Source: Candidatus Methylomirabilota bacterium
Lineage (GTDB): Bacteria > Methylomirabilota > Methylomirabilia > Methylomirabilales > CSP1-5
Length of the DNA stretch: 38,551 nucleotides
NCBI GenBank assembly: GCA_022615475.1
Contig: JAKEGQ010000104.1
Location: 1 to 38,551 of the forward strand
Reading direction: 5' to 3'
A program made the position numbers and the translations under genes. The notes below the pieces were generated by a model that searched no databases, was not told the DNA's origin, and saw only the letters and a program-made list of their open reading frames with translations. Shown piece by piece: positions 1-38,551 of the stretch; the first letter of the stretch is position 1; every line of letters starts with the position of its first letter.

Positions 1-767
1 CGCCGCAGGTCGCCGGAAGTGTGAATGCCGTCTATGCCGTGACGCTGTCTGCGGTCTTCTACGTCTTCCGTTGTCTCGTGGACTTTGATATCCCCTCCAA
101 TGCAGGATGCATGGTCCCGCTGACCGTCATTGCGCCGGAAGGGAGCGTGGTCAACACCAGGCCTCCTGCGGCGGTGGCGGGCGGGAATGTCGAGACGTCT
201 CAGCGGATTGTGGATGTGCTGCTGGGGGCGTTGGCCCAGGCCCTCCCCGATCGGATTCCCGCGGCGAGCGCCGGGACGATGAGCAACCTGGTTATCGGGG
301 GCACCGATCATGAGCGGGGGCGACATTTCGCCTATTATGAAACCATCGCCGGAGGGATGGGGGCGCGGCCGACGCGGGACGGCGTGGACGCGGTGCAGAC
401 CCACATGACCAACACACGGAACACGCCTATCGAGGCCCTGGAACACGCGTATCCCCTCCGGGTGCTCCGCTACGAGATTCGCCGCGGATCAGGGGGGAGG
501 GGGAGACATCGAGGGGGGGATGGAATCCGGCGTGATGTCGAGCTCTTGACGGACGCCGCCGTCGGTCTGCTGGCGGACCGGCGGCGTTTTCGACCCTACG
601 GGCTGCGGGGGGGAGAGTCTGGCCAGGGGGGAGAGAGCATCCTGATCTCGCCAGGGGGAAAGAGGCCCCTCGGCTCGAAGTTTCACCTCCGGGCCAGTGC
701 GGGAGAGATCATCAGTATTCGAACCCCCGGAGGAGGCGGGTACGGGAGGCCGGAGGGACACGCATGA
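1..767 (+). CDS. hydantoinase B/oxoprolinase family protein (HyuB-like), C-terminal part; 5' end is outside the window
   Basis: Reading frame is open from the window edge (frame of ORF 21..767). Contains motifs SNAGCMVPL, AAVAGGNVETSQRIVD, HMTNTRNTPIEALE and GSGGRGRHRGGDG, typical of the hydantoinase_B family. Stop TGA at 765-767. Confidence 0.85.
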   Translation, partial: PQVAGSVNAVYAVTLSAVFYVFRCLVDFDIPSNAGCMVPLTVIAPEGSVVNTRPPAAVAGGNVETSQRIVDVLLGALAQALPDRIPAASAGTMSNLVIGGTDHERGRHFAYYETIAGGMGARPTRDGVDAVQTHMTNTRNTPIEALEHAYPLRVLRYEIRRGSGGRGRHRGGDGIRRDVELLTDAAVGLLADRRRFRPYGLRGGESGQGGESILISPGGKRPLGSKFHLRASAGEIISIRTPGGGGYGRPEGHA

Positions 768-774
768 GGAGGGA

Positions 775-1299
775 ATGCAGATGACGAGACAGGCGGAGAG
801 GGCGCGAGCCATCCTGCGGTATGCTATTGCCGCCACACTCCTCACCAGCTGCGCCACTGGCGGTTTCGAGGCCACTTCACCTGGCCCGGGCGTCCCTCGG
901 ATCAGCAATCTCCGGATCGAGCCCGACGTGGTAGAGAGAGGGGAGCAGGCCACCATACGCTTCGATTTCCAGGATGCTGATGGAGATATCACGGATGTGT
1001 ACCTGGGGCTCAGGAGCGAGGTGACGGACTTCACCCTTTCCACCGGGATTCAGCCCGTCGTGCTCAGCCGCGGGAAATATTTCGGGCAAAAGGAGGGGAC
1101 GGCAGAGGAGACTATCTCAATCAGCTTCCGGCGCCGATCCGCTCCCCTGACCTTCGAAGAGCGGGCATATTACGGAGAAGTGACGGACCCCGGACAGACG
1201 CAACAAGAGACGGGGGGGGTCCGGGTCTATGTGGTTTTCGTGGTCGATGAGAAGGGAAACGTGAGCAATTCCCTTACGGCTCGGGTGACCGTGCAGTGA
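775..1299 (+). CDS. putative lipoprotein, function unknown
   Basis: ATG at 775 (second ATG at 781) is preceded by GAGGAGGG. The N-terminus AILRYAIAATLLTSCATGG looks like a signal peptide with a lipobox (LLTSC). The ORF-track start at 697 overlaps the upstream gene. Confidence 0.6.
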   Translation: MQMTRQAERARAILRYAIAATLLTSCATGGFEATSPGPGVPRISNLRIEPDVVERGEQATIRFDFQDADGDITDVYLGLRSEVTDFTLSTGIQPVVLSRGKYFGQKEGTAEETISISFRRRSAPLTFEERAYYGEVTDPGQTQQETGGVRVYVVFVVDEKGNVSNSLTARVTVQ

Positions 1300-2240
1300 C
1301 GGGCAAGAGCTCGGCACGCACTCGGAAGGTCGGGGAGGAGACGGATCGGATCTGTCTCCTTCCACGGGACGCTCGCGGAGGGGATGTCCAGCGTTTGTAT
1401 CGGGCGGCGCGACGCCTCCAGAAGGCTCCCCTCACCTCTCTGGCGGCCTTGCGACTATCGGAGGCGGTTCGGTCAGGGGATACGGTCCTGCTCCTGACCG
1501 GCGCGGGGGCTCCTCCTGAGCTCCCCGCCGGCGAGACCGATGGCCCGCTCGGGGTCGCAGTGTTGGCACGGGCACTTCATCTGGGCCTCGGGGCTCGACC
1601 CTTTGTGATCTCGGAAGAAAGGAATCTGGGACCGCTCCGGGCGGTGCTGCAGGTCAGGGGAGCGGCCTGCACCCTGCTCCCGTTCCCCTGTGGCCGGGAG
1701 GAGGCCGGATATCGCCTGGTCGAGGAGCTCCGCCCTGCGGCCGTTGTCAGTGTGGAAAAGCTCGGTCCCAATCCAAAGGGGGTCATTCACGATATGCGGG
1801 GTCGGAACGTCTCGGCAAGTCACGCCTCCGTCCGGGGACTGTTTGATGGGGCGAGGGAACGGGGCATCCTCACCGCGGCGGTCGGTGATCGGGGTAACGA
1901 GGTCGGCTTCGGGTTGCTGACGGGTCCAGAGGTCCGACCCCGGCTACGCACACGCCGATGTCGGTGTCGCTGTCGGGGAACGATCGGCTGCGATATCCGG
2001 GCAGATGTCCTCGTGGTAAGCTCCATCTCGAACTGGGGAGCATACGGCGTCGTAGCATGCCTGCAAGCGATCGTTGGTCGTCGCCTCCTGCACACCCCGC
2101 AGGAAGAGGCTGCGATGCTTGGCACAGCGGTCCTCGCGGGGGCGCGGGACGGGGTAACTCATGCGTCGACCCTGACGGTGGACGGGGCCGATCTCGCCGC
2201 GCAGCAGGCGGTGGTGGCGCTGCTCGGCTCAGTGAAATAA
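1296..2240 (+). CDS. DUF4392 / D-glutamate cyclase-like protein
   Basis: Motifs ETDGPLG, GDRGNEVGFG and IGCDIRADVLVVSSISNWGAYG match my recollection of the DUF4392 family. The GTG start overlaps the upstream stop (GTGA at 1296-1299). Confidence 0.7.
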   Translation: MTGKSSARTRKVGEETDRICLLPRDARGGDVQRLYRAARRLQKAPLTSLAALRLSEAVRSGDTVLLLTGAGAPPELPAGETDGPLGVAVLARALHLGLGARPFVISEERNLGPLRAVLQVRGAACTLLPFPCGREEAGYRLVEELRPAAVVSVEKLGPNPKGVIHDMRGRNVSASHASVRGLFDGARERGILTAAVGDRGNEVGFGLLTGPEVRPRLRTRRCRCRCRGTIGCDIRADVLVVSSISNWGAYGVVACLQAIVGRRLLHTPQEEAAMLGTAVLAGARDGVTHASTLTVDGADLAAQQAVVALLGSVK

Positions 2241-2393
2241 CAGGGGGATCCTGCTGACGAAACGGGCAAGGGATGGAGGACTGCCTAATCCGTGGGCACG
2301 AATGAGAGGTGAGCCGAAACAGAGAAAAGTATCCAATCGCGCATTCTCAAGAACTTTGCTTGGATTGATACTGCTCAGGATTGATGAGAGGAT

Positions 2394-2409
2394 TGGCATG
2401 GGGCTTGCT
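2394..2409 (+). promoter_or_regulatory. sigma54 (-24/-12) promoter upstream of glnB
   Basis: TGGCAT-GGGGC-TTGCT matches the consensus TGGCAC-N5-TTGCW with exact spacing. It lies about 70 nt upstream of the glnB ATG. Confidence 0.7.
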
Positions 2410-2478
2410 CGGCCCCAGAGAGGGGGAGGCCCTTCTGGGGTGCTGGAAGCGGACGGATTTCTGAAGAGTGGGGAGTAA

Positions 2479-2820
<342 letters not shown>

Positions 2821-2899
2821 GTCCATAGTTCATGGTGCAGGGTTCATGGACACGGATCGGGATCTTTCCCTGAACCATGAACGCTGAACACTGAACCAA

Positions 2900-2940
2900 G
2901 AAGGGGCCCCGTGGAGCCACGGGGCCCCTTCGTCTTTCAT
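2900..2940 (+). terminator. GC-rich hairpin downstream of glnB (putative intrinsic terminator)
   Basis: GAAGGGGCCCCGTGG (2900-2914) and CCACGGGGCCCCTTC (2917-2931) are perfect complements, followed by GTCTTTC (weak U tract). Confidence 0.55.
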
Positions 2941-2990
2941 CGAGGGAAAGGCAGTTGACCGTCCGCGGCCCGACCGATAGAGTGAGGAGC

Positions 2991-3662
2991 ATGGGGACGC
3001 GGATCCTCGAATTTCGGTTCGGGCTTGTGGATCTCGAAGGGGTCATCTTCAACCCGGGCATCCTGTACCGGAGGGAGTTCGGCCGGTTCCTCGAGCGCCA
3101 GTATCACATCTCGGCAAAAGGGGCCCTCCGCTTCTACCAGACCAATGAGGCGCTGCCGCTCCAGGCGAAGTTTGCACGTCTCCTCGCAGAGGGCGGCCAT
3201 CCGCCCGAGGAGGCGGCCCGTGCGACCGTCGCCTTTGAGGCGGTAGTGGCCACATCTCGGCCGGTGGTCTCGGAGGGGGCCCGCGAGCTCCTAGAGTTCC
3301 TCGCCGCTCGCGGGACACATCTGTCCGCACTGTCCGAGAGCGAGTCCCGCATCGCCGAAGGCAAGTTGGAACAGGCGGAGCTGCAGGGCCTTTTTCGGCA
3401 GGTCATTGGGTCGGAGCGGGGTCCGCGGGGCCGGGAACAGATCGCCTTCTGCCCGCAAACGGTCGGGCTCCCGGTTGAGGCCTTTGCCGCCCAGAGCTTC
3501 CTCCTCTCCGGCCATCCCGAGGATATGGTAGCGGCAAGGGAGCTCGGCTGCTACTCTATCGGCATGGCCCATCTCTATCCAGAGGATGCCTTCAAGGCGC
3601 ACGGGGCCCAAGAGGTGTACCGGCATGTGGTGCACCTCTCACTCCTCCTTCGCCCCTACTAA
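2991..3662 (+). CDS. HAD-superfamily hydrolase-like protein
   Basis: ATG at 2991 is preceded by GAGGAG. The N-terminal sequence FGLVDLEGVIFNP resembles HAD motif I but reads D-x-E. Overall length fits a HAD fold. The ORF-track start at 2955 lacks an SD. Confidence 0.6.
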   Translation: MGTRILEFRFGLVDLEGVIFNPGILYRREFGRFLERQYHISAKGALRFYQTNEALPLQAKFARLLAEGGHPPEEAARATVAFEAVVATSRPVVSEGARELLEFLAARGTHLSALSESESRIAEGKLEQAELQGLFRQVIGSERGPRGREQIAFCPQTVGLPVEAFAAQSFLLSGHPEDMVAARELGCYSIGMAHLYPEDAFKAHGAQEVYRHVVHLSLLLRPY

Positions 3663-3666
3663 AGAA

Positions 3667-3785
3667 GCTATCAGCCGTCAGCTATCAGCGGTCAGCAAGG
3701 GCCGTAAAAATCCAAGAGCTGACAGCAGATGCTGATAGCTTTAGAGGTGCTGACAGCGGACTGCTGACAACTGATGACTGCTGAA
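3667..3785. repeat. heptamer tandem-repeat dyad (GCNNTCA x4, then TGAYRRC units)
   Basis: Left arm: GCTATCA GCCGTCA GCTATCA GCGGTCA (3667-3694). Right arm: TGACAGC (3720), TGATAGC (3733), TGACAGC GGACTGC TGACAAC TGATGAC TGCTGAA (3751-3785). TGATAGC is the exact reverse complement of GCTATCA. Confidence 0.8.
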
Positions 3786-3796
3786 GAAGGTGAACC

Positions 3797-4375
3797 GTGA
3801 CGCCGGAAGAGGACGCCATCAGGCAATTGCACGAGCAGGACTCGACGGTCCGCCGTCAGGCGGCGGACCGTCTGGGGGCAATCGGTGGGGCCTTGGCCGT
3901 GGAGCCGTTGGTTCAGGCCCTTCGGGACGAGGACTGGGGAGTGCGGACCATCGCCGAACACTCGCTGTGGCAGATCTGGTGCCGGTCGGGTGACGGGACG
4001 GCGGACGCTTTGCTGCAGGAGGGGATCCAGGCCTTGGAGCAGAAGGCGTGGGCAAAGGCGGTTGCCACGTTCACCCAGGTGATCGAGAGGGTCCCCGAGT
4101 TTGCCGAGGGATATAACAAGCGGGCGACCGCCCATTACCTGATGGGCAAGTATGCGCAGGCCATTGCCGACTGCGATGCCACGATCGCCAGGAACCCGTA
4201 CCACTTCGGTGCGTTGAGTGGAGAAGGATTGTGTTACCTCGCCCTGGGTCAGCTCCGGACGGCCCGGGACTGTTTCCGAAGGGCCTTAGCGGTGAACCCC
4301 AACATGCCGGGGGTGGAGCAGAATCTCGCCGCCGTCGAGCGGGCCCTTCATTCCGGCGGGAACGGCTTTGACTAA
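3797..4375 (+). CDS. HEAT-repeat/TPR-repeat protein
   Basis: GTG start at 3797. The N-terminal VRRQAADRLGAIGG..AVEPLVQALRDEDWGVR is HEAT (PBS-lyase-like). The C-terminal AEGYNKRATAHYLMGKYAQAIADCDATIARNP is TPR-like. Confidence 0.7.
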   Translation: MTPEEDAIRQLHEQDSTVRRQAADRLGAIGGALAVEPLVQALRDEDWGVRTIAEHSLWQIWCRSGDGTADALLQEGIQALEQKAWAKAVATFTQVIERVPEFAEGYNKRATAHYLMGKYAQAIADCDATIARNPYHFGALSGEGLCYLALGQLRTARDCFRRALAVNPNMPGVEQNLAAVERALHSGGNGFD

Positions 4376-4403
4376 AGTAGGCGCACTACATGCGTTTACT
4401 TTA
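4373..4403. terminator. hairpin spanning the stop codons of two convergent genes
   Basis: TAAAGTAGGCGCA (4373-4385), loop CTACA, then TGCGTTTACTTTA (4391-4403). This gives a 13-bp stem with two non-Watson-Crick positions and no clear U tract. Confidence 0.4.
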
Positions 4404-5037
4404 GCCGGAGGCACGCGCACCGCTCTTCGGTGAGACCGATGAGGACCCGAATCGCGGGGGGAAGGGGCGCGGTCTTCGCGAGAAAGTGCCCGATGTAGAG
4501 TGCCGTCGCCCTCTTGTTCCCCTCGAGGATTGTCCAGAGCCTACCCGTGGGCCGCCCCATCAGGATGAGTTGGTTGTGGATCTCGACCTCTGGCAGCCGG
4601 TCTCGGATCTGCAGAACATTCGTGATCACTGCACGAGCCTCGTGGGCCCAGCGACCGGTTGCCCTGGCCGGAACGGTGCCGCGGGCGATGACGGTCGCCG
4701 CCGTTGACAGTCGCCCGGTGTCGCGGGAGAGCAGGGTCCAGGTCGGATAGTTGATGACCCGGAGCCTTCGAAATTCCTGAGGGGGGATCACGGCGCGCCA
4801 CCACTCTGTCCGGTGCGAAAGAGCTCCCCAGAGGTCCCGCCGGTGAAACCGGAGCACCTGGCGACGCAGACGATTTTCCCGGACGCTGGTCAGGACCGGC
4901 CTCTGAATCACGCGCGAGGAGAGGCCGCAGCGCTTCAGGGCTGCAATGACCCGGGGACGAAAGCGGGGCGAGAAAAGCTCTGCCTTGAGCCAGCAGGCGG
5001 CGACGAGATCCCGGCTCACCCGTTCCAGGAGCGTCAT
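4396..5037 (-). CDS. hypothetical protein
   Basis: The ORF is open from 4396 to 5172. ATG at 5037 (MTLLERVSRD) is the first start that does not overlap the upstream SDR gene. I recognised no family motif, and the SD is weak. Confidence 0.45.
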   Translation of the reverse strand: MTLLERVSRDLVAACWLKAELFSPRFRPRVIAALKRCGLSSRVIQRPVLTSVRENRLRRQVLRFHRRDLWGALSHRTEWWRAVIPPQEFRRLRVINYPTWTLLSRDTGRLSTAATVIARGTVPARATGRWAHEARAVITNVLQIRDRLPEVEIHNQLILMGRPTGRLWTILEGNKRATALYIGHFLAKTAPLPPAIRVLIGLTEERCACLRLK

Positions 5038-5057
5038 GCGGGCTTCGTGGGTCCTGC

Positions 5058-5774
5058 TCAGCGCCGCCGGGGCCTGGCAGGGCGCATCTCGATCCGCGTG
5101 CTCATCGTGCGGGGGGGTGACTTCAGCAGATAGACAACCATGTCCGCGATGTGCTCGGGGAGAATCGCCCATCCCGATCCTTCGGTGCCCCCGGCGGAAA
5201 AATCCGTCTCGACACTGCCGGGCATGATGTGGCTCACCCGGATCCCATCATAGCGAATCTCCTGGAACAGGGCCTCGCTGAATCCGAGGAGACCGAACTT
5301 GGAGGCGTTGTACGCGGCCATAGTGGGGTGGGCGTGCGCGCCCGCCAGAGAGCCGATATTAATGATGTAGCCGCCCCCCCGCGTTCGCATTTTCGGAATG
5401 GCGTCGTGACAGCAGTAGAAGACCCCGGTCAGATTGGTGCCGATGATCTCGTGCCACTCCTCGGGCTTGAGATCGGCGACGGAGGCCGTGGTGGAGACGC
5501 CGGCGTTATTCACCAGGATGTCCAGGCCTCCGAACTCGCGAACGGCGAAGTCCATGAGTCGCTGAACCTGAGGGTACTCCCGGACATCGCAGGCAAGTCC
5601 CGCCACCTTTCCCTTTTCCCGCCGCCGGCACTCCTTCACTGCCCGATCGACGTCGTGTTGGCGGCGGGAGGAGATGACGACGGCGATCCCTTGGTCAATC
5701 AAGGCTTCGGTGATGGCCCGGCCAATGCCACGCGTGCTCCCGGTTACCACCGCCACCTTTCCCTCGAGCGACAT
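5058..5774 (-). CDS. short-chain dehydrogenase/reductase (SDR)
   Basis: Contains TGSTRGIGRAI (TGxxxGIG), NNAG and YNASK (YxxxK). ATG at 5774 is preceded by GGGAGGA. Confidence 0.9.
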   Translation of the reverse strand: MSLEGKVAVVTGSTRGIGRAITEALIDQGIAVVISSRRQHDVDRAVKECRRREKGKVAGLACDVREYPQVQRLMDFAVREFGGLDILVNNAGVSTTASVADLKPEEWHEIIGTNLTGVFYCCHDAIPKMRTRGGGYIINIGSLAGAHAHPTMAAYNASKFGLLGFSEALFQEIRYDGIRVSHIMPGSVETDFSAGGTEGSGWAILPEHIADMVVYLLKSPPRTMSTRIEMRPARPRRR

Positions 5775-5974
5775 GCATCCTCCCTCGGGTTCACCCAACA
5801 AACCCAACAAACCTGACTATAGCCGGGATGGGAAATTTTGGCAAATCCATGAGCGATATCAGCCATTTTGTCCTGGGTAGTGTCGGTGGTGCGCTGGTTC
5901 CAGAGGGCTGCGCACAGCCAGCCCTGTGAGCAGGCATCGGCATCGACCCAGAGAGGAGAAGCGAACGCAGCGAA

Positions 5975-6682
5975 CTAGTGGGAGGCTGCGGCAGACGGGG
6001 AGGAATCGAGCGCGAGGGACATCTCACTGAACAGCCGATCGACGAGGGCGTCGATCAACGCCCCCTCTGCTGGCTTGGGGTCGAGAAACTGGACTCCCAT
6101 CCCGCTTGTGGTTTCAGGCTTTGTCTCGTCCCTGTGCATCCATGCGACCCGGGCGAGCATCGAGAAGGTGTGCGAGAGGTTCGGCAGATTGAAGGTGAGT
6201 GCAACCTGCGACCCTGGCGGTGCGGGCTCCCCTGTCGCGATGAACATCCCGCCCCGGCTCAGGTTCGTGCAGGTCCCGCGGCCCGCCGTCCCCGCCTGTC
6301 CGTACTCGACGGGGAATCGAATCGGGACCCGGGCGTAGGCCTGTCGCTCGCCGCGATACACCCACTGTTTGACGAGGGCCGGATCGACCGGTTGCTCGAA
6401 GAGCACTCCATGGGCCACCCTGGTCCCCGCCGGGGTCGGCGTTCCATTGTCAGCCCAGACGACAAGGGCACGCAATGGGTCTCCCTGAGCGATCCGGACC
6501 GTCATCGGCGTCCTGAGCGGTAGGGTTTCTGGCATCAGAATTTCGAGGCCCGCAGCGCTGACGGACCGCGTCTTACCGGTGATGAGTCTCGCCAATGGCC
6601 GGCCGGCGATCGGGGCAGCGCACTCCACAGGCAGATAGACCTCAAACCGGGGGTAGTCGGTGCGGGATGTGTTGGTAGTCAT
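5975..6682 (-). CDS. tandem PilZ-domain protein (putative c-di-GMP receptor)
   Basis: Two PilZ-like halves. The second carries RQAYARVP (RxxxR) and NLSRGGMF (D/NxSxxG). SD GGAGGGG precedes the ATG at 6682. Confidence 0.75.
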   Translation of the reverse strand: MTTNTSRTDYPRFEVYLPVECAAPIAGRPLARLITGKTRSVSAAGLEILMPETLPLRTPMTVRIAQGDPLRALVVWADNGTPTPAGTRVAHGVLFEQPVDPALVKQWVYRGERQAYARVPIRFPVEYGQAGTAGRGTCTNLSRGGMFIATGEPAPPGSQVALTFNLPNLSHTFSMLARVAWMHRDETKPETTSGMGVQFLDPKPAEGALIDALVDRLFSEMSLALDSSPSAAASH

Positions 6683-6715
6683 GAGCCCCTCCAGACTCTT
6701 TAGGGTAACTTATTC

Positions 6716-6731
6716 GCAAGGATCGTGCCAA
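6716..6731 (-). promoter_or_regulatory. sigma54 (-24/-12) promoter reading toward the PilZ gene
   Basis: The minus strand reads TGGCAC-GATCC-TTGCG, an exact consensus core with exact spacing. The -12 element is about 35 nt upstream of the ATG at 6682. Confidence 0.7.
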
Positions 6732-6770
6732 CCCTCCCTTTACAATCGTTCCGGAGTGTGTTACCCATAG

Positions 6771-7127
<357 letters not shown>

Positions 7128-7176
7128 TCGGCGTGCGGGCATGAGCGCTTCAAACAGATCCTCTTTCGCACGACCG

Positions 7177-7232
7177 AGGACTGAGCCCTCAGGACTGATC
7201 CCTGAAGACTCAGTGGGGAGGACTGAGACGGC
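7177..7232. repeat. 14-nt tandem repeat x4
   Basis: AGGACTGAGCCCTC / AGGACTGATCCCTG / AAGACTCAGTGGGG / AGGACTGAGACGGC, starting at 7177, 7191, 7205 and 7219. The array spans the trmI stop codon (7210-7212). Confidence 0.8.
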
Positions 7233-7998
7233 GGCCGATGATGAAGAAGCCGGTGTGGGCGACCATGCGGAGCGCCGGCCGCACGCTGAGTCCCTGGATG
7301 CGCCAGGGGCGATGGACGGTTTCGAAAACCTCCTGAAGCTGTAACCGCGGCTCATTCTCGATCGCAGCGGCCATCTGCTGCACCTGGGGCACCGTCGGGA
7401 AGAAAGCGACGAGCAGCCCTCCAGGCCGCAACGCCTCGGCTGCATCCTTGACCGCCCGCCAGCCCTCCGGCAGATCCAGAACCACTCGATCAACTGACGT
7501 CTCCTCGATCCCCTCATAGATGTCCTTGTGCTTCAACAGCCAATGCGGGACCTTTCCCAGGAAGGCCTCGACATTGGCCCTGGCCTGCCGCAGGAAGTCT
7601 TCCCGCACCTCGTACGTGATGACCTGTCCCTTCTCGCCCACCGCCTGAAGCAGACCGATGGTGAGCGCCCCCGAGCCACCGCCCCCCTCGACGACGGTGG
7701 CGCCGGGAAAGATGTCCCCCCAGATCAGGACGGTCGCGATGTCTTTCGGGTAGAGGACCTGGGCGCCCCGCTTCATCTTGAGGACGTACTCGGCGAAGGT
7801 GGGGCGAAAGACGACAAAGAGGGCTCCTCCGGAGGAGCGCAGGACGGCCCCTTCCTCGCGGCCGATGATGTTGCTATGGAGGATGGTCCCGAGGTGGGTC
7901 GAGAACTTATCGTGAGGCCGGAGCGTGCAAAGATACTTCCGCCCTTTCGGATCGATCAAGAGGACCTTCTCGCCCCCCTCCAAGGGTCCGCCCCGCAT
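7210..7998 (-). CDS. trmI: tRNA (adenine58-N1)-methyltransferase, TrmI/GCD14 family
   Basis: N-terminal beta domain followed by SAM-binding VVEGGGGSGALT and DRVVLDLPEGW. SD GAGGAGG precedes the ATG at 7998. Confidence 0.8.
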   Translation of the reverse strand: MRGGPLEGGEKVLLIDPKGRKYLCTLRPHDKFSTHLGTILHSNIIGREEGAVLRSSGGALFVVFRPTFAEYVLKMKRGAQVLYPKDIATVLIWGDIFPGATVVEGGGGSGALTIGLLQAVGEKGQVITYEVREDFLRQARANVEAFLGKVPHWLLKHKDIYEGIEETSVDRVVLDLPEGWRAVKDAAEALRPGGLLVAFFPTVPQVQQMAAAIENEPRLQLQEVFETVHRPWRIQGLSVRPALRMVAHTGFFIIGRRLSPPH

Positions 7999-8061
7999 GA
8001 TCTGCCTCCTCGGGGGTCACTGTATCACACCAGCACGATGGCCGAGCAGTATGCGTCAGCC

Positions 8062-9033
8062 TCACTTCGCCAGCACGCGGATCAGCTTCAAGAGGCGAAG
8101 GTCCAAAGGCTTCTGTTTTCCGACGACCTCGCCTAAGGAGGTCGTGGCGACCTCCCCTTTGATAAAGCCGACGAGCACCCCATGTTCCCCTCGGTCGATC
8201 GCTTCAGTCGCGCCGGCCCCGAGTCGGGTGGCGAGGGTCCGGTCAAAGGCCCCCGGGGCCCCACCGCGCTGGACGTGGCCCAGGGTCGTCACGCGCAGCT
8301 CGAACCCGAGTGCATCCCGATGCTCTCGAAAGTGGGCGGCCATGGCGGCGGCATTATACGTGGCCCCTTCGGCCACGACGACCAGGGCATTACGCTTTCC
8401 CCGCTCGTAGGCCGCCCGCAGGTCTGCAGCCACCGCATTGGGGTCTGTCTCGACCTCGGGAATCACCACCGCTTCGGCCCCACCGGCGAGGCCTGCCATC
8501 AACGCCAGGTACCCGCATTGGCGGCCCATCACCTCGACCAGGAACGCCCGCTGGTGGGAGGAGGCCGTCGTCTTCAGGCGATCGATGGCCTCGAGCGCGA
8601 TGTTCAAAGCGGTGTCCACACCGATCGAGATGTCCGTGCCGACGAGGTCGTTGTCGATGGTCGAGGCGACGCCGACCACGGGGAAGCCCATCTGGGACAG
8701 CTTGTGGGCCCCCGTTTGGGACCCGTCCCCACCGATCACGACGAGGGCGTCGATGCGTCGCTCGATGAGGTGGCCAAGAGCCTTCTCGCGACCGACCTCC
8801 CTTTCAAAATCGGGGCTTCGGGCGCTTCCCAGGATCGTCCCCCCCTGCTGCAGGATGCCGCCCACGGCGCGGGCGCTGAGGGGTGTCATCTCGCCGGCAA
8901 TCAGCCCGGCGTAGCCCTGCCGAACGCCAAGGACCTCCCATCCGCGATACACACCGGTGCGGACCACCGCCCGGATCGCGGCGTTCATGCCGGGCGCGTC
9001 CCCGCCACTCGTCAGGACCGCAATGCGTTTCAT
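8062..9033 (-). CDS. pfkA: ATP-dependent 6-phosphofructokinase
   Basis: Contains MKRIAVLTSGGDAPGMNAAIRAVV, IGGDGS, TIDNDL and MGRQCGYLA, canonical PfkA motifs. Confidence 0.93.
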   Translation of the reverse strand: MKRIAVLTSGGDAPGMNAAIRAVVRTGVYRGWEVLGVRQGYAGLIAGEMTPLSARAVGGILQQGGTILGSARSPDFEREVGREKALGHLIERRIDALVVIGGDGSQTGAHKLSQMGFPVVGVASTIDNDLVGTDISIGVDTALNIALEAIDRLKTTASSHQRAFLVEVMGRQCGYLALMAGLAGGAEAVVIPEVETDPNAVAADLRAAYERGKRNALVVVAEGATYNAAAMAAHFREHRDALGFELRVTTLGHVQRGGAPGAFDRTLATRLGAGATEAIDRGEHGVLVGFIKGEVATTSLGEVVGKQKPLDLRLLKLIRVLAK

Positions 9034-9046
9034 CGCTCGTGTCCTC

Positions 9047-10321
9047 TCACGCCAAATCGGCCCTCCCCCGATGCAGCAGCTCGTGGATCAGGGCGAGCTC
9101 GTCTCGGATGAGGCGGGGGAGGAGAAATTCTTGTCGGACCCGCTCTTGCCCCGCACGCCCGAAGGCCGCCCGGAGGCCGGGATGATCCAGGAGATCCACG
9201 ACCCTTTCGGCGCACTCCTCCACGCTCTGGACGAGGTATTCCTGATACCCGTCGGGGAATTGCATGGGAATGCCTCCGGCCTTTCCGGCCACCACCGCCT
9301 TTGCCTTCCAGAAGGCCTCGGAGACGACGAGGCCGAAGCCCTCCTTCAGAGATTTCTGTATGACCAGGTCGGCCCCCCGCTGGAAGGCATTCACCTCCAT
9401 GTTTCCCACGCCGGTCAGGTTGGTGAAGACGAAGAGGTCGGGGTCCTTGACCGCCTCTTCGTTGATGCTGTCGAGGAGCGCCCATCCCTCGGGATCGTCC
9501 CCCGCCATGGACCCGACGAGGGCCAGCTGGACAGCCGGCATGACCGCCTTGACCAGGCGATAGACTCGGATGACTCCCAGCGGGTCCTTCCACGGATCGA
9601 ACCGGGAGACCTGCAGGAGGATAGGGCGGTTCAGATCGAGACCCGAATCGGCCAGCGCCCGCCGACAGATTTCCTCTGGCAGATCCATGTTCTTGGTGCT
9701 CAGCGGGTCGATGGCCGGCGGGATGACGGCCACCCGTCTCACTCGGAGATCCGCGGGGCAGAATTGAGCCATGGTGAAGACGGCTGCGTCGTACTCCTGG
9801 ACGAAGGGCCTGAGGAACGCCCAGACCTCTGGATGGGGTTCCGAACTGTCGATGTGGCAGCGCCAGATCCATATCCCCTTTCTGACCCGGGTAAAGTGTG
9901 GGATCGCCGTCGGTTGGGGGTCGTGGACGATGGTGACGTCGTAGTCCTCGTCGAGGAGCCTGGCACTCTCGCGGTTGCGCTCGAGAAACGTCTCCTTGGC
10001 CCCCTGGGACAGGACGTATGCACCGCCCTGCAGGGCGTTATGAATGCCCTTTGTCACCTGGAAGAATTCCGGGTCGCCATGGATCAGGCGCCAGTCGGCT
10101 GATAGTCCGAGCGCATGCAACAGGGGGATCTGCCGTCCCAGGAGCTCGGCCACCCCGCCCCCGGCCGCGGTACTGTTGATGTGGCATAGGCGGAGGCCTG
10201 AGAGGGTGTCGGCGAGCGCTCTGATCTCGTCGATCAGGGCATCGCCCACGAGAGGCCGGTAGTTCTCCAGGTTCGTCGATTGGGAGCAACAATGCCGGCC
10301 GATGCCCACTTTGGGGAGCAT
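9047..10321 (-). CDS. treT: trehalose synthase (TreT-type glycosyltransferase, GT4)
   Basis: Close resemblance throughout to archaeal/bacterial TreT: NSTAAGGGVAELL, FHNALQG, HDPQP, WRCHID, VSRFDPWKD, NAFQR. ATG at 10321 is preceded by GAGGAGG. The 73-aa Pro-rich N-terminal extension in the ORF track is repeat DNA read in frame. Confidence 0.85.
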   Translation of the reverse strand: MLPKVGIGRHCCSQSTNLENYRPLVGDALIDEIRALADTLSGLRLCHINSTAAGGGVAELLGRQIPLLHALGLSADWRLIHGDPEFFQVTKGIHNALQGGAYVLSQGAKETFLERNRESARLLDEDYDVTIVHDPQPTAIPHFTRVRKGIWIWRCHIDSSEPHPEVWAFLRPFVQEYDAAVFTMAQFCPADLRVRRVAVIPPAIDPLSTKNMDLPEEICRRALADSGLDLNRPILLQVSRFDPWKDPLGVIRVYRLVKAVMPAVQLALVGSMAGDDPEGWALLDSINEEAVKDPDLFVFTNLTGVGNMEVNAFQRGADLVIQKSLKEGFGLVVSEAFWKAKAVVAGKAGGIPMQFPDGYQEYLVQSVEECAERVVDLLDHPGLRAAFGRAGQERVRQEFLLPRLIRDELALIHELLHRGRADLA

Positions 10322-10453
10322 GCTGCCTCCTCGGTCCAGGGGACACCGCTCACCCCGAGTAATGTCCCGGGGCACCGCCCATCCCGCTGTCCTTCCACCG
10401 TAGCACACTTGCGGGGACCTGGAAAAGCCGGAAGCGCCAGGCACTCGGGGTTT

Positions 10454-10567
10454 GGTGTAGAGAGGTGTAGAGAATAGAGCGGGTACAGGGAGGGGAGAGG
10501 GGGCAGAACGTACAGAAGGTACAGGGGGGACAGAGAGCACAGAAGATGCAGGGGGAGCAGGGGAGGG
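10454..10567. repeat. purine-rich tandem array (10-mer x2, then nine 9-nt units ending in CAG)
   Basis: GGTGTAGAGA x2 (10454-10473). Then nonamers CGGGTACAG GGAGGGGAG AGGGGGCAG AACGTACAG AAGGTACAG GGGGGACAG AGAGCACAG AAGATGCAG GGGGAGCAG (10480-10560). Confidence 0.8.
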
Positions 10568-10568
10568 A

Positions 10569-11492
10569 TCACCGACCCCGAGCCGTCGCCGTGCGCCGGG
10601 CCAGATCCATCATCCGACAGTACGCACACGTCTCGGTCGTAGTGGCCTGGCCGCAGACCTCGCACTCCTTCAGTTCGACCCCATCCGCTTGGGCGGAGAG
10701 GAAGGCCGGGCGGCCCTTCTTGAGGAAGCCAAAGTAAAAGCTCTGCTTCGCCCCCGGCGAAGCATGCTCGAGCTGGTTGAGGAGGTCCTTGTAAAACAAG
10801 GAGGTTGCACCGATCGCGTTCGGGCACTCGTCGTCGTGGTAGTCAATCCCGCGGAGCATGGCATAGGCCAAGGTCTCGCGCTCGGTGAGGCGGATGAGGG
10901 GCTTGACTGTCTTGACCAGCTTGGGATGGGTGGCTTCAAGCGCGGGTCCCATCCGGCCGAGCTGCGGCGTCTGCCAGTGGAGCAGATTGCCCAGGAGGGT
11001 TGCGGCGGCGTCGTCCAGGTTGTGACCGGTGGCGAGCACCGAAAAGCTTCCCTCAAGGGCCGCCCGGTTCATCAGGTACCGCTTGCTGAGGCCGCAGGCC
11101 GAGCACGGGACGCGTCGGGTATACTGGGCCAGTTCCGGAATCGAGAAGTCGTACTCCTCCTTGACGTGGGTGACGATGAGGGGGAGGCTGTTCTTCTTGG
11201 CGTACGCCTCGACCGTCGCGCGCGCCTGAGGGGAGTAGTGGTCGATCCCGAGGACGATATGAAAGCCCGTCGTGTGATAGCCGAGGCGCCTCAGGACCTC
11301 CCACAGGGTCAAGCTGTCCTTCCCGCCGGAGACGGCCACGAGGACCCGATCATCCTTCGACAACATCTTGTCGCTCTCGATGGTCCTCTCGACCTGCCGC
11401 TCGGCGTGGACGATGAAGCAGTCCTTGCAGAAGGCCGCATTATGGCGCCTCATATCGATCACCGCCTTGCCGGGACAGGTCTTACACTTCAT
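10569..11492 (-). CDS. ttuA: tRNA 2-thiolation PP-loop ATPase, TtuA/Ncs6-like
   Basis: N-terminal Zn finger CKTC..CKDC, PP-loop SGGKDS, central CSAC and C-terminal CEVC..CAYC. ATG at 11492 with SD GGGAGG. Confidence 0.8.
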   Translation of the reverse strand: MKCKTCPGKAVIDMRRHNAAFCKDCFIVHAERQVERTIESDKMLSKDDRVLVAVSGGKDSLTLWEVLRRLGYHTTGFHIVLGIDHYSPQARATVEAYAKKNSLPLIVTHVKEEYDFSIPELAQYTRRVPCSACGLSKRYLMNRAALEGSFSVLATGHNLDDAAATLLGNLLHWQTPQLGRMGPALEATHPKLVKTVKPLIRLTERETLAYAMLRGIDYHDDECPNAIGATSLFYKDLLNQLEHASPGAKQSFYFGFLKKGRPAFLSAQADGVELKECEVCGQATTTETCAYCRMMDLARRTATARGR

Positions 11493-11697
11493 CGTCCGAG
11501 CCTCCCGAGATGGCCGGGACCACCTCGACGGTCTCCTCATCCTTGACAAGCTCGTCCGGGGTGAGTAGCTCGTCACCCCGGACGACCAGGACCGACTCCG
11601 GATTGATCTTGAGCTCCTGGAGCAGATCCCGCACCCGCCGGCTGCCGGGCATCTCGACCTCGCGGCGGGGGCGGCGAATAATGACCTTCATGCGCAT
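11482..11697 (-). CDS. ThiS/MoaD/TtuB-like ubiquitin-fold sulfur-carrier protein with a 5-residue tail after Gly-Gly
   Basis: About 70 aa, ...DEETVEVVPAISGG-SDDEV. Its 3' end overlaps the ttuA start by 11 nt. The Gly-Gly codons form the ttuA SD. Confidence 0.65.
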   Translation of the reverse strand: MRMKVIIRRPRREVEMPGSRRVRDLLQELKINPESVLVVRGDELLTPDELVKDEETVEVVPAISGGSDDEV

Positions 11698-11768
11698 GCT
11701 CCATATATATATGATGCACGCTCACTCTATCAGGAAACACGGGGCCTTTCAACCCGTCCGGGCCGTGG

Positions 11769-12041
11769 CTAGAAGCCGGCGGCGTGCAGAGCCCGCATGA
11801 TCTCCTCGATCGCGATCTTCGTCTTCCGGTAGCTCACCGTCGCTCTGCGCCGCTCGAGGTCCACGCTGACTTCCATCATCCCCTGAAGCCCCTTCAGGAT
11901 CCTGGCCACCTCGAGTGCCTCTGCTTCGGATTTCATGTGGGCCATATGGATGGTCGCCTGCCCCAGCACCCGGTTCCGCAGGAAGCGGACAAAGAGCAGG
12001 ACGACGAACACCCCAATGGACGCCACAACCACCCACTTCAT
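11769..12041 (-). CDS. membrane-anchored HMA-like (ferredoxin-fold) protein lacking the CxxC metal site
   Basis: One N-terminal TM helix (WVVVASIGVFVVLLFV). The following ATIHMAHMKSEAEALEVARILKGLQGMMEVSVDLERRRATVSY resembles a heavy-metal-associated fold but has no Cys. SD GGGAGGA. Confidence 0.5.
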   Translation of the reverse strand: MKWVVVASIGVFVVLLFVRFLRNRVLGQATIHMAHMKSEAEALEVARILKGLQGMMEVSVDLERRRATVSYRKTKIAIEEIMRALHAAGF

Positions 12042-12342
12042 CCGATCCTCCCTGGCCCAGGGACTTTACCCGAAGGGTTCCCCTAAGTCCAGATCTGGAC
12101 ACCGCTTCCCACTACTTGGCAATTCCGCCCTCTCCCCTTGACAGACAAGGGTGCAGGGCTAGTTTAGAGAGTGAAAGGGGAGTTTTGAAGAGAGGCTCCT
12201 GCCTGTAGCGCCACAAGCAGCCGAAAAGACCCACGCGAGACCTCCCCCCGCCAGTTAACCTCCCCAACGAGTTCAGGAACGAGAGGCGTGAAGCATTGTG
12301 TCCTTGCCCTTTACGGGACCGGGCCGGGAGGAGGTGACAAAG

Positions 12343-12522
12343 ATGGTGCGCGCACCGAGCTGCTACACGTGCGGATCTTTCCTCACAGGCTTCGAACTGG
12401 ACAAAGAGCTCAATTTCTTTATCTACTTCTGCCCTGACTGCAGAAGTGCGGAAGAGAGGTCTGCTCGGCTCAAGGCGAAAGAACAGGTTGTAGAGAGTGA
12501 GGTAATAGAGGAGGCGGCCTAG
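12343..12522 (+). CDS. small zinc-ribbon protein (CxxC...CxxC)
   Basis: ATG at 12343 is preceded by GGAGGAGGTGA. Contains CYTC...CPDC. Followed by an intrinsic terminator. Confidence 0.55.
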   Translation: MVRAPSCYTCGSFLTGFELDKELNFFIYFCPDCRSAEERSARLKAKEQVVESEVIEEAA

Positions 12523-12581
12523 CCTCTATTAGTTGATGGACAAAATGTAAGGGCCCGGTCCCCCCCGCCCCGGAACACAGA

Positions 12582-12610
12582 GGGTCGCCAGAACTGGCGG
12601 CCCGTTTTTT
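12582..12610 (+). terminator. rho-independent terminator
   Basis: GGGTCGCCAG-AA-CTGGCGGCCC hairpin followed by GTTTTTTCT. Confidence 0.75.
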
Positions 12611-12649
12611 CTGAACCAGCTTCCCCGACCGCTGCGGTATCATACCCGG

Positions 12650-13915
12650 GTGAAACTCGCAGTCCTCAAGGCGTTCCGCGAACACCCGGAAGCACGCCGG
12701 CTGGCGCTCATCTTCGCCGTAGTCTACTTTGCCCAGGGCATGTGGAGCCTTCCGGTCCAGCCGATCACCTTCACGCTGAAGGAGCGCTTCGGCTTCTCTG
12801 CCGCCCAGACGGCGGTATTCTTTTCACTCACCGTTATCCCGTGGCTCATCAAGCCGGTCTACGGCCTCATCTCTGATTGTGTGCCGCTCTTCGGGCGGCG
12901 TCGGAAGAGCTATCTGCTCGTGACCTCCGCGCTCGCAGCCACGGCCGGGTTCGGGCTGAGCCTTGTGGGCACCTACACCACCGGGAAGTTAGCCCTGCTG
13001 TTCACCCTCATGGGGCTTGGCCTGGCCTTCACGGACGTCATGGTCGATGCCCTGATGGTAGAGCACGGACGTCCGCTCGGCCTCACGGGAGCCTTTCAAT
13101 CGGTCCAGTGGTCCTCGATCTACGCCGCCTCCATCCTCGTCGGCATCGCCGGGGGTTACCTCACGGAGCACGCCCCCCTCCAGGTGGCCTTTGCCTTGGC
13201 CGCGGTCTTTCCGCTCCTGTCGTTCACCGTCGCCCTCTGGGCGGTGCAGGAGCCATTGGTCGGCACCCGCGGACCGCAGTTCCCGCAAACCTGGCTCGCG
13301 ATACAGAGCGGGTTCGGGTCACGCCATCTCTGGATCATCGCGGGCTTCATCTTCTTCTGGACCTTCACCCCCTCGATCGGGACCGCGCTGTTCTATTATC
13401 AGACGGATGTCCTCAAGTTCAGCCAGCAGTTCATCGGAACCCTCAGCTCGATCGGCTCGGCGTCGGCTATTGCGGGGGCACTCGTGTACGGTGCCTTCTC
13501 CAAGAATTTTCCATTTCGGTTGATCCTGAACTCCGCCATCGGGATCGGCGTCGTATCCACCCTTGGCTACCTGGGCTACGTGGGGCCCTATTCGGCCATC
13601 GTGCTGGGCGCGGCCTTTGGCGCGGTGGGCATGGTCGCGACGCTCGCCTTCCTCGACCTGGCGGCGAAAGCCTGCCCGAAGCAGGCCGAGGGGACCTTTT
13701 TCGCCCTGCTCATGTCGGTGTACAACGGGGGCGCCCAGCTCTCCCAAATCGTCGGCGGATGGCTGTACGATCAGGTGGGATACACGAACCTCGTTCTGAT
13801 CAGCGCCGCGTCCGTCGCCCTCTGCTGGTTTCTGGTCCCCCTCCTGAAGCTCGAGGAGCTCGAGACCCAGGCGCGACAGGCAGTCCTGACAACTCCCCCC
13901 TCAGCGAGCTCCTGA
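12650..13915 (+). CDS. MFS transporter, folate-biopterin transporter (BT1) family-like
   Basis: About 12 predicted TM segments. Contains the BT1-like motif IPWLIKPVYGLISDCVPLFGRRRKSYL. GTG start at 12650. Confidence 0.75.
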   Translation: MKLAVLKAFREHPEARRLALIFAVVYFAQGMWSLPVQPITFTLKERFGFSAAQTAVFFSLTVIPWLIKPVYGLISDCVPLFGRRRKSYLLVTSALAATAGFGLSLVGTYTTGKLALLFTLMGLGLAFTDVMVDALMVEHGRPLGLTGAFQSVQWSSIYAASILVGIAGGYLTEHAPLQVAFALAAVFPLLSFTVALWAVQEPLVGTRGPQFPQTWLAIQSGFGSRHLWIIAGFIFFWTFTPSIGTALFYYQTDVLKFSQQFIGTLSSIGSASAIAGALVYGAFSKNFPFRLILNSAIGIGVVSTLGYLGYVGPYSAIVLGAAFGAVGMVATLAFLDLAAKACPKQAEGTFFALLMSVYNGGAQLSQIVGGWLYDQVGYTNLVLISAASVALCWFLVPLLKLEELETQARQAVLTTPPSASS

Positions 13916-13996
13916 GCCATCACCCCGGATCGTGGCCTGTGACACCCGCTGGCGCCCCCCCGCTGACGGTCCCTGCGGCCGGAATCAGACCTCGTA

Positions 13997-14024
13997 ATCT
14001 TAAGATTGATATCTTAAGTTTGAT
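13997..14024. promoter_or_regulatory. tandem 14-bp direct repeat in the AT-rich region upstream of the B12-radical SAM gene
   Basis: ATCTTAAGATTGAT (13997-14010) and ATCTTAAGTTTGAT (14011-14024). A third CTTAAG lies near 14058. Confidence 0.5.
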
Positions 14025-14115
14025 AGTTGACTAGAGCCAAGGGGATATGATAGGAACGCTTAAGTGAGTAAATTTGCTCGTGGGTCTGCCAACGACACAC
14101 AGGGGGTTGGTGACC

Positions 14116-15444
14116 ATGAAGCTCATGATCATCCAGCCGACGTACTACACCAACAGGACCAACGGATCGGGTCAGTCCCTCTACAAGACCAGGCGAAGGA
14201 CGCTCGTCGGCTTGACCTTGCCCTATCTCGCCGCGTTCACCCCCAAAGACTGGCATATCACGCTCGTCGACGAGCAGGTGGCAGACATCGATTTCGATGC
14301 GCCCGTGGATCTGGTGGCCATCACGACGTGGACGATCAATTCCTTCCGGGCCTACGACATCGCACGGAAGTATCGGGAGAGGGGAATTCCGGTGATCATG
14401 GGCGGGCCGCACACCTTCTTCCATGCCGAAGAAGCCATCGAGCACTGCGATGCGGTCGCCATCGGGGAGGGCGAAGAGATCTGGCCCGCCATGCTCCAGG
14501 ATGCGGCGAACAACCGACTGCAAAAGATCTATCGTGCCCCCAAACAACACCACCTGAAGGGTCTACCCATCCCGCGTTACGACCTCATGAAGTTCCATGG
14601 GAATGGGGTCAACCGGACCTATTCGGTCCAAACTTCTCGGGGATGTCCGTTCAAGTGCGAGTTCTGCTCCGAGCGCTTCTATATCGGCGACCGGTATCGC
14701 TATCGCCCCACCCAGGAGATCGTCGATGAAATCAAGGAGATCAAGGCCAAGAACATCTTCTTCGCCGATAGCATGTTCGCGGGGAAAAAGGAGCACTCGA
14801 TGGAGCTCATGGAAGCGCTCGTCCCCCTGAACATCCGCTGGTCCACCCTGTGGACGACGTATCTGTGCCGGGACGAGAAGTTCATGGATCTGGCCAAGCG
14901 CAGCGGACTCCTGCACGTGAACATGGGCATGGAAAGCATCAGCCAGGAGACCCTGGCCTCGATGAACAAGAACTTCAACAAGGTTCACCAGTACGACGAG
15001 ATCTTGGATAACTTGCGGAAGCGGGGCATCAGCTATTCGCTCAACTTCGTCTTCGGATGGGACGGGGAGACACCAGATGTCTTCCAGGCCACGCTCGAGT
15101 TTCTGGAACAGCACCGGGTCCCGGTGGCCTACTTCTATATCCTGATGCCCCACCGGGGGACACCCCTGTACGAGCGGATGAAGCAGGAAGGCCGCATCGT
15201 CGACGAGAAGGACATGCGCCGGACGCCGGGAATCAGCTGCGAGATCAAACCGCTCTACTGCTCGCCGGAAGAGTTGGAAGAGAACGTCCAGAGCCTGTAC
15301 GATCGTTTTTACAGCCTGCCCTCGATGTTCAGGCGCCTCCCCCTGCCCGTCACCAAGTCGCATGCCGCCTCTTGGATTTTGAATTTCTCGCAGCGACGAA
15401 TGCGTCGGTTCGAGCGAACGCTGCAGAATTTCGATTGGACCTGA
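14116..15444 (+). CDS. B12-binding domain radical SAM protein (class B)
   Basis: N-terminal cobalamin-binding-like domain (VAITTWT..., VIMGGPH), then SRGCPFKCEFC (CxxxCxxC). ATG at 14116. Confidence 0.85.
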   Translation: MKLMIIQPTYYTNRTNGSGQSLYKTRRRTLVGLTLPYLAAFTPKDWHITLVDEQVADIDFDAPVDLVAITTWTINSFRAYDIARKYRERGIPVIMGGPHTFFHAEEAIEHCDAVAIGEGEEIWPAMLQDAANNRLQKIYRAPKQHHLKGLPIPRYDLMKFHGNGVNRTYSVQTSRGCPFKCEFCSERFYIGDRYRYRPTQEIVDEIKEIKAKNIFFADSMFAGKKEHSMELMEALVPLNIRWSTLWTTYLCRDEKFMDLAKRSGLLHVNMGMESISQETLASMNKNFNKVHQYDEILDNLRKRGISYSLNFVFGWDGETPDVFQATLEFLEQHRVPVAYFYILMPHRGTPLYERMKQEGRIVDEKDMRRTPGISCEIKPLYCSPEELEENVQSLYDRFYSLPSMFRRLPLPVTKSHAASWILNFSQRRMRRFERTLQNFDWT

Positions 15445-15452
15445 TTCTTCCC

Positions 15453-15481
15453 TTGCGCGGTGCTCGTGACACGGCTATACT
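15453..15481 (+). promoter_or_regulatory. sigma70-type promoter of rnpB
   Basis: TTGCGC (15453-15458), 17-nt spacer, TATACT (15476-15481). The predicted RNA 5' end is 7-8 nt downstream. Confidence 0.6.
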
Positions 15482-15488
15482 GTTGATT

Positions 15489-15922
15489 GGCTGGAGTGGG
15501 CCGGGTGGTCGCTCTGATCGCAAGATCGGGGAGGAAAGTCCGGACTCCACAGGGCAGGGTGGTGGGTAACGCCCACCGGGGGCAACCCCAGGGAAAGTGC
15601 CACAGAAAAGATACCGCCACGCCGGCAGCCCTTGCTCTCATTCTTGTTGGGGGCTGCCCGCGGGGTAAGGGTGAAAAGGTGCGGTAAGAGCGCACCAGCA
15701 GCCCGGTGACGGGCTGGCTTGGCAAACCCCACCCGGAGCAAGGCCAAATAGGTTCCGCCCCCTTGCTGTTTCAGTGAGGCAGAGAGTGGCCCGCTCTCGT
15801 GGCATGAAAGCCAGGCGGAACGGGTAGGCCGCAAGAGTCCTGCAGCAATGCGGGACCTAGAGGAATGATCACCCTTCGCCGCGAGGCGAAGACAGAATCC
15901 GGCTTACAGGTCCACTCCGGCC
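15489..15922 (+). ncRNA. rnpB: RNase P RNA, bacterial type A
   Basis: Universally conserved GAGGAAAGTCCGGACTCCACAGGGCA (P4 5' strand region) and ACAGAATCCGGCTTA (P4 3' strand). The P1 helix forms between GGCTGGAGTGGGCC (15489-15502) and GGTCCACTCCGGCC (15909-15922). Confidence 0.93.
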
Positions 15923-15982
15923 TCTTCTTTCTCCACTCTTCCTTTGCTCCCCCTCAGCCATCGGTCGATCGCTCCGCGTCCA

Positions 15983-16996
15983 TCACCCCAGCCGTAAGAC
16001 GAGCGGGAGAATGCCGGCGGTGAGCAACGCGGCCAAGAGCGGCGTGAGCACCCACCCGAGGGCAATGAGGCCCAGCACGGGCATCTTCATGGTGTGGAGG
16101 CCGCGGGCGAAGCCGATCCCTAGCACCGCTCCAATGAGGGCCTGAGTAATTGAGACCGGGATGGCAGGCAGGACGAAGGTGCCGATCTTCCACGAATGGG
16201 CGAAGAAGTCCACCGCGACGGCCTCGGCGAAGACCGCAATGAAAGCGCTGAAGGCATCGAGCCTCATCAGGTCGCGGCCGACCGTGAGCATCACGCGGTA
16301 CGAATACGTGGCCGCCCCCAGCGCGATCGCCAGGCCTCCCAGGGTCGCCAGCATCCGGGACTGAGAGAGGGTCCACGGCCCGAACTGCACAGGCGCGAAG
16401 AGGTCGAGCCGAGCATAGACGCCGACGACATTCGCCAGATTGTTCCCCCCGAGCGCCCACGCCCCGTAGCAGCCGGCCGCGATGAGGCCGAAGCGCAGCC
16501 ACCGGTCCAACGCGAACAGTGGCATGGGGAGTGAGCGAAAAATCAGTGCGGTGAGCTTATAGGTGCAGAACGCCACGGTCGCAGCAAGAACGGGGCAGGC
16601 CGCCCAGGTCAGGATGATGGTCCAGAGCAGGCGCCAGGTGGCGGTGTCCAGGCTGCCGACCATCATGAGTCGGTACCCGATCAAGGCGCCGACCACGGCC
16701 TGCGAGGTGGAGACGGGAATGCCGAGGCGGACCATCGCGGCGATGATCACGGCCGGCGCGACGGCCGTCGCAAACGCCCCCGGGAGCGTTTCGATCTGTC
16801 CCAGGGCTCCCAGGGTCTCCATAGCGGCCGGACCGTTGACGAGGCCGCCCAGGACGACGAAGACGGCGCAGAACCTCGCCGCAGTGGCGAAGCGGACCAT
16901 GCGCGAGGCGACGGCGGTCCCGAAGACGTTGGCGGCGTCGTTGGCCCCCAGGGACCAGCCCAACAGGAGCCCGCTGGAGAGCCAGGCGACCATCAC
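15983..16996 (-). CDS. inorganic phosphate transporter, PiT family
   Basis: Contains GANDAANVFGTAV and a second GGNNLANVVG repeat. Polytopic membrane protein. Confidence 0.9.
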   Translation of the reverse strand: MMVAWLSSGLLLGWSLGANDAANVFGTAVASRMVRFATAARFCAVFVVLGGLVNGPAAMETLGALGQIETLPGAFATAVAPAVIIAAMVRLGIPVSTSQAVVGALIGYRLMMVGSLDTATWRLLWTIILTWAACPVLAATVAFCTYKLTALIFRSLPMPLFALDRWLRFGLIAAGCYGAWALGGNNLANVVGVYARLDLFAPVQFGPWTLSQSRMLATLGGLAIALGAATYSYRVMLTVGRDLMRLDAFSAFIAVFAEAVAVDFFAHSWKIGTFVLPAIPVSITQALIGAVLGIGFARGLHTMKMPVLGLIALGWVLTPLLAALLTAGILPLVLRLG

Positions 16997-17688
16997 AGCA
17001 GCCGTTTGAGGGCCCAGATCATGATCTCATCCCCCCGGTCCTCCGCCATGTCGCAGATCGAGCCCAGGCGATCGAAGAAGTGGTTGAGCTGGAGCTTTTC
17101 GGCCAACTCGAGGCTGCCGTCGCCGAAGATCAGCTTCAGGGCCTGGTGTTCCACCAGATCCCCCTCGTGTTCCAGTTGCGATAGTTGCTGGACGCTCTGC
17201 CGGACCAGGTGGGGCTTGTTGAGAAACGCGCGGCTCGTCTGGGTCAGTACCTGGACGATCCGGGTCCCCCGATCGGTGAGGTCGGTCACGCTCTGATGCA
17301 GGTTCGGGGGGATCCGGAGCCGTTGAAGCAGCATCTCGCGCGTAATGGCCTGCATACGGTTCGGGATCTTGTCGAGCCCTTCAAGCAACGCCAGGATGTC
17401 GTCCCGGGTATCCGGCAGCAGTCGGTGCCCGTAGATGTGCTCCTCGATGGCGCGACGGAGCGTGTCGAGGCGGTTCTCTATCTTGTTGATCCGCTCAAAG
17501 GCGCTGAGGAACTCCCCTTCCTCTTTGGCGAGGTAGGCTCGGATCGCCTCGCGCATGTCGAGCGCGATGGCGTCCAGGTTGGCGAGGTATTCGTCGAGGT
17601 CGGCCTCGATCTGCCGTTGCTTGGCGCCGAAGAGGTCTTTGAGAAAGTTCCGCAACGCTCGATCCCACTCCGGAGGGCCAAACGTCAT
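16993..17688 (-). CDS. DUF47-family (PhoU-like) phosphate transport regulator, PiT-associated
   Basis: About 230-aa helical protein directly upstream of PiT, overlapping it by 4 nt. This is the typical DUF47-PiT pairing. Confidence 0.8.
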   Translation of the reverse strand: MTFGPPEWDRALRNFLKDLFGAKQRQIEADLDEYLANLDAIALDMREAIRAYLAKEEGEFLSAFERINKIENRLDTLRRAIEEHIYGHRLLPDTRDDILALLEGLDKIPNRMQAITREMLLQRLRIPPNLHQSVTDLTDRGTRIVQVLTQTSRAFLNKPHLVRQSVQQLSQLEHEGDLVEHQALKLIFGDGSLELAEKLQLNHFFDRLGSICDMAEDRGDEIMIWALKRLL

Positions 17689-17813
17689 TGGGCTTGAAAG
17701 ACCGCTATCGGCAAGAGATACTATGCAAAGCGTCGGACCCTGGCAAGAAAGAAAGGGGTTGACGAAGTGGGGAGGACGCGGGAAGCTATGTCATCCCGGG
17801 AGGGAGCGCAGGA

Positions 17814-18689
17814 ATGTCCATGGCGAAGAAATTGAGAGAGCTGTTCGCCCAGCCCAGCCTCGTCCGGATGGTCGGAGCCCATGACGGCCTCGGGGCCAAG
17901 CTCGTCGAGCGGGCCGGATTTGACGGCGTCTGGTCCAGCAGCCTGGAGGTCTCCGCGTCCCACGGCATCCCGGACGCGAGCCTCCTCTCCATGACTCAGT
18001 ACCTCGAGGCGGCTCGAAGCATGGTCGAGGTGACCTCGATCCCCGTGGTCGTGGATGGGGATACAGGCTATGGGAACGCCAACAACGTCTTCTACACGGT
18101 CGAGCGGTTTGAGGAGGCGGGCGTCGCTGGCATCACCTTCGAGGACAAGAAGTTCCCCAAGGATAACAGCCTCCTTCCCGGGGGCCGCCAGGCCCTCGCC
18201 GGCGTAGAAGAGTTCGCCGGCAAGATCGAAGCAGCAAAGGCAGCACAGCACTCCCCGGACTTCGTCGTGATCGCACGGGTCGAGGCGCTGATTGCCGGCT
18301 GGGGGCAGGAGGAGGCACACCGCCGGGCCAGCCGGTATGTTGAGGCGGGCGCCGACGCCATCCTGATTCACTCCAAGGCGGCTGATCCGGAGGAGATTCT
18401 CGAGTTCGTGACCCGGTGGGAGGGTCGGGCGCCGTTGGTCCTGGTGCCGACCATGTATCCGAGTCTCACCGAACAGCGGATTGAGGCGCTCGGCAAGGTC
18501 AAGATGGTCATCTACGCTAATCATGGTCTCCGCGCCGCTATCCGCGCCATGGAAGAGGTCCTGGCCAAGATCCGCCAGGACGGGGGTATCCACGACCTCG
18601 ATCACCTGCTGGTACCCATGAAGCATGTCTTCGACCTGCAGGATGTCCCCAAGATGAAAGAGCGGGAGCAACGGTTCTTGCGTGATTAA
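17814..18689 (+). CDS. pepM: phosphoenolpyruvate mutase (PEP phosphomutase)
   Basis: Isocitrate-lyase/PEP-mutase fold (GAHDGLGAKL, DGDTGYGN) plus the diagnostic EDK-X5-NS motif, EDKKFPKDNS (nt 18141-18170). The start could be ATG 17820, which has better SD spacing. Confidence 0.85.
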   Translation: MSMAKKLRELFAQPSLVRMVGAHDGLGAKLVERAGFDGVWSSSLEVSASHGIPDASLLSMTQYLEAARSMVEVTSIPVVVDGDTGYGNANNVFYTVERFEEAGVAGITFEDKKFPKDNSLLPGGRQALAGVEEFAGKIEAAKAAQHSPDFVVIARVEALIAGWGQEEAHRRASRYVEAGADAILIHSKAADPEEILEFVTRWEGRAPLVLVPTMYPSLTEQRIEALGKVKMVIYANHGLRAAIRAMEEVLAKIRQDGGIHDLDHLLVPMKHVFDLQDVPKMKEREQRFLRD

Positions 18690-18725
18690 AGGCCCCGAAA
18701 GACCCCCCCGAAGCATTTTCAGCCG

Positions 18726-18737
18726 CCCCCCCCCCCC
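18726..18737. repeat. poly-C homopolymer (12 nt)
   Basis: C12 at 18726-18737. A C7 run lies at 18703-18709. Both are in the pepM-SDR spacer. Confidence 0.9.
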
Positions 18738-18908
18738 GATTCCACGCTGACTGAAAGACTTGACAAATGCAGATTTTATGGTACAAGGCGTCAATAGGCC
18801 TCGTCTCTAATTCTGGCCCCAGAAATGCATAGTAAGGCTTCGGATAATGCTATGCATTGCTGCATAGCGTAGTAAGCCACCGGCGCCGGGTGCGGGGAGG
18901 GATGCTCG

Positions 18909-19670
18909 ATGAGGCTCAGGGGAAAGGTCGCCGTAATCACCGGAGGTGCTCGGGGAATCGGACGGGCGACGGCGGTCCGTTTCACCGAGGAGGGTGCCCA
19001 CGTCGCCGTCATCGACAGGGACCCGGAGGCGGGCGAGGCCGTGGTTGTCGAGATCACCAGCCGAGTCACCGGGCCGCGGAACGGGTGGCGCACGCCCCTC
19101 TTTGTGCGGGCCGACGTGACCAAGCGCGAGGAGGCGCAGCGCGCGATGCAAGAGATTCATGGGCGCTTCAAGCGCATCGACGTCCTCCTCAACAACGCCG
19201 GCATCGTTCTCGACGCTCAGCTTGCGAAGATGAGCGAGGAGCAGTTCGACACGGTGGTCTCGGTGAACCTCAAGGGGACCTTCAACTGCACGCAGGCGGT
19301 GGCGCCGATCATGATCGCACAGGGGAGCGGCCGGATCATCAACGTCTCGTCGATCGCGGGGCTCTACGGTAACTTCGGTCAAACGAGTTACGCGGCCTCG
19401 AAGGCCGGCGTGATCGGCATGACCAAGGTCTGGGCGCGCGAGCTCGGCCGCAAGGGCATATGCGTCAATGCCGTCGCCCCCGGCTTGGTCAGCACCGATA
19501 TGCTCAACGGAGTGCCCGAAAAGGTCCTGCACCAGCTCAATGGCAAGATTCCGCTTGGCCGGATGGGACGGCCGGATGAGCTGGCAGGAGTCTACGCCTT
19601 CCTCGCCTCGAAAGACGCCGGATACATCAATGGAGCCGTCCTCAGCGTCGATGGAGGGATGATCATATAG
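18909..19670 (+). CDS. SDR-family oxidoreductase (FabG-like)
   Basis: Contains TGGARGIGRA, NNAG, S-x-YAASK and the PG motif. It has an unusual insertion (EITSRVTGPRNGWRTP) after the second beta strand. Confidence 0.9.
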   Translation: MRLRGKVAVITGGARGIGRATAVRFTEEGAHVAVIDRDPEAGEAVVVEITSRVTGPRNGWRTPLFVRADVTKREEAQRAMQEIHGRFKRIDVLLNNAGIVLDAQLAKMSEEQFDTVVSVNLKGTFNCTQAVAPIMIAQGSGRIINVSSIAGLYGNFGQTSYAASKAGVIGMTKVWARELGRKGICVNAVAPGLVSTDMLNGVPEKVLHQLNGKIPLGRMGRPDELAGVYAFLASKDAGYINGAVLSVDGGMII

Positions 19671-19695
19671 GGGGATGCCTGGGGCCGCAGGCGAC

Positions 19696-20391
19696 TCACG
19701 CGGCGGCCGCCTCGTGATGGAGGAGGACCCGGGCATCAACCACGCTGAGGCCCTTTTCGTAGACGATGATCGGATTCAGGTCCATCTCGGCGATCTCCGG
19801 GTTCTCTTGGCCCATCCGTGAGACCGTGAGGAGCAGATCGGCGAGGGCCGTGAGATCGGCCGACCTGCCTCCCCGAATCCCCTGCAGGATCGGGAATGCC
19901 TTGATCTCCCGGATCATGGCGACCGCATCCGGTTCGGTCAGAGGGACAAGCCTGAAGCTGACGTCCCGATAGACCTCGACAAAGACCCCCCCCAGGCCAA
20001 ACATCACCACCGGTCCGAACTGGGCGTCCTGCGTCAGACCGGCGATCACCTCGGTGCCGGGTGGTGCCATGCGCGCAATGAGGATCCCCTTGAGGGCCGC
20101 CTTGGCCTGCCGGGAGCGCTCCACGATGTGGCGGTACGCAGCCCTGACTGCGGCTGCATCGTTGAGGTTCAGCAGGACCCCACCGACTTCGGTCTTATGC
20201 AGGATATCCGGCGCGACGATCTTGGCCACGACCGGATAGCCGACTTCAGCCGCTGCTTCCTCGGCCTGTTCGGCCGAGCTGACGAACCGGTGGCCGGGGA
20301 CCGCGACCCCGTACGCCGCGAGTAGTTCATAGGCCTCCGGCTCGAGGAGATTTCGACCTTCCTGCATCGCTTTGCCGATCGCGATCGTCAT
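19696..20391 (-). CDS. acetyl-CoA synthetase (ADP-forming), beta/ATP-grasp subunit
   Basis: ATP-grasp_5-like: LLEPEAYELLAAYGV, YPVVAKIVAPDILHKTEVGGV. Confidence 0.8.
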   Translation of the reverse strand: MTIAIGKAMQEGRNLLEPEAYELLAAYGVAVPGHRFVSSAEQAEEAAAEVGYPVVAKIVAPDILHKTEVGGVLLNLNDAAAVRAAYRHIVERSRQAKAALKGILIARMAPPGTEVIAGLTQDAQFGPVVMFGLGGVFVEVYRDVSFRLVPLTEPDAVAMIREIKAFPILQGIRGGRSADLTALADLLLTVSRMGQENPEIAEMDLNPIIVYEKGLSVVDARVLLHHEAAAA

Positions 20392-20399
20392 GCGCCGTC

Positions 20400-21737
20400 C
20401 TATCGCAGCAGTTCGCTGAGCGCCCGGATACCCCGTTCAGGCGTGGGAAAGACCGGGATCCCCTTCTGGTGAAAGAGGAGCCGCTCTTGCCGTTCGACCT
20501 CTGCCCCCCCCAGGTAGATGACGAGCTGCAGAGGCTCCGTGCCGACCACCTTTGAGGCGCCGGGGATCGGATCGCCAAAGATCAGGCCGACGATGTCAAA
20601 GTGGGGGCCGGCCGCCTCGACCACCTGTCGGTACATCTCGGCGTTGGCGTCGCCAGTGAGATCGAGGGGGTTCGCCACGATGCAGTGCTTTGGCAGGACT
20701 GCCCGGAGTTTTCGCGCCACCTCCTCGGGAAGGGGGACGACATCCAGCCCGGTGTTCTCTGCCATGTCGGTGGCCAGGATGCCGGAGCCACCCGAACTGG
20801 TCACGATGAGGAGGCGCCGGCCCCTGGGGCGGGGGAGATAGGCAAGCGCCTTGCTGAAGTCGTAGAGCTGCTCCAGGTCGTCAGCCCGATGAATCCCGAG
20901 CTGACGGAAGACCCCCTCGTACACCTCATCCCGGCCGGCCAGGGACCGGGTGTGCGATTCGGCGGCCTTGCGCCCTTTGGGGGTCCGCCCCGCCTTCAGG
21001 ACCACGAGGGGTTTCCGACATTGCCGGACGGCCTGGAGGAACTTGTGCGCGGCCTTGACCCCCTCCATGTAAATGGCGATGGTCCTCGTGTGAGGGTCCT
21101 GGGCAAAGTAATGGATGAGATCGGCCTCGTCTACGTCCGCCCTGTTACCCAGACTCACGAACGTAGATACCCCCAGCTCTTCCTGAGAGGCCCAGTCCAT
21201 CAGGGCCGCCCCGACGGTCCCGCTCTGGGAGACAATGGCTACCCCACCGCGGCGCGTGAGGAGGGGCCACGAGGCACACAGGGGATGGTGGGGGTTATTG
21301 ACCCCCTGACAGTTCGGCCCGATGACGGCCACGTTCGACTCCCGGGCCGCCTGGAGGAGCTTGTCTTGCAGCGCCTCACCCTCTGGCCCGGTCTCACTGA
21401 ATCCGCCGCTGATCACGATGGCCCCTTTCGCCCCACGCTTGCTGCACTGCCGAATGGTGTCGGCTACGAGGGGTGCGGGGATGATGATGGTGGCCAGATC
21501 GACCTCAGCAGGAATGGTGTCAATGGAGGGATAACACGGGCGGCCGAGGATCTCGGTCGCTTTGGGATTGATCGGGTAGACCGTGCCGGGAAAGCCGGCC
21601 TCAAGGATGTTCCTGAAGATCTGGTAGCCGAGTTTCTCGGGCGCGGTGGATGCCCCGATCACGGCGACACTCCGGGGGCGGAAGATGGCCTGTAGGGACT
21701 CTCGAGACTTGAAGGAAGGGGATCCGTCGGCGGGCAT
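20400..21737 (-). CDS. acetyl-CoA synthetase (ADP-forming), alpha subunit (CoA-binding plus succinyl-CoA-synthetase-like domains)
   Basis: Contains FRPRSVAVIGAS..., VYPINP, GPNCQG and SQSGT motifs. Confidence 0.85.
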   Translation of the reverse strand: MPADGSPSFKSRESLQAIFRPRSVAVIGASTAPEKLGYQIFRNILEAGFPGTVYPINPKATEILGRPCYPSIDTIPAEVDLATIIIPAPLVADTIRQCSKRGAKGAIVISGGFSETGPEGEALQDKLLQAARESNVAVIGPNCQGVNNPHHPLCASWPLLTRRGGVAIVSQSGTVGAALMDWASQEELGVSTFVSLGNRADVDEADLIHYFAQDPHTRTIAIYMEGVKAAHKFLQAVRQCRKPLVVLKAGRTPKGRKAAESHTRSLAGRDEVYEGVFRQLGIHRADDLEQLYDFSKALAYLPRPRGRRLLIVTSSGGSGILATDMAENTGLDVVPLPEEVARKLRAVLPKHCIVANPLDLTGDANAEMYRQVVEAAGPHFDIVGLIFGDPIPGASKVVGTEPLQLVIYLGGAEVERQERLLFHQKGIPVFPTPERGIRALSELLR

Positions 21738-21972
21738 GGTACCTCTTCACGAGAGGATGTGGTCTCGCCGACGCCTGCCGGTCGAGCCAGGACGTCAATC
21801 ATACGAACCGTGCGAGTGGCCCAGAGTATGTACCATGGGGACGGGGAGGTGTCAAGGGATGAGCGGCAGGGGTGAAGAGGGGTGTTTCCTTGTGCGACCG
21901 CGACACGTTGGGTTATGATGGCTTCGGGCGCCTTCGACTCGTGCGAAAGTCTCGCGACAGGAGATCGAAAAC

Positions 21973-23052
21973 GTGGAGCGCTTCACCAGCGCGCAGGTGA
22001 ATTACGAAGACCTCCTCGAGAGCCTGCAGGATGGCTTGGTGGTCGTGGACCGCGGCCTCCGCGTCACCTTCCTCAATCCGGCCGGCGAAGAGCTGCTGGG
22101 AGTATCGGCCGCCACGGCCCACGGCAAGCCTTTGGCGAGCCTCTTGGGAGCCACCTCTCCCCTCATCGCCCTCGTGGATCGCGCCTTTGAGACCGGGCGG
22201 GCCCATGCCGAGCATGAGGCCAGTGTGCAGAATCCGCAGGGGAAGGTCTCGGTGAGCGCGATGGCCTCACTCTTGTCCGATCACAACGGAGAGGCCCGGG
22301 GGGGTGTCCTCCTCCTTCGGGATCTCACGCGGATTCGAGAACTCGAGGAACAGGTCCGCCGGGCGGAGCGCCTAACGGCCGTGGGAACGCTGGTGGCGGG
22401 CATCGCGCATGAGGTACGTAACCCGTTGATGGGGGTACGGGGGGCTGCGCAGCTCCTCATGGTTGAGTCGAGCTTCCCTCCCGCCCTGAAGGAATATTGT
22501 GACGTGATCATCCGCGAGGTAGACCGGCTGAACGGGCTCGTCGAGGGGATGCTCGCCTTCGCCCAGCCGAGCCCTCCTCGTGTTGTGGAGTGTAACGTCA
22601 ACCAGATCCTCGAAGAGATTCTCGCCCTGGAGGAGCGGGTCCTCCGCCATCGGCGTGTCACGGTCGGGCGCATCTATGATCCTCAAGTCCCATCCATCGC
22701 TGCCGATCCCGACCAGATCCGGCAGGTCTTTCTCAATCTGATTCGGAACGGGGCCGAGGCGATGGAGGGGGGAGGAGAGCTCACCCTGGAGACCGCGTAT
22801 GAGCGCCGCTCACCCCGATGCTTCGGTCTCTCGGTGGCGGTGGTCAAGGTGATCGACCAGGGTTCGGGCCTCTCACCCGAGGCCCGGCAGCACCTCTTCG
22901 ATCCCTTCTTCACCACCAAGCCGAAGGGGACCGGCCTCGGCCTCGCCATCTGCCACCGGATCGTGGGGGACCACCGGGGCCACATCGAGATTGGAGACGC
23001 CGAGGGTAGGGGATGCGCCGTGACTGTCCTTCTGCCGCTGGCGAAACAGTAG
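21973..23052 (+). CDS. ntrB: soluble PAS-domain sensor histidine kinase, NtrB-like
   Basis: No TM segments. One PAS domain, H-box HEVRNPL, N-box LIRNGAEA, and G-boxes DQGSG / GTGLGLA. GTG at 21973 with AGGAG 9 nt upstream. Confidence 0.75.
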   Translation: MERFTSAQVNYEDLLESLQDGLVVVDRGLRVTFLNPAGEELLGVSAATAHGKPLASLLGATSPLIALVDRAFETGRAHAEHEASVQNPQGKVSVSAMASLLSDHNGEARGGVLLLRDLTRIRELEEQVRRAERLTAVGTLVAGIAHEVRNPLMGVRGAAQLLMVESSFPPALKEYCDVIIREVDRLNGLVEGMLAFAQPSPPRVVECNVNQILEEILALEERVLRHRRVTVGRIYDPQVPSIAADPDQIRQVFLNLIRNGAEAMEGGGELTLETAYERRSPRCFGLSVAVVKVIDQGSGLSPEARQHLFDPFFTTKPKGTGLGLAICHRIVGDHRGHIEIGDAEGRGCAVTVLLPLAKQ

Positions 23053-23145
23053 ACCGGGGACCGGAGACCGGAGACCGGAGACGGGAGACCAGCGACCAGG
23101 GACCGGAGACTCTAGTCTTCAATCTCCAGTCTCAAGTCTCCAGTC
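23052..23145. repeat. heptamer tandem-repeat dyad between ntrB and ntrC
   Basis: GACCGGG GACCGGA x3 GACGGGA GACCAGC GACCAGG GACCGGA (23052-23107), turn GAC-TCTA-GTC, then TTCAATC TCCAGTC TCAAGTC TCCAGTC (to 23145). This is close to the reverse complement TCCGGTC. Confidence 0.85.
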
Positions 23146-23162
23146 CAGATGCGGGAGCACAC

Positions 23163-24608
<1,446 letters not shown>

Positions 24609-24847
24609 CGAATGGCGATTGCCCCCCTTCCCCTGCCACCTTGCGTCGCCCCCCAGATGGAGTAGCAATGGCACTTGGCCCGTTGGGCACCGGGTCTTGT
24701 TTCACACGATTCGAGAATTCTCGAAACCCGGGATCGGACCAAAGAACACATTCAGGTCTGGCAGTTCAAGTTCGCTGGCGGGAGTCTCCCATGCGTCCCA
24801 AGGGAAAACAGGGAGACGAGAAAATTCTTCGGAAGGGGAGCGAGGCC

Positions 24848-25342
24848 ATGGGATCGGCGCGGGCCGTTTTTTTAGCGGCGAGTCTTTTGTTCGTGAATCC
24901 CGCAGGGGCCGATCACGGCATCGGCGTGCTGGCGTCCGCGTATGTGCCGCGGAATGCAGATGAGGCAGCGATTGTCCGGCTCATCCGGACCGTCGGGGAA
25001 GGTTGGGAACGCAAGAATGTGGATCAGATCATGTCCGCCTATGCCCCGGATGCGACTCAGCGCGCATGGGACAACCCCGACGTGACGCGCGATTATGCAG
25101 GCATCAGAAACGAGGCCCTGGGTGCCTTTCGGGACCCTGACCTCGGAGAGGTGCGCTTTGATGACTGGATTCACCGCATCTCTATCGCCAATAACACGGC
25201 TGCCGTCGAGATAAACGAGAGGTTTCATGGCTGGAGCCGGGACCACTATTACCGGGACGTGTGGATGTTTGTCCGGCGCAAGGGTCAGTGGCTGTTGTTT
25301 CGTTACGATTACGAGCCCCAGCCACCCTTTCTGCCTCAGTGA
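24848..25342 (+). CDS. secreted SnoaL/DUF4440-like (NTF2-fold) protein
   Basis: ATG at 24848 is preceded by GGAAGGGGAG. Signal-like MGSARAVFLAASLLFVNPAGA, then IVRLIRTVGEGWERKNVDQIMSAYAPDA, typical of the NTF2-like fold. Confidence 0.55.
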   Translation: MGSARAVFLAASLLFVNPAGADHGIGVLASAYVPRNADEAAIVRLIRTVGEGWERKNVDQIMSAYAPDATQRAWDNPDVTRDYAGIRNEALGAFRDPDLGEVRFDDWIHRISIANNTAAVEINERFHGWSRDHYYRDVWMFVRRKGQWLLFRYDYEPQPPFLPQ

Positions 25343-25368
25343 AACAGAGATTCCGGCGCGGGGGATCC

Positions 25369-25827
25369 ATGAAACGTCCGGTGGCCATCGCAGCGGGGCT
25401 TCTAACTGCTGTGGTGCTCGGTTGTGGGTCCCACGGCGAACCCACGAGAGGCAGGCGTCTTGAAGGGCAAGTGTTGGAGAGCGCAACCTACAAACCACTG
25501 CATCATTCTGAATCAGTAACCCTGCAACGAGGGGCGTATTCACAAGGGCACGAGACGGTCAATCTTGAGGAGGTACGTGGCTACGGTGATCTGAATGCCG
25601 ACGGCGTGGAGGATGCAGCAGTGGTTTTGGTGAGATCCGGTGGAGGAAGCGGCACGTTCAAAGAGATCGCCGCAGTATTAAATCATAATGGTGTTCCGGT
25701 GCACGTTGCGTCTGCCGATTTGGGGGATCGAGTCAAGGTGGAAGCCATCGCAGTAGAGTCTGGCAGAATTCGGGTACAGCTGATCGTGCACGATAAAAAT
25801 GACCCTATGTGCTGTCCTACGAAGTGA
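25369..25827 (+). CDS. putative lipoprotein, function unknown (atypical codon usage)
   Basis: ATG at 25369. Signal plus lipobox MKRPVAIAAGLLTAVVLGCG. Many A/T-ending codons, unlike the neighbouring genes. Confidence 0.55.
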   Translation: MKRPVAIAAGLLTAVVLGCGSHGEPTRGRRLEGQVLESATYKPLHHSESVTLQRGAYSQGHETVNLEEVRGYGDLNADGVEDAAVVLVRSGGGSGTFKEIAAVLNHNGVPVHVASADLGDRVKVEAIAVESGRIRVQLIVHDKNDPMCCPTK

Positions 25828-25899
25828 GGCACCTGGGAGTACCGGTTGCAGGAAGGCAAGCTGGTGAAGATGCAACCCTCATCCTAATCTCTGGAGAAT

Positions 25900-28800
25900 T
25901 CATTCCGCCGTCCGGAAGAAGCGGCAGTAGATCTCCCTCACCGCCTCGGTGTGCCCCAGGAACTCTTGGAGAAGTCCCTGGGTCCTTTCTTCCGGAGGGG
26001 GATCTCCTCGATACAGGTGTCTGGCTAACTCCCCCAGCTCCCCAGCCTCCTCCCGAAACTCATTGAGCGATCGATCATGGATGAGCCGCAATCCGTTCTC
26101 CAGATGCCTGAGGAAGTGGTACGCGGAGATGAGGATCTGATAGTCGCCCTCGGTCAAGAGCTCCTCGGTCCGCAGCTGCGTCAGTGCCTCGACGGTATTC
26201 GTGCGACGCAGGGCCTGATGGGTCCTGCCGAACTGCAGCTGAAGAAGCTGGACGATGAAGAGGATCTCTACCAGCCCCCCTTTCCCGAGTTTGACGTTAT
26301 GCCTCCCTTTGTGTTCCCTGGCCAGCTCGTGACGCATCCGTTCCCTGAGGTGGTGGATCTCCGGGATCGTCTCCTCGGTGAAGGGGCGTTCATACACGAT
26401 CCGATGCACACCCTCTTGGACCCGAGTCGCCAGCCTCTCATCCCCCGCGACGCACCGGGCCCTGAGCAGGGACTGTCGTTCCCATGTCAGGCCCTGCTCG
26501 GCGTGATAGGCCTCAAAGGCCTCGAGTGATGTCACCAGGGGGCCAAACCGTCCTGAGGGGCGCAATCGGGCGTCCACCTGGTATGCATACCCCTCCCGTG
26601 AGGGGCTGCTCAAGGTAGAGATGAATCTCTGGGCCAGTCGAACAAAGTAGTCGTGGTTCGGGAACCCCCGGGTCGTCTTCCCGTCTCCAGCATAGATAAA
26701 GATCAGATCGAGATCCGAATGATACGCCATCTCCCTCGCGCCGAGGGCGCCCAGGCCCAGGATGACCATCGGGACCTCCCGCTGTCGCCGCTTCGCATCA
26801 ACAGACATGGGGACCCCATACCGGGGCCGGAGTTCTTCTCTGCAGAGTTCCCAGGCGGCCTCCAGGCACACCTCGGCGAGGTCGGTGAGCTGTGCGCTGA
26901 CGCCTTGCGTATCCAGCGCCCCATAGAGATCATTCAGACCGATGCGCAGCAGTTCTGCATGGTGAAACCGGCGGAGGGCGTCGAGTTTTTCTTCGAAGGA
27001 TGGTGATGAACGGAGATCCTCCGTGAGCTCCCGGCCCATGAGGTCGCGTTCCATGTGTGGAGCAGAGGTCTCGGCCAAGACAAAGGTGTCCAAGAGCTCC
27101 GGGTGCTGGATGAAGAAGCTGGACAGGTAGGGGCTCGTCCCGAAGAGACGCATCAGAAAGGTCAGAATCTTGGGATTCTCGGCGAGGAGGGCGTAAAAGC
27201 TCGTTCGCGCCCCGACCCTCGTGAGAAACTCCTCCAGGTGGCTCAGGGCCTGTTCAGGGGAGGGAGACTCCAAGGCTTCGGAGAGCATGGCGGGAGCCAA
27301 CCGCCGCAGGAGCCTCCGGGCCTGCTCCGAAAGACGGGGCAGGGGTGGCCCCTCCCCCTGGCTCAGGGTGAGGAGGGAATGGTACGCCCTCTCCGGAGCC
27401 CGGAAGCCCGACGCTGCGAGCTTTTCGAGGATCCGTTCTTTGGCATCCGGATCCGGCAGGAGGTCAAGAAAGTCGCTCGTCTCACCCGAGACCGCCCCCG
27501 ATGGCCGGGCAAAGAGGCGAGTGGTGATCTCCCGGACGGCCACCGCGCGCTCTTGCACGTCAGCGCGAAGGGCCTCGCCCGGCTTTGCACCCCGATAACC
27601 TATGGCCCTGGCCATGCGCGCCAGATCCTCCGGGACGTCGGGGAGGGTATGGGTCTGCTCGTTGTGAGCCATCTGCAGCCGGTGTTCCAGGGTCCTCCAG
27701 GTGATGTACGCCTCTCGGAGGCACCTGTGATCCTCAGCGTGAATGATCCCGAGTGCCTCCAGCTGTTCCAGGGTCCGCAGGGTGTTCCACTCCCGAAGCA
27801 CCCGATACTTCCCCCCGTAGATGAGCTGCAGTGCCTGGACAAAAAACTCGACCTCTCGGATGCCTCCCGTCATGTATTTGAGATTAAATGGGCCCCGGGT
27901 GCTGGCGCGTTCCTGCTCCAGCCTCGTCTTCATCCGCTGGATCTCTTCGATAGCGGTGAAATCGAGGTATCGTCGATAGACGAAGGGCTCGACCCGCTGC
28001 AGGAACTCTCTGCCGAGATCGATATCGCCCGCCACAGGCCTGGCCTTGATCAGGGCTGCCCGTTCCCATGTGTCGCCCCACGACGCATAGTAGAGCTCTG
28101 CGCCGCGGAGCGAGTTGGTGATATTCCCGGATTTTCCGTGAGGCCGGAGCCTGAGGTCGGTCCGGAAGACGAATCCCTCCTCGGTGATCTCTCCCATCGC
28201 GCCGGTGATCATTTCGGCGAGCTTCACGAAAAAGGTGTCGGATCGCAGCCGCTCCTGGCCATCCGGGCCGGACCCTGCCTCGGTCTCTCCCTCGTCCGAC
28301 GTGTGCAGATACTGGAGGTCAATATCGGAGCTGAAGTTCAACTCCCTCCCCCCGAGCTTCCCCATCCCCAAGACCACAAATCCGCGCGGCTCCACCCCCT
28401 TCCGGGCCTCCCGAGCCGGCGGTCGGCCAGACTCGGCGCTGAGTGTCGTATAGCAATACCGGTACGCCAGTTCCAGGCAGGCACTCGCCAGGTCCGAGAC
28501 TTCCTGGGCCACCTCTGGGAAGGGCGCCATCCCGCCGAGATCCCTGAGCCCGATCCGAAGGACCTCCCGCTGCTTGAACCGGCGGAGTTTAGACCGGAGG
28601 TCTGCAAGATCCTGAATCGGCTCTGCGAAGGCCTGGAGAGCGGCACGATGATCGGCTTCTCCTCTGTGCGTATTGATCCCCCCTTCGCAAAAGAGCCATC
28701 GAAGGATCTGGGGATCACGAACCAGCAGTGTGGTGAAGTACGGGGAGAGGGCGAAGGCAGTGACGAGAATCCCGAGGGCCCTCTCGTCCCGGAGCAGCGA

Positions 28801-29058
28801 GCTCAGAACCGATCCAGGTGCGGATGCGACACTCTCAAAGCCATCGAGGGCCCGGTCCGGATCAGGAGATTCTGCACAGAGGGAAAGGAGCCGTGGGAGG
28901 GCAGGCCTCAACGCTTTCTGTTGCTGGAGGCTCTTGAGATTGCTGAGCACCCTCTCATTGTCGGCAAAGCCGATCTTTTTCACGAGGGGCCCAAGACCCT
29001 TCCACTGCTTCGATGCGAGGGCAGAGCCGATGCGGGCCTGAAGGTTCGTCATCTTCAC
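25900..29058 (-). CDS. glnE: bifunctional glutamine synthetase adenylyltransferase/adenylyl-removing enzyme
   Basis: About 1050 aa with two nucleotidyltransferase halves (GMGKLGGRELNFSSDIDL and LGLGALGAREMAYHSDLDL). The start may be GTG 29058 or ATG 29052. Confidence 0.9.
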   Translation of the reverse strand: MKMTNLQARIGSALASKQWKGLGPLVKKIGFADNERVLSNLKSLQQQKALRPALPRLLSLCAESPDPDRALDGFESVASAPGSVLSSLLRDERALGILVTAFALSPYFTTLLVRDPQILRWLFCEGGINTHRGEADHRAALQAFAEPIQDLADLRSKLRRFKQREVLRIGLRDLGGMAPFPEVAQEVSDLASACLELAYRYCYTTLSAESGRPPAREARKGVEPRGFVVLGMGKLGGRELNFSSDIDLQYLHTSDEGETEAGSGPDGQERLRSDTFFVKLAEMITGAMGEITEEGFVFRTDLRLRPHGKSGNITNSLRGAELYYASWGDTWERAALIKARPVAGDIDLGREFLQRVEPFVYRRYLDFTAIEEIQRMKTRLEQERASTRGPFNLKYMTGGIREVEFFVQALQLIYGGKYRVLREWNTLRTLEQLEALGIIHAEDHRCLREAYITWRTLEHRLQMAHNEQTHTLPDVPEDLARMARAIGYRGAKPGEALRADVQERAVAVREITTRLFARPSGAVSGETSDFLDLLPDPDAKERILEKLAASGFRAPERAYHSLLTLSQGEGPPLPRLSEQARRLLRRLAPAMLSEALESPSPEQALSHLEEFLTRVGARTSFYALLAENPKILTFLMRLFGTSPYLSSFFIQHPELLDTFVLAETSAPHMERDLMGRELTEDLRSSPSFEEKLDALRRFHHAELLRIGLNDLYGALDTQGVSAQLTDLAEVCLEAAWELCREELRPRYGVPMSVDAKRRQREVPMVILGLGALGAREMAYHSDLDLIFIYAGDGKTTRGFPNHDYFVRLAQRFISTLSSPSREGYAYQVDARLRPSGRFGPLVTSLEAFEAYHAEQGLTWERQSLLRARCVAGDERLATRVQEGVHRIVYERPFTEETIPEIHHLRERMRHELAREHKGRHNVKLGKGGLVEILFIVQLLQLQFGRTHQALRRTNTVEALTQLRTEELLTEGDYQILISAYHFLRHLENGLRLIHDRSLNEFREEAGELGELARHLYRGDPPPEERTQGLLQEFLGHTEAVREIYCRFFRTAE

Positions 29059-29244
29059 TGGATCGTACCGTCAAGACGTCCATGTCGCTTTCAGGGTGTA
29101 ACAGGGCGGAACGATTATACCGGGTGACGTTGATCGCGGTCCAGCGGCTTACGTCGTGTCATGCGGCAGGTTTGGAGTTCGAGAGAAGAGCAGCCTCAAT
29201 CCGGAAGAGCAGGACGGGATCCGGCGCAAGGCGGTCAGGATCGG

Positions 29245-29964
29245 CTAAGGGAGCAGGCCCCGGAGTCGCTCTAGCGCTTTGATGGTCAGGCGCCGCCCAT
29301 GCACTTCGAGCAACCCTTCCCGCTGAAATTGGCTCAGGAGGCGCATGGCCGTCTCCGGGCTGAGGCCAACGAGGGCGGCCAGCTCACCCCGACGCAGGTC
29401 TAACTGGAGCGTGATACCCTTCGACCCGGGTTGCCCGTACCGTTCTGCGAGCTCCAAGAGCTGGGTGGCCATCCGCGTGCGGGCGTCGCTCAACGCCACG
29501 GAAGCAAAGCGGACCTGGGTCTCGACCAACACACGGCAGAAGTATCGGAGGAGGGGAATGAGGAGTCCGTCACGACTCTGGAGCAGTTCGAGGAGGGCCT
29601 CGCGTCTTATGAAGGCACTCTGACAGGTTTCGAGGGCCTCAGCGGTATTCGTGAAGGGCATCCCCTCCAGGAGGGCCTCCTCCCCGCAGATCCCCCCGTG
29701 ACCCACGATCCGCAGGATCTGCTGCCGCCCCCGATTGTTACCCCGCGTGAGCTTGACCCGGCCCGAGCAGAGGATGTGGATGCCCAAGGCGGGCATCCCT
29801 TCGTGGTACAGGATCTGTCGGGCCTGATAGGTCCGGCTGTGACGGATCCCCCTCGTCGCCTCGATCTCCTGGGGAGAGAGCCGGCTCATGAGCAGACAGT
29901 TCTGTCTTGCTCTACACTCCGGACACGCGTTGCGTTGCATCGCTCCCTCGTTGAGTCGCCGCAC
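29245..29964 (-). CDS. Crp/Fnr-family transcriptional regulator with an N-terminal Cys cluster (FNR-like)
   Basis: N-terminal CPECRARQNC, a cNMP-binding-like beta barrel and a C-terminal HTH (RGELAALVGLSPETAMRLLSQF). It begins 3 nt after the radical SAM stop. Confidence 0.85.
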   Translation of the reverse strand: MRRLNEGAMQRNACPECRARQNCLLMSRLSPQEIEATRGIRHSRTYQARQILYHEGMPALGIHILCSGRVKLTRGNNRGRQQILRIVGHGGICGEEALLEGMPFTNTAEALETCQSAFIRREALLELLQSRDGLLIPLLRYFCRVLVETQVRFASVALSDARTRMATQLLELAERYGQPGSKGITLQLDLRRGELAALVGLSPETAMRLLSQFQREGLLEVHGRRLTIKALERLRGLLP

Positions 29965-29966
29965 CT

Positions 29967-31112
29967 CTAGGACGCCGGGACATTGGCTGCACCCAGAGAC
30001 CCGCGGGGGATTTCTCCCCGTCCGGGTTGATAGTCACAGAGTGGCTCCTCCCCGAAGCAATCGCCGGTGACCGCATAGGCCCGCGCCCGAGAGCCTCCGC
30101 AGACCCATCGGAACTCACAGCGGCCGCATCGTCCCTTCATCCGATCCATATCCCGGAGCGCCTTCAGCTGGGGAGAACTCTGATAGGTGTCGGCCAGCGG
30201 TGTCTCGCGCACATTCCCGAGCAGCGGATGCGGGAGAAAGCCGGCGGGGTAGACCTCCCCCGTGTGGGAGACAAAGATGACCCCATTGCCGTCCCGAACC
30301 CCGAAGCCCATTCTCCTCCCCAGCCTCCGGATCGCCTCAACGGTCGTCCCCTCGTCGAGCTTTCGCTGGATCCAGTACCTCCGATAATGAGGGGCCTCCA
30401 CCGTGCTGACGTGGAAGGGTGCCTGCCCGGAAATGGAGTACACCCACGCGAAGAGCTTCTCCACGTCCTCCGGCGAGGGGATTCCGAGCGTCGCTCCCCG
30501 CCCCACGGGGACGAGAAGAAACAGACTCCATCGGCGAACGGGAGGCACCGCCTCTTCCCGCAACAGGTGGTACAGCGCGTTCAGATGCGGAAGAGTCTCC
30601 CGCGTGACGGTGGTGTTCACCTGCACGGGGAGATGAAATTCCCGGGCCCACCCCAGCGCGTTCATGGAGCGTTCAAAGGTACCGGGGACTCCCCGGAAGG
30701 TGTCGTGGACCTCGGGGCTCGGTCCATCCAGGCTGATCCCCAGGGCGGCCACGCCGAGACTGCGGAACTCACGGGCCGCCTCGCGGGTCAGGGTCGGGGT
30801 GGTGCTCGGCGTGACGCCGAGGGGGAGGCGGATCTCTCGGGCGTACGCGATGAGCTCAAAGAGATCGGGCCGCTTCATTGGATCCCCACCCGTGAGGATC
30901 ATCATGCTCCCCATGGCCTTGACCTCTCGCATCAGAGCTTTCCCCTCCGCGGTCGAGAGCTCACGCGGATCGCGATGGGGAATCGCCTCGGCCCGGCAGT
31001 GCTTGCATACGAGATCGCAGGCAGTGGTCATCTCCCAATAAACGTTGAGGGGGGCGTCCCAATACAGGGTAAGGAGCCGGGTGGTCTCCTCCAGGAGTTC
31101 TGCGTGAATCAC
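29967..31112 (-). CDS. radical SAM / SPASM-type domain protein
   Basis: CDLVCKHC (CxxxCxxC) near the N-terminus. C-terminal Cys-rich region GRCGRCEFRWVCGGSRARAY...GDC...PLC. GTG start at 31112 with GAGGAGG 6 nt upstream. Confidence 0.88.
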   Translation of the reverse strand: MIHAELLEETTRLLTLYWDAPLNVYWEMTTACDLVCKHCRAEAIPHRDPRELSTAEGKALMREVKAMGSMMILTGGDPMKRPDLFELIAYAREIRLPLGVTPSTTPTLTREAAREFRSLGVAALGISLDGPSPEVHDTFRGVPGTFERSMNALGWAREFHLPVQVNTTVTRETLPHLNALYHLLREEAVPPVRRWSLFLLVPVGRGATLGIPSPEDVEKLFAWVYSISGQAPFHVSTVEAPHYRRYWIQRKLDEGTTVEAIRRLGRRMGFGVRDGNGVIFVSHTGEVYPAGFLPHPLLGNVRETPLADTYQSSPQLKALRDMDRMKGRCGRCEFRWVCGGSRARAYAVTGDCFGEEPLCDYQPGRGEIPRGSLGAANVPAS

Positions 31113-31342
31113 GCCGACCTCCTCAGCGATGAACGGGCTTCGAGTTGCCCCGGCGGGCTCTGTCGTTGATGACGGCGATACCGCCGGCAGAGGATGTGCT
31201 TGGGGGTTCTACAGCGGTTCCAGTACTCCCAGAATCCGGGAAGGGTGCTGAATCCCGAGACCGGATCACGGCACCACGCGGGGACGAGCTGGTCGTCGTG
31301 GACTTGCGGGTCGGAGGGCCACAAGAGGTAAGGGCAGTTCAT
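31109..31342 (-). CDS. small Cys/Trp-rich protein (77 aa), candidate substrate or partner of the radical SAM enzyme
   Basis: ATG at 31342 (AAGGGA 6 nt upstream); an alternative GTG lies at 31363. 19 of the first 21 codons end in G/C, like bona fide genes here. The TGA stop overlaps the GTG start of the radical SAM gene (GTGA). I recognised no family. Confidence 0.5.
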   Translation of the reverse strand: MNCPYLLWPSDPQVHDDQLVPAWCRDPVSGFSTLPGFWEYWNRCRTPKHILCRRYRRHQRQSPPGQLEARSSLRRSA

Positions 31343-31474
31343 GGCGCATCCCTTTCCCGTCACGCCGTCTCTCGGAATCTCTTGGCCGCCGCACTGACCT
31401 AGCGTTCACTGGATCCGGTACCGTCGAGCCACAGCCCTCCCGTCGCCGGACAACTCCCTCCGGATGATCTCAAG

Positions 31475-31490
31475 AGCAAGGGCAGTGCCG
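31475..31490 (-). promoter_or_regulatory. sigma54-like -24/-12 element upstream of the small ORF/radical SAM/FNR cassette
   Basis: The minus strand reads CGGCAC-TGCCC-TTGCT. GG and GC are at exact spacing, with one mismatch (C for T) at the first position. It lies about 135 nt upstream of ATG 31342. Confidence 0.45.
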
Positions 31491-31745
31491 CACCGCGTCT
31501 CAGAAATGCTGAGGGGCAGGAAAACAGATAACCCGTTGATTCTGAAGGACGTCAAATGATCAAAAGGCAAGGGTGAGCCTGGCAGGGAGTGCGGCGATGG
31601 GGCAAGCATGTCCCGGACCAGGCCCTGGTGGGAACGGGAATAGGTGCTTGCTTTTAATGCATTGCGGGCTATTACGGGGAGTCATCCCGTGAGACAGCAG
31701 TGCCACAGGGGACTAGATCCTGTCCCACAGTCTCTTCTGTCTTCC

Positions 31746-32288
31746 CTATTTTTTCCTCGGCGCGCTGCTTTCTTGGCGGACTCGGTCTTGAGACGATTTT
31801 TGCTGCAGGGTCCGAAGATAGTTGACGATGTCCCAGCGCTCCCGGGGCGAGAGGGCGTCCCCTTGGCCGGGCATCAGCGCACCGCCATCCCGGATCGTGC
31901 CGTAGAGGAACCCATCGGGGCGCTGCCGAAAGAGATCGAGGGTCAGGTCGGGCGGGGGGACAAATTTGCTGGCGACGGGGCCACCCCCTTTGGCGTCGGG
32001 ACCGTGGCACAAGGCGCAGTAAATCTGAAAAAGATGCTTGCCGTTTTCGGTGGAGACCGGTCCGGGCTCGACGGGATTTCGCAGCCGCTCCCCGGCCTGG
32101 ACGCGATCCATGGCTGGCTCTTTGCCTTGCCTCGGGACCGACCCTGGGGGGGGCAGGCGTGGGTCTTCCTGCGGCCGGACGGAGGGTTGCTTGACCATGT
32201 CGGTGCTCCACGGCCACCCATACGCGAGGCCCGCCGCCAGGACCACGAGGCCTGCCGCGACCCCGAGCGATCGCCAGAGGCTCGTCAT
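31746..32288 (-). CDS. actE: monoheme cytochrome c, ACIII ActE-like
   Basis: N-terminal membrane anchor and a single CALCH heme motif. WSTDMVKQPSVRP is typical of ActE. ATG at 32288. Confidence 0.7.
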   Translation of the reverse strand: MTSLWRSLGVAAGLVVLAAGLAYGWPWSTDMVKQPSVRPQEDPRLPPPGSVPRQGKEPAMDRVQAGERLRNPVEPGPVSTENGKHLFQIYCALCHGPDAKGGGPVASKFVPPPDLTLDLFRQRPDGFLYGTIRDGGALMPGQGDALSPRERWDIVNYLRTLQQKSSQDRVRQESSAPRKK

Positions 32289-32316
32289 GGGCGAGACTCG
32301 CTTCCATGCCAATCGG

Positions 32317-33591
32317 TTACGCGCTTGACGAGGTCTTCTCAAGGGCGTGCGCTCCTGTGAGATTCGGGATCTCAACCGACGGTGTCAAGGGGAGAATGGG
32401 GAACTGCTGGAAAAAAAAGCCGTAGCTCCACCCCGCCACACCGAGGAACCCGGCCGTCACGCCGATCTCAATCCAGCCCAAGGGGGCGGCCTCCCCGGGC
32501 CAGAGCGACGGGACCACCAATACGTAACGCTCGAGCCACAGCCCGGCACTGATGAGCAGACCGATCGCAAGCATGATCGTTGTATTCTCCTTGGCCCTTC
32601 GGCTCAGGAAGACCACGAAGGGAGCGAGGACGACCGCGACCAGGACGCTCCACGACAAGGGCGCCCAGGGATGCTCCCAGAGACGGAGGACCACGAAGTG
32701 CGTCTCTTCGGGGAGGTTGGCGTACCAGATGACGATGTATTGTGACCAGACCATCGCGGCATACATCAAGGTGAAGCCGAAGACGAGCTTGCCGAGATCG
32801 GAGAGCTGACGAGATGCGATCCCGGGAAGTCCCCGGCGGGCCAGCAGGGCGACCACCACGGTCAGGCCGGCAAGGCCCAAGTAGAAAGAGCTCACGAAGA
32901 AGTACACGCCGAAGAGCGAGCTATACCAGAAGGGATCCAGGGCCATGATCAGGTCAAAGGCCATGAAGGTGTACGTGATCGGATACGCCAGGAGCACGCC
33001 GGCCGCCAGCACATCGACGCCGCGCTCGCTCCGTTGGATCTCCAGTCGCTCGCCCAGCCACCCCTGCGCGAGCACGCTGTAGAGCCATCGCCGCGGCCTG
33101 AGCCCGCGCTCGAGGGCCGCGCCCACCTCGGGCCGCAGGGAGTAGTAGACGAAGAGGAGGCTCAACACGGTCATCGCTCCGAGGCCGAGTCCTCCGCGCA
33201 CGAAGATGAACCGAGGATCGAACCAGGCGCCGCGCAGGGGGTTCACCTCCTGGACGCGGCCGAAGAAGAGGTCCAGGGCGGGATAGAGCGGGAAGAAGAG
33301 CAGGAAACTCAACGGGAGAAAGGCCACCATCCCCTCGGCCAGGCGCCGGATGGTGAGACCCCATCGGGCCTCGACCACGTGGTAGATGGCGGCGAAGACC
33401 ACGGCCCCCTGGGCCAGGCCGCTCCAGAAGAGAAAGTTCACCAGATAGATCTGCCACGCCCGCGCCGGGTCGTGGAGAACGGCGATCAGGAGGATCGCCG
33501 AGCCCAGGCCGCTGAGCCCGATGCACGCTCGCATCACGCCCCGGTTCATGGGGGGCGGCAGCGTCCAGCGCTCTTCCCACCGCTCTGGCAT
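32317..33591 (-). CDS. actF: NrfD-like polytopic membrane subunit, ACIII ActF-like
   Basis: Paralogous to the ActC ORF (compare NFLFWSGLAQGAVVFAAI with NFVFWVGIAHSGTLISAI). ATG at 33591 with GGAGGAAG. Confidence 0.7.
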   Translation of the reverse strand: MPERWEERWTLPPPMNRGVMRACIGLSGLGSAILLIAVLHDPARAWQIYLVNFLFWSGLAQGAVVFAAIYHVVEARWGLTIRRLAEGMVAFLPLSFLLFFPLYPALDLFFGRVQEVNPLRGAWFDPRFIFVRGGLGLGAMTVLSLLFVYYSLRPEVGAALERGLRPRRWLYSVLAQGWLGERLEIQRSERGVDVLAAGVLLAYPITYTFMAFDLIMALDPFWYSSLFGVYFFVSSFYLGLAGLTVVVALLARRGLPGIASRQLSDLGKLVFGFTLMYAAMVWSQYIVIWYANLPEETHFVVLRLWEHPWAPLSWSVLVAVVLAPFVVFLSRRAKENTTIMLAIGLLISAGLWLERYVLVVPSLWPGEAAPLGWIEIGVTAGFLGVAGWSYGFFFQQFPILPLTPSVEIPNLTGAHALEKTSSSA

Positions 33592-33625
33592 CTTCGCTTC
33601 CTCCGTCCGCGTCGGGGAGATCCTT

Positions 33626-34141
33626 TCACTCCCCGACCCGGTGGACCTCCTCCGCATCCGCGCTCTCGAGGAGGCGGGTCACCGTGTCGAAATCCTTGGC
33701 CTCGCAGCGCACCCAGAGTCCAAACCGGTCCTCCGAGAAGCGCGGGTCATACGCCGGAACGGTGTGGATCAGCGGCAGGCGGGCGTTCAGCAGCATCCCC
33801 CCGAGCGTCAGGAGCCCGCCGAAGAGGATCGTCAGCTCAAAGACGATGATGAGGAACGGGGGGATCGAGACAATCGGCTTCCCCCCGGTGATGAGTGAGA
33901 CGTGGAGCGAGGTGCCGATGGTCAGGGTGAACCCCGTCGCCGCGCCCAGGAGGCAGCCGATGAGGGTGAAGACGCGCACCGGACTGGGCGGCTTCTTCAG
34001 TGCCTCGTCGATCGCGTGATGCGGGACCGGCGACAGGGCCTGGAGATCCCGATACCCCGCCTGACGCAGCCGGTTGATGGCCTCGAGGAGGCTGTCCAGG
34101 TGGCGGAAGCTCCCCACGAGCCCTGCGGATGGTCGTGCCAT
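33626..34141 (-). CDS. actD: DUF3341 membrane protein, ACIII ActD-like
   Basis: ATG at 34141, 2 nt after the actC stop. Contains GYRDLQALSPVPHH followed by two TM helices. Confidence 0.75.
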   Translation of the reverse strand: MARPSAGLVGSFRHLDSLLEAINRLRQAGYRDLQALSPVPHHAIDEALKKPPSPVRVFTLIGCLLGAATGFTLTIGTSLHVSLITGGKPIVSIPPFLIIVFELTILFGGLLTLGGMLLNARLPLIHTVPAYDPRFSEDRFGLWVRCEAKDFDTVTRLLESADAEEVHRVGE

Positions 34142-34143
34142 GG

Positions 34144-35469
34144 TTACGCCTCGCTCCCGGTCGACTTCATGGGCGGAGGCAGCTCCTCCTTGACCTCCAC
34201 GATGGAGATGACCGGCAAGAGCTTTGCGAAGAGGAGGAACCAGAAGAAGAACCATGCAAAGGCGCCCAGGGTGATGCTGATATCCACCCAGGTCGGGATA
34301 AACAGCCCCCATGAGTACGGGTCGTACTCGTGGGCCAATCCGGTCACGATGATGACGAACCGCTCACACCACATCCCGATGTTGATCAGGATCGAGATCC
34401 CGAGGAGCCAGGGGGTGCTGGTGCGGATCCGCTTGACGAAGAAGAGGAGGGGGACGAGCGAGTTGAAAAGGATCATGATCCAGAAGGGGACGGCGTATTC
34501 GCCCGTCACCTGATAGACGAAGCGCTGCCACTCCGGGACGTTGTTGCTGTACCAGGCGATGTAGGTCTCGACCACATAGGCATAGCCGACGATGAGGCCG
34601 GTCAGGATGATGAGCTTGGCGAGGTTCTCGAGGTGCGTCTGCGTGAGATACGTGTCGAGGCGGAAAATACGCCGGAGCGGGATCAGGAGGGTGATGACCA
34701 TCGCCAGCCCCGAATGGATCGCACCGGCGACGAAGTAGGGGGCGAAGATGGTGCTGTGCCAGCCGGCGACGATGGACTGGGCGAAGTCCCACGAGACGAC
34801 GCTGTGCACCGAGACGACCAGGGGCGTCGCCAATGCCGCCAGGAACAGGTAGGCGGCCTTGTAGTGGCGCCACTGTCGATCGGTCCCCTGCCAGCCCTGC
34901 GCCAGGAAGGCGTAGAGGTGATGCCGCCATCCGGTGGTGCGGTTTCGCACCACGGCCACGTCCGGGACCAGTCCCGTGAAGAAGAAGAGGACGCTGATGA
35001 TCATGTAGGTCATGACGGCAAAGACGTCCCAGATCAGGGGTGAGCGGAAATTGACCCATAGCCCGCCCACCTGCGGATACGGCAGGAGCCAGTAGAAGAA
35101 CCAGGGGCGCCCGAGGTGGATCAGGGGGAAGAGGCCGGCGGTCAAGAGGGCAAAGACGGTGACCGCCTCCGCCGTCCGGTAGACGCTGGCACGCCACCGG
35201 ACCCTGAACAAGTACAGGATGGCCGAGATCAGGGTGCCGGAGTGGGCGATCCCGACCCAGAAGACAAAGTTGGTGATGTCCATCGCCCACATGACCGGGT
35301 GGGTGAGCCCCCACACTCCCAGGCCGCGCTGGACCGTGTACTGCCAGGCGAAGATTCCCCAGAGGAGTACCAGCAGGTTGGCGAAGAAAACGACATAGTA
35401 CCGCCACCCGGGGGCCTTCATGGCCTGAAGGATATCTCGGTCAACCTGGCTGTAGGTGAGGTTGGACAC
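34144..35469 (-). CDS. actC: NrfD/PsrC-like quinol-interacting membrane subunit, ACIII ActC
   Basis: About 10 TM helices with NrfD-family motifs. The GTG start overlaps the actB stop by 1 nt. Confidence 0.85.
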   Translation of the reverse strand: MSNLTYSQVDRDILQAMKAPGWRYYVVFFANLLVLLWGIFAWQYTVQRGLGVWGLTHPVMWAMDITNFVFWVGIAHSGTLISAILYLFRVRWRASVYRTAEAVTVFALLTAGLFPLIHLGRPWFFYWLLPYPQVGGLWVNFRSPLIWDVFAVMTYMIISVLFFFTGLVPDVAVVRNRTTGWRHHLYAFLAQGWQGTDRQWRHYKAAYLFLAALATPLVVSVHSVVSWDFAQSIVAGWHSTIFAPYFVAGAIHSGLAMVITLLIPLRRIFRLDTYLTQTHLENLAKLIILTGLIVGYAYVVETYIAWYSNNVPEWQRFVYQVTGEYAVPFWIMILFNSLVPLLFFVKRIRTSTPWLLGISILINIGMWCERFVIIVTGLAHEYDPYSWGLFIPTWVDISITLGAFAWFFFWFLLFAKLLPVISIVEVKEELPPPMKSTGSEA

Positions 35470-38390
35470 TAGCCCTCCACCGGCCCGGCAGTGATCTTCT
35501 TGAGGTAGGTGATCGCCGGCTGGGTATTCAGATATTCCAGGACCCGATACCGCCGCGGGTCTTTCGATCGCCGAGAGACCTCGCTGTCAAGGTCCTTCAG
35601 GTCGCCAAAGACGATCGCCCGCGTGGGGCAGGTCTGGGCGCACGCGGGGACGATCTCGCCGTCGCGGACGGCGCGTCCCTCTACCTTGGCCTGGAGCTTC
35701 CCGCCCTGGATCCGCTGGACGCAGAAGGTGCACTTCTCCATCACTCCCATACTCCGGACGGTCACATCCGGGTTGAGCTGCAGATGGAGCGGTTCCGGCC
35801 ACTCCGCCATGAACCAGTTGAACCGGCGGACCTTGTACGGGCAGTTGTTGGAGCAGTACCGGGTGCCGACGCACCGGTTGTAGACCTGCACGTTGAGGCC
35901 CTCCTGGTTGTGATAGGTGGCGTAGACGGGGCAGACGGATTCGCACGGGGCGTTGTCACATTGCTGGCAGAGCATCGGGAGGAAGCGGTGCTCCGGATAA
36001 TCGGGTGCCCCTTCGTCCACGCGTTGGACTCGGATCCAGGACATTTCGCGTCCCTTGGCCACCTGCACCTTTCCCATCACGGGGATGTTGTTTTCGGCAT
36101 AACAGGCGGTCACGCAGGCCCCGCATCCGATGCAGGCGTTCAGGTCGATGGTCATGCCCCACCGGTGTTTCGGATGCGAATGCTCCGGATACATCTGCAG
36201 CAGGTGGGGGTGTTTCTCGGGCTCCCGAAGGCGCTGGACCTCGGCCAGCGGGACGGTCTGGATGATTCCGCGATCGTGAGGACGATCACTTCCGGTGGTC
36301 GAGGCCAGCAGGTGCCGCCTCCCGGTCCGGGTGACCAGGACCCGCGTAGCAATCCACGGCTGACCGCCCGATGCCGTCTCCGGCTCGGCGGGGAGGAGAG
36401 GGAGGGGATTGGCGCCACGCCCCTCGGCGTACCGGCCGAACGCCGAGTGCCCCTGGCCGACGGCGACCGCCGCCGTCCCGAGGCGCACACCGCCGGAGAG
36501 ATGCGCCGGCAGCTCGAGGGTGCCCAGCGGAGACTGCACTCGCAGCAACTCCCCCTCGCTGACACCCAGCCGCTTGGCGTCGGCGGGATGCATGTCGATC
36601 CAATTATCCCAGACGATCTGGGTCAGGGCATCGGGGAGTTCCTGCAGCCAGGGACGGTTGGCGGTCCGCCCGTCATAGAAGATCGGAGAGGGATAGGGGA
36701 TCAGGGTCAATCCCTCGCTCTCTCCCGCGAAGCGGGGTGCCTCGAATCGGTGCCGGAAGACCTCCGGGTTGGGACGCACGGGGCGTAACGGGACAGATCG
36801 GAAGAGGCCGCCCTGCTGAAGGGCCCGCGCCCAGAAGGTCTCAAAATCCTCGGCAGGCCCGGAATGCCGGTGAAGACCTTTCCACTGATCCTTCAGGTAC
36901 GCGGGGAAGTCCTCCCAGGGGAGCTGCTGCTCGAGCCCCATCCGCCTGGCGACCGACAGGAGGACATCGCCCAGGGCCTTGGTCTCGTAGAGGGGTCGCA
37001 TAGTCGGCTGCTGCAGCCCCTGGATACCGTCCCAGGGCTCGATGTCGCTCCAGCCCTCCAGGAAGGTGTGATCCGGCAGGATGAGATGTGACGCCATCGC
37101 GGTTTCATCCGGAAAACTGGCGAAGCTCACCACCAGTGGCACCTTCTCCAGCGCCTTCCGGAAGCGCTCCCCCTCCGGCAGCGTGAATGCGGGGTTCACG
37201 CCTGCCAAGAGCACCAGGGAGACCTCGCCCTTTTCCATCGACTGGAGGAGGGTTCGCATCTCACGGTAGGGCGAGGTCCGTCCGGCGGCGGCGGTCGGGC
37301 CGAAACGGACGGTCCGGCCGACGTTCCCCGCAACGTAGTTGAGCAGAGTGGTCGCCAGGCAGATGTCCGTCCCGTTGGAGGTCTTGCCGTCGGCCACGGC
37401 GAGACTCGGCCGTGACCGGGCAAAGGCGCGAGCCAGGACGCGAACCTTGTCGGGCGAGATCCCGGCCTGTTCCGCGGTTTCCGCCGGCGTCCAGCCCTCC
37501 ACCAGCCTTCGGAGGGCCGCCTCCTCGGAGGCGGGGAGAGCAGTCGCGAGCCCCTCCGCGAGAATGGCGTGAATCATCCCCAGGGCCAGTACCCCTTCGG
37601 TGCCCGGGCGCACGGCGATCCATTCGTCAGCGTTGGCACCGGTGAGCGACAGGCGAGGACCGATGTAGGTGAAGCGCCCCATGCGGCCGTCGCGGTACGT
37701 TCGCATCGCGCCGAATTGGCGGGCGTGCTCGACGGGAGAGAGCCAGGTTTCGAGGAAGTCGGCCCCGAAGGAGAGGATCAGTTCCGCCTGCTCGAGATCA
37801 TAGAAGGGAACGGCGGCGACGCCGAAGGCCAGGCGATTCGCCTCACGAAGCGGTTCGTGGCTGACGGCCTCGTAGCGGAGCCGGGACCCGCCCCCTACGG
37901 CCCGGAGCCACTCGTCGATCAGACGGTCGAGGCTTCCCGTGACGAGCGGGGTCACCAGGGCGACGCGACCTCGCCGTCCCTTGAGTTCTGCCAACCGGGC
38001 GGCGAGAGCCTTCTCCCCTTCCTCCCACGAGGTCGGGCCCCACGAGCCGTCCGTCCCCTTCCTCAGGGGCTGTCGGATCCGGTCCGGGTTGTAGAGCCCT
38101 TGGAGGCTTGCCTGACCACGGGCGCAGAGGCGGCCGCGGTTGACCGGATGATCGGGGTTCCCCTCGACCTTGATGGCACGCCCCTCCATGGTCTTCACCA
38201 GCATCCCGCAGCCGGCGGGACATTCCCGGCAGACGGTGGCGTACCAGGTGGCCTCGCCCGGGATGATCTCCTCGGGTGGAACGACATACGGAATCAGACT
38301 CTCGGGCGGCTGCGCCCCACAACCCGCCATCGCGGCCGTCGCCCCACCGATCCCGATGATCTTGAGGAAGTCGCGCCGATTCACTTCCAT
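35469..38390 (-). CDS. actB: fused molybdopterin-oxidoreductase-like / 4Fe-4S ferredoxin subunit, ACIII ActB
   Basis: Tat signal MEVNRRDFLKIIGIGGATAAMAGC. An N-terminal Cys cluster CRECPAGC...C. A C-terminal set of four ferredoxin-type Cys clusters (CIGCGAC, CQQCDNAPC, CVGTRYC, CTFC...CAQTC). ATG at 38390. The ORF-track TTG at 38435 reads through the repeat array. Confidence 0.88.
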   Translation of the reverse strand: MEVNRRDFLKIIGIGGATAAMAGCGAQPPESLIPYVVPPEEIIPGEATWYATVCRECPAGCGMLVKTMEGRAIKVEGNPDHPVNRGRLCARGQASLQGLYNPDRIRQPLRKGTDGSWGPTSWEEGEKALAARLAELKGRRGRVALVTPLVTGSLDRLIDEWLRAVGGGSRLRYEAVSHEPLREANRLAFGVAAVPFYDLEQAELILSFGADFLETWLSPVEHARQFGAMRTYRDGRMGRFTYIGPRLSLTGANADEWIAVRPGTEGVLALGMIHAILAEGLATALPASEEAALRRLVEGWTPAETAEQAGISPDKVRVLARAFARSRPSLAVADGKTSNGTDICLATTLLNYVAGNVGRTVRFGPTAAAGRTSPYREMRTLLQSMEKGEVSLVLLAGVNPAFTLPEGERFRKALEKVPLVVSFASFPDETAMASHLILPDHTFLEGWSDIEPWDGIQGLQQPTMRPLYETKALGDVLLSVARRMGLEQQLPWEDFPAYLKDQWKGLHRHSGPAEDFETFWARALQQGGLFRSVPLRPVRPNPEVFRHRFEAPRFAGESEGLTLIPYPSPIFYDGRTANRPWLQELPDALTQIVWDNWIDMHPADAKRLGVSEGELLRVQSPLGTLELPAHLSGGVRLGTAAVAVGQGHSAFGRYAEGRGANPLPLLPAEPETASGGQPWIATRVLVTRTGRRHLLASTTGSDRPHDRGIIQTVPLAEVQRLREPEKHPHLLQMYPEHSHPKHRWGMTIDLNACIGCGACVTACYAENNIPVMGKVQVAKGREMSWIRVQRVDEGAPDYPEHRFLPMLCQQCDNAPCESVCPVYATYHNQEGLNVQVYNRCVGTRYCSNNCPYKVRRFNWFMAEWPEPLHLQLNPDVTVRSMGVMEKCTFCVQRIQGGKLQAKVEGRAVRDGEIVPACAQTCPTRAIVFGDLKDLDSEVSRRSKDPRRYRVLEYLNTQPAITYLKKITAGPVEG

Positions 38391-38397
38391 GAGGGTC

Positions 38398-38449
38398 GTC
38401 CGAAGTCCGATGTCCGACGTCCGAAGTCCGACCAAATTCGAATTTCGAA
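38398..38449. repeat. heptamer tandem-repeat dyad in the actB leader
   Basis: GTCCGAA GTCCGAT GTCCGAC GTCCGAA GTCCGAC (38398-38432), then ATTCGAA TTTCGAA (38436-38449). This is close to the reverse complement TTCGGAC. Confidence 0.85.
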
Positions 38450-38518
38450 AGGCAACTATCCCCTTAAAGGGTAAAGCTTTGAGGCGTATAGTGGCGCCGA
38501 AAGGAGGCGGTGACCACT

Positions 38519-38551
38519 ATGAGCCTCTTCCAGTACCGGGCGTTCATCGCA
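38519..38551 (+). CDS. 5' end of an unidentified gene divergent from actB (runs off the window)
   Basis: ATG at 38519 with AAGGAGG about 12 nt upstream. 9 of the 10 codons after the ATG end in G/C. Only 11 codons are visible. Confidence 0.4.
   Translation, partial: MSLFQYRAFIA

Follow-up and report, generated by a model that had tools for sequence, protein, structure and literature searches.

A lineage-specific four-cysteine small protein encoded with an AhbD-like radical SAM enzyme in Methylomirabilales

In the peptide maturation systems PqqE/PqqA, MftC/MftA, AlbA/SboA and QhpD/QhpC a radical SAM gene of the SPASM type is immediately preceded by a small ORF, and the maturases PqqE, MftC, AlbA and QhpD have a full SPASM set of seven or eight cysteines with two auxiliary clusters. 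In the heme-forming radical SAM enzyme AhbD the motif CX2CX5CX20-38C is common to all members, many of which lack the other SPASM cysteines, and a subgroup from non-methanogenic archaea is without the AuxI cysteines (PMC10452713). The AhbD reaction requires an electron acceptor, and the path taken by the electron after CO2 release is still open (PMC10114771). An AhbD-like radical SAM enzyme is expected in reviews as the anaerobic alternative to ChdC (PMC10114771, PMC13564367). Analysis of the window, the whole 38,551-nucleotide stretch of Candidatus Methylomirabilota DNA presented here, revealed a minus-strand cassette of a small ORF, a radical SAM gene and a Crp/FNR-family regulator gene.

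The radical SAM gene (29967 bp–31112 bp, minus strand) encoded a protein of 381 aa. Searching it against the SPASM and NirJ/AhbC/AhbD models, the check proposed in an earlier note on this DNA, placed it in the NCBIfam family TIGR04053 with 428.6 bits (cut-off 395), covering model positions 5–366 of 366. AhbD (TIGR04545) was the second-best model, matched over its full length with 292.4 bits, which is below the equivalog cut-off of 500, and was followed by NirJ2, AhbC and NirJ; the AhbC/NirJ models gave only 163–174 bits. Peptide-maturase models stayed below their cut-offs (MftC, 112 bits against 265; PqqE, 103 against 381; StsB, 103 against 625), and sactipeptide models scored far under TIGR04053 and the AhbD group. 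The Pfam domains were Radical_SAM (27–182) and SPASM (277–333) only, with no RRE/PqqD-like element found by Pfam and the CX3CX2C motif beginning at residue 32. A search of the PDB with the enzyme returned distant PqqE, BlsE and SkfB matches only and no AhbD structure. In the literature search there was no paper naming TIGR04053 and no published biochemistry for it, and nothing was returned for Methylomirabilis with AhbD or siroheme. On its model scores the enzyme belongs to a sister family of AhbD and is not an AhbD equivalog.

The two cysteine regions picked out in the earlier note were both present. CDLVCKHC provided C32, C36 and C39 of the radical SAM cluster motif CX3CX2C, and the C-terminal CGRCEFRWVCGG...C...C region provided C329, C332, C338, C352 and C359. 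C352, however, was not conserved. An alignment of 27 orthologues showed C32/C36/C39 and C329-X2-C332-X5-C338-X20-C359 to be invariant in 27/27 and no other cysteine to be invariant. The AuxI positions were non-Cys in all 27, and GEVYPAG occurred family-wide. The earlier note had read this motif correctly and allowed for the loss of one ligand; in fact all AuxI ligands are lacking, and this throughout the family. The enzyme is predicted to carry a single auxiliary cluster, bound by C329, C332, C338 and C359.

Orthologues of the enzyme in other phyla, among them Bipolaricaulia and Gemmatimonadales, were encoded inside heme clusters containing hemA/B/C/D/E/H/L, CgoX-like and ChdC-like genes. The gene order was hemA-B-L-C-D, enzyme, CgoX-like and hemE at L050, hemB, enzyme and hemE at L052, and ChdC-like, hemE, hemH, CgoX-like, hemL and enzyme at L033. 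Heme genes were found ≤6 kb from the enzyme orthologue at 10/46 loci. The Methylomirabilales locus L070 had an AhbC-like gene on the contig of its enzyme orthologue; no other heme biosynthesis genes were found within the window. The enzyme was 60–80% identical to relatives without the small ORF and about 50% identical to the Bipolaricaulia-type cluster orthologues. Because the TIGR04053 and AhbD scores, the AhbD cysteine pattern and the orthologues in heme clusters agree, the enzyme was read as heme-type. It very probably acts in heme synthesis, and is most likely a putative AhbD-type O2-independent coproheme decarboxylase. A placement in the AhbD/NirJ heme group was among the findings that the earlier note had named as refuting its substrate reading, and in substance it is what was observed.

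The small ORF (31109 bp–31342 bp, minus strand) runs for 77 codons from an ATG at 31342–31340 to a TGA at 31111–31109, as read in the sequence. An alternative GTG at 31363 would lengthen it to 84 codons; the ATG at 31342 was taken as the conserved start because homologues begin M-x-C. A Shine-Dalgarno-like AAGGGA (31349 bp–31354 bp, minus strand) lies 6 nt ahead of this ATG. The encoded protein contains four cysteines (C3, C24, C44 and C52), four tryptophans and the motifs WPSDP, WCRDP and FWEYWNRC, and 19/21 of the first codons have G/C in the third position. The ORF, its AAGGGA site, the cysteine and tryptophan counts, these motifs and the codon bias had been described in the earlier note and were confirmed.

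A search of 5.8e9 proteins yielded seven homologues of the small protein and a profile search of 1.84e9 proteins matched eight cluster representatives. Since the homologues were 43–95% identical with the reading frame conserved, and the sequences showed purifying selection (core dN/dS of 0.06–0.30 for the small ORF versus 0.15–0.20 for the enzyme), the small ORF stands above chance. It is a genuine gene under purifying selection, as had been supposed, and the proposed check of conservation, synteny and dN/dS was clear on the last point. The residues C3, P4, C24, D26, F37, W38, W41, N42, R43, C44, C52 and R56 were invariant. The N-terminal C-P-[YF]-[LF] was invariant in 15 distinct complete sequences, and the FW.[YF]WNRC patch was likewise invariant. 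Both copies of W-x-x-D-P noted previously exist, but only CRDP is conserved, W8 and W23 being variable. In several homologues there was a second CP at the fourth cysteine (R-C-P-x-Y), and a His56 conserved in close homologues was replaced by Tyr in distant ones. The C-terminal tail was basic and variable, and the protein had a pI of about 9.8. The cysteine spacing (x17-20, x19, x7) matched no known Fe-S or zinc motif. Searches with 13 members against Pfam and NCBIfam and a profile search of PDB sequences, each with E up to 10, found no match, and an AlphaFold2 model built from a 13-sequence alignment was poor (pLDDT 49.6) and unusable. The small protein is a previously undescribed family confined to the Methylomirabilales lineage, within which the trio of small ORF, enzyme and regulator is conserved.

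A six-frame HMM scan located the small ORF at 28 loci, and at 28/28 the next gene downstream was a radical SAM gene of the tetrapyrrole type. The earlier note had named as its alternative a NirJ/AhbC/AhbD-type enzyme with an unrelated small ORF; an AhbD-type enzyme fits, but "unrelated" is too strong for an ORF that always accompanies a heme-type radical SAM gene. The reverse association did not hold. At species-level enzyme-orthologue loci the small ORF was present at 4/46 and absent at 42/46, including L011 and L070 although their enzymes are 73–79% identical, and a combined tblastn and six-frame HMM search found no divergent copies upstream of non-Methylomirabilales orthologues. At L054 and L071 the small ORF precedes an AhbC/NirJ1-like enzyme and not a TIGR04053 member. 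No enzyme residue was found that discriminates loci with the small ORF from those without it. We consider the small ORF to encode, quite probably, a partner rather than a substrate, because it precedes a different enzyme at L054 and L071, because L011 and L070 lack it despite equally similar enzymes, and because no enzyme residue tracks its presence and the enzyme has no RRE domain. As these close relatives do without it, the small protein would not be essential to catalysis.

The junction of the two genes (31109 bp–31124 bp, minus strand) bears out the coupling proposed in the earlier note. In GTGA (31112–31109) the enzyme's GTG start and the small ORF's TGA stop overlap, and GAGGAGG (31118–31124) lies within the 3′-terminal part of the small ORF; this stop/start overlap couples translation of the two genes. 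An identical 4-nt overlap was present in L001–L006, L055 and others, and the junction DNA was almost invariant among loci. The invariance of "LRRSA" at the C-terminus of the small protein is explained by its overlap with the enzyme's ribosome-binding site and start codon. At L009, an in-frame stop preceded "LRRSA"; at L010 the small ORF had a different tail; and at L054 and L071 a gap of 17–26 nt took the place of the overlap.

The regulator gene (29245 bp–29964 bp, minus strand) follows the enzyme gene, as the earlier note had stated, but its GTG is 2 nt, not 3 nt, past the enzyme stop. The true start is probably the ATG at 29940 (MQRNACPEC...), 26 nt downstream, and was placed there because homologues point to it. 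Pfam identified cNMP_binding (PF00027), HTH_Crp_2 (PF13545) and Crp (PF00325), and the cysteine pattern was C14-x2-C17-x5-C23 plus C114. In E. coli FNR an N-terminal C-x2-C-x5-C and one central cysteine are the [4Fe-4S] ligands. With 71.5 bits against the NCBIfam Fnr model (cut-off 228), the regulator is a Crp/FNR family member and not an FNR equivalog. It was conserved downstream of the enzyme in L008–L011, L055–L059, L062, L063 and L066–L068. A spacer of about 400 nt (31343 bp–31745 bp, minus strand) separates the small ORF from an upstream ACIII-like operon whose last gene encodes a c-type cytochrome (31746–32375), and presumably holds the promoter of the cassette. Within this spacer there was no FNR box (TTGAT-N4-ATCAA, ≤2 mismatches), the window-wide count of such boxes not being above chance; a promoter and terminator scan, of little informative value, gave no sigma-70-like hit and one weak terminator-like hairpin at 31482–31496. 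An Rfam scan near the cassette showed no riboswitch and no leader RNA. With no FNR box found upstream, control of the cassette by its own FNR-type regulator is no more than a possibility.

On balance, we favour an AhbD-type heme synthase accompanied by a lineage-specific accessory small protein that may serve as an electron relay. With one radical SAM cluster and, at the C-terminus, one auxiliary [4Fe-4S] cluster, the enzyme would form heme b from iron-coproporphyrin III (coproheme) in a reaction that needs no oxygen. The four cysteines of the small protein would ligate a metal, in an Fe-S or an Fe/Zn-Cys4 centre, and the invariant aromatic/basic patch FWEYWNR...RYR would dock it onto the enzyme. 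Once docked, the small protein may take up the electron that every oxidative decarboxylation leaves over, or may donate to the radical SAM cluster. An O2-independent heme enzyme would in this way adjoin a regulator with the cysteine pattern of the FNR-type [4Fe-4S] oxygen sensor. The relay function specifically is tentative; the strongly basic character of the small protein, unlike most ferredoxins and rubredoxins, and a cysteine spacing that fits no known Fe-S or zinc motif argue against it. Two further proposals were rejected. A small protein replacing the missing AuxI ligand does not fit the family-wide absence of AuxI cysteines, which extends to loci without the small ORF, or the AhbC-like partner, which has the full SPASM set; re-purposing of the enzyme in the small-ORF lineage left no discriminating residue.

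A rather less likely role for the small protein is that of a tetrapyrrole handler, which would bind coproheme or heme b through its Cys-Pro and aromatic/Arg patch as a chaperone or feedback sensor. It might hand AhbC-derived coproheme on to AhbD, or receive heme from the synthase. A Cys-Pro pair with hydrophobic residues after it is the classic motif for transient binding of heme (PMC10377097), and the invariance of C-P-[YF]-[LF] in the 15 sequences gives a lead, as far as so short a motif can, to which the second CP of several homologues adds. The small protein adjoins AhbC-like or AhbD-like genes, and coproheme is the product of AhbC and the substrate of AhbD; a basic protein (pI about 10) would also suit a ligand with four to six carboxylates. 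CP dipeptides are common, however, a heme regulatory motif needs one cysteine where four are invariant here, and the His56 of close homologues gives way to Tyr in distant ones.

It is improbable that the small ORF is chiefly regulatory, either as an upstream ORF whose coupling, or whose ligand-sensitive nascent peptide, controls translation of the enzyme, or as a small Fe-S redox/NO sensor with a nucleic-acid-binding tail, analogous to WhiB. The stop/start overlap with the enzyme ribosome-binding site inside the small ORF, the Arg-rich basic tail after the last cysteine and the oxygen-sensor-type regulator encoded in the same cassette are consistent with such a role. What is conserved, however, is a four-cysteine core of 55 residues and not a short arrest motif at the C-terminus, core and stop are variably spaced (truncated at L009, another tail at L010), the overlap is replaced by a gap at L054 and L071, and neither WhiB nor any other Pfam family resembles the small protein.

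The maturation cassette proposed in the earlier note, in which the small protein would be made on the ribosome as a precursor and given thioether or C-C crosslinks on Cys/Trp/Asp to form a RiPP or a QhpC/PqqA-like cofactor peptide, is highly doubtful: immediate adjacency and coupling to a SPASM-type radical SAM gene at 28/28 loci, invariant Cys, Trp and Asp and a size typical of QhpC-like peptides would suit it, but the enzyme family belongs by its scores to the AhbD/NirJ heme group, occurs in heme clusters and is without the small ORF at 42/46 species-level loci (L011 and L070 among them, contrary to the expectation that the ORF would be kept beside orthologous enzymes), no enzyme residue co-varies with the ORF, the enzyme is without AuxI and RRE/PqqD, the cassette has no PqqD-like ORF and no gene for a protease, an exporter or QhpA/B-like proteins, scores on the PqqE, MftC and sactipeptide models are far below cut-offs, and in another lineage the small protein pairs with a different, AhbC/NirJ-like enzyme. 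There is very little chance that AhbD-like and AhbC-like enzymes crosslink it into a new peptide-borne cofactor or RiPP in Methylomirabilales; were this so, a radical SAM clade whose known chemistry is until now limited to tetrapyrroles would also carry out peptide maturation.

Returning to the heme synthase with an accessory protein, a small ORF beside a SPASM-type radical SAM gene is insufficient for calling a RiPP cassette, the enzyme here being assigned by its sequence to the heme branch. The heme-cluster contexts give TIGR04053 a concrete candidate function, that of the anticipated, uncharacterised AhbD-like anaerobic coproheme decarboxylase of the coproporphyrin pathway. The small protein is linked with unusual tightness to two radical SAM enzymes that act one after the other in the heme pathway. 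If it is an electron partner or a coproheme/heme carrier, it bears on the fate of the electron after AhbD decarboxylation and on the heme supply of nitrite-dependent methane oxidisers. These organisms have many cytochromes although they live with no external oxygen. The general importance of the family is limited, as it is narrow and close relatives can dispense with it.

Among described systems AhbD is the nearest. The enzyme shares with it CX3CX2C, the C-terminal CX2CX5CX20C and a full-length HMM match of 292 bits, and like the subgroup of non-methanogenic archaea it is without AuxI cysteines; it differs as a member of the sister family TIGR04053 that falls below the 500-bit cut-off, and the coupled 77-aa ORF of Methylomirabilales was absent from the AhbD literature searched. 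AhbC and NirJ, which remove tetrapyrrole side chains, are enzymes of the same group and have the C-terminal cysteine motif in common with it (PMC10114771), but their models gave the enzyme only 163–174 bits, and the AhbC-like enzyme of L054 has the full SPASM cysteine set. The PqqE/PqqA, MftC/MftA, AlbA/SboA and QhpD/QhpC systems resemble the locus in the position of the small ORF. Their maturases have two auxiliary clusters where one is predicted here, and compared with PqqE/MftC-type systems the enzyme has no RRE/PqqD and model scores of 100–112 bits against cut-offs of 265–625, genes for a protease, exporter or partner subunit are lacking, and the small ORF is missing at most orthologue loci.

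FNR/Anr-type control is known for oxygen-independent heme enzymes such as hemN. The likeness here is a predicted O2-independent heme radical SAM gene linked to a Crp/FNR protein with C-x2-C-x5-C...C; the differences are that the cassette itself encodes the regulator, that no FNR box was found upstream of it and that the regulator scores below the Fnr cut-off. With Cys-Pro heme regulatory motif proteins the small protein shares the invariant C-P-[YF]-[LF], by which it may bind heme. It has no sequence similarity to these proteins or to ChuX, and four invariant cysteines instead of one. ChuX is nevertheless, with ChuW, a small heme-handling partner of a radical SAM enzyme, and the locus resembles that pair in encoding a small protein beside what is predicted to be a tetrapyrrole radical SAM enzyme.

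The three minus-strand ORFs of the cassette were present as the earlier note had given them, and its Cys and Trp counts, quoted motifs and number of G/C-ending codons in the small ORF were all correct. The small ORF, as read from the sequence, has 77 codons and runs from an ATG at 31342 to a TGA at 31109 on the minus strand; an alternative GTG at 31363 would extend it to 84 codons. It is preceded by AAGGGA (31349-31354, minus strand), and GAGGAGG (31118-31124, minus strand) lies within its last codons. Its TGA overlaps the GTG start codon of the 381 amino acid radical SAM gene (29967-31112) in the minus-strand sequence GTGA (31112-31109). The Crp/FNR gene (29245-29964) is downstream of the enzyme gene, with its GTG 2 nt past the enzyme stop codon. 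In homologues, the first Cys is preceded by five to seven residues, which makes an ATG at 29940 in this gene, with GAGGGAG ahead of it, the likelier start.

The cassette is immediately preceded by an Alternative Complex III (ACIII)/Qrc-like respiratory operon (31746-38435, minus strand). This encodes a fused molybdopterin-like and Fe-S subunit of 988 amino acids that is QrcB/QrcC-like, an NrfD/DsrP-like membrane subunit, a 228 amino acid subunit, a second membrane subunit of 446 amino acids and a c-type cytochrome. ACIII/Qrc-like complexes also precede the cassette in the homologous loci L001, L008, L009 and L011. Nitrogen-regulation genes flank the cassette (21973-29058): ntrB-like and ntrC-like genes on the plus strand (21973-24608) and glnE, encoding a GS adenylyltransferase of 1052 amino acids, on the minus strand (25900-29058). 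The latter is immediately downstream of the Crp/FNR gene, an adjacency also found in locus L055. Additionally, the window encodes a full length class A bacterial RNase P RNA (15493-15922, plus strand; 306.5 bits) and a B12-binding radical SAM protein unrelated to the cassette (14074-15444, plus strand), the best match of which was TIGR04072 'lipid biosynthesis B12-binding/radical SAM' at 135 bits, below the cut-off of 360. Inside an acetate-CoA ligase alpha-subunit ORF (20400-21737, minus strand), ARAGORN called a 90 nt tRNA-Asn with the anticodon ATT (21264-21353, plus strand), in all likelihood falsely.

The regulator has Crp/FNR domains (Pfam) and Cys residues at positions 14, 17, 23 and 114. 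FNR of Escherichia coli has a C-x2-C-x5-C...C layout, which the window regulator shares. As the regulator scored under the NCBIfam FNR equivalog cut-off and no FNR box was found upstream of the cassette, the redox regulation proposed in the earlier note is a reasonable supposition rather than a finding.

Analysis of the enzyme with NCBIfam models assigned it to the radical SAM/SPASM family TIGR04053 (428.6 bits, cut-off 395). The next best model was AhbD heme b synthase (292 bits, cut-off 500), followed by NirJ2, AhbC and NirJ, while the peptide-maturase models MftC, PqqE and StsB gave only about 100-112 bits. Pfam placed Radical_SAM from residue 27, together with a SPASM domain, and found no other domain; an N-terminal peptide-recognition domain would not fit. 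An alignment of 27 orthologues showed that the only invariant Cys residues are C32/C36/C39 and C329-X2-C332-X5-C338-X20-C359. The sequence GEVYPAG had been taken to indicate the loss of one auxiliary-cluster ligand; instead, it is family-wide, and the whole first auxiliary-cluster (AuxI) site is missing from every enzyme in the alignment. The enzyme is strongly conserved across phyla: those of Methylomirabilales share 60-80% identity with those of Gemmatimonadota, Binatia, Polyangiales and Acidobacteriota, which suits a housekeeping role better than a RiPP maturase. No paper naming TIGR04053 was found in the literature.

Heme genes were located within 6 kb of the enzyme gene in 10 of the 46 species-level loci, with full clusters in eight of these. 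In L050, a Bipolaricaulia MAG, the order is hemA, hemB, hemL, hemC, hemD, the TIGR04053 gene (470 bits), a protoporphyrinogen/coproporphyrinogen-oxidase-family gene and hemE. L052 has hemB followed by the enzyme gene, with hemE downstream, and in the Gemmatimonadales loci L033, L035, L048 and L030 the enzyme gene follows a ChdC/HemQ-like gene, hemE, hemH, the oxidase gene and hemL. From homology and this genomic context, we infer that the enzyme is an AhbD-like heme synthase of TIGR04053, with a predicted conversion of coproheme to heme b whether in a siroheme or a coproporphyrin route. According to two reviews (PMC10114771, PMC13564367), the oxygen-dependent ChdC of the coproporphyrin pathway should give way to an AhbD-like radical SAM enzyme under anoxia, and AhbD homologues are also present in organisms without the remaining Ahb genes. 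A siroheme-type route in Methylomirabilales may end with this enzyme, since an AhbC/NirJ-like gene and a TIGR04053 gene share one contig in L070 (annotated Methylomirabilales), with a metal transporter in between.

Metal-transport genes separate the AhbC-like gene from a second radical SAM gene both in L070 (1340-8070), where that second gene is TIGR04053-type and the intervening genes encode ZnuA/ABC with an iron-dependent repressor domain, and in the taxonomically unassigned L071 (6087-10678), where they encode Nramp and Usp. The Crp/FNR protein of L070 has a YHS metal-binding domain at its N-terminus.

The small ORF is a genuine gene coupled to the enzyme, as the earlier note had claimed. 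A search of 5.8 billion proteins returned seven homologues, one with a profile against 1.84 billion cluster representatives returned eight and a metagenome scan added 14 further loci; a six-frame HMM search of all loci fetched gave 28 matches with E-values of 1e-22 or better. The dN/dS of its 55-codon core was 0.06-0.30 (Nei-Gojobori), with synonymous sites near saturation, and that of the neighbouring enzyme was 0.15-0.20 for the same locus pairs. The protein is basic (pI about 9.8-10.3), its M-x-C start is kept across homologues and the residues C3, P4, C24, D26, F37, W38, W41, N42, R43, C44, C52 and R56 are invariant. The motifs described earlier are all present in the window, but the first 'W-x-x-D-P' is variable among homologues, as are W8 and W23. 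No relative was found in Pfam, NCBIfam or PDB and the AlphaFold model was of low confidence; this Cys4 protein is an undescribed family.

The otherwise invariant C-terminal 'LRRSA' is missing as a tail in L009, which has an earlier in-frame stop, and in L010, which has an unrelated tail. Its invariance is best explained by the ribosome-binding site and start codon of the enzyme. The L009 stop (5951-5953; likewise in L067 and L068) ends the small ORF after '...YRRLRR', 48 nt ahead of the enzyme start, and the DNA past it continues to encode 'SSLRRSA' at the junction. The basic, variable tail can therefore be dispensed with, and its conservation is at the DNA (ribosome-binding site) level. In P0134, a homologue of 152 amino acids, about 65 inserted residues part the C-R-D-P half from the FWEYWNRC half; either the protein can accommodate such a split, or the insertion stems from an error of assembly or annotation.

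All 28 copies of the small ORF are directly 5′ of a radical SAM gene, with a 4-nt overlap or a gap that does not exceed about 30 nt. Small ORF, enzyme gene and Crp/FNR gene form a trio that is kept wherever the contig permits, often beside an ACIII-like respiratory operon, and the small ORF is limited to Methylomirabilales-type sequences. It is beside an orthologous enzyme in only four of 46 species-level loci (L007-L010) and is absent from the close relatives L070 and L011, the latter of which shares the flanking genes. The enzymes of these two are 73-79% identical to those of the ORF-bearing loci, about equal to the similarity within that group, and no alignment column tells ORF-bearing from ORF-less loci. 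The most divergent branch, L054 and L071, differs in that the gene after the small ORF encodes an AhbC/NirJ1-like enzyme (529 and 509 bits) instead of one of the TIGR04053 type. A further radical SAM gene on the same contig, 40% identical to the window enzyme, has no small ORF. The small-protein genes of L054 (382-621) and L071 (5824-6060) are downstream of a ThiO/DAO-type oxidase gene, and the L071 copy is uncalled in the source annotation. L055 (240-600) was compared with the window (31100-31420). The enzymes share 94.5% identity from residue 17 onward and the regulators share 91%. For the small ORF and upstream DNA, identity is only about 44% at the protein level and 60% at the DNA level, yet every invariant residue is retained. 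This pattern represents a recombination breakpoint at the enzyme gene start or a chimeric metagenome assembly.

The RiPP-like or cofactor peptide model of the earlier note was not supported: against a dedicated enzyme-substrate pair, the small ORF is missing beside most orthologous enzymes and switches between two consecutive heme-pathway enzymes, and the enzyme has neither recognition domain nor AuxI cluster and no sequence adaptation to the small ORF. These four observations fit the small protein being an optional, lineage-specific accessory of tetrapyrrole radical SAM enzymes. A role as a regulatory uORF or small regulator is less probable, and so is one as a substrate of the enzyme.

For an accessory protein, the two most plausible mechanisms would be electron relay, in which a Cys4 metal centre would pass electrons, and tetrapyrrole handling. 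AhbD requires an acceptor for the electron remaining after each decarboxylation, the route of which is unresolved (PMC10114771). Coproheme is both the AhbC product and the AhbD substrate, and the invariant N-terminal C-P-[YF]-[LF] of the small protein, which resembles the heme regulatory Cys-Pro motif (PMC10377097), could serve in its handling. Electron relay is slightly favoured because the four Cys are invariant.

Gemmatimonadales heme clusters (L030, L031, L032, L033, L035 and L048) contain both a ChdC/HemQ-like gene and a TIGR04053 gene. ChdC/HemQ-like decarboxylases are oxygen or peroxide dependent. The presence of both genes suggests that an aerobic and an anaerobic coproheme decarboxylase are paired there, in the manner of HemF/HemN. 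Compared with AhbD itself, the window enzyme scored under the model cut-off but has both motifs, CX3CX2C and the C-terminal CX2CX5CX20-38C, that Fix et al. (PMC10452713) found to be common to all AhbDs; the AhbDs from non-methanogenic archaea, by the same account, are without the other SPASM cysteines.
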